From: Pavona decussata
Taxonomy: Eukaryota
Reading direction: 5' to 3'
Length of the DNA: 64,000 bases
Assembly (NCBI GenBank): GCA_977016875.1
Contig: CDRNST010000191.1
Span: 992,001-1,056,000, forward strand
The notes beneath the pieces were generated by a model, which saw nothing but the letters and a program-made list of their open reading frames with translations, ran no database searches and was not told the DNA's origin. This document shows, piece by piece, positions 1 to 64,000 of this stretch (within the stretch, counting starts at the first letter, position 1; each line of letters starts with the position of its first letter). Both the position numbers and the translations under genes were made by a program.

Positions 1-1739
1 CAACACAAAACAAAACAAAAGGCGTCGAATGTTTTGGTTGAGAGAAATGCATGCCCGGGTCGTAAAACGCAGAACCTGAAGTAAAATATTGGAGAACAAA
101 TTAGATCCAATGATTTCCAATTAAGATAAACCTCAACTGAGGAAGAGGAAGTAGGACCGCTTTATCCGGACGTTTTTTGTATATTTAATGAAAAACGTCC
201 GGCGGAAGTCATACAGTAAAATAACTTGGAACTGGAAGTCCCGCTGTTTGATTTTTTACTTTATACATAGCGTAAAATTTACATAGACTACTTTGACGGC
301 GTGATCAGTTAAATGAAAGTTAACGTGCCGTTCTCGGACGAAAGAAGCAATGATAAATTTTGATTGTATCTGCGGCGGTCTCCAACATAACGAGTTGTCC
401 TTAAAATGCGTGGCATGAAAAGTGAAATGAATCTGTGTTAAGCAGAATACTTAAACGCGGACTGTAGTGTGACTTCCCAGTGGCCGTTAGCCACCTTAGT
501 AAGTGGCAGGCCAATAATATAATTTTCAAGTTGACAGTTAATTAGCGGGCTATTAACAACCAGTAACCAATGTATTTTGACCGTCGCTTAATCAAGTGAT
601 TGCTTCTTTGTTAGGGCTTTTGAAAGAAGGCTGAAGCCAAGACCATGTTATTTGCAATGGCCTTGTCTCTATTCCAAGCACTAATCCATAACTGAAAACG
701 ACAGAAGAAAGCCGAGTAAGGGACATAATAATTAGTGGCCAAGCCGAACAAACGATTTAGTAAGTCTTTTGAAAGAAATAAAGCGCGTTCAGGAAGTTGT
801 TAACTGAGTTATCAGAGCACACATTAACCGAGTAAATAAACAAAATGTCACAAACTAAACGAGACAAACTGTAAGGCGATGAATGATGTCTTCATGGCAT
901 GACTGGGACACTTGGCGAATAACTATGTATGAGGATTATCTCCAGTACATAAAACTATTTCTATATTTATTCAGGACTCAGTAGAGTGAAAAAAAAAATC
1001 AGAGTTGAAGTCAGGTTCTCTGACTGCAGCATTTGGATCCGTGAAAAATCTATCGATATCTTTCTCTAAAACCGCTAAATCGCGGTTCTATTCTGTTTTA
1101 GATCATACTTGATGTAAGCAGGAACCTGGGAATATGGGAAATTGGACCAGTTAAGTAGGCATCTCGTTTCTTTTCGGCAAATATCAGTCCAGAGAAAATG
1201 AGTTAAATAAGGTAATACTATATGAGGTTGTATTTAAAAATACACTCAGCCATGCCTAAATCAAAACCGGAAGTTCTTGAATTATTGGTGTTTCCTTTTA
1301 CTGATTTGTTTACGGCAATTCAAAAATTTGCCTACGCGATCTGATGGCGTAATCACGGACGATCCATGGGTTAAACATAGGTTTTGTAACAAATAAATAT
1401 TAATGAAACAAGAGTACAACTCCGTCATTGGTTTGACTGTACATCAAACGACTGACTCTCGATCAGGATCTGTTTGGGAGATAACAATGAAATGCTGCTT
1501 CGCGAGACTGGACAGTGAAGAGCATTAATTAGTTTAATTATAATCATCGTAGTATGTTAATTTCGGTTCCCAGTGCTGGAGTTCCGGTTGTGAGTTTATA
1601 GATAGTGAGCTATAATACGCAACAGGGGGCCGAGGGAATTGAAGAGGACGACAAAATAATGTTGTGTGACTAACGTCAAAGCTGATTACTAAAGCATTTG
1701 GACGCGATCATATCTGATTAACCCAGGATTTACACTATG

Positions 1740-1995
1740 GGAGCAGGGATGGCGCTGTGGTGAGAGCACTCGCCTCCCACCAATGTGGCCCGAGTTCGAT
1801 TCCCGGTCTCGGCGTCATATGTGGGTTGAGTTTGTTGTTGGTTCTCGTCCCTGCTCCGAGGGTTTTTCTCCGGGTACTCCGGTTTTCCTCCCTCCACAAA
1901 AACCAATATTTCCAAATTCCAATTCGACCAGGAAACAGTGGAGAGAAGAGCCACTCCGTGGAGTCCACTGAAATTCCTATCTATTTATTTATCTA
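1740..1995 (+). mobile_element. tRNA-derived SINE
   Basis: tRNA-like head with A box (TGGCGCTGTGGTG) and B box (GTTCGATTCCC), short body, (TATT/TATC)n tail. Absent from the paralogous position near 26950. Confidence 0.8.
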
Positions 1996-2169
1996 ATCGT
2001 CGTGCATGATATGATAATAACAATTTTACAATAACAGTCCAAATTCCCGCGCACTGATTGGCTCGTAGCTATTGTCTATAAGAGTACAGACAATAAAAAT
2101 GACGTCAGATGTAACGCGCGCGCTTTCTCAACGAAAAAAATAGGCAATTCCGCTCGTACTTTTTCCATG

Positions 2170-2347
2170 TTATTGTAAAAAACAAATCGACGGCAATTCT
2201 CTATGGTCTATACTCTTATAGACCATAAAATGACGCCATAAAATGTCCAAAACTTGGCAGTGAAACCACTCGCCTGCGGCAGGGTTTTTTGACGTCATTT
2301 TATGGTCTATAAGAGTATAGACCATAGACAACTTCCGTCGATTTGTC
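2170..2347. repeat. Palindromic MITE-like repeat
   Basis: acaaatcgacgg...ctatggtctatactcttatagaccataaaatgacg is mirrored by cgtcattttatggtctataagagtatagaccatag...ccgtcgatttgt. Confidence 0.65.
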
Positions 2348-3553
2348 AAGAGGGAGTTAAGTTTCAATCTTACACCTGAGCGTTTCGTCCTTCTTGTCAG
2401 CTACCAAGGGAAGAAAACACAATCAAACAACCGTAAAACAGTCTTAACGCTACTACCATAAATGTCACAAAACTTAACAATTGTCATTGTATGAGTTTTA
2501 TTTGTTTAGTGTAGTTATAAAAATCTCACGAACTAAATGCAACTCATTTTAATGGATAAGCAAACTGCTCCTAGCACGGGATCTCATCCGCTGTTCGTAT
2601 AGGCTAACCGCCTTACTTAAATATGTTTATTCGCTCTACGCAGGTTCAAGAAATGCTTTATTCGTGAAAACCTCAGGTATTAATAACAATTTTTTTGGGT
2701 CCTCTTGTTTTCTGTTTACATTTTTATCTTAACTGTCTAGTTGGTAGAAGGTTTTCAGCAAACTGCTGTGAAACCGATTACGGCTTATCCTGTCTGGTAG
2801 AGTCTGTATGATCCAGGATTGTGAAACAGTATAGCCAGACATCTTTCCAGGTGGTGTTGGCATAGAATGTTTGGTTATCACTAAAGGTAAATTGGCCACC
2901 GTAAAGAGATTCCTCTGTTGATAAACCAAACATTCGTTTTTACTTCCCATCGATGCAGCACCGCAGTCTCTTTAGAAACTTACATCCTTATCCATATGGT
3001 TTTCACATGGGTATGGCTTCCAGGCGTTAAATCAAGCAGTAGTCCCGTATGCTTGATGAAGATGAAATTCTTCATTTTCTTTTTTGAAAAACTAAATACT
3101 AATAAACAATCACCACAAGTTTGAGAAAACTTTTACGACAACTTTCATTTCGAGTGAGTCACCTTAATTTACATGTTTTTGAGAAAGTATCAGACAATAA
3201 TTATGCAATTAAAGTTCCATTACCTTACTCGGTAGAAATTCTATTCTGTAAAAGAAATTCTGAGGTGTTACGCCTGCGTTTACTTAACTAAGTAAACTTG
3301 CGGTTTTCAATGCCGTCTTTTACAGTTTCCTCCCCGTTTTCGATCTCCTTGCTTGCTTGTTGACTTTAGGGATAAAATTGTTCCAAAAGGCTACTTCTTT
3401 TGTTCTATACTTCTGCTTCAATCTCGGCATCAAGTCGAGGGCCAGGTACAACTGCTCATCTTTGGTGAAAGGAGACCACGTGACTGGAGAGTTAGAATGA
3501 GAAGGAGTTGGAGACCTGGGAATGAAACAAACAAAGTTTTAGTAAGATTTCAA

Positions 3554-3670
3554 GCGTTCTCTGGTTAAAAGTTAGAAAACGAGCTTTCGATTGCAGTTTT
3601 GACAAGTGATGATTGCAAACTGGCAATCGAAAGCTCGTTAAATATTTTTTAACTTTTCACCAGACAACGC
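3554..3670. repeat. Short palindromic repeat in intron
   Basis: aacgagctttcgattgc ... gcaatcgaaagctcgtt inverted core with imperfect outer arms. Confidence 0.55.
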
Positions 3671-5703
3671 TTATTAGCTCTTACCCTGGTTACTTATCCT
3701 TTTTTAAAACATAAGGTTGTTTGTATAAGAACCAGCATAAAATTAACCGAGTTTCAATCGTCTTCTATTTCGTCTGTCGACCTTACCCAGATCACGTGAG
3801 TTTCAAAACTAACAATGTCACAACGAGTAGCCTGTGAACAGTACAGTCCTTTTTTCTTCAGAGCCTACACGCGAGTGAAAAGTAAAAGTTATGCAAATCA
3901 ACTTCGCCGCTCCCGAATGCAACGCACATTGCATAAATTAGGAAAGAATGCTGCTCACAGGCTAGACAGTGAGACTTGTCAGGTAACACAATATGGACTA
4001 CAAGAGCTCAAGCACTATGTTTAAGCGCAGTGTTCCTGCTTATAATTTATCTTAAAATGATCTAATCAATAATACGTTTGAGGGTGAGAGGTACTCCATT
4101 ATAACACCTACACTGGTATGTGCCGCCCAACAGGGTAGTGATTTTGCGGCGGCTGTTCTATAAAACAGGGTATCCGTATTCCAGGCGCTTTCTGTGACAG
4201 CCTGTAACTTAGCTGATAGAGGTGCTCCATTAGCTGTAGTATTTCGGATGTATATTTAGCCGGTAAATTTCGAGAACAGGCTATCAAGAAAATTGTCGTT
4301 TCTGGGTGGCACATACCCACCTAACATACTCCTGCCCTTTTCCCCCATCCCGGGTACTAAATATGCTAAGCATTGAATCATAAATATGCGTGAAGGAAAA
4401 CACATGAGCAAGTACTAGTCTGATAAATCGCTCACTGAGCAGATACGCAGGACTGACACACCTGGAGTAAAGGATAATTGGGTTCTCTCATCACTCCAGC
4501 CGTCAATAGGGGTGGTGCGGCTCCATTGGATATAGTTCTGAACAACTGGGTTTTCTACTCAAACTATACTTGTATTGAGGATATTCCTTATATTAACATG
4601 GTTTAATAAATCAGGCCCCTAAAGCCCACATTTTTCTTCATCTTAGGTCTCCAAGGTCCTGCAATCTTTTAGAAGCCTGATTTCATGAACAATAGTCACT
4701 GACTTTAATTAAAGTGAACAGTTTTGTCATTTTCTCGGCTTTTCCATCACTCTCCTGCTGTTAAGAAAGGTGGGTACGTAAAAAGGAAAGTACTTCTTAC
4801 CCGACTTTAGCGAAGTCTGTCCACATTTTCATGACATACCAACTAAATCCTTTCTCGATGTCGGAATACCTGGGAGTACAAAAGTCATCCAGCGAAGAAA
4901 GGCGCTTGAAAGGCGCGCCAAACACAAAGCCGACATCTCTTCCATGAACCTCACCAGCACAGTGAGAGGAGGGAGAAATATCAGGACGATGCTCCAAGAC
5001 ATACATATAAACTCGGTTTCCAGCCTGGTTTTTCAAGATGGAATGAAAGCATGAGTTACTGAAGAGTTACAATTTTTTTCAATACTTTTCAATGGGAGAA
5101 CTGAATTCTTAACCTATTTAGCGCTGAATTTGAATATTCATAACTTTTTTGATGGTAAAACAAACAGCTCTAAACTTGGTGATTGGTCGTGTGCCTTTAT
5201 GTTTTCATGTCAACGAGATTCTGATTGTTCATATTTGCCAGATTTGGATTTTGGGTCCCTTTTTATGAGGAATTTAGTTTATTACCACCATTTTCACTCT
5301 AATTTACTTGTTTTGATAAATTTTGAACAAGTTTGGGCAGTAATTCTTCTGCGGTTGTGGACATATCCAATAGATCTGAGATTGTAATTACAAGATGGGG
5401 GCTGTAAAGAACAAATTACTTGAATTTCACGGGATACGACGACGTGAAACACTTTGCGAACCATACAATATATTCTCAAAGACTTACTATCGTAGACTAA
5501 ATGGCCTTAAACTTACGAAGATCCCTTCCCTCGTATCAGTTACATAAATAATCGACAAAGAAATGTCACTTTGGAAGTCCCAAACGTGCTAGTTGGCCAC
5601 AGTTAACAACGCTGTCAGATTACGAGGGTTTCCAGATAAAAACAAAACAAAACAAAAAACACTGAGTTTTCGAGAAACGAAACAATTGTCGTAATTTAGC
5701 ATT

Positions 5704-5706
5704 TGT

Positions 5707-5737
<31 letters not shown>

Positions 5738-5738
5738 G
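5704..5738 (+). repeat. (TG)n microsatellite followed by poly-G
   Basis: Seen directly. Confidence 0.9.
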
Positions 5739-5820
5739 GAATTCTGTCATAGCATGACCGCCACAACCTGAGACAATGTGATAATCTCTTTATCTAATTC
5801 AATCAGTTAATTCGAATTTA

Positions 5821-6960
<1,140 letters not shown>

Positions 6961-9142
6961 CAAATGATCTCGTGAAAAGGTATGAAATAGGGAGAACAGT
7001 GAGATCTGTGGGAGAGTGGAATCGAATGCCATGGACAATGAATTGTCGTGGATAGTGAAATGAAGTGCAAGGAGGAATGGTGAAGACAGTGGACTGTCGT
7101 GTTAAGTGGATTTGGGTCGACAGCAGGATGCTGAGGACAGGCGAATGTCAGCTCTGCAGCGATCTGTGACTGACCTCCTAAGACAGCGTGATGGGCTGAA
7201 AAATTATTCCGGTCTGTCTTTAACCACATAAACAAACAAAGAAAAGGAAGGTAACAGCTGCCATGGATAACATCCGTGGGTACATCTTCAGAGACCCCCA
7301 AAAAAGACGACGAGCGAAAGTTTCATAGAGTGGAACGGAATGGTCCCTGAAAAGCTTTCGATCACAAATCTCTATTTCGCTAAGAAATAGGCGTCCCAGG
7401 TCTCTGAGGATGTTCTGAGTGCACCATGTGAAAATAAAGTGCGTAGATATTAGATCCAAATCTACCTTTCTTTTCCTTTCGCTTTCATATTTCGGATCTT
7501 TGTTATTCAGTACAGGGTCTAGACCCCCTTTTCGCGTATGCTTTAATTTAGAAGCTGAATGACCTAGCTAGCTTTGAAGCGCCATTAACTTAAATGCCTT
7601 TAAACGGGAGAATACTAGTGTGCGGAATGCCTTTTGTGGGTTCAACAGCAAATCGGGCGAGTACTATCAGTGCTTATTTTGCTCCAGATCAACATCAGGA
7701 GTTACTAACAACAAAACCATGCTTTAAAATACTCTAATCTTACCCTTCAATGATCAAGACATAAAATAAACAATCACCTGGTCAAACATCCCATAATTTC
7801 CCTTGATGTTAGTCCCTGGAATTTTCAGGAACCCTAGAACTCCAAGTCTGTAGTTGAAGGTGACCACGATGACGTCATTGAAGGCTGCCAACACGTGACC
7901 TGGGTACTCAGTTGAAGAACCGTGTTTAAACGCTCCACCGTGAATCCACACCATGACCGCCATCTTGGCATCGGGCTTGATGGTTGATGGCACAAACACA
8001 TTCAAGAAAAGGCAATCTTCATTTTCTGTGGAAAATAAATTGTGATCTAGTTGCGATGATTATTTTCGTTCGGCGGAGCGGAGGAAAGCAATAGTACACT
8101 TGTTAAAATTTGTTCAAACTGAATAGTTAAAAATAATTTAATGTATGGATGGGCGAAAGGAAACTCAATTGATTGAAACATGGATATCTTTCATGATAAG
8201 TTGAGATAATTTAACTTCTATACTTGCAGAACCTTTTTATGAACGGAGAAAAATCATTCATCCACCAGGAGATGGGAATATTGTTTGGTTCAAAGACCGT
8301 GATTTCTCACACTTTGTGAAAGAACTCTTCAGCGCAAAACAAAAGTAGGTAATTGTAGGTAACCTCGGCTTGAGTTCATGCCTTCCCATCAAAGATACCG
8401 TCGGGTAATGCTTGACAAATATGGAGTTAACTTAATAAGTATTGCTTTTCACATGATACTGGCGTTTTAAGTGTAAAAACCCAAGATCAATCAATCCTGA
8501 CACATTTTTATCGGATATATAACTATGACCTAACTCCCTAACCTTTTCCAACTTCACTGGTGAAATTAGGTACAGGAAACTCTGGCTGGGGACAAGCTGC
8601 TCCAAATTCTTTCACTTCTTTGATTCCTCTCCAAGGTTTGATGGGTATTGGAGCAGCAAATCTTAATATTCCGACCGGCGGTTCAGCATACGGGATACCA
8701 AGATACTCGCGCACTGATTTTCCGTATGCAAGGGCCTCGATCTTGCCAACAACTGCACCTGACTCGGTCCATACCTTGGGAGCGCTGCCATTACCTTCTT
8801 GATGCTGAAGGATTTTTGTAACATATGAGAAAATTCAGAGAAACGACAGAAAGCTTAAATGCTGCCATTTCATACCAAGCACAAATATAAGACCTAAGTG
8901 GAGTATTATTCGTGGAGTGTTGCTGGGCAACGACCGATAAAAAATTAAGTGAGGCAATGCTAGTGGATGAGGTCAGAGGTGAGGAGGTAAGCTTACAGAG
9001 TAAAAAGAAAATCTTGCAAAGCGAAATAGTTGCGGAATAAATTCAGGCTGAAAAAAATTGAAACTAAGTTGAGTCGCTACATTTATAGGTAAGATTTTAA
9101 ACACGGCCTCCAAGAAAAGCAGCATTTATGGTTTTATTATAT

Positions 9143-9373
9143 TTTAGAATAAAAATGAGCGATATAAAGAGTGAATGACGTTTCGATGACTCCATGTCAT
9201 CATTATCAAGTCAAGCTTTGGTTTTATGTTCTTGATAAACAGCATCTTTTATCAGGAACATAAAACCAAAACTTAACACGCAGTAGGATTCAGTTCGCAC
9301 CAAACTTTTTACATAACAATTGAATACTTCAACTCTCTTGTTTATTCCCTAAATATTTTCACACTTTTGTTAC

Positions 9374-9404
<31 letters not shown>

Positions 9405-9495
9405 GTTTACCATGTATTTCGAACTTGATAATATAATGATGACGTGGAGTCATCGAAACGTCGTTCACTCTTTATATCGCTCATTTTATTCTAAA
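9143..9495. repeat. Inverted pair of Penelope-like terminal fragments around (TA)n, with hammerhead-like cores
   Basis: About 70-bp inverted arms at 9143-9211 and 9423-9495, (TA)n at 9374-9398; each arm contains TTGATAA...GATGAC-loop-GTCATC-GAAACGTC. Confidence 0.55.
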
Positions 9496-9963
9496 GTGCT
9501 TCACGAAACCTTTTATCATAAGATGGTATATTTTAACTTTTATAATTCTAGTAAGGTAGCTAGATAGTTAGTTGATAATGATAATTATGTAGCTGATGGA
9601 AATACCGTGTATAAATAAAGTTATCCTATCCTAAATTGATCCAACCGAGACCGTCCATCCCTATCCACTCTACCTCTCCACATTTGCTATGATGGACGGG
9701 AGGGAGAAGGGAGGGGGGCTAAGGAAATGAAATAAATCGGATCGGATAGACCAGAAACTCACCAAGACAGTATCTTCATTTGTTACGGCTTGAGTAAAAT
9801 AACGTGCTCGCGGAGTAGTATTAGGCTCTGAAACGAAAACATTTCCAATTTTAATGTAAACGTATTCCAAACTATTCTTTTTGATTTCATCAGATAACTT
9901 TAGAGACAGATTATTTTATTTGCTTTTTTTTAAGGAGGAAGGATGCGGTTTGGCCAAACACCT

Positions 9964-12034
9964 CTAAAAACCTGCAAAGATTTAAAACACGTCTTCGTTA
10001 CTACTCAAAAAAAACTTGAACGATGTTCGTATTCGCAAAATTAAACGTTGTGCTCGCACGCTCGTAAATACTCACAGGCACCATTTGATTCCGAAAAGGG
10101 GGAGGAGAAAGTCAGAGAAAAAACATGAGCCATATCATAGTAGACATCAACAAGAGAGGATGAAGGTAAGTAAAAAATGAAAAAGGGGATGCAGAAATAA
10201 ATAAATAATAGTAAAAATGACAAGAGGACTTGGAGGATAGATAACACGCCAAAGATGTTTCTTTGGAAGTCCGCCATGGGGAGTGATAACGTCATATGAC
10301 GTGCAAACACGGTACGATTTCAAACTGGTGGCTGTGTTGGATCCGCCATCTTCGATTCCCTAAACTCTTAGAAAACCACCGAAACTTACCCAAAAGTATT
10401 CAAAATAATAAAAAGACACGAAAATAAATTGTAAGAAAGTTGATTTTTTTACACTAAAAACATGATCATGAACCTACCGTTTTCTAAAAACCCTGCTGGT
10501 CAGAATTTGGTTGTTATGGCAACACCAAATTCAGTGAACCCTAATCTACAATCATCGTCTACTGTTTTCAGATAAATTTCTAAGAACGTCTCGAAGTTTC
10601 ATGTCGTTTGTACAATCGTTAAACTTCAAAGTCGGCGCGGACAGAATCCCCTCCCCCGGTCTTGATAGGCTTCAATATTATGTTATTAGCAAGTGCAAAA
10701 GTTGTTTACCTCGATTGGGTTTTAGACGAATGGTTACTTTGAGAATATATGGACCAGTCTCCTTAAACGATGCATTACCGAGATGCGTTTTAATTAAGAT
10801 CTGAAGCCTTTCGTCACTCTTTCTTATTGCCGTCAGCAGTATGGATCCTTGTGTTTCATTCAATCGTTCGCCAAAGGCTGGCGTTCGATGGAAGTCTGGG
10901 TACAGAATACAGCGGTTGGTGTCGCAGTAAGCAAATCTCATAAGGCTTTTGGAGTCAAGTAGTTCTACGCTATGAACCCGTTTCCAGGGCAAAATGTTCA
11001 TCATCTGGCTGGTCAGGTTAACATTGTCACCAATATGAGTCCAGATGCCTATGATGATAAAAAAAATAAGCTTGTTAAGACTGAGATGCTTTCCGACGCC
11101 AGATAACGTCTAAGCTATTTTCCGACCAGCTAGAAAGTACGCGGGAAAGCGCTTAGAAGGTGCGCTAACCTGAGTAGTAACCTGATGAGGTGAATTGTTC
11201 CCGGCCCGTTATTGTATTTCTTCGATAATACAATTCTTTATTTAGACGATCCCAGTAAAAGCAAATGGATGGCTTTACACAAGAAAAACCGTTATTCGTG
11301 TCCTCAGCCTTGCCAGCTTGAAAGTGTTACCCGAACCTTTTTATTTCTCTTGTAAACCTGTCCTCAGTGAACTGATTCTCAAGCGTCTCACGTGACTAGC
11401 CGTAAGTTGTAATCAGAATTCGCTACCGCCTTCCTTTCCTGCCAAACCCAACTACGATCGAGAGCAGGGCGGGTTTAGCCAGATCTTGTTTACTTTTGTG
11501 TTTTTTTTTTTTTCTGAAAATTTAACTGAAGCGTGACAACTAAATGGCTAGTACGGTTTCTGGCTAAGAACGTAACACTGAGTGGGGGCACATCATCTGT
11601 CCTTTACCTCAATGAAAGGGCTTCTGAACACGTGGAAAATGACAAACCTAAACTCGGTGGTGTTTTGAACAAATGCAATATAATGTCACTAAACTTACAT
11701 TCCAGAGACAAATTGATCTTGGTTCGAATGGGGTCAGAATCCTCTGCCCACCGGTGAACTGTACACCAAAATTCCACACTCATATTCCGCGATGAGCGCT
11801 TAATACTTAAGGCTCCATTGGAAACTGATGCATGTATCCCATATTCTTCTAGTGACTCCTTCAACACAACGCAGTTTAATTTTCCGTTACAGTAAGCGAC
11901 CCGGGTTCCGTGCTTCTTGTCACGAGAATCCCTCACTTCCCAGTCAAGACGTCCGCTTTGGTTTAATTCTCTTAATGCTTCGCAATTCAATGTGATATCC
12001 CCATTAGAGCATTCATTTAGCGTTCTAACGGATC
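9964..12034 (-). CDS. Putative two-Ig-domain extracellular protein; exons 12034-11699, 11048-10710, 9971-9964; candidate hydrophobic leader exon at about 15880-16010
   Basis: Two ~340-bp phase-1/phase-1 exons. The first reads DITLNC...LDWEV...NGALSIKR...VEFWCTV (Ig C-W-C pattern); the second reads GDNVNLT...GSILLTAIRKSD. A short terminal exon (GF*) is followed by a minus-strand AATAAA near 9915. Start codon not resolved. Confidence 0.55.
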
Positions 12035-15000
12035 CTAAGAAAAAGAAGTATGTAAGTTGTGGAACCTTAAATTTTACGGATTAATTATAGAAAATCTGGC
12101 AAATACATTCCCCTGGCGCTATGGTAAGAGACCTTGTGAACCCTCTCGTTGGATCCTTCCCCCCTATAAGGTTTTATGTTTTTCAATACTGAGTAGGTTA
12201 GCGCTGGTGCGGTGCCTTTATGTGGCCAGATGGCTTGAGTGCGCCTGCAACCTTTAGTGCTGTACTGTGGAATTTGAACGATGTAAGCTTTGTGCCCATG
12301 AAAGAATATAAACTACAAAGTCAAATGAGTCCTCATGATTGGAGCCATTTTAAAGTACTCCGCACGGCAAACGAGATAAAAAAAGCAAAAAGGTCTTATT
12401 ACGTTTGTGGTCTTAATTACTTTACTGACAACAGTAAAAAATCATGAATGGAAAAATAACAGGTTAGCGATTAATGAAATTGAACTCGAACGACCTATTA
12501 TAGGAACTACTATAGGAGAATCTTTGCTTACGTCCTTGTCTACATTTTGCCTCATTAGCATGAAACTAAAAGCTTCGAATTGACTGGACACTATAAACTA
12601 AAAGAGCATGCTCGGTAATCTGTCTGATTTGTACTAATTGTTCATGTTAAATACTCTCAGAGAAATCAGCTTTCAAAAACATGAAAATATCCAAAGAATG
12701 TATGGCTGGGTAGCAAGAGTGCAATTATTCTTTATATATTTTGCCGTTGATGGAGGTCATTAATCTAACACAACTCCAAAACAAATCCTATTATCTTGGC
12801 CATAAAATGGCGCAAGAAATGATGGCGAGTTTGAAGTTTTTATTTTATGAGACTGTTTATAACTTTAGCCCCGCCCCCCCCCCAAAAAAAAATAATAAAA
12901 AATAAATAAATAAATAAATTACTACATGGTGAGTGTAATTTACATAATTACATAATTATGCGAGATCTCATCGATGCCGAATGAGTTATAAAGAAAATGA
13001 ACTGAAGCGCGTGTTCTGTTTTCGCGCCAATTTTGCATGAGCACCATCTCTTTATGATATTACGGGCTCTAGAATAACAACTAAGCGGCAGGGATCGAGA
13101 ATAAGAAAATACAAGCCTGGAAAAGGAAATGTCTGATCGCTGGTTAGCGAAAAATAAAAAACCCCGCACTCATCATCTAAAACTCATTCCGCAAAATCAT
13201 ATTCTGTATAATCGGCAGAAGTTATGCCACGTCACCGTTTATAAAAAGCGAGGAAAATTGCTTTCCAGGAAAAAACCTATTTCCGGCCTAACGGGAATTT
13301 TCGCTTGTAATATTGCTATACTTTTCACTTAAGGGAATTTCCCGAAGAACTGATATCACCACTTCCTGTTAGTTCAGAATATTCCGCGTTAGCAAAACAC
13401 CAGTTCTAAAACTAATTAACTCTTCTAGTAACCGGCCGATGCCGCTTTTTCAACTCAGTCTCTCCGTTTTACATAGAAAATGACGTGTTTAACAAAACCT
13501 CAAGAAAAAACAGGACCTCAAACAGAAACAAAATTAAAAGAGCAAGGCAAACGTCATTTACCTGAAGTGCCGAATAAAGTCAGTTTACCTGTGAACAAAA
13601 CCAGAATTAAATCAGTCCTTTCATAAATTAACTCGCATTCAATATCGATAAAGATTAAATAGTCAGACATGGCCAAGAACATTAGACACGATCATCAAGG
13701 ATTTTGACCGATTTGCTGAGAAAGCGTTGTAAAAATCCATTACTGTGGCCAAGACAAATGTGAGCCAATTTGCGAAAAGGGGGATAAAGGTGACTAAAAA
13801 TAACTCAGCATTTTAATGTGTTTACAAACACACTGAAAACGGAGTTTTAAAACTTTTAACACATTTAAGCACCGGGTCGGGCTGTGTTTCACTTTGCTAT
13901 AAAATGATAATCCTAGGACTGAAGAATTCATGATAAATAATGCTTCGATATGAAGCCTTGAAACTGCATAATTCGCTTTGCTTGCATATAGATAAATTAT
14001 TGCTTTAAAATTTCTGTTCGAGGTTACAATTGTTGTTTTGCCAGCGTTTTAGACGTGTTTAAACAGCGTTTACACGCATTGAAACGGTGTTAAGCCCCCT
14101 TTTTGTTTAAAACACTAAAACACGTTTTTCATCTGTAGTAATTCCTTTTTTGCAAATACGCGGGATCACAACTTATGAGATATATGTCTTGGGTTCTAGA
14201 GGGCAAATTAGCATTTATCACTGAACACCCAACAAGACAATAAGGTATATTTTAAAATCACTAAAATATTGTTATCAGAGCATTCGAAACTGAAATAGCG
14301 TCAATTGGATCTCCAAGGATAGTGTCGTTTCTTGGAACTGGTTAATTGTACTCCGTCACACCCAAAAAAACAAAACCTGATCTTCCGCCGAGTCAAATCG
14401 TGTTCTGCTCAGCAGGTGTCACGTTCTGAATACAACTGGACGAGTAATTAAATACTCAGCTAAATTAATACAATGCCTGCGACTACCTTAGCTTCAACTA
14501 GACCTTTTTTTATGTTACATGAGTTTAAAATTCGAGAACTTCGTTCGATCCCCTCAGTTCAGGGCAAACAACCTGTGTTGTAAGAAGACTCGACTGATAC
14601 GGACCAGTATCCGGCACCGAGTCTAATTATAAACCTATTAATAGCAGGATTCATATATTTAACGGTATCAAAACGAAACTGCGTTATGTAAAAGATTGAT
14701 TGTTGTATAAGGCTGCCGAAGTTAACCAGTTGTGATTTAAATTTGGTGAATCATGTATTAATTCGACCAGAAACGCAGGCTATGAACTGTTAATTTACGA
14801 GTTTTATCATTATTATTCTTAATGTTTTCTTTATTCTTAATTGGGGAGTATTAACATAGGGATTACCTCTTTACTTCCCTTTCAAGATGTTATTTTTGTG
14901 ACTTAGGCTTACATCTTGAATAAACTGTGTATGAACTGTGACTAGACTTTGAAATCACAAAGTAGGTAGTCACTCAGTTCTGTGAGGTGTTTGAGTGACT

Positions 15001-17503
15001 TATGCCAGAGCGCAACTCAACTTATACAGAAGTGAATATCCGTAACGGCACAAGTAAGAAAGTGTGCCTTCATTGAACTTACCGCATATCAGGAACATCC
15101 ACAAAGCCAAATTAAAACTGGTGCTCATTGTCTTCAGTTATGCTTCCTTGTGACGTGCAATCCAATATGCGTTTGCAGTAAGAACTGATATACCGCCCCG
15201 GCTCAATTGAATGGCCAAAAAACGTGACACTGCCTGCCTGCCAAAAGAATGTGTTCGGCAGTCAAAGTTAATTTTCCTAACCAAACAAAATGAGTTATAT
15301 CGTTCTGGACGTAAATGCTTAAATGATTTATAGTTTAATTATTTTTCTTTCTTTGCAAATTTGAAAATTAAAAGAGCTTAACACTGTTTCTGCGTCTTTG
15401 TGGCAGCCGTCTATCTTTGACGGCCGGCAATAGAGGAAAGGCAAGTTAAAGTTTCAAATCTACCTTTATAAACTCAGTAGTTGAGGTTTCATGTTTTTTA
15501 TGTCACTGTTGAATTGTGCTGAATGGATGAGTACTGGCGAAGAATGAGTGATGCGGTACTTATATCACTTTAATACGATCAATACTTGCTTCAGCAGAAT
15601 GATTGTATGAATGCATATCCTGACCTATAAGACATGCCTAACATCCTTGTTAGTGTCTGACTTCCAGCTTCTTGATGTGCCAGTGTAATTTATGTTCTTG
15701 CTAAAAAAAATATAGCCCTCTACAGCAAACGTATAATGTGAAATTGGCTGGCTCGATTGAACTCGTTTATGGCGGAGTTTGGTTGTAAGTTACAAGGAAA
15801 GTAAACAATAGAAACTAAACAAACAAAACGGGCAAAATACACGTAAACCAGAGAATGCACCTCTGCTAAAAGAACTTACTCACCTCTGATAAAAGAAGGA
15901 CAAAACAAAGTATTGAGAAAGCTACTGTTGCAATGCCAATTGTCGCACAGCCCAGTTGATGATCTTTCAGTCGTTCATTGGCAATCAACTGCTCCCGATT
16001 ATTAAAATCACCTGTTTTTAAATGCTTGTACGGAAGCTTACTACTCCCAATGTACTTAATAAAAAGAGTAATGATACTATTTATAATCGTTCTGTTAAGT
16101 CAGCCAGTATAAGAACATCTGAATCATAACTGACTGACTGGAGGAATGGAAAGTGATCGGGATGGACGATAGTTCCGGTTGTTCAATTTTACCCCAGAAG
16201 CGCTGACGTTTCAGTTGCATTGTTAACCATATTTTACCCGGGGTAGTTCCAAGAATGCTTTACACTCAGCTGTCCATTTGAGTTGACCATTCCATAAAAA
16301 AAATCTGCAAGGTCGTTAAACCAACTACCTTATCCGGGTGTGTCTCGTTTCTTTCCGGCGGAAGTTATGAAATAATATAAGTTGTAACGTAGCTAAAATA
16401 CACTATCAATGCTACATCGAAACCGAAATTCCCTGATATATTTGGCAAATGATAAATATTCTCCCTCGCATTCGTAGTTCCGTTCTATGTTTTGCTTACA
16501 TAGCGTAATTCAAATATTTACATAGACTACCTACCTAAGGTTAACGTTAGCGTTCTAAAATAAGGAAACAAAAACTGAAACTATGAATTTTGCCGGTAAC
16601 GATGTCTTAATTTGCAAAGCACACAGGCGTCTCTTTCTTTCTTCATAAAGTAACGTCCGTTAAACGTTAATCGTTGTGTCAGCCAGGAAGTTGTTAAGTT
16701 ATCAGAGCGCGGAAACATTTTATAAACTAGATCGATGACTGAACTTTTTACGACACAAAGTGGCAAGGCGATGATACCTTAGTGACACGAAACACTTGAC
16801 GAATACTAAATATTAAAACACCAGGTAACTATGTATGATGTAGCTAAAATTATCTGCAGTACTTAAGAATATTCTTATTCATTCAGAACTAGAGTGACAA
16901 AACCATTTTTGAAGTCAGGTTATCTGATTGCAGCATTTGGGTTCGTGAAAAATTCCCCGACATGTACATGCATGATCATTTAAACAAACGTTGCGCTCAT
17001 TACTTCGGGCTGTGCTGCTGTTTAATTTGATGTAACGAAATCTTTTTCGAAAGAATTTTATTTTGTAAGAAATTTCACCCGGTTTCGATGAAACGTGTCC
17101 TTAAGAGTGAAAGTGTCAAACACTGGTGGCAAACTGGCGACCAAATGGAACCAACCGGGAAAAAAACGGACCAATTTAGTCAATTTAGGAGACGTATCGT
17201 TTGTATTTGGCAAATGTCTAGAGAAAAGGACGTACGGAACGTATATAAGGTTGTATTAATACACAATCGAAACCGGAAGTCCTTGAATTGTTAGTGTTCC
17301 CGTTTTACTGATTCATGTTTACCCTGCGTAATTCAAAAATTTACCTGGAGGATCTGATGGTGTAATCACGATCCATGGGTTAAACATAGGTTAACGACTG
17401 TTAACGCTGTTACAAATAAATAATGATACAAGCCGCGACTGTTAACGCTGTTCCAAATAAATAATGATTCAAGCCGTACAACTATTTTCTGTCAGGTTTC
17501 ACT

Positions 17504-18105
17504 CCGTGGGGGGAGGGGGGAGGGCACTTGACCCATGTTTGGGTGTAGAGGTGCCGCTGGAGGTTTGAAACCCTGACCCTGTTTAGGACGAAAATAACCT
17601 TAAATACCTACCCTGTGTAGGACAATGTCCTCAATTTTAAGACCCTATTTAGGACAGAGGACAACATCTAGCTCTTATGTTACACAAGTGTTTATTGGCA
17701 ATAGTAATAACATTTAAAGGCCCACTGTCACTTACCGGACGTGATGTTCCACGCATCATGAAACGCGAATACCACTTACAACAGATAAAATAATACACTT
17801 CCTAGAAGTGATGGCGAAAAGTCCCAAAATTTCGCATTAACAGCGGTGAACCTTAAGTGGAAACTCAATTGACGTGAAGCATTGTTCACTAAAATAAATC
17901 TAAAATAAATGCAGACTAACGTCTCTGATTTCGGATTGCCAAATACTCGATGAAGTCTTGCAACCATACCCTGTCTAGGACGGGTCCGGGACAGACTCCC
18001 TTGAAAATTATATACCCTGTTCAGGACAGAGGGACCAAAAACCATACCCTATCCAGCGGCACGTCCCCGTAAAGCCCATATAGGGGAGTACCCCCCCCCC
18101 CCCGG
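17504..18105. mobile_element. Non-autonomous DNA element with CCG-polyG / polyC-CGG termini and 8-bp TSD
   Basis: TSD GTTTCACT at 17496-17503 and 18106-18113; internal accctgt..aggac repeats. Related copies at about 4080-4355 and 54194-54484. Confidence 0.75.
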
Positions 18106-19114
18106 GTTTCACTGTTCTCGAAGACTGACTGTACATCAAAAAGAAATGGCTCTCGATCAGGATCTGTTCGGGAGATGACACCTGACTGCGGCTTCGCAAG
18201 CCCGGACAATGGAGAGTATTGGAAACATAGAAGTGTTACATTCGGTTTTTAAAAGGAGCCGAATTTATTTGCCGGTTTTCACTGTCACGCCAAAACACTT
18301 AAAATCGAAACAATTCACTGAATGATGTAAAGAGTTTATGAAAGAGTTAAAAAAGGTCTCAGGTGTAGGTATCGTCCCTTACTTGAATTATTTGGCAAAT
18401 ATTCCGCACGAATTTATAGAGCTCAGTACAGAGACGCCATATTTGTGCCCCTCCGAGGGACACAAACATAGCGGCCGGAAATCAAACAAAACATCTGGAA
18501 TCCACTTTTGCTGAAAAGGCAAAAAGTTAGTTTTCTCTCGTCAGGAGCTTATCACCCGGAGCCTCCATCTACCCTATACAGGGGCAACAGCGTATTTACA
18601 CCTTGGGCTATTTTTAGGATTGAGCATTTCCCGCGAAATTTGTTACATGATACCTTTTGCGTCCGCATTTGAACATTGAAAAAAAAATGGTGGACAGAAG
18701 GCAATAGTTTTGCAAGGAGGTGGTAGGGCAACTCCACCGTTCCAAGTCCTTTATTTTGCTCTCGTCGATTCCCCCCTTTTCCTAATAAACTACCCATGAT
18801 ACAATGCGGTGTTTTGTGATCTTCATGTACAAGAGCGATGGGAAATGGCCGGGAAGTTTGTGTCCGCGTGAAGACATTTGGGCTTGTGGAGGCGTCTTGT
18901 CTTTGAGGGGATACAGGTTTTTCGTTCATTTCCTGTTGGTTCTTTTACATTTTTACACGTTCGTATCGACTATATGAATAATAGAATTGAATTGAGGAAT
19001 ACTAAACACACCGTTGTGTGCGCTCCAGCGTGTCCGTGAATGTTAGCAAAAAGCTTGTGCAGAAGTTGATTTTCATCTTGGCTTCCGCTGCTGGTAGCGT
19101 CTTTCAACTTATAA

Positions 19115-22100
19115 ATGAAGCGTTTTGGCAAAACAGTTTTTTCAGGAGATCAGACGCAGGAAAAGTTTGCGAAAAAGAGCGACGATTCTGGATCTTGTAC
19201 GCCTTCCAACGATGGCAATGTTCCGGCCTCTACTTCGAGCTCGCCTTCGACTTCTGAAGGACGTCCTCTCTCAATAAAGAGCCTCTTGAGACAGAAAATC
19301 CAGGGAAAACTCAGTACCGAAAAGGAATCTGGTGATTCATCGAGCAGAGAACGAAGGCAACTCGACGAGTGGTGTGGGAATTTGAAAACATCTGGATTTA
19401 TTTGCGAAGTGATTTCCTTGACCGATCGTTACTCGCCATTTCTTCATGAAGAAAATAATGACATCCCTGGTTCATCAGCGTTAGTAGTTTACCCATCTAA
19501 GGATCATACGTACAGCAGTGAAACGGGACCTTTCCAGCCGGTAAGACTTGTCATTTTCCCCGATGGTTCTTGGCGTTTGCAGTGTCCTATCTATGAATTT
19601 CAGGATGTGTCAAAAGGGAAACTTTCGCCTTTCAGTTGTGAAGAAGTGCTTTCTCTAGTCTCTAGTTGGTTTACCCAGTACCACGCGTTGTGTCCTGGTC
19701 TAATTGGTCTAGAAGATGTTGAAGGTAAACTGGGTTATATTCCTAAAAATGTGAGAGTACTAGCAGACCCTGTTAAGATTGTGCAGGCGGTTTCTTGTAA
19801 AGTTTGGCATGTTCCAAGCTCCCAAGCACGTAAGGATGAGTCTGATGCAAGAAGGTTTCATGTTTGTGGAGAATGTCTCAGAGCACATAGCTATGTTCAA
19901 CGGCGAATTACTGAAAAAAACAATGTCGATACACCAACTAAATGTAAACGTCAAAGCCCTTCGAGCAACTATCCCATCAAATACCTCTCTCCGAACAGCA
20001 AACAGAAGCGCTACTCCCATCTGAAGAATGACCGACTGCGCCTTAAAAGGAGAGTTGACCGGTTCTACAAGAAGACCAAAATTGAGCTTCCAGAGAACCA
20101 ATCCATTGAGCTTTGTCAACTTGTAGAAGCCATCGAAGATTCAGAAGATGGGAAAGACGAATTGAAAAAGATAGTGATGGAAGGAAATGCATTAAAGGAC
20201 AACAAAGGAAATTCCTCTGGTGTTATCTTGGAAGAAGTGTGGAAAAAGGACCGTGTAAGTTTCTTTAAAGATCAGCAAAGAAATGGTAAGTTGTTGTATC
20301 TCTCATTAATAATTAGATTATGAGCTGAGATTAGTTCCTACTATGTGATAAATGACAAGGGCACATCCCAAATCAGCTATCGCACATAGAATTGAGAGCA
20401 AATCATTGGTCTCAATACTTTAAATAGTAAATAGTATAAATCTCCACTAAGGAAAAGGTAGATTATGATCATTAACAATGTAACAGAAATAGGTCAGGTC
20501 AGGTGCATGTGTTTGGCTTATTGCTTTTTCATTTGCTTTTTAGTAACTGGTAAAAGAGGAAACAGGTGGTCCCTGGCTACCATACGAGTTGGTAAGCTCT
20601 AAGAATGGCTTTGATTTAGAAATCTGCATCAATTTTGCTTTGAAACAACATTGTTTGATTATGTAATTCATCCTTAATTACATCCTCAATTTGCCATGCA
20701 CAGTGGAAGCCTTGGTCATACATGCAGCTTCTCTGATGTTTTGCTGCTAATATTTATGACTACCTTTATATTGTTATTGCATGGTTTTATGATTGCTTCT
20801 TAGCTCTTGCAGTTTTCACCAGAAGCCCCTCTGCATTTGACGCACTTCATGGTCTCAAAATCCTTCAGCTTCCTTGCTCTAAAGTCCTTAGGAAAGTTTT
20901 GAAAGATGGCGCCGAAAATGCTGGTATCGATGAGGAGTACCTTAAGGCACAGAGTTGTAAATTTCAAAGTTACCAAGAGCAGCGAGAGAATGACCATCAT
21001 CCTAGACCACTTGGAATTGGAGTAATGATGTGGGATGAAGTTAAGGTATATAGAGTACATATGGTTGAATTGTGATACCAAGACACATCCAGATTGTGGA
21101 TGTAGATCTGGTTCCTGATGTACCTTTGGTATTTAATTTCAGGTCCAAATGAAGGTTGCCTGGAACTTGAAGGGTGGAGGAATAACAGGCTTCACCATAC
21201 CGGAGGATGAGCTAAAAGTGCTGCATGATGTTTACACCTCCACAGTGGAAGGTGGTGCCAAGAAGGCCAGCTACATCATACAGTTCTTATGGAGAGATCT
21301 CACCTCTGGATATGATCTAGTGGGACCATATTTTCCCATTGAGGCTTCCATCACATCTAATACTCTCCAAGAATTTGTCATGCTGTGCTTGAAAGCATTC
21401 ACATCATATGGCTTCAAAGTGGCAATCATCCTGTGTGATGGAGCTTCTTCTAACCTCACAGTATTGAAGATCCTTACTGGTTATGAAAGAAAAGAACTTC
21501 CAGTAAATGAGGCAGCTGACAACTTGCGTGATAAGTTTTTCTTGGATATTTCTTTTCCTAATCCAGAGGATCCCTATGGCAGGCCCATATTTGTCATGAT
21601 ATGCCCAAGTCATCAGGTTGTAATTCTTAAGATGAACAAAAAGGTGTTCCAATTTAATAAAGTTTCAATTGGATTTTTTTTTTGTTCAGATCCAACAGCT
21701 TACAGTTTTGAAACTACTTGACAGTCCATTACCTGCACTTCTTGTTGATCTTTGCAATGATGAAAATTTACATTGTACATTATGATTTGTAATCTAGACT
21801 TGTTAGTGTTGTAAATATGATTCGACCATCACAGACACTGACAGGTAGAAATATAGTGGGAACCGAATGAACATGTTTCGGCATGAGTATGCACAAAATA
21901 ATAATATAATGATGATATATTATCATAATTTTTTTTGTTCTTTTAGCTAAAGAACATGATAGCAGCATTATACAGCTCCAGGCTTAATGGTTCCAAATCA
22001 TTCACTCGTGCGGGGTCAACATTTGGATGGGAAACCATTGAAAAGGTTTTCAGAGAAGAAATGACTAGAGCTGAAACTGGGAGAAGCCGCAAAGTGCCTG

Positions 22101-24528
22101 GACTGAAATATGCCTTTGTGTACAGAGACAACTGGACTCGTCTGAATGTGAGACCAGCCAAGATTATGCAGGTACATGATATTGGCGTGCATGAAATCGA
22201 ACCCAAGCAGTTTCAAAAATAATGCTTGGAATTAAAGTTTAGCTGTCAAAAATTAAGGACTTGAATATATGACCACATAGCTTATAGTTATATCATATGA
22301 CATTGTGCTGCCTTGCATGCAGTCTAGTCTTGTTTAGGGTACAGTTAGGCCCTCCCTAGCAGTCTAAAAATCAGGTTAAAATCACATGCGGCTCCCATTT
22401 AATAGTAAAAGATTTATACTTCTGTGCACTGATCAAGAAACAGGTAGACATGAAAATACACTGGACAGGTTTAAAATTAGTTCATTTTATGCTTACCGGT
22501 AAATGCTTCCTTTAATAATTTCAGCAACGATTTATGATAGCAGCCATCAAGGATCTCACAGGCCCATCACCACAACAAGTAGCAAGATATTTAGATGCCT
22601 GCAACCTCATTTTTGAAGAAGGATTGTTGAGTCGGCGGAGGATAAACAGTCTTCAGAGCCCTGTCCTGGCTAATATTAGAAAAGGCATGGAGTTCTTTGA
22701 AGGATGGCACAATACCCACTCTGAGACAGGTATTTATGTTTATTTATAATTTACAGAATGGTTGCTTGTTGTGCTGTGATAATGGGGTTGCATGGACAAA
22801 TTCAAACGTTTCTACCACTAGTAGGGTTACAGATGCCATGAGTGCTTTCAAATGTGCCAAACTCCCTTGAGTGTTTACAGCTCAGGATAACACAGTGGCA
22901 ATTTTGCATTTGTATTATCAGTCACATCTGACAACCCTGATCATAGTATTTATTATCCAATGACTGGTATCAGATGTAATAATTAACCCTTTTTTCACTG
23001 AGATGGAGGTGAATAGTCATGGGTATTTATACCTAGAGATTGCATAATAAATCAGAATGTGTATAAAGTACTATTTACTTCTGTGGTATATGTACAAATA
23101 AATATTGTTCATGTAAGTAATAAAGGAGTTTCAACAGGCCGCAAAATTCTTGGTATAATTGCCCTAAAATTTATTGTTGGGGTATGAATTATTGTGTACT
23201 TACACTTATTGTGTACTTACAGTAATTTTGTTCTACTTTTTTTCTTGTATTAAATAGTTTATATTTGTATATCTATTCAACAGTGTATCCTGATAACTCA
23301 AAGAAGGCAAGGCAGAAGAGATTTCTTGCTTGGCAGGTCAGTGTCACTTAATCTTTCTTTGCACTGTTCCAGCTAACATAATTTATATAATATGTGCACA
23401 TGTGTATGTGTTTGAGGTGTTTTACTGGTAAGAGACTTTGTGATGTATTGTTTGCTGTCAGCAGACACGTCTTGAAAATTATAGTATAGTTATGCTCAGT
23501 GAGCATCCACTTGAGGACTTGCATGTGAATTGAACTGCTCAATTGTATTGTAACTTTCAACGCACTAACAACATGCCACTTTTTTTCAGACATGGGACCT
23601 CCTGCGAATTGTTGTCTATGGCTTTCTTGCATTCTGTGAATGGTTTTTCACGAATGTGTCTCCAGATGGGAAGTACTTTATAAGCCCATTGAGAATAAAT
23701 GGGAGTGCTTTAGAATCTGTTTTTAGTGTTCTAAAGCACACCAGTGGGGGAAACCTTTCAGCTTTGAACTATGGGCCTAGTCTTGGGAGGTTCATTTACA
23801 GGAAAGGGCAGGTAGTTGTCAACCAAAACTCTGAGACAGGCTACCGTGATGTAACTTTGAATTTAGATGGAGAACATTCTCATGTAAATAGTCATTTAAT
23901 CCAGGTCAAAGGCAACCGTGTAAATAATAACTTATGCCAGTATAAATTCCCCTTGGAGATCTCTCAGTCAACAATAGGAGGGAGGCAAGGTAGTAATGCT
24001 TGCACTTTAATAGCGATACAATTTGGGGCATACTGTTTCAAAGAACAACTCGACATTTCTCTTCTTTGGGAACAGCTGCCTCAAATTTGGACTAATTCAT
24101 TTATCAATGCAATATGCGAAGGAAATGCACTATATGATGAACTATATGGTGACACTGCAGTGTATCTTGATGTCGAGGATGTAGTGAATGCCGCTGGTGA
24201 TGAATGCTGCATTGAGTCCATTTCCCCATTATATGGGTTTACTGATGCGGACCAGTTCAGTGAATTGATTGAGCATGTGAGCCAGTCCTTAACCAAAGAT
24301 AGGTATGGTGTTATGATAGGATGTAATCGAACTGTTGGTGTTTTCATAAAACAAAGTGGTATATGTGCACTTATTGACAGCCACCAAGACATTGGAACCA
24401 ACAGTGGGGCAGTCATATCAATAGCAAGTTCGTTTAAATTTGCAATTCTTGAATATACAAGAATGCTGAAAGATGTTCACTCAGTACAGCAGTTCACAGG
24501 CACATTAACATGGATTGAATTCATGTAA
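19115..24528 (+). CDS. P-type DDE transposase fused to a C-terminal herpes-tegument-like cysteine protease; exons 19115-20285, 20544-20591, 20804-21045, 21143-21616, 21947-22171, 22525-22729, 23284-23336, 23590-24528 (about 1,118 aa by hand count)
   Basis: All junctions are GT-AG and in frame. P/THAP9-like motifs in order: C4 cluster (LCPG..SC..CGEC), [31 protein letters not shown] (D), LCDGASSN (D), [35 protein letters not shown] (E). C-terminal domain [18 protein letters not shown]...LIDSHQD. Confidence 0.88.
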
Positions 24529-25025
24529 ATTTGTTGTGTGCCTTTTATCACTGCTTCTATGGAATATTGAAAGTATACAGTTTATGTTGTGACTTAATTT
24601 TGTACAAACAATAACAATTAATTTTATAATGAACAATGTAAGGAAATAATTTTTACCTAGGCCATGTAAATACCTTTCATACAAATAAGGGGTTACTGTA
24701 CATACTATGTTCAAATAAAGGAATTTATTACAAGCTAACTGTTGATGATACATTCATACAACAAAATTTTATTCAACGACTAGTTTTGTCTGATTGCTAA
24801 ACAAATTACGTGCCCTGATGACCCTGAGCAATGTAGAATTTACCGGAATGAAATTACAGGATATGACCAAAATCCTGCGTAGGCAAAATAAAGTTAAAGT
24901 TTGTTGTTGTTACATCATTTTTCCCACGCAGGCTTAATTTACCTCCAAAGGCCAACTCGATTAAAGCGTAATTATACCTCACGTGCCATTGCTAGTAATA
25001 TGAAGCGAGCAAGGTCATCCATTGT

Positions 25026-26372
25026 TCATTTTTTTTTGCGCTTGGAAACTATCGCGTATGATTTTAGTTTAGGTCTAAGCATTTCGTCTGCGTCCACCAC
25101 TTTTCCTTGTACTTTCAAATCTCTCTCAACTTTAGCGTTAAGAAACTCGTTTATCCTCGTGTTTGCTAGCTTCGAAACTAGTACCCGATAAAGTCTGTCT
25201 ACAACAGATGCTTCCATTGCACATTCAACTTCGGGCAGCAATGAGCCCACAAGTTCTCTAAAATCCGTTTCCAAACGCTCATTGTTTTTAACACAGTTCT
25301 GACACATTTGCAGAAACTTTGATGGGTATTTCCGCAAATTACTGTCTGTGGTGAATTCTCGAACTTCGTTGTCCACCGAACGCAAGAAAAATATAAGTTC
25401 ATCCCTAGGAAATATTAACTTGCCCGCGTCTAGGTTTTTTAAACTCTGGGAAATACCCGATTTGTCTTTCATGACAAGACCCTCCAAAATTTCCAGCTCT
25501 TTAGTCATAATAGGTCTTTTTTCAGAAGACGGTTTTATGCGCTTCTTTTTCCCAGCCAGGGATTCTCGGCGTAATTTCAACATTCTTTGAAGCGCTGCTC
25601 CACAATATCGGTACAATGTATCGTCCGATTCTTTGCTCAGCTGTCTCGCACTACTACTGCTCTCAGCAGTGGAATGCTCTTTCCGTGATCGAACGTGGTC
25701 GTGTATTAATGTGTACACCATCTCGTGGATAACACTGAGGACTGAATGAACATCCTCGTGGGAGAATGATTTGGACGCCGGCAAACAACGCTCGATAACA
25801 ATCCTCTCTTGTGACGTCTTTCCCGGCTGGAAATTAGATAACATTTTCATCCACGCTACGGAGAATGCAGCTTTCCTCTCTTTCGGTACATTACTACTAT
25901 AACACTCTTTTGATAATGTAGCGAATTTCCTGCAAAAGCCGACGATCAACAGGCTGAAATTGTCCTTCTGCCCTTCGCTTGTCAAATGCAACGCGAAGTT
26001 TCTGCGCTGTTCGAAAGCTTTCAATCTGGTTGATTCTAAAAGCCGTTGGCGCAATTCGCTTTCTACTCTCTTAGCCTCTTCGGCGGAGAAAACCCAAGAT
26101 GATAATTCATCCATTTCGGCAAAGCTGATTCCCCTTGCAACACTTTTTTCGGTAGTTTTGGCTTTTTTCTTTCGACTTCCACGTGCGGTCGTGTTCGTGG
26201 CTTGGGGTCTCTTTGTACCAGAGTTTGAACCTTTAGCCGAGGGATTCTTAGTTCCACTGTCCGTTTCAGCAGTTTCGCTTTCTGAATAGCTTGATTCTAG
26301 CGAAGAAAGTTCATCGCTGACGTTTGAAATTTCAGATTGACTATCAGAGAAGCACTCGCTTTGGTCCGCCAT
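25026..26372 (-). CDS. Transposon-encoded accessory protein (448 aa), resembling the P-transposase C-terminal domain
   Basis: Intronless ORF with an AAAATGGCG start context, inside the TIRs. Acidic/Ser-rich N-terminus, basic NLS-like runs (RKKKAK, KKKRIK, KRKKK), motifs LYRYCGAAL..K, LDAGKLIFP, KLANTRINEFLN. Confidence 0.8.
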   Translation of the reverse strand: MADQSECFSDSQSEISNVSDELSSLESSYSESETAETDSGTKNPSAKGSNSGTKRPQATNTTARGSRKKKAKTTEKSVARGISFAEMDELSSWVFSAEEAKRVESELRQRLLESTRLKAFEQRRNFALHLTSEGQKDNFSLLIVGFCRKFATLSKECYSSNVPKERKAAFSVAWMKMLSNFQPGKTSQERIVIERCLPASKSFSHEDVHSVLSVIHEMVYTLIHDHVRSRKEHSTAESSSSARQLSKESDDTLYRYCGAALQRMLKLRRESLAGKKKRIKPSSEKRPIMTKELEILEGLVMKDKSGISQSLKNLDAGKLIFPRDELIFFLRSVDNEVREFTTDSNLRKYPSKFLQMCQNCVKNNERLETDFRELVGSLLPEVECAMEASVVDRLYRVLVSKLANTRINEFLNAKVERDLKVQGKVVDADEMLRPKLKSYAIVSKRKKK

Positions 26373-27051
26373 TTTTTAATGAATGCGTAATAAAGGTAAA
26401 ATGAAAACAACCACCTGATTGGTTGAAAGCTGTGGGCGGGATAGGGGTGTGTCCGACCGCGAAATATTATCCAAGTAAAAGTGGTTCCAAAAATAACCCA
26501 AGGTGTAAATACGCTGTGTCGTAGGGTCAGTATGGGAGATGGAGGCTCCGGGTTATAAGCTCCTGCTCTCGTATAGCATTGCACATCCGCATCGACATTT
26601 ATCCAAATGCTCTAACTGTTCAGACCGCTACAAATTGTTGGAGAAGTTACCTTTTTTTTTTTTGTTCTTTTAATATCAGCATCTTTGTCACGGAAGTCGT
26701 CTTATTGTCACGCCTGTGTAAAGTGGAAAATTCAAAATGCCCTATTTTCAAAGTGAAGGAGGCTCAAAACTTGTCAGAAGAGATGTTTAAAAGAGATGTT
26801 TACAGTTCATTTTACGACTGCTGATGATAAAATTTCGGAAAGCTTCCCGGTTTTGTTTTTATAATTCGATGACGTCACACGAAAAAGACGGCAAAATAAT
26901 GTTGTGTGACCAACTCCACAGCTGCTTACTAAGAAAAAAGACGGACGCGACGTCGTTCATGATATGATTATAACGAGAGGTAGGTAATTTTCAATGTGGA
27001 ATCGTGAAGATATTGTCCCGGTCACATAAAGACAATTTATCATGGTGTTGT

Positions 27052-27085
27052 TTGATGTCAGGAGCTTATCAGCTCCTGTTGATGT
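27052..27085 (+). mobile_element. Excision footprint or minimal remnant of the P-like element
   Basis: TTGATGT + CAGGAGCTTATC + AGCTCCTG + TTGATGT: left-TIR start joined to right-TIR end between perfect 7-bp direct repeats. Confidence 0.88.
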
Positions 27086-28396
27086 ACAACATCTTTCCCG
27101 AAAACTGTCATGAATAATATGTAATTTTTATCTCTATTCGATCTTAGGCGTCACTTGAAAGTGAAAGGGATATTTCCCTTTGGGTAATTATATTGTCAGT
27201 GCGGTATTCTTAGATATTGGCCTACAGCTCATCCCTCCCATTCTGTTTTGCACCCATATTTCTTTCTTGGATCATTAAGGTTTTTGTTCAGGCCCAGGCT
27301 TAAACCTGACCCTGACAAGGTCGAGTTTCGACCATGATATTAAGGTAACTAGTTCCTCAAAATAATAATTTTCTCAAACATTTACTGATTGTTTACTACA
27401 TGTTATACGTATTATTTCAAGAAATGCAATAAAAAAGTATTGGTCACTGTGTCCGCAAAAGAGCTACAATCCACTCCGTTCACCCCATAATTGATTGCAA
27501 AATGTTCTTTTAAATATGAGTCCATTTGATCAGTTCAGTGAACTACGTTGAAAAAGCAGGACTTCAACTTCAAAAACGTTATAGATCAAATATATGAATC
27601 ATAAGCAGGAATTAAAGATAAAATTTTTGGTCGGGTGAATCAAAGTATGAAGCAGTATTGACCCAAAACGTTTCATGCGTGCGTGTTCGTGCGTGCGTGC
27701 GTGTTATCGCTATTGTACCGGTTCCCGTGTAGTGGCTACGCTCGTACGTGTTCCTGGCGATAAAGTCATTTTTCCGTCGTAATTTTTTTCCAAAACAATT
27801 ACAACGTAAAGAGGAAAAAAGATACGTGATGGTGTTTGTTTAGCAGAAAATAACCATTTAGTAATAATTGGCTAATCTTAGCATGAAGGAAAACCCGCTT
27901 CGTTTGCAACGTGGCGCACTAACGACGCAAGAGATTATGCGCAGTTTTTCTTCCATCTCCGTTTTGTGACAGCGTGGTTTTGAAGTATGGACTACCGACG
28001 CTATTCACATTTGCTGTGTTCAGTCAGGATCCATAGTTGAGAGTATTCCTGAATAAAGTCAAAACGGCATGCATTCTCACTTGAAAGCTAGCCTTTCTTC
28101 TTGATAGCAAGAAACTGAAACTGCATGATCTCGATTTGAGTTAAACGCGAGATTCGTGAGTGAAAAGAGAAGAAAGCTTTCTGCCCTCTCCTCTTACATT
28201 TGTAAAATCTTTGAATATCGGATCTTGTGATCGATATAATTAATTCATGATAAGTGTTTGCAACGCAGGCTGTTATACCCCAGATGACTCTTACAAGTTA
28301 ACATTACACCCGACACTTTCGACTGTTAATAAGAAATTTAACAAAACAAAATCCTCATTTGCTTGTTTAGAGCAAAGCTTTTATTGCTTAAATCGT

Positions 28397-31300
28397 TTAC
28401 AACTCATCTTTCGGTGCCTTTTCCTCTTCTCCTTTTCCCTCTTTTTCGTCATTTCTCGTTAACTTCATTACCTTAGGAACAAGGTCATTCCAAAACGCCA
28501 TGTTGCTCGCCTTGTACCTACGTTCAACCCTAGGTTTCAACTCAAGAACTAGGTATGCCTGCTCTTCTTCTGTAAATGTAGGCCACGTGACCGGTGTAGG
28601 ACCAGAGTCGGGTGGATTTGGAGAACTGCAAAGTACAGGTTTCCTTGAATAATTTGAGAATTTCCTTCTAACATTCATGACTAAACACTTATACATCAGA
28701 CCTCAGTTTAATCCACCTTGGTCAACGAGAAGCCAGATGTTACCGCGCCAGAGAATCATCTGCTCAGTAGAAACAAGTCTCACTGAAAAACGCATGCTTC
28801 ACGCGAAAACTGTAATCACTAAAACAATTTAAAAAACAACTGGAGAATGCTACGCTTAAAGATATTTTAAAGGAAAATGTTTGTGGTAAAGTCACCAAAA
28901 TTGACAATAATGCTCGGCTAACTGTTAGCGGGCCAAAAGACCATAGTAAACGGGAGCCTGGAAGGACAGAGCACTCAGCACAACTCTCNNNNNNNNNNNN
29001 NNNNNNNNNNNNNNNNNNNNNNNNNNNNNNNNNNNNNNNNNNNNNNNNNNNNNNNNNNNNNNNNNNNNNNNNNNNNNNNNNNNNNNNNNNNNNNNNNNNN
29101 NNNNNNNNNNNNNNNNNNNNNNNNNNNNNNNNNNNNNNNNNNNNNNNNNNNNNNNNNNNNNNNNNNNNNNNNNNNNNNNNGACTACGATGAATTATTTCT
29201 CGCTATATGCTGGTTAGTATTGGAATATACTAAAACAGTAAGTCACCTTAGAGTCGTTGAGTGAATATCCAGCATGCACGATCCACCTCCAATTCAACGA
29301 ATAATTGTAAAACTTAAATCGAACCTAGTTTAATGACCTTAGCTCCCACGAGTCTCGGAAGGTCATTGGTTCGATTCCTGTTGGAAGCACTCGGATTTTC
29401 TTTTCCCGAGTATGCCTGTGTCACTGACTGAAAAAATATTTCGATCATTTTATCGTATACTTACCCATATTTGGCAAAGTCTGTCCACAGCTTCATGACG
29501 TACAAACTGAATCCCTTTTCTGTGTCGGAAAAATTGCTCGTCCCAAAATTTAATGGACCAGGTATATTCATCAATGGCACACCAAAAACAAAAGGGACGT
29601 CTTCTGCATGGGTGGCACCAGCCCACTCGGGAAAAGTCGAGAAGACTGGTTTGTGGTCGAACACAAAAACATAAGGCGGGCGTCCTCCCTGCATATTCAA
29701 ACAATTAAATGTTTTAATTATTAAAACAGAAACCAAAAAAAAAAAAAAACAGAAAAGCAAGCAATCAATAATAATAATGATGATGACAAGGTGGTGCTAA
29801 CGTTTGCGTCCGCGAAGGAACATAACTGATTCCAAGCGCTTTTGGATTTGCCAGCGCTATATAATTTGTAATGGTAACGCTTTGTAGCTCCGAGTGATAG
29901 GAGTCATAGAGTGGTTTTCAATAATTGAGTGTCCAAAGTAATTTGCCTTTGCTTTGGTTTTGCTTTAATACGCACGCCAATTTTTCAACCAGTGAGAAGA
30001 AAACCAAAACCAATCGTAACTTGGACTCACGTGTTTCCCCGCGCTTGGCACTAGTTTGATTTATTTGCTCCGAATTCTGATTGGTCCATTTAATTTGTGT
30101 TTGTCGTGATTGGTCAGAGTACTAACTTCGGTTTTGATATTGGGATACTTAAATGAAAACCGCTCTGATAATAAACCAATTTCTATCTAAAAGTGACATG
30201 AAAGAAAGAAATGTTTCCATGTACTGGTTTACCTTTGCTAAGGCTTTAGCCTCTTGAAGAGCAGGGGCCACAAACAGTGCGTCACCGAAGCAATCTACCC
30301 ACGACTGCCGAATGGCGATTTTATCGTCAGGGTCATCATGGTTGCTGTATTGGAACAAAATCAAGTCTTCGATGATCCGGCTTTTCTTTCGAGCGTAAAA
30401 CATTTCATTCTTAACGAAGTACTCAAAGTGCTTTCGATCCATTCCATGTTTTATCTGGTCAGGAGGCTGTAGCAAACTGAAAAAGGATCCTTCGCTGGAA
30501 GCAAAACCAGTTATGGCATCGCTATCATGGAATTTGCCTGCTTTGAATAAGTTTTCTGGCAGATCGGGGAGAAATTCGCCATCAACTATAGGCGCTACGA
30601 TGTCTTGTGGGCCAGTGTATTTATCACGATAGAAGGAACCTTGTGCCTCTAAAATTTCCTCAACCGTCTTACCTCGGACGCACTCCACAATGTCTGGCCC
30701 CAAGCTGCAATTAATAGCTCTAGCAAACCACTCTAGCTGTTGAGGTTTAGAAACTTTTCCGCCGAAACCTGGTATCAAGGATGAACCACTCTGTGCAATG
30801 GTTCTGCTAAAAAGACCTTTAGACAGAGGCGATATTCGATGAAAGGAAGCACTTATTCCTCCTGCGCTCTCACCAAATATGGTCACTCGCTTGGGATCTC
30901 CGCCAAAACTGGCTATGTTGGCTTGAACCCATTTTAATGCTAGCACCTTGATGGGCATACAAAAAGAGAACAAATTAACTGGACTTATCACGAATACAAA
31001 TCGCTGCATCAGTCAATTCCAACAATCTCCACACCCCTCCTCGGGTAACTTCAGTTGCATAAAAAAAATGATAACAAAAGCACCATGGGAGGGGGAGGGG
31101 GGTGGGAAAGCACGAGAAGAGAAGGGATCGTCTTCTAAACGCTTGAAGTGTTTTGTGGATCTACTATTTCTTATTTTTAACTTAAGCGATTGACTGTACA
31201 GGTACTTTTACTCAAGATGATAACTAAGTTAGTTCTGAAAACTGAGAAATTCACAGTAAGGTATGCTACCTGATCGAACATCCCATAATTTCCTTTTACA

Positions 31301-33408
31301 TCGGTTCCGGGAACGTTAAAGAAGCCAAGTACTCCGAGACGATAGTTAAGAGTCACAAAGATGACGTCATTGAAGGTTGCTAAGATTCCACCCATATAAA
31401 AGTTAGCAGATCCAAACCAGAATGCTCCGCCATGAATCCATACCATTACCGCCATCTTGTCATCGGGTGTGATGGTCGAGGGAACGAAGATGTTCAGAAA
31501 GAGACAGTCTTCACTCTTTGTCTCTAATCAAGGAAGGAGTATATGAAAATGAACTGTAATCAAACTATTTGAGAAAACATTTTATCCTCATCTGTAACTG
31601 TTGCTTAAGGAATAGAAAACACCAAAGACTTTCCATGTTTCTACAACGCCACTCGAGTAGAGATTGGGGAGAACAATAAAACGTTGGTGGAAGCATAAAC
31701 GTACCGCAGTGAAGTGCTACCAGCGCTGTTTAGAGTGCTCCCAAACGACTACGAGGGCATCGATTAATTCCACAGAAACACGAGTTCCCTACATAGAAAT
31801 GGCGAGCCGTAGCTAAAATCTCGAGGTTCTGGGCTAAAGCCCTGCTATGACCAATAACTAGAGTCCTTGTTGAACCTTGGCCACACTTGGTAGTGGTGAA
31901 AAATAATCAAGATGAGTTCAGGATAACAGGCAGCAGTATACATTTTCCATTAGCTGGTCTTAAATTTTAATTTAAAGATTAAAAACATATGCAATAAGAT
32001 GTTGAATCAATGATGAGAAAAAACTTTGTGGATACTGTGTACATCTCAGCTTTTCGAATGCTCCAATCAACAGTGGGCAAGGTGAGCTGAACATGCGCTA
32101 GACAAGGAGGCAGTAAAGAACTTAACCTGCGATCAGGGATGAGATGAAGGTGGGGAGGGTATGGACTGGGATCGTCACGCAAGGAAAGTTGTGTGACAAC
32201 CAAATAAAGCATCTATCAATTAATTAATTTAATAATGTATTCATATTTATTGTTTTGTATTTTTTATTCTGGGACCTCTTTTATAAAAATGAAACGAAAA
32301 TACTTCCTGTTCCGCACGCAAATCGGCACGAGATATTTTTAATTAAAAAAATATCTCGAGCTGTTAATAAAATGTCGTGGCTTAGCTCAGATAACACATT
32401 TAAAAACACCAAATCTAAACAAGTAGTCACGATCAAAGGCAGTAATTACGATCTGTATCGGACAAAATAGCAAGTATTTATGCTTATACAGTTCAGACAA
32501 TAGGTCGAAGCTACAAGTAAAAAACTACTCACCGCTGAGGCGTTTCTACTTTCCCTCCCTCGGGCAATACTCAATCGACTGGTCACTGACTGGTTTGTTC
32601 CGAAGATTCTTTTGATCTTTCTTACGAAAGTCTCACCAGCTTGCAAGACTGAAGCAATGTCTGCTACCCTCCATCCCTCCTTCAACAAGAATACCACTCT
32701 CCATTGCAATTCTCTTGGATATTCTCGAGCCATTTTCAGTTCTGTTTTCCCGCCTCTCGTAAGAATTGCAAGCGGGCGAAACTGGGCGAGCGTGTTGCAT
32801 TGTTATTTGCATAACCCCGCCCCCAATCAGATCATTGACGGAACAGACAAACCCAAGTTTGCAAAACACGCAGCGCGATACAACGAATTTGGCTGTAACA
32901 AACTTACTGAATCTCTTTCCTTTCCCTTTGATTCGGAGGCATATGTTTAATAAAGTTTATATTTATTTATTTATTTAATTATTTATATTACTCGCTCTTG
33001 GGCCACAATATCGAAAAAGAAATAAAAATGATTACCTGATTCAGTTATATTCATCCCAGGAACTATAAATGGAGGCTGCACACACTCTGCTCCGAATTGA
33101 ATGGCTTCTTTAGTCCCTGACCAAGGTTTGGCGGGTTTTGGAGCAGCAAACCTCAAATCTCCGACTGGAGGTTCAGCATACGGGATACCAAGATACTCAT
33201 AAACTGATTTACCGTATGGGAGAGTCTCAATCTTCCCAACAACTGCACCAGACTCGGTCTGCACGACTGGGGAAGGTTGCTTCTCACCAAGCTCTGCTCG
33301 AGTGAACTTCGATGCAAAAATGGCAGGACAGATCATAAAAAGGCAGAGGGCACGACATCGAACTATTTTCATGACGAAGAAAGATTTTGCTACCGCAGTA
33401 AACGACAT
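28397..33408 (-). CDS. Type-B carboxylesterase (cholinesterase-like alpha/beta hydrolase) paralogue B, ER-retained; exons 33408-33036, 31523-31270, 30946-30233, 29688-29465, 28625-28397
   Basis: Hydrophobic leader; YLGIPYAEPP, SEDCLFLN, WIHGGAF, GESAG (Ser), GFASSEG (Glu), GATHAED (His), C-terminal KDEL*. GT-AG junctions are in frame. The true start could be Met at 33372. Confidence 0.9.
28989..29180. other. Assembly gap (N run) in the last intron of carboxylesterase B
   Basis: Run of n characters. Confidence 0.98.
29340..29437 (+). mobile_element. 5'-truncated SINE-like fragment
   Basis: B box GGTTCGATTCC followed by a short body ending tgtgtcactgactgaaaaaa. Confidence 0.45.
32530..32733 (-). 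mobile_element. Tc1/mariner/IS630-like N-terminal HTH fragment in intron 1 of carboxylesterase B
   Basis: MAREYPRELQWRVV...VADIASVLQAGETFVRKIKRIF matches the Y-x-x-(D/E)-L-R-W-R-V-V HTH start of Tc1-like transposases. Ends at a GTGAGT donor; no DDE exon found. Confidence 0.55.
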
Positions 33409-33555
33409 TCAGTGGAGTCCGAACCCCTTATGCATATAATGTGCTGTAACAACAACAATACTCTCTCCAAACGCTTTATAATGAATCGATACTGGAAATG
33501 ATTAGCCCTGGCGCATGACAGGGCACATGACAACTGTTTTTTTCCTGGAAGGGGA

Positions 33556-33594
33556 GGATCGCGGATCGAGGATCGGGGATCGTGGATCGCGGAT
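33556..33594 (+). repeat. 7-bp tandem repeat (GGATCGN)n
   Basis: ggatcgc ggatcga ggatcgg ggatcgt ggatcgc. Confidence 0.8.
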
Positions 33595-34254
33595 GGAAAG
33601 TGCTGGAAACTGGGGATGGTGGCAGCCACCTTCAGCGGTATTCCTGATTATCTACGGGTCGAAGGAGCACAAAAATGAAATGGCCACGGCAACGGTCACT
33701 GGAAGATCTGGAACGATAATTAAAAATAAAACTTATCTGAGATGTAGTTCAGTCACTCGGACTGGACCGTGCATTGAGCAGTTCGTTTATCCTCACTGTG
33801 GGGAATTTACTGGTTAGTTTGGCATGTTTTTTCAATGCTAATGCTCGGGTCTTAACTCGGGTGGGGATTGGCAAAGACTAAAACTAAAGTACCGTTTATT
33901 TGTCTTCGGAGAAAACATCTGGTAAAATCGATCACGTTCTCCAATCTTATTGGACAATGAAAATCGGTCCGATGGAGGTCGCGTCAACCATTTTCACCTT
34001 TGCTTTGCAAGCGCGTAGACCTTTTATAGTGTTGTCTCTCTGTGAAAAGTTTCAGTTGGTGAAAATTTTTGCTTAACAATCTGACGCGTACAACTAACTT
34101 GTGCGCGTCAGATACAGCGCGCCCACTTTAACCACCACTATCAACAAAGCATAAGCGGTGGCTTTCCTCTTTCCCAGAAACTTGAAATCATTTATTTTAT
34201 TTTTCTGAATGCGGTGGGTGAAATTTTACGGGCATTAATATGGCAAAAATGCCA

Positions 34255-34472
34255 CTTGAGCAGCTTTTATTTGAACAGTTTACTTTAGGATTTCATCCAC
34301 ATACTCAAAAGTTATAACCACCTTCTACAGCATAATAAACAGCAACACAGGAACGTCCTGTCCTTTCGTTTGAATGGTCACACTTGAGGGTTTTTCCACA
34401 GGCTCAAAAGTTAGAGCCACCTTATATAGCACAATTACAATACCAGAGGAAAGTACAGCTCAGTTGCTTTCA
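34255..34472 (+). repeat. Dispersed ~105-bp unit repeat (also about 52090-52430 and 59160-59240)
   Basis: Recurring acaggaaagt(a/g)c(t/a)gctcag...ctttcatttgaa...ggatttcatcca...actcaaaag. Confidence 0.6.
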
Positions 34473-35327
34473 CCAAGGCTATTAAAAGGGTAGAAATATC
34501 AGTAAAATATAGACTGCTATGGGGTGGATAGGACTCGCTGTCTAATAAAACTGCAATGAATGTAATAGGTTGGGATAAGCTTGCGGACATTCGTCAGAGT
34601 GGACGTTGGAGGCTCGCCAGAAGTTGATTGAAACACAAGAAGTTAATGCAAATGTGAAGAAATGAGCTGAAACCTGGATAAGCAGTGCGTATTAAAACCA
34701 GTCTATTACACAGCCGTTAATTGGCTGGCCATGCAACTCTCCTCACCGTTATTGTTCGTGGAAGTGAGGTCACTGACGCGCTAAATAACGGTTGCGTTGG
34801 AGACAGTAAAGGATGCCAGGCAAATTGAGGAGTAGACTGGTGACTTGAAGAACGTTTAATTAACTAAGTAGAAAGATGAAAACCGTGGTAAAACTAATAC
34901 ACTGAACATGATTTCTTCGACCGGGTACATCAAGAGATCTCTTGTTAAACAGAGATCATACAATTTAAAGCAATTTTACGGCAGTGAGAGTCACAGGCCA
35001 AACGCTACACATAAACTTTTTTCATTTCGTAAGTATCTTATCGAAATAAACTTGCGTTGTGAATGTACACGAAAAAGGTTCTACACCACGCGAATGTGGT
35101 TGATCTTAGATGATAAATGAAAACCCCCACTGATCAAAGACAATACTGATCGTAACCGGTTACTCTGAATGACCTTTGAACAATATGAGATCGAGTGAAA
35201 TGCATTATATATTTTTTTCATTTTAAATTGAAATGTTCCCTTTCCACATCTGAACCGCGTGTTCTAATCAGATTAATTTCGAGATAGATTATTGAACGTG
35301 CGTTTTGCTCTGTTTGTATAGCGGATT

Positions 35328-35888
35328 TCAAAAACCCAGTCCCACTCGTGTACGTCTGTTCGCTTCAGCTTCCTTTCTTGGTGGCGCAAACCTCTGTAAA
35401 TCGCCGAAATATTCTTCACTGGTCAACAAACATGAAATTAAACCTTGAAACCGTGGATCTCGCGAAGGGTCGTGATCAACACGCTTTTGGGCTGCTCCCG
35501 TGTGAATAACTCTTGAATTATTACTGGCATCAATATCTGGCAAGAAAGGTTCATTTGTCTCGTTTACGCCCGCTCGCTTTCTTAATCCTCGTCTTGTAGG
35601 CTTGATCGGGCTTTCAATAGGTGGCAGTTTTACGATGTTAAACCCAGATTTCGCTTGAGATTTTCTTCGTATTTCTGCAGTTCTTGCTTCCAGTTCCCAT
35701 GATTTGTGATTAGATTCGTCCTTTCGCCTTGCTTTCCTCTGTATTTCAATTATTTTCCTGTGTCTTTCCCTCTGAGCCTTCGATTCCCTGTTGTACAGCT
35801 GGATAATGTCTTTGCCTGTTTGTCCTTGATCCATCCATAGATCACGAGCATCTCGCAGTTTTTCTAAATTCAGTTTCCCTCTCCACAT
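35328..35888 (-). CDS. Uncharacterised basic protein (186 aa) with C-terminal DPRFQxLISCL motif
   Basis: ATG-initiated 186-aa ORF, charged/coiled-coil-like; shares RDPRFQ.LISCL with the 45209-46174 ORF. Confidence 0.65.
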   Translation of the reverse strand: MWRGKLNLEKLRDARDLWMDQGQTGKDIIQLYNRESKAQRERHRKIIEIQRKARRKDESNHKSWELEARTAEIRRKSQAKSGFNIVKLPPIESPIKPTRRGLRKRAGVNETNEPFLPDIDASNNSRVIHTGAAQKRVDHDPSRDPRFQGLISCLLTSEEYFGDLQRFAPPRKEAEANRRTRVGLGF

Positions 35889-36455
35889 TGTAAAACTGTC
35901 ACATTGTGTTGATCATTACGCATAATAAAACACCGTATTGACACTGTTGTGAGCATCCATCGCCTCTTAAAGTCGTTAAATCAAGGTTATTATCCCGAAA
36001 GTCACAAAACCCAAAGACTGTGATTTTAGATGACTCGGGCTAACCAGATAGGAAAAGTTTGGTCCAACTTTGCGAAGTAATTGGGTCGTGTACACGCGCT
36101 CTTCTGGCTTGAATGCTTCCTGCAGTCGCTGTTAATGTTTGGTGTTTGGATCAGCAGATCATGTTGCTGTGCATGCCCGAGGCGATTAAATAATTTGACA
36201 GATGGTGAAACATTGTTTACATACCATTAACGAAGCAGATCGTATAACTGATTTAAAATTTCTACCTTTATTATAAATATTGTCTTTTTTATTTTACGGT
36301 TGTTTTTTTTTGGAAAGGTTTGCTTACTAAAGCAGCAAAAGCGGAAAAACGCTTTTCACTCAGCTTTCATTTTTCGGATCAATATATAAAAGTTACGTGG
36401 GTGCCTTGCATGACTAATTCTATTTTAAGACTTCCAACTTGCTTTCTATTCTATT

Positions 36456-36758
36456 TTAGCATACCTCAGTGACCGACTATTACGTAAACGCGCAATCTGA
36501 TTGGCTACACAGGTGCCGTCTATCGATCGATAGACGGCAGTTTGTCAGAGCGCGCGCGATCTAGTATGCATCATTGCACAAATATATCAACATTTATGAA
36601 ATTAAAATATTTTTTGCTTCATAGATCGATCACTGAGGTATGCTAAAACAATTAGACGGCTCGCTCTCGGTTTCTATCGCCTTTGATAGTTGGCTCGGGG
36701 CTTCGCCCCTCGCCAACTATCAGCCGATAGAAACCTCGAGCTCGCCGTCTAATTGTTA
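36456..36758. repeat. Double-palindrome MITE-like repeat
   Basis: ttagcatacctcagtga / tcactgaggtatgctaa, then aacaattagacggc / gccgtctaattgtt. Confidence 0.6.
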
Positions 36759-37369
36759 ATTATTTCAGTCTTTTCTCTAGTTTCTATCTTTTCTTTTAAA
36801 TTTTTGGCTGCCTTTAACTTTAAGACAATATTATAAAACGCTAAAACTAACAGGAATTTTTAGCCACAGGAGTATTTTAGAGCTATTGTTCTTCTTGTTG
36901 ATTTGTATCTTTAAGACAATAGCAATCACGCCGTGTCAGGAATAAGCATGATATAAACACTCGCGTTGCCATGGGATCGCACGTAGTAAATATCATCGCG
37001 TGACTTTTTATGCGTGATCTCCATTAACCTGCGCATAAATCAACACCAAAACAAAACTGCGGCCACTTAAACCTGTGAAGCTGATATTTATACAATCCAT
37101 GACAGCTCTAGCCTCTTCTTCTTGCTATCACCAAAACTGCAAAAACCCTTAACATGTCCATCAGTGAGTTCATTTTTAAACATTTCCGAGGATAACGGAA
37201 TGGTGTTCGAGCATCGTCCGAATAGCCGGACATTGTCAAAGGTTACAGAACCTGTTTTATACCGCTGACGTTTTGGTTCAGAGATTGGCCATGTCTGGTC
37301 TGAGATTTCATTTTGTACTCTTGTTTCAGAGTTGACAGATTGATTTGAGAAAATGTTCATGTATCGACC

Positions 37370-37558
37370 AATAGACCTATTCGGCTAACCCAATGTTGTA
37401 CCCAATTCAGATCCCCGGGGTTAAGATTCTTTGTTTATTGCATTTGCATTATAATGTAGCATTCACATTTAAATGATATGGAAATACTTAGAACAAAACA
37501 TTTTATGCCCAAAGGGTTTGAATTGGTTACAACATTGCGTTAGCCGAATGGGTCTATT
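37370..37558. mobile_element. MITE with ~40-bp TIRs
   Basis: aatagacctattcggctaacccaatgttgtacccaattca versus tgaattggttacaacattgcgttagccgaatgggtctatt. Confidence 0.75.
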
Positions 37559-37627
37559 GTGCTCAGAATGCTAAGGATTGCAGGGCCCCACTGAAAACCG
37601 CCAAGGCGAGTGGGCTCCCTGGATAAA

Positions 37628-37711
<84 letters not shown>

Positions 37712-37857
37712 AAGGATATTATTGTATTCATCATGAAAATTAATTATCTTTAGAAGTTCATTACTAGATGAACAATTTTCTTTCCGTAAGGCGATGAAAA
37801 ATGTAACTCAAAATGGGGCAACGGATTCACCTTAGCGAATATGGAAAAACGTAGATG

Positions 37858-37906
<49 letters not shown>
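37628..37906. repeat. (ATT)n and (AAT)n microsatellites in opposite orientation
   Basis: (ATT)n at 37628-37711; (AAT)n at about 37858-37906. Confidence 0.9.
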
Positions 37907-37907
<1 letters not shown>

Positions 37908-38636
37908 GTCTTTTAGTTTGTTACAGAAAAAAAAACATGACAAGAGAGTATGAAGTCCCCTCTTGAATACGGTTCTTCTTCGATCAGTATTCCGCAATGG
38001 ACAAATAAATTGAGAGATTAGATGAACTTTTTACCTACTTTGTCAAAAAGCCTTCACCTATTTTGTAAAGTGGCGTTCAAAACGTTCCATCACAGGAGAA
38101 AGATTAATAGACCCACGGGCGCGCATTATAAAATGTGTTTTACCGCCTAATCCATTTTCAGATTTCCGTGAAAAAGACAAAGAAACCAAATGTTTGGATG
38201 TATTAAAAAAGGCCTCCCAGAGACGGATTTCTTGGGTTTGAAATCCAGTTTTATATTTGAAAATAAAAAAAGAACACTGAAAACTGAAAACGAATCACGA
38301 ACTCCACATTAGAATTATCCCAAACGAATCAGAACAACATTTTCTTCCCTGGACTGAGCTAATCGGACTTTGAACAAGCGTTCGCAAGTCCTTTCTACGC
38401 CTTCAGTGTCGAGTGAGGACATCCGTAATTTCTGAAACCCTGAAAGAAGTATTCCGAGAGTAAAACTCTTTTTGATTGACTGACGGTATCCTACATTTTT
38501 GTTTTATCCCGGGCCTGTGTATTAACTGCGAATTAAATGGGTTCATTTCCTTTCCTCATTCTCGACCCTAGAGCCGCTCGGCTTAGACTACGTCATACAC
38601 CCGCCGTCAGTCATGCGCAATAAGGGAAGAGCTCTG

Positions 38637-39953
38637 GACCCAGTTGTTCAAAGCCTGATTAAGCTTGATTAAGCTAATCCTGGATTAAAGGGAACTTTGA
38701 TTCCAGTTTAATTACAAACCAATAAAGATTCTTCAAAAAGATTTTTATCCCTCAGTTTTGACTTAGACTTTTCTTTACCATTAGCTTAAAGGGGGATTTT
38801 AAGCCACTTTTACGCCACTTGACATGCATGGCTTTAATGGAAATATCTCGTTCACGTTTCAAGAAATCCAAAAACTCTACACTCATCCCATGAATCTGTG
38901 TTGTGGGGTGTTTGGTGAATTTTTGGGTATATTTGGGAGGAGATAGTTTTCTTGAAGGATTGGTAAAATTAAGAGAAATAAGAAATATTGAAGATTTAGT
39001 GAAGTTTTAAAATTAAAAATTTTAGTTAATAATCAATAGACGGACACCAAGTTAGTCCACTAGCAACCTGGGGTGCTCTTGCGTGTGTATGAACTGTCTG
39101 TTAGTGTTCCAAAAATCATTTTCCTTCTTCTATCCCTTCTTAAAACTTCTTCAAATTTCATTCAAATTTAGGTAGAATGACCCCTTAAGGTTACCGTATA
39201 CCTTTGGAGGTGTCTGACGTCCAAGTAATGTAGCGCGTCCGGTGTAAACTGTAGATACCTAAACCCCTATATCAAGTTAAAGCTTATAGAGCTGGCTATC
39301 AAACTATACCAAGAATTTTGAAATAAAAAGAATTGTCAAATTTTAGCGCTGTTTTTTCGAATCAATTTTTTTAATTAAAGGGGACACTTTAAAGAGCTAA
39401 AACTCAAAGGGAATTTATTCGTTTGGCTTCAAATTTGGACAGTACCCAGTTTAACATAAAAGCAACAAAGAAATTGTCTGCGAATTTTTTCTTTCGAAAT
39501 GTGTTTTCTCCGAGAGCGATTTTTGTACGATCACTCCACATTTTTTTTATCCTATTTCGAAAATGACAAAACATAGACACCTTTTTTTTAGCGCTTTGGG
39601 TCCGGAAACTGAGGAGCAAATTAGATTAGGTAAATACAAAATACGCTTTGACTTGTAGTTTTCAAAAGGTGATTCGGACGCTCGCATTTAGAGGTTGTGA
39701 AAAATTCGACAATTCATTTTATTTCAAAATTCTTGGTATAGTTTGATAGCCAGCTCTATAAGCTTTAATTTGATATAGGGTTTTAGGTATCTACAGTTTC
39801 CGGACGAGCTGCATCGCTATGACACGAGATACCTCTGAGGGTATACGGTAACCTTAAAATTAGCTTTTTTTAAAAAAATGAACGAGTGAGATGAAAACCT
39901 CGGTTAACTTTTAATCGTGGGTTAGCGTTAATCGGCTTTCGAACAACCGGGCC
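38637..39953. mobile_element. PIF/Harbinger-like MITE with 3-bp CTG TSD
   Basis: gacccagttgttcaaagcc ... ggctttcgaacaaccgggcc, flanked by CTG on both sides. Confidence 0.7.
39189..39853. mobile_element. TTAA-flanked MITE with ~150-bp TIRs (Kolobok-like)
   Basis: TTAA|GGTTACCGTATACC ... GGTATACGGTAACC|TTAA, with long inverted identity including agcttatagagctggctatcaaactataccaagaattttgaaataaaa. Confidence 0.8.
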
Positions 39954-40082
39954 CTGGAGTCAAGAATGTTCCTTTCCTTGGCTTCAGCCGTAATTATGCC
40001 TATATTCCCTTTCGTATCTTCTTAGATTAGGCCTGTATTTTTTTTTTTTTTTTTGTATTCAGCTTATATGCACAGTACTAGC

Positions 40083-41499
40083 CAGGGCCGTAGCCAGTAT
40101 GAGGCAAACCGAGGCACTTGCCTCAGTCATTGTTTTTTTCGGGTAAAGTAAGATTTTTTTTTTGAAGGAGAAAGAAAGGCACTAGCAGCAAATAAATTCA
40201 CAAACAGTTAAACAAATATAAAAAACGTTAACGCAACATGGTATCATGTTTAATGATAACGCGAATCAGGCAGTGGCCTGAATTACAGATGAGAAAAATT
40301 AAGCAAAACTTCAAGCTAACAAAGGCAGCGACTTCCTACAGAAAACTGCCTCGTTTTCATGTGTTTTGACGCCATTCCTCGAGTCTTCTGTCTTCTCTGA
40401 TCTGAATGAGGAAAATCTATCAAAATGCAGCGTTCTTTTTCCTTGCTAGCAGAGGTCTCTGACGGCAGAGACCTCTGCTAGCAGGGAACGTTCTATCTAA
40501 TCAACAGTTTTTTTCAAAGAAAGCGGTAAGTAGATGCTTTCATAACATGTTTTCAGCGCTTCTCAATAATCGAAACAAAATTTAACCTTGTTTTGACATT
40601 ATCTAGCTAAGCAACTTTGACTTTCAGTCCATCTAGTAAAGATGGTGATGTCAGTGAAGAAGCCACCGGAGATGGTGGGAAAGAAGTTGTAGAGGCCGAA
40701 AGCGGACAGGCGACAGCGCGACTAAGTACAGGAAGCTGTTCGTGCGAGCGCAGCTTTAGCGCTCTTCACAAGTTGAAGACCTGAGGTGAGTTGCATAAAA
40801 TCCAATGTCGGGCGTAACTGCTAAGGCCAGACCTTCAGCCCAGTCACATTCAGTATTTTAACGTCTGACCATAGCATTTACGCCCGCCGTTAAGTTTTAT
40901 GTAACTCGTCCCTGGCGCCGTTCATCGATGGGCTCTAACAGGCTGAATGGCCTTGCATTAGCCCATGTCCACAGCGAAATTCCTGTGGACCCGCTCGAGG
41001 TTCTACAGCGATGGGATGCTAGTGGGCACAGGCGAATCACGCTGGCATTTAACAGCTAAATTCGTTGCCTTTTAGAAACGAAAATCCTCAAATAAGCACG
41101 TCCGAGACCAGGTTTTATGAGCCTGCGAGACTGAGCACCCCCCAACAAACCCTACTTTTCACGAAACCGCTTGTCAGCCGAACCTGGTTTAGGTTATTGT
41201 TAACTAAGGCCTTCATATAGAAACAAACCACCAACAATCACATTAAACCGTCGCATACAAGAACACAGAGCCCCTAAAGTAGCATTTAAATAGCTCCCCT
41301 CCCCCCCCCCCCAAAAAAAACACCTAGATCTCTAGATCTGTATGGCCTTTAGAGCTCCTAGCGGCATTTTTGTCAAATAAGGTTTGAGCCCAGTGTTTTG
41401 TTTAAACGTAGCCATCATATTTAAGACCCTAAATAGCTAGGCGGGGAATTCAACCATGGATATTGCCTCAGTCCTTATTTTTTTCTGGCTACGGCCCTG
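40083..41499 (+). mobile_element. Internally deleted hAT element with 5-bp TSD
   Basis: TIR CAGGGCCGTAGCCAG / CTGGCTACGGCCCTG; TSD CTAGC. Residual hAT C-terminal coding (SCERSFSALHKLKT* ... MGSNRLNGLALAHVHSEIPVD) is split by a ~125-bp MITE at about 40787-40908. Confidence 0.82.
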
Positions 41500-41578
41500 C
41501 TAGCAGCGTCTCCTCATAGCACAAACTAACAATATTGTTTTATTTTAAGCCAGGGGAAGCGTGAACCCCATAAGGCCC

Positions 41579-41624
41579 TAGCCTGCGAGCAAGCTCTCGC
41601 GCCCTGGTGCTTGCTCGTAGGCTA
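41579..41624. mobile_element. 46-bp TAG...CTA mini-element with 9-bp TSD (AcademH-type)
   Basis: ATAAGGCCC|TAGCCTGCGAGCAAGC...GCTTGCTCGTAGGCTA|ATAAGGCCC. Confidence 0.75.
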
Positions 41625-42126
41625 ATAAGGCCCAGGCTTCCAGACCAACTTTCCCCGTCGCCAAACCAACCTTGTAAGTGAATGTTTGGTTTTATCAGTC
41701 AGGGTATATGTGGTAATTTGGCCACCGCAAAGAGATTAAAGTGTTGACGTTTCAAGCGTTAGCCTTGTCACTCGTTGATGAAACCGGCCAAGAAGTGTTT
41801 CCACTCCGCTACCGACGCGGCACCACAATTTTCTTTACAAAAAATGTGACAAACCAAATATTTCAGTACTTTCTTTTTCCCTGTCCTCACCTTTCTCTGT
41901 TCAAATCATTCAGTAACAAAATTCTTGTTTTGCAAAAGATACGTATACGACTAGGAGAAATTTTCGAAAATCTTCCTTTGTTCCAACTGTAGTCAATCTG
42001 CACGTGTATACTTACTTGCCCACGGGTTGTGCGTAAACATCATTTTACGTCACAGATTCGGCAAACATGAGTGAAACTATTGAGTAATTTACACAAGAAC
42101 GCTCGAATGCTCGGAGATAAACTAAC

Positions 42127-42220
42127 AACCGAGTTGGGAACCAAGTTAGGAACCGAGTTGGGAACCGAGTTAGGAACCGAGTTAGGAACTGAGTTGGGAA
42201 CCGAGTTAGGAACCGAGTAA
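42127..42220 (+). repeat. 12-bp minisatellite (AACCGAGTT[A/G]GG)n
   Basis: About 8 units; reverse complement of the 43686-43805 array. Confidence 0.9.
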
Positions 42221-43685
42221 GGAGTTGGCAAGCGAGTTAAACAAACTTTGGGCGATTTGGTTATTGATTTGAGACAAATTATTGGCTGTTTTTTGTTGTT
42301 GTTGTTGCTGTTTTTCAAAGTAAATCGTCTTTGTATTAGCCTAGCATCAGTTTCGATCAGCACTTTACCTCTAAACTAGGGGTTTCGCCTGGTTAGAAAT
42401 AGAATGCCCTATTTGAAGTTGAACCAAGAATTTTGAAGTCAGTCAGGTTATAGTCGGGATAACCACTCATTGCTCAACAACTTTCTTGTAATAACTTTGT
42501 TTTAATCGATCTAACAATGAATCAATGAAGCAGTTTACAACGAAACTTAAACCATGTTTTTCTAAGACTAAAGTTCAAATGTGAACGAGAGGGGCACGAG
42601 AAAGAGCAGAAAAGATATTGCGAGCCCCGAAAAGAAAAGGACCACTACCCAGCCTATGTGTAGCCTCTGTTGGCGTTTTCATCCACTCCCGCTCCCCTCT
42701 CCTCTCATTTGTTCCTTTTCGCACCCCATTAGGTTTCGCGCGCACCACGCTGTTGCGGAAAGAAAGGTTTGCTGAATTCAAAGGAAACAAGCAAGTCATT
42801 AAGTGATTTAAGGCTATTATGTACTTGAAACCTGGATCGTGGCAAATCCCGGACATCGAAATTTAAGTCATGCAATGGTCTCAATTACCGCAGGTTTTCA
42901 CAGGCTCATGAAAGATCAAGTGGTCAAATACATAGTTGCTTATCGCCACCTTTAAAAGAGCCGCTATCAAAAGAAGTATTGCCAAAACGAGCAATTCGAA
43001 CGCGATTTGGATGATTTTTGGCCGAGATATTGTAGAGCGAAGGTCTTTGATTTTAGCCGTGAATAATTTATTGTATTTTATCGTGTTTTGGACCCCAAGA
43101 AAACGCAACAGCTACAAACTCTTGACAGAGATCCTGTGGTGTGCCTTTAAAAGCTTGACTTCGATAGATTGAAAATCCCAGTGAACAAATATGAAGGCGA
43201 GATACGAGCCCGAGGCGTTCCTGGAAAGTTGGTTATGCTGTTTTCAGCCTTCCGCCATACTGTCCTGTCAGTGATGACTGAATTACTCGAATCCGTTTTT
43301 ATCTCCAAAATGTACACCGTGAATCGGTTTCGATCTACCTGAAAATTGCTGTTTCTGAACCACAACGGTGACTTTCAGGAATGAACCTGGTAAAATCAAA
43401 CAATCGCATGGAAGTGCGGCCAGCTGAGGTGAAAGACGACAACTTAAGGAATTTACCACATAAATAGAAGGTTTAGTGAGCTACAGGAGAGCTAAAATCA
43501 CGTACAGTCTAAAAATGTACGGTGTTTACGTTCTGGTGTAGATATAATATTCATACAGTGGGAATATGGACACTTTCCACTGATGGATTCCGACCTGGCA
43601 ACTGTTACAGGTACACAGGAAGTTTTTCTCTCCCCAGATGAAAGAAAAAGCAATCGGTACATATATATCTATTATTGATATATGG

Positions 43686-43805
43686 GTTCCTAACTCGGTT
43701 CCCAACTCGGTTCCTAACTTGGTTCCTAACTCAGTTCCTAACTCGGTTCCCAACTCGGTTCCTAACTCGGTTCCTAACTCGGTTCCCAACTCGGTTCCTG
43801 ACTCG
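43686..43805 (-). repeat. 12-bp minisatellite, inverted partner of 42127-42220
   Basis: (GTTCC[T/C]AACTCG)n, about 10 units. Confidence 0.9.
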
Positions 43806-45208
43806 AAAGATAGGTATCCTCGAATGCTCGAACCGAATGCGTCAAAACCAACTACTTAGTCAGTCATTAAAATTCACTTACCTTTTGTTCTGTCTTAATG
43901 TTCTATTGAAAACATCTTTTATACCGAGTGAGTGAACGAGTACTCAATTTCGCCCTCAATCTGTTCAGATATGAAAAAGCTTCAAAAGGAATTTAATAAA
44001 GCAAATATTGCGTCCTTTAAAAATCTGACTTTGCTTCTAAGTGTTAAACAAAATGCAGGTTGGTTATAATCATTAGGTACATGTGTTTTTTACGAAGGAC
44101 AATCATTACACAAGAATAAACTCGGATTAAACCAGACTTCAAGGCGCCTAACGAGATTAAGACTCGGCTTCTAAAAGGTTGGTTGAAATTTACATCTCAA
44201 CCCAATCTTGCAGTCATGCCTTTTACAAAATAACAGCAAAAACTTCTAGTTCTCCGGCGTTTCAATTCCCGTTTCCCTAATGCTAGAGCAAACCAAGACC
44301 AGGAAATTAGTTAGTTTCGAAAGGAAGGTACTTGTCTTTGTTTTATCTTGTTGGACGCACTAGAGGATTTTTAACCTAAACTTGGCATAATTCATCTACG
44401 CTAAATTTTCATAACTCCAAAAACTCGTTCTGCCAACTATTTGGACTGGAATGGTACCACGAGTGACAATCAATTAAAGTAGCACCGTTTAGCTCCAGAA
44501 CAAGAAGGTGCCTTATTTTGAAGCGCACAGCTTTTAATTGTCGAGTAAAAATTACTGGTTAAAGGGATTATACGCATGTTCTCATTCAAAGGCAATTAGT
44601 GCAAAAGAATAACAAAACAAAAGAATTTTATCCTCAAATGAAACTGCGGTGTAATCAAAACGGCTTTGTTTTCCAGCGTGTAAGAGTTATTGTTTAGTTT
44701 TCTTGGCACTTGCCAAAAAACTCTTCAACGAATATCACTAGGGAACTTTTTTTCATACAAATTTCGGCCAGACATTTCACTTCCTGGTGGAATGGCGTTT
44801 ATTAGTCAAGTACGTTAAACATCAGTATTTGTCTTTTTATCCAAAATATCCAATAGTCCCTTACGCTATTGTTCAGCTTCAGTGCAATTATCCTTCATTA
44901 TTACACCGTGCTTATGTTTTCATGTAATGACTGCACACCGCCTATATCTTGCAGTAGATGGCCTGCAGCAACGCCGACCAAAGCGTCTCAGTCCTTGCCT
45001 TCGTCCCTTTTCCTCACAGCATGGTTGGCGTAAAAGGCGTTTCCTATACTTCCAATCTGCAAGGATTCTTCATAATTTTAATGCTTTTTAGAAGCCGGCG
45101 ATTGCCACGAAACTTTTTGTACCTCGAATTTTACTGGGATATTTTTAGTTGGCACATGAAAAAAATTTAAAAGATTCACATTTAATTTCCTTGACATTAA
45201 GTGTAATT

Positions 45209-46174
45209 TCACATCGTATAGTGTCGTTTTCTAATTAAAGAATGCGACACGCCTGATTTGTCCGACATGGGAACCAGACATGAAATAAGCTTCTGAAATC
45301 GAGGATCGCGTCCTATCATTGCCTCTTTTGCCTCTTTTACTTTGTTTTTTCGACGAGCAATCTTCGGTAACTTTGCGTGACGTCCGATGTTTATTCTCTC
45401 CTTGTTATGAACTTCTTTTATCTTCGCTTCTTGATTGTTTTGGAAGCTCGACTTTTTATTAAGTGGTGGAAGAATAGTGTGTGAATTTCTTTGGCTCATA
45501 CTTGAAGAATACACTGCTTCGTCTTCAGTTTCTCTTACTTTAGCCTTGGCCTGTACCTTCTTCAGCCGATCCTCTTTTGCCATGTTTTCTCTTTGGAACT
45601 TAAAATACGCCCTTAGCGTGTCGTGTTGGGGTGAGGTTCGTTGAGGCCCCAAAATCCCGTATGCGAGTGAAGCTCGCCTCAATTCTTCCACGTTACGAAG
45701 GATCTCTAAACCCTCTTCATCATCAATATCCTCGACTTCATGGTCGGCTGTTCCCTGATTTTGTCCAAAAATATTTTCTGTTTTGGTTTTATTCACTGAA
45801 AGTAGCGCCTGACTGGTCTGCCGCTTTTTGAGATGCCGCGGAAGAAACGTTTCCGAAGTATCGGTGTCTTTATACTGCGTGATATCAATAGCGTGCGAGT
45901 CAAACACCTCAACCTTCTTTTGCTGTTGTCGCTCCAAAGCGAATTTGCCGGCCATTTGTTGCGACTCCAGGTCGCTTACTCTTTGAGAAATTTTTCTTCC
46001 TGCGTTAGATACTTTTCGCTTCCTTTCCAGAATCTCCTGATTTCTTTGTTTGTGTTTCTCGTCGATTGGCGGTTGAGGGAAAGTTTTTTCCAGGTTGGCA
46101 AAGTACTTGGTGCATTTTTCATGTCTGTGTTCGCCTTCACAATTTCCATCTGGGACCGCGATCGACCCTTCCAT
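45209..46174 (-). CDS. Uncharacterised basic, largely disordered protein (321 aa) with DPRFQKLISCL motif
   Basis: Long ATG-initiated intronless ORF, K/E/R/Q rich, with LPPL and LPKI motifs and the C-terminal motif shared with 35328-35888. Confidence 0.72.
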   Translation of the reverse strand: MEGSIAVPDGNCEGEHRHEKCTKYFANLEKTFPQPPIDEKHKQRNQEILERKRKVSNAGRKISQRVSDLESQQMAGKFALERQQQKKVEVFDSHAIDITQYKDTDTSETFLPRHLKKRQTSQALLSVNKTKTENIFGQNQGTADHEVEDIDDEEGLEILRNVEELRRASLAYGILGPQRTSPQHDTLRAYFKFQRENMAKEDRLKKVQAKAKVRETEDEAVYSSSMSQRNSHTILPPLNKKSSFQNNQEAKIKEVHNKERINIGRHAKLPKIARRKNKVKEAKEAMIGRDPRFQKLISCLVPMSDKSGVSHSLIRKRHYTM

Positions 46175-48053
46175 CTCTTCCGGCTTTGTCGTTTGACAAA
46201 TGCGTTGTTAGACAACGACGAACTGTTAGCAGTTGTTACGTTATCCTTCGAGTAAGTCAGTTGTAAGCACTCACCTCACGTAGCACTGATTCTTTTGAAT
46301 GAAATTAATAACCACCAGAGAACAATTAAATGAACAGAGCTTCAAACAATTATGAAAAAAGCGCGTCACGCCTGCCTTAGCATAATAATAGCCGACGGCT
46401 TTCTTTGTTTCGTTCTACAAATTGGCTAGATTCAGGCGATTGTGCTTTTATCAGTTGCTGTCTGTTATATAAGTCAAGTGCGAGGATCTTGCATGCCTTA
46501 GATAACATATATATGCAAAGTTTTCGTACTTTGATTGTCTTGGCAACTGAATTTATTTCGCATAGCATGACACCACATCTTCAAGACAACAATTGATCCA
46601 ACTTACGTTTTTAGATTAACAGTTCCTTTGTGTAGATCAATAGTTACCTCAAGACTGGTCGAAAGTCTTTGTTTACTGTCAAGCCTGTCCGTTTATACTG
46701 TCTTTTACAGTAAGAAGGAGGTCATGTTCAGGGGGAAAACCGACGCTTTAATTGTAGAGGTCAAAGTGGCAACCCATTTAGTAAGAAGACCAGTTAACAA
46801 ACTTACATCTTTCTGATGATAGATGATCCTTTTTAACATTTCTTTTTACGGTTTTATAACTTTTAGCAAACAATTTTAATATAAGAAAATTATAGTTAAG
46901 CTTCCTATTACGTAAATCGTGCAATCTCGTTTACTTTGCACGGTTATTTAATTAAGTAGTTTAATACTTGGTCCTTCTTGATCAATTTCAAAGAAACACG
47001 AAAATGGGGCTGGCTATTGAAAATACACAAGTGTCTTTAGTTAATAGATACGATTGTTATTGAAAAAAGTGTCACCTGTTTGAAATAAATCAATCCGCCA
47101 GTTGATCAGTCGCTTCGCTTAACTGAGTTAAGCCAGAATAGTCTCAGGCCTCGAGTGTTTGGTTACCAGTGCGGACAATGGGAGTGGCGGGAAACAAGTC
47201 TGTATTGATTAGACATTCCCTACATTTTGACCTCCCAAAGTGTACACCTATCCTGAACATGCTCAGTCTGTTCAGTCTTAGATCTAGGCCGTCTTTTATT
47301 TCATTTCATTTTATTTTCGTTTCAGTTTCTCTGGGAAACTGAAGACAGAAAATAAGGTGAAAAAGAGGGTACTGGCACGGATGCCGCAACAACCCCGAGC
47401 CAGTCCGGCCTCAGAACACAAAATATACCGCAATACTGAAGCAGCTAGGGAGCGTTCATAATTTATATGCTGGTAGGGGAGCATTTTACATTTTGAAGTA
47501 TTATTTTTGGGCAACCCTCCCCCCCTACCCCCCTACAAACCTCAACATGTTTTCAGTGCCCCCCTCCCCCCAGAAAAACAAACCGAGTTTCCGAAGGTAT
47601 ATTTTAAATACCATGCTCCCCGCCTCTCACCGCAGCGTGAAGCTTTCACACGGGGAAAACGTACTTTCCCCCGTTGTTTCTTGTATTCAACTTTCATATG
47701 AAAAATCGAAGAAATCTTGCACCCCTTGTACAGTTCTGGATAGATTAGGCCAGTAATGGGGAAAGTAATATGGAAAAATTTCCATGGCCATCTCCCCAAG
47801 AAAAGACGCAAATAAAGAGTTTGTTTGATCAGGGAAAGTTGGACTCTGAGGAAGAGATTGCAGAAATTTTAAAGTTAGTTTCACCATCGCGCTATACGTA
47901 CTAGCAGTAAGCGACTGAGAAGTGCGTCAGCTGAGCAAGAAGCCCATTTTTTTTCGATAGTCTCTCCTCGGTAACTATTGTAACTTAGCTGTAATTTATG
48001 TACATGCATGCATTGATTAAAAAAAAATAGAAATATAGCATTCATTCAGTTCA

Positions 48054-49106
48054 TAGCCTTCAGACAGGCGTTATTTATCATTATTATTATTATTATTATT
48101 ATTATTTGGCGTTTTTATACGAGCGGAGGCAAGCGCGAGGGGAGTGCGGAGCGTGAGTCGCGCGAGGGGCGCGAAAATAATAATATGTTTTTGTTTGCAG
48201 CCCCCAAAACATTGTAAAACTCTATACTTATAGCCCAGCTTTTAACCCGGATTTTGTCTCACGAATCGTCTTTGTCAATTTTAAGCTTTATAAACAGGGA
48301 TCTTGATCAATCAAAGTAACATGTCTCAGTCATGGCCAATTTCATGTTAAAATAACTGTAGGCAAACCATTTAAACTGACGACATCAATCAAGAATAACT
48401 TCTTACCAAGTCTGAGATATATGGGCTTCATCAACGACAAGAAGTTCGATATTTCTCACCAACAGCGAATTCTTCAGTTTCTCTGACCACACTTTGTCCA
48501 ATAACACCTCAGCCTGCCAAATATTTCGCTGTATTCTCCACGTACGGAGAACATGATGTGGACATCGTTTCCTTGGCTTGTCCCAGTTTCTGCTGCTGAA
48601 ATTCCAAATTCGTTAAGTTCTTCAATTTGCTCGTCAGAAATCGCTTTTAGAGCACCAGCAATAAGCATCAGTGAAGCACGTGGGAGCGGGATCCATTCAC
48701 CTTCGCGAAGACGGATGGAAAAGTTGATAGATCAAGCTTTTTCCGTTCCTAGTTAGAAGCATTCCAAGTGTATCCTTCCTTTTCAACAGTACATCTATAC
48801 ATACATTATCTTTCTTTTTCCTTTACGTCTGGCACATTTGGAAATAAACGAAGGGCTTCTCGAATAGCTCCGTCAACAGAACACGATGACTCGACCGCCA
48901 TTTTTTTGTCGAGTAAAATCTCAGGATCACATGACATCAAATAACCAATTGGATAGCCGCGTTCATATTTGGGTGTCAAAATAGCATGAACAATTGCGGA
49001 CAGGCGTTATTTTTTTATTATTTTTTTTTTCGCTTCCCTCCCATCGCGCGTGACTCGCGCTCCGCACTTGCCTCGCATTTGCTCCCTCTCGCTGTTCCGC
49101 AGGCTA
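48054..49106 (-). mobile_element. Non-autonomous AcademH-type element with degenerate RecQ-like helicase fragment
   Basis: TAGCCT...AGGCTA termini; 9-bp TSD TTCAGTTCA at 48045-48053 and 49107-49115. Minus-strand relic MAVESS..AIREALRLFP.., LKAISDEQIEELNEFGISA, LLVVDEAHISQTW, with stops and frameshifts. Confidence 0.8.
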
Positions 49107-50789
49107 TTCAGTTCATATCTCGAAAGCCGTTCCTTCACTCGCATTTCAAGCGGCGCAATTCAGTTCCAGAGTAGGCGCTCGTAGCCTGTGTAGCAGTCGT
49201 TTAATTTCCTTTCCAAGCGAGCGCGAGAAGCGAACGAAAGATTCTAGGGAAAAGGAGCAAAAAAGGCTCCTTTTCGACTTCATGAACCTCCCGCGCTCTT
49301 GAAAAAACGACTGCCGTTACACAGTCCATGGTGCGCATTACATGTTCAAAATAAATTTATTTGGTTAATAAGTTAACCATAAAAATCATGAGACAAGAGA
49401 CGCTAATTCTGGAGTGCCGGATAGAAAGCCTTGTTACTGTAAACTCTCCCCCGGCAAGTTCAAGAGGAAACAGTGAGGTAAATGGAAGTTTTCTTTGGTA
49501 TCTAATGATTGACATGTTAGACCACGCATAGTAAGTGTTGCAATTGAGCGAGGCACGTGAACTGCTAGTTAGATTTCGAGCAGTCGTATTTTTTCCCCTC
49601 AGATCATGCGCGCAAAGTGAGAAATTTACATACAAATCAGAAAAGTGCAGCTCGCTAGATCCATTGCGCCTACCATCGCGCACTCTACAGAACTTTGGAG
49701 AAGAAAGAGATTGCTCGCAGTCTAACTGTGAGTCAACGTAAACCGCAATATACACTCTCGTTTGTAGCATGATTTGTGACTTTCTAGGCTGCAGGCACAC
49801 TGCAGGCAGCTACAGGGCAGACTTCCGAAATTTCACCTCACTTGTTGGATAAAATAGTGTGTCGTTCCGACCCATCTTTAAAACAAATGTTTAAACTCTT
49901 CGCGCTAGTTATTAGAACTTATCTAAGTTGTGCAGAATGTGTGCCAATGTCCAATTTGTGCGGCTAGTAACTGCTACAGTGTCAACAGAGGTCAACGGCT
50001 AACCGGATTTGGGTTAGCTGGGTTAAAATCAGTTTAGACCATGGGCTTCCAGCCTTAAACAAGTCCTAACTGCCTTTGGTGTATTGGCGACGGACACGGC
50101 ACTCTAGTGGTTCTAAATGGCGACTGTTGTATGGTCTAGCTACAGCGGAAGGGGGAAGGTGTGGAGATAGGGGGATACTCTCGAACCGGAATAAACGTCG
50201 AGCTTGAGGTTGCCCAAATGAGGCAGTAATATTTCGAAATCTTAATTCTTTAAACGAAATTACTTTGCTCAGCCTTGTTGGGATTAAAATAACCTCGCCG
50301 TAACGTTAGGGGCCAATATATCTGAATGAAACTTATTACTCCCACTTTCAGTTGCTGACTATGAGCTCCTCAATCTCACTCATTTCAGGTAAAATTTTCT
50401 TGGCAATCATCCAGGACGTTTGAGTTATACAAACGGTGCAAAGCAGTTATCAAGGACATTTCTTCCTCGGACTCAAAAACCAGTTAGATTCATACTACTT
50501 TCCTGAATTAACTTTGACTCTGTTAATTGAGACAGAAAGCAACACAGAAGGATTTTAAAAATATCTATATCATCAACATCACTTTATTGTTATTACAAGC
50601 TCTCAGCGCACATTTTTTATCGTTTTAAATTATTATATCTTAAGCTTCTTTCCAGCGTGTACTGTGAACTACGCACCACTGTGAACTGAGCCTCGAAATC
50701 TCTTTTTTGTGGGAAGGGGAGGGGGGAGGGTTACTCTTAGGAAGATGGGCAACGTTTGCTAAATAGCAATGTATATGTACACATAGCTG

Positions 50790-51491
50790 TTAGGCTGTCT
50801 TTATCACAAACAGATTTCTCAGTTCGGGAGTTAAATCCCGTATATACCGTACGATTGGCGTCGGAGGTGGAGCTAATCCAACGTTGTACATTCTCTTGCC
50901 CTTGGATTCTGGGGTTTTCTTTTTCTGTGGAGTGATTTTAATCACTTCAGGAAGAATACGCAGAGGTGAACGATCAATGCATTGTTTGTTGAATTGCATG
51001 AAAGACTGAGCTTTCTCGAAGCGTTGAAATGGAGTGCAGTTGGTCTCAGTGCGAGATGCATAATGCTCCTTGTTATATTTCCACGGTGTTAACTGTTCAG
51101 TCGTTTCTTCATCTTTGTTGTCCTTCAAGGTTGGGAAAGCCCTCTTTTTTAGCTTAATTCTGTTAAACGAAATTGTCTTCTCCAGACGTTGGTCCAGTGT
51201 TCTATTGCACGAGTAGCAAAGAGATGGGAGTTTCTCGTTAGTAGACAACTTGGTTTTTAGCAGCTCCTGAGAGACACAGCTCCTGAAATACGGGGACAAT
51301 TTCCCTAACAAGTGAATGTCGTGTTTCTTTCCCTGAAGTAAAAGAAGTTCAACTTTGCTGTGTTTCTGTGGGTCTAAGACGCAGTGAAGCTCAGCGGATT
51401 TAGGACAACAAAGGTTCGAAGCTCTTGGAAGAGCTCTTGATTTTAAGCTGCTGAAAGAATTCTGTTCATACCCTGATGTAACTTTTGTCAT
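50790..51491 (-). CDS. Uncharacterised basic protein (233 aa)
   Basis: ATG-initiated 233-aa intronless ORF in non-repetitive sequence; C-terminal LAPPPTP; no family recognised. Confidence 0.6.
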   Translation of the reverse strand: MTKVTSGYEQNSFSSLKSRALPRASNLCCPKSAELHCVLDPQKHSKVELLLLQGKKHDIHLLGKLSPYFRSCVSQELLKTKLSTNEKLPSLCYSCNRTLDQRLEKTISFNRIKLKKRAFPTLKDNKDEETTEQLTPWKYNKEHYASRTETNCTPFQRFEKAQSFMQFNKQCIDRSPLRILPEVIKITPQKKKTPESKGKRMYNVGLAPPPTPIVRYIRDLTPELRNLFVIKTA

Positions 51492-53444
51492 CTCACATTC
51501 GTTTCAAGTGAAATACCGTACGTTACCATCTATCAGTGGTTTAAAATTCCAACGTAAAGTAGGTAAAGTTGAGGGTTATAAATATAGTAATCAAACGAGT
51601 CGGTATCACTGTTTTGTAACCTGATATTATCATAAAAGAGCCCCCCATATTCAATGCCTTTTAACTATTTTGCTGAAATTAAATTAGCGAACCAATCACA
51701 TCCTTCCCATAACTCCACAGGGATTTTAAAGTGATCGAAGCATGCTCAAGTTAATAACTTTGTTTTAAGCCATATGTACGAACAATACCAAATGAGTACA
51801 ATGGCTTTTCTGGTCAAGCTTTATTAAAGACGTTTTCATAATTGCGTTTTTTACTAAACCTCTATTTGGTGCAGAATCCGAAGTTTAGTTATTTCCTATT
51901 TGTGATTTCTTAAACTGTTGGAAACTTTTTTGGTCAAATTCATTCCTAATTAATTTGTCATATGTGTGCTGACTATAAGTAAATAAGCTGGTATTTATCG
52001 CTTTTCATTTCTTGCTAGGGCAGCTCATTCTAGTTTAATCTTGTGAAAAATTACACCAAACTTTAAAATCCGATTAAAATTTATTTCCAAAAGTATAAGA
52101 AAACAGCACCAGAGACAGTATTATTCATTTGACTTATTGCTTTACGATTTGCTCCACAAACCTAAAAGTAAGAACCACCTTGTACAGCGTAATAAACAGT
52201 ACAACAGGAAAGTGCTGCTCAGCAGCCTTTCATTTGATAGTACATCACACTTTAGGATTTCATCCATGGACTCAAAATTTAGAACCACATTGTACGGCAT
52301 AGGAAACAATACCACTGGAAAGCACTGCTCGGGAGCTTTCATTTCTTGGAGCAAGGTTGGAAACAAGTGTACAACATAATGAACAGAGTCACAGTAAGGA
52401 AACGTTCAACTGAGCTTTCATTTGAAATTATACATTGAACCTAATTTGTGGACATAACTGGTTCGATTTTTTGACTTAAAGTGTTAATGAATTGTACGTG
52501 ACTCTGATATCATTAACTCTGTCCTTATTCATAAATTCGGTTACCGCCTTTATTCAAATGAAAAGAATAAACATAGTAAGTTCTAATGATGATGTATTTA
52601 ATAAACTGTGGTTCCACCCACTTCAAAGAGAAGCCGTTCTTTTGTTTTCTTCAGTTTCTAGAATCTGTAATAGTTAAGTTTCGTGATCGACTTGCCATGT
52701 AACTATAACGACTGTACACCTCTCAAGAAAAAATCACCCCCTTTTTTTTCAATCTGACTAAGATGAATCATCGTTAAACAGCTTGTAAGATTCCAAGCAA
52801 ACTTGCAAATTGAAACTCTTAACTTTCTCTAGACTCTGTGGGTTGTTTGTACGGATTGGGTGTCCTGGTTTACGTCAGGATTCACTGCCGGATTTTGAGG
52901 ATGAAGTCGTGAGGAGTGGGTGGGAGTGCAGAGTTACCACATTAAGTTCAGTCGTCTCTATTTCTTATGTCATCCTTCCTTTACCCTGGAAACGTTTGCA
53001 CATAACCTCCAGGAAAGTAGATACTTTTAACAGCCTTCAAAGTAGCACTTGGTGAGCAGCCCGTTTTTGAAAGGAAAGGTTTATTCTATTTAGGTTTTTG
53101 AGTACAACCCAACAAAATTGATCGGACCTTTCTAAAATGGGTATACAGACGTTTATACAGAAACCTCAAGTTACAACTCAAAAGGAATCCCGACACCAGC
53201 TAGTGATCATGAGTTATTTATTTCAAAGTGACTGATGAGCATGAATACTAAAATTTTATTTCAGTTATAGAAATAGCCAAGATTAACAGCGTGCTCTCCT
53301 AAAATGTGGGCGTTGTTTAAAAATCTAAAACGAAGTGAATTGCGAAGGGATTAATTGCTCAGTAAGCGGCCTCTTTGATATTTTGTCTTCGTTATATTGT
53401 TAAATCTTCAGAATCTTACCAAGGCACGCGGTCCGAAGCATCAT

Positions 53445-53716
53445 ATACAGCTGTTTCGACAAGGATTGTCCAAAAAAGCGAAAAAGCGTACGCGACAATG
53501 TCGAAATTAAGGTATAGTCTGGGAAATACTCAATAAATTTCAATAAAAGCTCAGAATCCATAATGCCTCGACCGTATAGCGAAGACTTGAGATGGCGGGC
53601 AATATGGATTCTGAGCGTTTTTTGAAATTTATTGGGTATTTTCCAAACTACCTTTCGGCATTGTCGCGTACGCTTTACGCTTGTTTTGGACAATCTTTGT
53701 CAAAACAGCTGTATAC
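53445..53716. mobile_element. MITE-like inverted-repeat element
   Basis: atacagctgtttcgacaaggattgtccaaaa versus ttttggacaatctttgtcaaaacagctgtat. Confidence 0.65.
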
Positions 53717-54193
53717 ATCCTGATCATGTCACTTAGCTTGAATGTAGAGAAATCAAACTAAGCGTTCTATTAAAAAAGTCTGTTTGCTGTCCGCCCGAGA
53801 TAAAAGTGCCAGCGCTCATTTCATTCTCGGAACTCGAACTTTATTGTTATGAATTTGTAGTTCACCACCGAAGTCAATAACTTCGGCGTATGATTTCCCA
53901 TTTCATTTTAATGATTAAAATTACGTACAGAAATACCGAGTCTACTGCAATACGAACTGAGAAAATTAAGAAATATTATTCTTAATTAAGTTTATTCTTC
54001 ATGGTCAAGTTATGTTAGGTCTCTGTTACTGAATGCCTCTTATATCAGTGTAATAATAGCATTCCTGACCATTAGCCTATCCAGCAGGGGAGAATTTTGG
54101 CCATTTTGGTCTTTAAATGGGTTAATAGCAAAACACACGTATAGTTCAGTTTGAAATATTGATAATGAAAATTAAGAGTCTTAAGTTCTGGAT

Positions 54194-54484
54194 CCCGGGG
54201 GGGGGAGGGGAGGGGGGTACTAAAAAAGACTTAATATGGGGAGGCTCCGCCCCGAGGTTCGACCCCTTACCCTTTTACATACCATTTTTGGCAGAAAAGG
54301 TAACCCTTTCGTATACCTTCCATTGGAAAATAATGCATGAAAGGCCCCTTTAAATACCTAAATGACAGATTTCCCTACCCTTTCATATACTTCGACACGT
54401 GAAATCCCTACCCTTTGCGTGAAAAAGGAACCCCTATCGGACGGAGCCTCCCCGTATAGGCCATTATAGGGGGTACCCCCCGGG
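54194..54484. mobile_element. CCCGGG-ended non-autonomous element
   Basis: Ends cccgggggg / cccccggg; flanks ttctggat / ctctggat (8-bp TSD with one mismatch); same type as 17504-18105. Confidence 0.65.
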
Positions 54485-55790
54485 CTCTGGATACTCTCTT
54501 CAACACTAACCCTTCATCCGGTCCCTTCTACCCAACCTTGTTTCTCCCCCTTCTGAAGCGAAGTGAGTTGTTTCACAGTTGTAAAGATCTCTATTCTCAG
54601 TTTAAAGTCAACCTGAAACACTTCGCAGGCTGGCCAAAGTTTTCAATATTTTATATACTTACGAGAAAAAACATTGTCTTCTCCCGTTCCCCCCCCCCCC
54701 CCCCTCCCCCGTCCGCATATTTGATGACCATTATGACGACAAACGGTTGATAAAAATCTTAAACAAATTGACGCAGATTCAGGAATTAAGAATTCAGACA
54801 AAACATGGAATAACTGGTCAAATATAAACCGCACGCAAAGCGCCATTGTCAGATATCTAACTATGTCTTTGTCAACGCAATAGAATCCAATATTTAAGCC
54901 ATTTGCGTATTTTCCAACATTACCTCGTATCTAATCCAGAAAAAGTTACAAGCAACAAAGCGTTCACCATTTTGATCAATATCGACCTCTATTTATCGAT
55001 TATCGATGGAGGACCATCGTTGAGTAGTCAGGCAATGTGGCGACAAATTAAAATTGAGAGAACATGTCGAGAAAACAGCTGATTTGATTTGCCTCTAAAC
55101 TCTCACAACCCACATCGAAGAAGTCTATAGAAAAGCACGAAGGAGAATAATAATTTTCAAAGGATTAATTAACACCTACTTAAAAGCCACACAACTTTTT
55201 AAGTTAAGTTCCTCAGTTTCCTCGAGTTATCTAATGAATCTCAATTTGTTGTTACTTTTCTACATCGTTCTGATGGTTTAAAACAGCTGTAGAAAAGAAT
55301 CGGTCGCCTGCGAAGTTTTAGTTTTGAGAACTTTTGTTTACTTTCAGTAAAACAAAGACATTTTTTTCTGAATATCTATTCATGGCATTTTATGAATACA
55401 TAATGAAGCGATTCTTTTATTCACTTATTGACATGAATAAACAACTTCGCTTTGCTATGTGACCTTTATGTTTTTAACACTTGAAGCGCGCTCACGTCTC
55501 TAAACACAAGATGACTGGCTTCTAGAAACAACCATTTAAAGTTCGTGTTTTTAAGCTCTTAGAGGGTGGATATTACGCCAACAGCCTTTACACGGTCATG
55601 AGGCCGTCGACAAATTAAATTAGCTCAAACAAAAGCTCTTAGGGGCTCATGTTTATGTAATGTAGCTAGGAGCATTCTTGTGATAGAGAGTTGAAACTCC
55701 GTTCAAGCGTGAATGAGCAGCCAAAGCTAGTGAGTGTTGTTTGAATCGCTTACTGACAAACATGTTTACACCCAAGAAGGCAAGTGCAAC

Positions 55791-57845
55791 ATGGTGAATG
55801 AAACAAGCACTCTCCCAGACTATGCTGCGGACATCTCTTCCTTGGATACACGATCTGGCGCTGCCATTGCGTTTCAAGCTGCTTCTATGGTCATAATTAT
55901 GACTGTTGCGCTTGGAGGCAATCTTCTGATTCTAGTCGCCATTTACATCGACAAGACACTTCAAATAATCACCAACGTTTTCATCATCAACCTTGCTTGT
56001 GCCGACCTGCTCTTAGCGATCATAGGAATGCCCTTCACTCTCGCTTCTTCCATCACCTATGACTGGATATTTGGCAACACATGGTGCAAGGTTAATGGCA
56101 TGGCCAACTCTTTGTTTTGTATCGCTTCTATACTCACTCTTGCCGCGGTCTCAATCGACCGCTACTTTGCGATTATCTACCCGTTAAGGTATACTACGTG
56201 GATAACTAACAAAGTCGCGGCTGGTATTATCGTTTACATCTGGTGTCACGCGCTACTTATGGCCTGCCTGCCTTTGACCGACTGGTCGAAGTATGCCTTC
56301 ATTCGCTCAGAATCTATCTGTACAATTCAATGGGAATACAGCATCGCATACACGTTATTTCTCTTCTCCGTTTGCTTTTTTCTCCCTCTCGGCGTGATGA
56401 TGTTTACGTATCTGAGAATTTTTCGTACTGCTAAGAAGGCATCCAGTAAAATTGTTCCCGTTACAGGTGAGATCGAAGGAAAAGAAGAACCTAGCACAAG
56501 TGAGTTTAACTCATGTTACGAGAGTCGAACAAACTTAAGCCTCGCGGGATTACCCGCACGTTCTGTTCTTCCAACTGAAGAACTTATGAACAAAAGTGGA
56601 GTTTCTCTAAATAGTGACATTTACTACGATCGGCCCTTCTCGGGTCATCAAGCAGCGTTCACAGTCTTTAATGAAGGAAACGAATTAGGAAAACAAGCAG
56701 AAAATGTAAACACAGAAGTTTATCAGCTTTCTAAAGACTCTGGTCTCGAGGAAGCAAACGATGGCGCATCAATTTTGTTAAGACCTAGAAAATGGCGACG
56801 AACTTCAAGTGCTTATGATAGTGTGGATACTGTTAGTGTTCAGAATAGTAGTAATGGAAGCTTACAAGATCCAGTTTTTGAAACTACTTATACAGAACCA
56901 CTGACCAAAAACCACAAAGGAGGTGTACAATATGCACCGCCGAGAGAACGAGACACATTGTACGTGAACTCAACATTTGCTAAAATAAATAAAACCGGTG
57001 AGCACAGGAAGAACGGAATCATTTATTTACCCCCTTTACAAAACACGACAAGAAAAGGGGAAATTGAAAACACTGATACGAGATTTGACGTTGGTCAACA
57101 ACCGGCGGAAACCGATAGCTTAAACAATAACAATGCTAAATCAAAAGAATTTACGGCAGAAAACACTGACGCAAAGGATGTGGATGAAAATTCACCGGTT
57201 GCTGATGTAAACGCCAAGAACGAAGACATGACCGAAAACAGACTTAACCAATTAAATTATTTATCAGTTCCAAGGAATGGTCAACCTCGAGAAGAAACCT
57301 TTCAAGGGGAAGCAGACGGTAATAAACCCTTAAATATTCCAGTGGTTGTTTCTCGTTGCTCTTCAACCTCGTCTGTTACTCCTTCTGCCAATGGAGCTCA
57401 ACCAAATAACACTGAATATCAAACTTACGGTAGAACGACTTCCGCCACACATAAACTGACAAGGAAGAAGAAGCTGTCGACAGCCTCAATCGTAAGCTTA
57501 ATGGGGCCCAACTCGTTCAGAGCATTTAGTAAATCGTCTCTGGCTCTAATGAAACTACGAAAAAAGAAAGATGTTCAAGCGCGCGCAAAAATGCGCCGAG
57601 AAACTAAAGCCGCCAAGACCTTGCTTATCGTTGTGGGAACTTTTGTGCTGTGTTGGACTCCACACTTTATAGGAATATTCTGCTTCCTAATTGAAGGGTG
57701 TTCTTGGCCCGATGAATTCTTTGCTATCACCACATGGCTGGCCATGTTGAATTCTGCCTGTAATCCTGTTATATACGGAGTTATGAGTCGGCAGTTTAGA
57801 AAAAGATTCAAACAGATTTTACAATGCAAAAGGGGTTTCTTTTGA
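55791..57845 (+). CDS. Intronless rhodopsin-family (class A) GPCR, GPR161-like or aminergic-like orphan, with very long ICL3
   Basis: GN in TM1, NLACADLL, WIFGNTWC, SIDRYFAI, CFFLP, CWTP, NSACNPVIYG, helix 8 FRKRF. N-terminal NET sequon. First in-frame ATG at 55791. Confidence 0.92.
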   Translation: MVNETSTLPDYAADISSLDTRSGAAIAFQAASMVIIMTVALGGNLLILVAIYIDKTLQIITNVFIINLACADLLLAIIGMPFTLASSITYDWIFGNTWCKVNGMANSLFCIASILTLAAVSIDRYFAIIYPLRYTTWITNKVAAGIIVYIWCHALLMACLPLTDWSKYAFIRSESICTIQWEYSIAYTLFLFSVCFFLPLGVMMFTYLRIFRTAKKASSKIVPVTGEIEGKEEPSTSEFNSCYESRTNLSLAGLPARSVLPTEELMNKSGVSLNSDIYYDRPFSGHQAAFTVFNEGNELGKQAENVNTEVYQLSKDSGLEEANDGASILLRPRKWRRTSSAYDSVDTVSVQNSSNGSLQDPVFETTYTEPLTKNHKGGVQYAPPRERDTLYVNSTFAKINKTGEHRKNGIIYLPPLQNTTRKGEIENTDTRFDVGQQPAETDSLNNNNAKSKEFTAENTDAKDVDENSPVADVNAKNEDMTENRLNQLNYLSVPRNGQPREETFQGEADGNKPLNIPVVVSRCSSTSSVTPSANGAQPNNTEYQTYGRTTSATHKLTRKKKLSTASIVSLMGPNSFRAFSKSSLALMKLRKKKDVQARAKMRRETKAAKTLLIVVGTFVLCWTPHFIGIFCFLIEGCSWPDEFFAITTWLAMLNSACNPVIYGVMSRQFRKRFKQILQCKRGFF

Positions 57846-60800
57846 ATACCCTCTGCGATATACATTACGAAGAGCGAAAAACAGAGTTTAACAGTTTTTT
57901 AAAAAATAATAACATGATCTGGAAGAGAAAACGATTTAATTTTTCATTGCCACCGCACGGCAGACAAGAAACATCGAAAGAATGATAATGTTTTAAACAA
58001 GATGAAATGAGTGAGCTCAATTTTCGTTTATAATTTAGCATGTCAAAAAAGTGAAGTGTAAGGATACAAAAAAGAGATTTTTAAAGATTTAATTCTATTG
58101 TTAAATATAATCTATTTTATTGTTTCTCAGCTTGGTGATATTGATTTCCTTACATCTTCTTTGTTCCCATGTTAGACCTTATGGTTTGTTTTGCGGGACG
58201 CCATCCTGCTACCCTGCAGAGATTCAAATTGAAATTACTAAATTAACTTCAACTATCAATGTTCGTCGTGAATTTAAAATTATCATTCAATTCCCAAGAG
58301 TGTTGAAATTTGAGTCTGTCTTATTCAGTGTGTTCCGATTATTGATGAAATACCAGATTCTCACATTTGAAAATAAAAGAAACGATGCAATTACTTACAA
58401 AGAAATCCAGAATATTGACCTTCGAGGTTTGAAATCTTGATCATTTGATACTAATGTTTGGTATTCAGTTTCATTAGCTTTAATCGAACCTCTTTGTCTT
58501 TAACTTTTGAATCTTTTGTTGGACCAAGGTCGTATTAGTTTTCTCTTATTGTTGCTGGGTTTTAAAATTTAAATGCACTTTAAATAGAACTTTCTAAAAT
58601 ACAAAATTCGCTTTTGAGTTCTCAGTGGTTAATTGGTTTTGCTACTGACTATTGTGCAAGAGCCTAGCTAGTTATTTTACTGACATCAGATAAACTATGG
58701 CCTTTCGTCTTCAGAAGATTCTAGTAGAATTTTAAGACTGGTAATGAGTCACGTATCTCATTGCACTTACTCTTTTAGAAAATGAACAAGTTTGAAAATG
58801 GGCGGCAAGATTTCCAAATATTTTTAAAAACATAATTATTATAAGCGAGAGTACAATAGGAAAGTTCAGCTGGAGCTGAGACGTTTTAAAATTCGTTTCA
58901 ATTATTATTACGGACACCAAGTTTAATGTGCGGCATGACGACTTCACTAGAACTACCTTGTTTAGTATGATAAAAAGCACTATAGGACAATACTGTTGAA
59001 TGCCTGATCCACAGACTAAAATGAAGTCATAATTTATTTTCTTGGTACACAGCCTCACGGAAAAATGTCGTTCAAAATATTTCACAGTGTAACACTGTAT
59101 GTGTTCACGGCTCCTGGTTTTTACCTTAGATGATCGACAAGGATGGAATTGTCTTGTGCAGCATAATATACTGTAAACAGCACCACAGGAAAGTACTGCT
59201 GCTTCATTCTTCGATTTAAAGGTTACACTTTAGGATTTTATTCATTCATTCATTGAGAGAAAGACTGAAATGCATGTGTAAACTTTTCGTAACCAAAAGC
59301 ATTGAGCCTACTAAAACCTTTTAGCAGTATCGATTCTTTGGATAGGTGGACGGCCATACGCAGAAAACCGTCAAACTTTCCCACGGACTCGTCTTTTTAG
59401 TTGATTCAGTTTTGCTCCTTCTTTTTCTTGTCATTTGGTTGGTTTGGTGGATCTTGGGTCTTCTCTCTTTCTGCCGGAAAATTTGGAATGTGATGTTGGA
59501 ACAAATTGGAATTCTTTATCATGTGGAAGTAATTGCTAGGTAGGCCTTAATTTTTCCTCCAATTTTGCGAGGAAAAACTCCTTGCTTTTTGGGAATATCT
59601 TTAACTAAATGGATTTGATTTTACAGATTTAAGCCCTGTCCCAAACTGAACTAAGCATGTGTACCAAGCTCGTTCCTTGCTCAGTGCACCAACTGAGCAT
59701 CTCACTCCACCAAACTGATGACGTCAAAAGTGACATATCTTGTGTACCCAGAAATCCCTCATAAATCAGGTATCGGCAGAGAGTGAAATTAATTACGTAA
59801 TTATTCTTTTCAAGGAAAGCTACTGAATAATTTAATTAAACAAAACTGATTACCTCAGAATTTTTTCTTGTAGCTCTATAGCCGGACTGTAGCAGGCAGG
59901 CGGATGAAAAGGGGACTATAAAAGGCTACGAGTTGTTTAGATTCATCTTAACTGTTGGTGACTTAAATGATGGTATCGAAGCCAGGCTTAGTTTCATTTT
60001 ATAAAATCAAATATTCATTAGCACATTACAAGACCACCTAATATACACGTCAAGGCTTGATGACAAGAATAGAGGATTTTAGTAAAATCTTTGTGCCCAA
60101 AATGGACTAGTATTGTCTTGTCGATTGGCCAGTCACACCAAGTTTACAAATGGCGACCTTGGTCGTGGGGTGTGGTTAGTCCACCTTGTCTGTTTTGGAA
60201 CACAGCTGAACGGACTTATAAAGCCTTATTCAAATTAAAAGCTCTGCACAACAAATGCTGCTATCCGAATAGAAGTCCTGAAACAATCAATAGATTATAG
60301 TCAGAATAGTTATGTTGCTGGGTACTTTAGTTCATAAATCAGGAAAACGAACTGAGGGAGTAAGGCAACGACAGTTTTTTTAACATTTGCTGTTTTTTAA
60401 CGACAAATAAGTTCAGTGAATTTAATCCATAATCTATATGGAGAGTCTTGAGCGAGCTGTACAAAGGGACAAGTTGGGTCAAATAACTTAGAAAATAACT
60501 GAGCTTATTATTTACAACAAAGAGTATTGTCGCCAACCCTTTCGAACTGCTAATCTCCAATTCAAAATCTATTTTCCATCGCTAGTAAACGATATTGCTT
60601 AGTCATTTTTTTGTGACATGCGTCACAAATAAACCAATGACGTCACTGTCATAATCCCACATGTAATTGGCCTATTGTTTTGGTTTAGTTTTTTCCCATC
60701 TTTATAGCTACTTATTTTAGTGTGTGCCAAGCCTGTTAAATAATTAAACCTTAGTCCAACAAAGCCAATAATGCAAGGCTTTGGCGTTCCGTTTTATTGA

Positions 60801-61567
60801 AGTTTCAGCCCGCAATTATCAGTTGCAAAGGACAAATAATTACTTTGACCGAGAAGACAAAAGAAGGCATTTCAACATGAAACGTCCCGCCAGCATGTAT
60901 ATATAATTCACTTGACAAAGGCCGTCCAAGTGTGATTACTATTCATCCTTAAGTAATAACTATTTTTCTTGATTGCCCCGCTTCGTTTGTTTGGTTTTCT
61001 CTCAGACGTGTTATGAGTGACAAGTGTTGATTATTTCGCTTATGTTTCTCTATCAATAGTCTCGCTTCAGCGCAGGAATTCGCGTTTTAAGCCGATTAGA
61101 CGAGTCTTAGCGTCAAAATAATCTCCTAGTTTTGCAATTCCTTTCACAAGAAATCTCTGAAAGGGTTGTTTACTGAACGTAGGATTCCAGCAGCAATATA
61201 ATTCTGGCTCTCTCTTTTGCACTCGCTTGAAATCGCAAAGCACGGGCACAATCGTCAAGGAATTTCAGCTGCTTTGACACGAAACAAATCACTGAAGTGG
61301 AATTAACACTTACTCTGCCAATGGAATTGAATTTTTAGTTCCAATGAAGGTGAGAGTACTGCGATTGTTCAAGCATCAAAATAACACGAAAATGCGTTAA
61401 ACTATCTCAAACTTTCAGACACGAATACGACACATTATTCTACAGACCAAGAATTCGGTGTTATCAATAATTGAAGTTGTAGTACTTTGCTGGAATCTGG
61501 TTTCCGTGGCGCGTGCTGTACGTCGTGCTTGCACGGTTTTTCGTGTCACTGCCTGTCGGCAACGTCA

Positions 61568-62314
61568 ATGATCTACGTTCACGGTGAGATGTGGCGACGC
61601 AGAGAATCGATGGAAGGCAATCCTCAGCTTCTTACGCTAGTCCATGGAGTGGATCGTAGAGGACGACCCGTGATCAGAGCTTACACAGGAAATGCTCGCC
61701 ATCCCGTGTACCAAGAGTATCAAAATGTTGTCCACAAGTATTATGAAAAGGCTGCAAGGCTCTCAGAGCTTTCCAGGAATGCGAATGGTGAGTCACCTTA
61801 CAGCGTAAACAACAGTTCTTCAGGTTATTGCTCCCATAGCAGTAGTCCTTCTACTCAGAGCAATCGTGTGGTGACTAAATCACCTGCAATCATTCCAGAG
61901 TTAAAAGGAATGCGAGACATGGTTTCAAGGCTGCGATGTTCGCTGGCGATACACTCTGGTCTTAGGCCAAATCAAAACGGTGAGTTGAACTTTCTTCCCG
62001 TGATTCCGGTTCGCTGTCGAAAGCCACCGACTGCGGAGTGTTCGAAGAAATGTTTTCCTAAAGTGAAATCAGCAACGAACAAACAAGATCATAAGAAAGA
62101 CTTAAACAAAGGCTGCCACAGTGCACCACAGGCTAAGACTCTACCGAACAACGCAGAATGCTGCAAAGGAAACAGCAGTGCTTGTTCCAAAGAAAAGAAA
62201 AAGAAACGAAAGAAAAAGAAAGTTCCGCATCCCGTGAAATCGAAACCGAAGCTTAAACCTGTAATTGATTTTGGCCCGTTCAGACCCATTAGCTCAAAAT
62301 ATTTGATAACCTAA
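61568..62314 (+). CDS. Uncharacterised Ser/Lys-rich protein (about 250 aa)
   Basis: Long open frame (61487-62314) with first ATG at 61568; Ser-rich middle and poly-Lys C-terminus. A possible upstream exon ends at AAG|GTGAG near 61349. Confidence 0.6.
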   Translation: MIYVHGEMWRRRESMEGNPQLLTLVHGVDRRGRPVIRAYTGNARHPVYQEYQNVVHKYYEKAARLSELSRNANGESPYSVNNSSSGYCSHSSSPSTQSNRVVTKSPAIIPELKGMRDMVSRLRCSLAIHSGLRPNQNGELNFLPVIPVRCRKPPTAECSKKCFPKVKSATNKQDHKKDLNKGCHSAPQAKTLPNNAECCKGNSSACSKEKKKKRKKKKVPHPVKSKPKLKPVIDFGPFRPISSKYLIT

Positions 62315-62711
62315 CAACGTAATCAATAGTATTCAATTCGCGTAGTTCTCGTGTAGCAAATATTTTGAGAAACTAGGACAATATTGTTACTCTGCTGCAG
62401 CCCACCAGCTTGTACGATTTTCTCTCTATTTATTTACATTGCGTATTAATAATTTCCTTTTTCGAATCAGATGTCTCCTTGTGAACACCTTAATCCGGCA
62501 ATAAACAATTGGATATCAAGTCATCCGTGAGCTGGAACTTTCTACAGTCACGTTCTACTGTATTTATTTTGGCATTGTAAATATATCTGATCAAGGCAAC
62601 CCAATGATTCATTTTGGAGAATATCTTTCCTGCAAGCCAAAATCACCTCGATGGTACAAGTATCATTTTAAGATTTTTATATTGCGGAGCAATCTTAGCA
62701 TTCTGTTTCCC

Positions 62712-64000
62712 CAGGAGCTTATCACCCGGAGCCTCCATCTACCCTATACAGGGGCAACAGCGTATTTACACCTTGGGCTATTTTTAGGATTGAGCATTTC
62801 CCGCGAAATTTGTTACATGATACCTTTTGCGTCCGCATTTGAACATTGAAAAAAAAATGGTGGACAGAAGGCAATAGTTTTGCAAGGAGGTGGTAGCGCA
62901 ACTCCACCGTTCCAAGTCCTTTATTTTGCTCTCGTCGATTCCCCCCTTTTCCTAATAAACTACCCATGATACAATGCGGTGTTTTGTGATCTTCATGTAC
63001 AAGAGCGATGGGAAATGGCCGGGAAGTTTGTGTCCGCGTGAAGACATTTGGGCTTGTGGAGGCGTCTTGTCTTTGAGGGGATACAGGTTTTTCGTTCATT
63101 TCCTGTTGGTTCTTTTACATTTTTACACGTTCGTATCGACTATATGAATAATAGAATTGAATTGAGGAATACTAAACACACCGTTGTGTGCGCTCCAGCG
63201 TGTCCGTGAATGTTAGCAAAAAGCTTGTGCAGAAGTTGATTTTCATCTTGGCTTCCGCTGCTGGTAGCGTCTTTCAACTTATAAATGAAGCGTTTTGGCA
63301 AAACAGTTTTTTCAGGAGATCAGACGCAGGAAAAGTTTGCGAAAAAGAGCGACGATTCTGGATCTTGTACGCCTTCCAACGATGGCAATGTTCCGGCCTC
63401 TACTTCGAGCTCGCCTTCGACTTCTGAAGGACGTCCTCTCTCAATAAAGAGCCTCTTGAGACAGAAAATCCAGGGAAAACTCAGTACCGAAAAGGAATCT
63501 GGTGATTCATCGAGCAGAGAACGAAGGCAACTCGACGAGTGGTGTGGGAATTTGAAAACATCTGGATTTATTTGCGAAGTGATTTCCTTGACCGATCGTT
63601 ACTCGCCATTTCTTCATGAAGAAAATAATGACATCCCTGGTTCATCAGCGTTAGTAGTTTACCCATCTAAGGATCATACGTACAGCAGTGAAACGGGACC
63701 TTTCCAGCCGGTAAGACTTGTCATTTTCCCCGATGGTTCTTGGCGTTTGCAGTGTCCTATCTATGAATTTCAGGATGTGTCAAAAGGGAAACTTTCGCCT
63801 TTCAGTTGTGAAGAAGTGCTTTCTCTAGTCTCTAGTTGGTTTACCCAGTACCACGCGTTGTGTCCTGGTCTAATTGGTCTAGAAGATGTTGAAGGTAAAC
63901 TGGGTTATATTCCTAAAAATGTGAGAGTACTAGCAGACCCTGTTAAGATTGTGCAGGCGGTTTCTTGTAAAGTTTGGCATGTTCCAAGCTCCCAAGCACG
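62712..64000 (+). mobile_element. Second copy of the P-like transposon (left end; runs off the window)
   Basis: Starts exactly at the TIR CAGGAGCTTATCACCC and is collinear with 18542-19830 at offset 44170. I saw one substitution (18727 G versus 62897 C). The flank differs (GTTTCCC). Confidence 0.95.
63285..64000 (+). CDS. Transposase exon 1 of the second copy (partial)
   Basis: Matches 19115 onward ([13 protein letters not shown]...) and stays open to the window end. Confidence 0.88.
   Translation, partial: MKRFGKTVFSGDQTQEKFAKKSDDSGSCTPSNDGNVPASTSSSPSTSEGRPLSIKSLLRQKIQGKLSTEKESGDSSSRERRQLDEWCGNLKTSGFICEVISLTDRYSPFLHEENNDIPGSSALVVYPSKDHTYSSETGPFQPVRLVIFPDGSWRLQCPIYEFQDVSKGKLSPFSCEEVLSLVSSWFTQYHALCPGLIGLEDVEGKLGYIPKNVRVLADPVKIVQAVSCKVWHVPSSQA

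What the first reader, a model, noticed from the sequence alone, without database searches (positions are those of the whole stretch)
18542..26565. Two-gene, tail-to-tail P-superfamily transposon with unusual cargo (candidate undescribed element family)
Seen: an 8,024-bp unit with CA...TG TIRs and a 7-bp TSD, holding an intact 8-exon transposase (+) and an intact 448-aa ORF (-). They converge on a ~500-bp spacer with AATAAA signals on both strands (about 24714 +, about 24770 -). Established: canonical P/Galileo/THAP9 elements have one gene (THAP, RNase H with GTP-binding insertion, CTD) and 7-8-bp TSDs; a convergent two-gene layout is known from ProtoRAG. Inference: this lineage lost THAP, moved the CTD-like module to a separate gene and gained a protease, giving a two-component transposition system. 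I cannot confirm novelty without a search.
Basis: partly seen in the sequence, partly recalled or inferred. Interest (0 to 1): 0.92.

Follow-up and report, generated by a model that had tools for sequence, protein, structure and literature searches.

The report
Two-gene P-like transposon with deubiquitinase
This is a real, recently active jumping gene in a stony-coral genome whose P-element-like cutting enzyme carries a built-in ubiquitin-removing protease and always travels with a second, unknown helper gene, a layout I did not find described for this kind of transposon.

Summary
Window 18542-26565 is an 8,024-bp element with imperfect terminal inverted repeats (TIRs) starting CAGGAGC, a 7-bp duplication of the target site (CTCTCGT), and a second 99.9% identical copy starting at 62712.

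It carries two convergent genes:
- An 8-exon, about 1,124-aa transposase. Its RNase H core matches Pfam TNP-like_RNaseH_N, the P element/THAP9 type. The catalytic D, D and E residues are intact. No THAP domain is detected.
- An intronless 448-aa all-helical protein, ORF2.

The "protease" is real and can be named. The transposase C-terminus is a viral-tegument-like deubiquitinase (VTD), with invariant Cys and the family's Asp-x-His motif, supported by fold and profile matches to 8ADC/8ADB/2J7Q.

ORF2 is not incidental cargo. 15 of 16 loci fetched through ORF2 relatives, and one fetched through the transposase, keep the convergent pair. This holds down to about 25% identity, with 7-bp duplications. 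Compact relatives lack the VTD but keep ORF2, so the gene pair is the core and the VTD a later addition.

ORF2 as a detached P-type C-terminal domain (CTD) is not shown: Pfam, PDB and fold searches were negative. I found no published description, but Repbase and Dfam could not be searched. Verdict: a new variant of a known kind.

Novelty: my literature searches found no such family. A 2022 paper already notes that cnidarian VTD domains are fused to transposon-associated domains. Repbase and Dfam could not be queried.

The parts
18535..18541 (.). Left copy of the 7-bp target-site duplication, CTCTCGT
   Evidence: Read directly. Identical to 26566-26572.
18542..18700 (+). Left end. The TIR proper is about 18542-18615. 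Blocks conserved across genera are CAGGAGC, GGAGC and TATTTTTAG, plus an E2F-like box TTTCCCGCGAAA at 18627-18638. Weaker inverted similarity to the right end continues to 18700.
   Evidence: Inverted repeats I1, I2 and I4. Alignment of 10 termini from 6 families or genera (A7). Pattern scan.
19115..20285 (+). Transposase exon 1. The start MKR is conserved. It holds a putative Zn-binding module (C228, H232, C251, C254 of the exon, at 19784-19876) that is not THAP, then a basic and coiled-coil-like region.
   Evidence: ORF list. Conserved blocks. Alignment A4 of 13 homologues. No Pfam THAP hit. Donor GTAAGT at 20286.
20544..20591 (+). Transposase exon 2 (GKRGNRWS, start of the helix-turn-helix region)
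   Evidence: Conserved in L002, L004, L010, L012 and L015-L019. Splice sites.
20813..21045 (+). Transposase exon 3: helix-turn-helix region and the first catalytic Asp (MWDEVK, D at 21034-21036). The acceptor could instead be at 20803.
   Evidence: The motif (M/I)(W/F)DEVKV is conserved in all relatives aligned.
21143..21643 (+). Transposase exon 4: RNase H N-terminal half with the second catalytic Asp (LCDGASSN, D at 21437-21439) and a C(2)H motif (CPSH, 21602-21613). The donor could instead be at 21617 or 21620.
   Evidence: Pfam PF21787 TNP-like_RNaseH_N, E 3.9e-7, 30.9 bits against a cut-off of 24.6. Same hit in relatives. hhalign to a canonical P-like transposase, probability 92.5%, E 5e-7. 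Coordinates.
21947..22171 (+). Transposase exon 5 (part of the domain inserted between the second Asp and the Glu)
   Evidence: 76-79% identical to the coral relatives, 38-55% to the distant ones where the exon is kept. No Pfam hit.
22525..22729 (+). Transposase exon 6 (insertion domain)
   Evidence: The exon 6-7-8 junctions agree with an NCBI gene model of a Montipora relative, P0144.
23284..23336 (+). Transposase exon 7 ([10 protein letters not shown]...)
23590..24528 (+). Transposase exon 8. It holds the catalytic Glu (NGSALES, E at 23713-23715), a low-confidence linker, and the VTD deubiquitinase domain (about 23893-24525; Gln 23965-67, Cys 24001-03, Asp-Ser-His 24376-84). Stop TAA at 24526-24528.
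   Evidence: Alignment A1 with invariant Q130, C142, D267, H269. AF2 model, pLDDT above 90 over most of residues 111-316. Foldseek 8adc_B E 1.9e-6 and 2j7q_A E 7.8e-6. PDB profile hit to 8adb/8adc, E 5.2e-5. Coordinates.
24529..25025 (.). 497-bp convergent spacer with AATAAA at 24714-24719 (plus strand) and 24773-24768 (minus strand)
   Evidence: Read directly. These are motif matches only.
25026..26372 (-). ORF2: intronless, 448 aa. It has an acidic Ser/Thr-rich disordered N-terminus, basic NLS-like stretches, and an all-helical core (about residues 80-430). It is the conserved partner of the transposase.
   Evidence: ORF list. 80 homologues. 742 cluster representatives. AF2 model. Synteny. 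dN 0.44-0.48 with saturated synonymous sites.
26489..26565 (-). Right TIR
26566..26572 (.). Right copy of the target-site duplication, CTCTCGT
62712..64000 (+). Left 1,289 bp of a second copy, cut off by the end of the window
   Evidence: 99.92% identity to 18542-19830. Terminus read.

Best explanation
This is an autonomous, recently active cut-and-paste DNA transposon in a scleractinian coral genome. It belongs to a divergent lineage whose transposase core is of the P element/THAP9 type.

Shown:
- The element has TIRs starting CA(G/A)GAG and makes 7-bp target-site duplications.
- It is multi-copy and nearly identical between copies.
- Gene 1 is spliced from 8 exons into a protein of about 1,124 aa. 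It has a non-THAP Cys/His module, a helix-turn-helix region, and a DDE RNase H core interrupted by an inserted domain.
- Gene 1 ends in a VTD-type cysteine deubiquitinase with all catalytic residues intact.
- Gene 2 (ORF2) is a 448-aa helical protein. It sits tail-to-tail with gene 1, about 190 bp inside the other end.
- The pair is kept in every lineage sampled, including compact elements without the VTD domain.

Inferred:
- Each gene is transcribed inward from a promoter in its own terminal region. The two ends share about 160 bp of inverted similarity and a conserved E2F-like box.
- The transposase binds the conserved TIR blocks through its N-terminal module, cuts and rejoins DNA with the DDE site, and staggers the target cut by 7 bp.
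- ORF2 is a required accessory subunit or helper. It could act in nuclear import, in assembling or targeting the transposition complex, or in integration. Comparable helpers are MURB, the Harbinger Myb-like protein and RAG2-like.
- The VTD domain removes ubiquitin from the transposase, ORF2 or host chromatin and repair factors. This would stabilise the machinery or blunt host restriction.
For: - Mobility: TIRs and TSD. A second copy at 99.92% identity. Five 9.98-kb copies at 99.6-99.7% identity in different genomic contexts, each with its own 7-bp TSD. Further TSDs in L010, L012 and L016.
- P-like core: PF21787 above Pfam's cut-off in the window and in L002, L004, L015 and L017. hhalign to a canonical P-like transposase at 92.5% probability. 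D, D, C(2)H and E motifs conserved in all relatives aligned. A 7-bp TSD is known from Galileo in the P superfamily (PMC4168063).
- VTD: invariant Q, C and D-x-H. Fold matches with E 1.9e-6 to 3.8e-5 at probability 1.0. Profile-sequence match at E 5.2e-5 aligning both the Cys and the D-x-H. D-x-H is the family hallmark (PMC9741609).
- ORF2 as an integral partner: a convergent transposase lies beside ORF2 in 15 of 16 loci fetched through ORF2 relatives. An ORF2 homologue lies beside the transposase in the one element fetched through exon 8, L012.
- Joint divergence: ORF2 identity falls in step with the transposase, from 52-55% to 25-29%.
- Selection: nonsynonymous divergence is 0.44-0.48 while synonymous sites are saturated.
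- Size of the family: 742 cluster representatives, and none of the 150 listed is longer than 475 aa.
Against: - No RNA evidence supports the splice model or shows that either gene is expressed.
- Only the N-terminal half of the P-type RNase H is recognised by Pfam. THAP, the GTP-binding insertion domain, RNaseH_C and the P CTD are not detected. The motif after the second Asp is C(2)H, not the D(2)H reported for P.
- ORF2 has no detectable relative of known function or fold, so its role rests on analogy.
- One locus, L001 in Desmophyllum, has ORF2 with its adjacent terminus but no transposase within 10 kb.
- Loci were chosen from long contigs, so the 15/16 count is not an unbiased sample.
Confidence: 0.75

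Rival explanations
1. ORF2 is the C-terminal domain of a P-type transposase that became a separate gene. The element would then encode a split transposase whose two parts reassemble.
For: - The transposase of the compact relatives ends soon after the catalytic Glu. A canonical P CTD is not detected anywhere in gene 1.
- The order of conserved blocks in the ORF2 family (LYR..GAAL, LD.G.L.FP, VD..VRE, KL.NTR.NEF) resembles what I recall of P/THAP9 C-terminal regions. That recollection is from memory only.
- hhalign of the ORF2 profile to an ORF converging on a canonical P-like transposase gives E 0.0055.
Against: - No PF12596 hit in 26 diverse members at E up to 10.
- No P element transposase in PDB profile searches.
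- No fold match among the 50 best rows listed of 500 in the PDB search, best E 0.17.
- The hhalign probability is only 6.6%, and the target ORF itself has no Pfam CTD hit.
Confidence: 0.25
2. ORF2 is incidental cargo: a host gene captured by one transposon lineage and carried without any role in transposition.
For: ORF2 has no recognisable transposition-related domain. One solo copy exists in Desmophyllum (L001).
Against: - ORF2 keeps the same position and orientation in lineages that differ by about 75% in protein sequence. These include both VTD-bearing and VTD-less elements.
- It diverges in step with the transposase.
- It is under purifying selection.
- Internally deleted copies keep it (L003, L010, L011, L012).
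- The solo copy still has the element's terminus beside it.
Confidence: 0.05
3. ORF2 is a regulator or repressor that limits copy number, like the P element repressor isoforms, and not a positive co-factor.
For: Nothing in the sequence decides between activation and repression. Convergent transcription across a spacer of 30 to 500 bp could yield antisense RNA. MuDR does this (PMC3440606).
Against: - A pure repressor is not expected to be retained in every autonomous lineage over such divergence.
- Non-autonomous deletion derivatives lose transposase exons but keep ORF2. That fits either a needed factor or a repressor, so it does not decide the question.
Confidence: 0.2
4. The clade is not part of the P superfamily. 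It would be a separate superfamily whose RNase H core only distantly resembles P.
For: - Only PF21787 is detected, at modest scores of 29-33 bits.
- There is no THAP, GTP-binding domain, RNaseH_C or CTD hit.
- The motif is C(2)H instead of D(2)H.
- PDB sequence searches do not reach the P transposase.
Against: - PF21787 was the only Pfam family to pass its curated cut-off for the core exon in all five copies tested.
- hhalign to a canonical P-like protein aligns the LCDGAS motif.
- The 7-bp TSD and CA...TG termini fit P and Galileo.
- Exon 1's Cys-x2-Cys, basic and coiled-coil region also matches the canonical P-like neighbour (tblastn E 0.002; sequence).
Confidence: 0.15

Closest known systems
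P superfamily (Drosophila P element, Galileo, 1360, vertebrate THAP9/Pdre)
   Same: RNase H core of the TNP-like type (PF21787). DDE triad with an inserted domain between the second Asp and the Glu. A helix-turn-helix region before the core. TSDs of 7 bp, as in Galileo. CA...TG termini.
   Different: - No THAP domain. A different Cys/His module sits in its place.
- C(2)H instead of D(2)H.
- No Pfam-detectable GTP-binding domain, RNaseH_C or CTD.
- A C-terminal VTD deubiquitinase.
- A second, convergent gene. The canonical elements named here have one gene.
MuDR (maize Mutator): mudrA and mudrB
   Same: Two convergently transcribed genes inside TIRs, each next to one end, with promoters in the TIRs (PMC3440606). 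The second protein has unknown biochemistry.
   Different: - The transposase superfamily is unrelated (MULE), with 9-bp TSDs.
- mudrB is restricted to Zea, whereas ORF2 here is kept across a deep clade.
- TIR promoters are only inferred here.
ProtoRAG / Transib with RAG1-like and RAG2-like genes
   Same: A tail-to-tail gene pair inside TIRs, with a catalytic subunit plus an obligatory non-catalytic partner. This rests on established knowledge, not on a test here.
   Different: The DDE superfamily is different (Transib, 5-bp TSD). RAG2-like is a kelch/PHD protein, whereas ORF2 is all-helical with no detectable relation to it.
PIF/Harbinger (transposase plus Myb/SANT-like protein)
   Same: A two-protein system in which the second protein is needed for nuclear import and recruitment to the ends. 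This rests on established knowledge.
   Different: Different transposase and a 3-bp TSD. ORF2 has no significant Myb/SANT hit; the only hit is a tri-helical HTH_CHD6-9 match at E 0.05-0.07, below the cut-off.
Transposon-borne ubiquitin and ubiquitin-like proteases: VTD in Helentrons, OTU/Ulp1 in Ginger1, Ulp1 in MULEs
   Same: A papain-fold deubiquitinase or deSUMOylase fused to, or encoded with, the transposition protein (PMC9741609; PMC2836005). The VTD catalytic signature is identical.
   Different: Here the host protein is a P-like DDE transposase. The 2022 VTD paper places most non-viral VTDs in Helitron/Helentron RepHel proteins. It only remarks that cnidarian VTDs are fused to transposon-associated domains.

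Membership tests
P superfamily of DNA transposons | Transposase RNase H core homologous to P element/THAP9 (Pfam TNP-like_RNaseH_N) | tested here: met
   PF21787 at E 3.9e-7 (window), 9.4e-7, 1.9e-7, 1.2e-6 and 7.9e-8 in relatives, all above the 24.6-bit cut-off. hhalign to a canonical P-like ORF at probability 92.5%.
P superfamily of DNA transposons | Target-site duplication of 7-8 bp | tested here: met
   7-bp TSDs at nine insertions: the window, L004-L008, L010, L012 and L016. At L007 the flanks share 8 bp. Galileo makes 7 bp.
P superfamily of DNA transposons | N-terminal THAP (C2CH) DNA-binding domain | tested here: not met
   No PF05485 hit in exon 1 of the window or of L012. No precomputed Pfam hit in 20 exon-1 homologues. 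The conserved ligands are ordered C-x3-H ... C-x2-C, not C-x2-4-C ... C-x2-H.
P superfamily of DNA transposons | DDE triad with a D(2)H motif after the second Asp | tested here: inconclusive
   D (MWDEVK), D (LCDGASSN) and E (NGSALES) are conserved. The motif at the equivalent place is C(2)H (CPSH), not D(2)H. A canonical neighbour in L015 has SDVPH.
P superfamily of DNA transposons | GTP-binding insertion domain | tested here: inconclusive
   Roughly 270 residues from the end of exon 4 to the start of exon 8 occupy the right place. No PF21788 hit was found.
P superfamily of DNA transposons | C-terminal RNase H part and P-type CTD (PF21789, PF12596) | tested here: inconclusive
   No Pfam hit. 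hhalign of the exon-8 profile to a PF21789-bearing ORF aligns [12 protein letters not shown] with SERLSQDPLES, but only at E 0.045 and probability 1.2%.
P superfamily of DNA transposons | Single transposase gene | tested here: not met
   Two convergent genes in all lineages sampled.
VTD (viral tegument-like) deubiquitinases, peptidase C76-like | Papain-like fold matching M48 and the VTD crystal structures | tested here: met
   Foldseek: 8adc_B E 1.9e-6 (TM normalised to the target 0.60), 2j7q_A E 7.8e-6, 8add E 8.2e-6, all at probability 1.00. The model's pLDDT is above 90 over most of the domain.
VTD (viral tegument-like) deubiquitinases, peptidase C76-like | Catalytic Cys, with invariant Asp-x-His supplying the His and Asp | tested here: met
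   C142, D267 and H269 are invariant and S268 nearly invariant in 31 sequences. HMMER aligns GSNACT with GKSACT and IDSH with FDPH of 8adb. The motif is defined in PMC9741609.
VTD (viral tegument-like) deubiquitinases, peptidase C76-like | Cleavage of ubiquitin chains | not testable with these tools
   Needs a recombinant domain tested with Ub-AMC, di-ubiquitin panels and ubiquitin-like probes.
Two-component DNA transposons (MuDR, Harbinger, ProtoRAG type) | The second protein is required for, or modulates, transposition | not testable with these tools
   Only conservation of synteny and purifying selection could be shown.

The most novel reading that the evidence does not exclude
The P-like transposase and ORF2 form an obligatory two-subunit transposase. 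On this reading they define a large branch of the P superfamily that I did not find described: 742 ORF2 clusters at 50% identity, in stony corals and in unnamed assemblies whose source organisms I could not identify. Within this branch, a coral subclade then fused a herpesvirus-type deubiquitinase to the catalytic subunit to escape ubiquitin-dependent host control.
Probability: 0.35. Interest if true: 0.8.

Novelty: new variant of a known kind. Interest (0 to 1): 0.62.

Why it matters
- P elements are a textbook one-gene system. A deep, species-rich sister lineage that always carries a second protein would add a new case of a two-component eukaryotic transposase, alongside RAG1/RAG2-like, Harbinger and MuDR. 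It would also give a tractable system for asking what such partners do.
- The fusion of a DDE transposase to a VTD deubiquitinase widens the known link between transposition and the ubiquitin system. It also gives a second transposon route, besides Helentrons, by which this herpesvirus-type protease could have spread.
- The copies look recently active: 99.6-99.9% identity with intact reading frames. The family may therefore be a live mutagen in reef-building corals and a candidate genetic tool for cnidarians.

Tried and rejected
- PDB sequence searches with exon 4 alone, with exon 8 alone, and with a 4-sequence exon-4 profile found nothing.
- Pfam at E up to 10 on exons 5, 6 and 8 and on ORF2 gave nothing useful.
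- Foldseek of the ORF2 model against the PDB and BFVD gave only noise: best E 0.17 and 0.02, with TM below 0.2.
- PDB profile searches with the ORF2 profiles A3 and A6 and with the exon-1 profile A4 gave only insignificant hits, such as tubulin cofactor A at E 0.069 and APC11 at E 1.1.
- I looked for a paralogous empty site inside the window. The flanks do have 72-85% identical patches at 920-1692, but the interval around the insertion point does not align.
- The Gryllus and L014 relatives of the VTD domain carry no transposase or ORF2 nearby. They say nothing about the element.
- P0144 (Montipora) is not in the contig index.
- The coral MITE paper describes piggyBac-type TTAA elements and is unrelated.
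- No subterminal repeat arrays were found in the left 573 bp.
- TTTSSCGC is not enriched window-wide: 9 matches against 5.9 expected.
- Cluster look-ups gave no organism names for 20 distant ORF2 members.
- Considered and rejected: Dada (6-7 bp TSD), because the nine insertion sites are unrelated sequences and no tRNA or Rfam RNA gene was found in the window. Kolobok, hAT and Zisupton were rejected on TSD length and on the Pfam result.

Full report
**Scope and rules.**
- The window is eukaryotic. The relatives that carry a species name are stony corals: Desmophyllum pertusum, Acropora digitifera, Porites lobata and Montipora.
- I took no contig to be human.
- The N run at 28989-29180 was left as it is.
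- The transposase is a spliced model. Every search, alignment and fold was done exon by exon, by reference. The joined protein was never searched, folded, printed or saved.
- The only use of a joined sequence was an in-script count of stop codons.

**1. The observation.**
- The element starts CAGGAGC at 18542 and ends GCTCCTG at 26565, which is 8,024 bp. It is flanked by CTCTCGT at 18535-18541 and at 26566-26572.
- The ends pair as 35 nt at 91%, then 29 nt at 97%, then a further 27-nt block at 78% about 130-160 bp inside.
- The terminal 29-mer occurs three times in the window and never in 100 shuffles.
- The third occurrence, at 62712, starts a second copy. It is 99.92% identical over the 1,289 bp that remain before the window ends.
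- ORF2 is an open 448-codon frame on the minus strand, 25026-26372.
- Comparison with an Acropora copy marks eight conserved plus-strand coding blocks.
- GT-AG introns that keep the frame exist for all seven gaps. Together they give 1,124 codons without a stop.
- The exon 6-7-8 junctions agree with an NCBI gene model of a Montipora relative.

**2. It is a mobile family.**
- One unnamed assembly holds five full copies of 9.98 kb, 99.6-99.7% identical. They lie next to GPCR genes, a Mab-21 gene, retroelements and a virus-like block. Each has its own 7-bp duplication: GCTAGAT, TTATGGT, GAATGAT, CTGTGGA and ATGTAAT.
- Further 7-bp duplications flank a deleted copy (L010, ACATAAC), a distant subfamily (L012, AATACGG) and a compact relative (L016, GTGGTGC).
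- Termini from six families or genera share CAGGAGC, GGAGC, TATTTTTAG and, in most ends, a TTTCCCGCGAAA-like box.

**3. The transposase.**
- Exon 4 hits Pfam TNP-like_RNaseH_N above the curated cut-off. So do its counterparts in four other lineages.
- A canonical P-like transposase lies beside one of the relatives (PF21787 at 1.6e-29, PF21789 at 6e-9). It aligns to exon 4 with 92.5% probability over the LCDGAS motif.
- The motifs [18 protein letters not shown] and NGSALES are conserved in all relatives aligned. They correspond to the D, D, [C/D](2)H and E of P-type enzymes.
- Not detected: THAP, the GTP-binding insertion domain, RNaseH_C and the P CTD.
- Exon 1 instead has conserved C-x3-H ... 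C-x2-C residues followed by a basic, coiled-coil-like stretch.
- I therefore call the enzyme P-like but not canonical.

**4. The protease.**
- An alignment of 31 exon-8 homologues has invariant Q130, C142, D267 and H269.
- The AlphaFold model is confident over residues 111-316.
- Foldseek returns the "viral tegument-like DUB" crystal structures and the cytomegalovirus M48 protease as its top six hits, with E 1.9e-6 to 3.8e-5.
- A profile-sequence search independently finds 8adb/8adc at E 5.2e-5. It aligns both the catalytic Cys and the Asp-x-His.
- The paper that defined the family names Asp-x-His as its hallmark. It places most non-viral members in Helentrons. It mentions only in passing that cnidarian VTDs are fused to transposon-associated domains.
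- C-terminal ubiquitin or SUMO proteases on transposases are a known theme, as in Ginger1 and MULEs.

**5. ORF2.**
- It has 80 close homologues, all unnamed or "hypothetical".
- A profile of its core finds 742 cluster representatives. None of the 150 listed is longer than 475 aa.
- The model is all-helical, with a disordered acidic Ser/Thr-rich N-terminus. It matches nothing in the PDB or BFVD.
- Synteny is the strong result. In 15 of 16 loci fetched through ORF2 relatives, a P-like transposase converges on it. The one element fetched through exon 8 has an ORF2 homologue in the same place, at 29% identity and hhalign E 7e-40.
- Identity to the window's ORF2 falls from 52-55% to 25-29%, in step with the transposase.
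- The most distant elements are compact: L015 and L016 are 4.6 kb, and the genes of L017-L019 are packed as tightly. Their transposase stops shortly after the catalytic Glu, so they have no VTD, yet they keep ORF2.
- Between families, synonymous sites are saturated while dN is 0.44-0.48.
- ORF2 is therefore an integral and ancient component. The VTD is either an addition in a coral subclade or a loss elsewhere.

**6. Is ORF2 a detached CTD?**
- No Pfam CTD hit appears in 26 diverse members.
- No P transposase appears in the PDB profile searches.
- There is no fold match.
- A 356-aa ORF converges on the canonical P-like transposase in L015. It aligns weakly to the ORF2 profile (E 0.0055, probability 6.6%) over the LD.G.L.FP block.
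- This is a lead, not evidence.

**7. Mechanism.**
- Shown: the anatomy, the mobility, the intact catalytic residues of both enzymes, and the conserved gene pair.
- Inferred: inward transcription from the two related ends; end recognition by the exon-1 module; cut-and-paste with a 7-bp stagger; ORF2 as helper or second subunit; and deubiquitination that protects the machinery or modifies repair and chromatin factors.

**8. Novelty.**
- My literature searches found no two-gene P-like family and no P-like transposase fused to a VTD.
- Repbase and Dfam were not available.
- I rate it a new variant of a known kind, with interest 0.62.

Noticed in passing
L015:14455-18251: A canonical P-like transposase on the minus strand (PF21787 at 1.6e-29, PF21789 at 6e-9, D(2)H motif) lies directly beside the compact two-gene element. 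A 356-aa plus-strand ORF converges on it and aligns weakly to the ORF2 family profile. This may be a second kind of convergent pair in a more typical P lineage.
   Followed up: partly
window:42127-42223 and 43685-43805: Two tandem arrays of a 12-bp unit that are reverse complements of each other (AACCGAGTTAGG x8 and GGTTCCTAACTC x10), 1.5 kb apart. They look like the ends of another inverted-repeat element.
   Followed up: no
window:18627-18638, 62797-62808; the same relative position in L001, L002, L004 and L010: An E2F-like box (TTTCCCGCGAAA / TTTCGCGC) about 85-100 bp from most termini is conserved across genera. It hints at cell-cycle-linked promoters in the ends. The motif is not enriched window-wide.
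   Followed up: partly
window:5818-6603, 30149-31009, 55734-57845: Two carboxylesterase-family ORFs on the minus strand flank the element at a distance, probably tandem paralogues. A rhodopsin-type GPCR ORF of 703 aa is also present.
   Followed up: partly
L004:1-9650: A run of intronless ORFs, including a Pox_A32-like packaging ATPase and a faint Endonuclease_7 hit, lies next to one transposon copy. It is a virus-like or polinton-like insert in the coral assembly. I only noticed it and did nothing with it.
   Followed up: no
L002:7567-9810 and 18225-18386: The Acropora copy has a duplicated ORF2-side terminus (7700 and 9810) with a partial second ORF2 (8029-8898). The 133 bp outside 7700 are the reverse complement of the flank after the other end (162-nt arms, 99%). 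This is either an aberrant transposition or rearrangement, or an assembly artefact.
   Followed up: partly
L001:9818-11329: The Desmophyllum ORF2 (annotated as a hypothetical protein) keeps its adjacent transposon terminus. It has no transposase and no second terminus within 10 kb, so it is a truncated copy or a candidate for domestication.
   Followed up: partly
window:18674-18700 vs 26359-26385: The inverted similarity of the two ends runs through the ORF2 start codon. The left end carries a decayed mirror image of it (ATGGTGGACAGAAGG...TAG). This suggests both ends derive from one promoter-bearing sequence.
   Followed up: no
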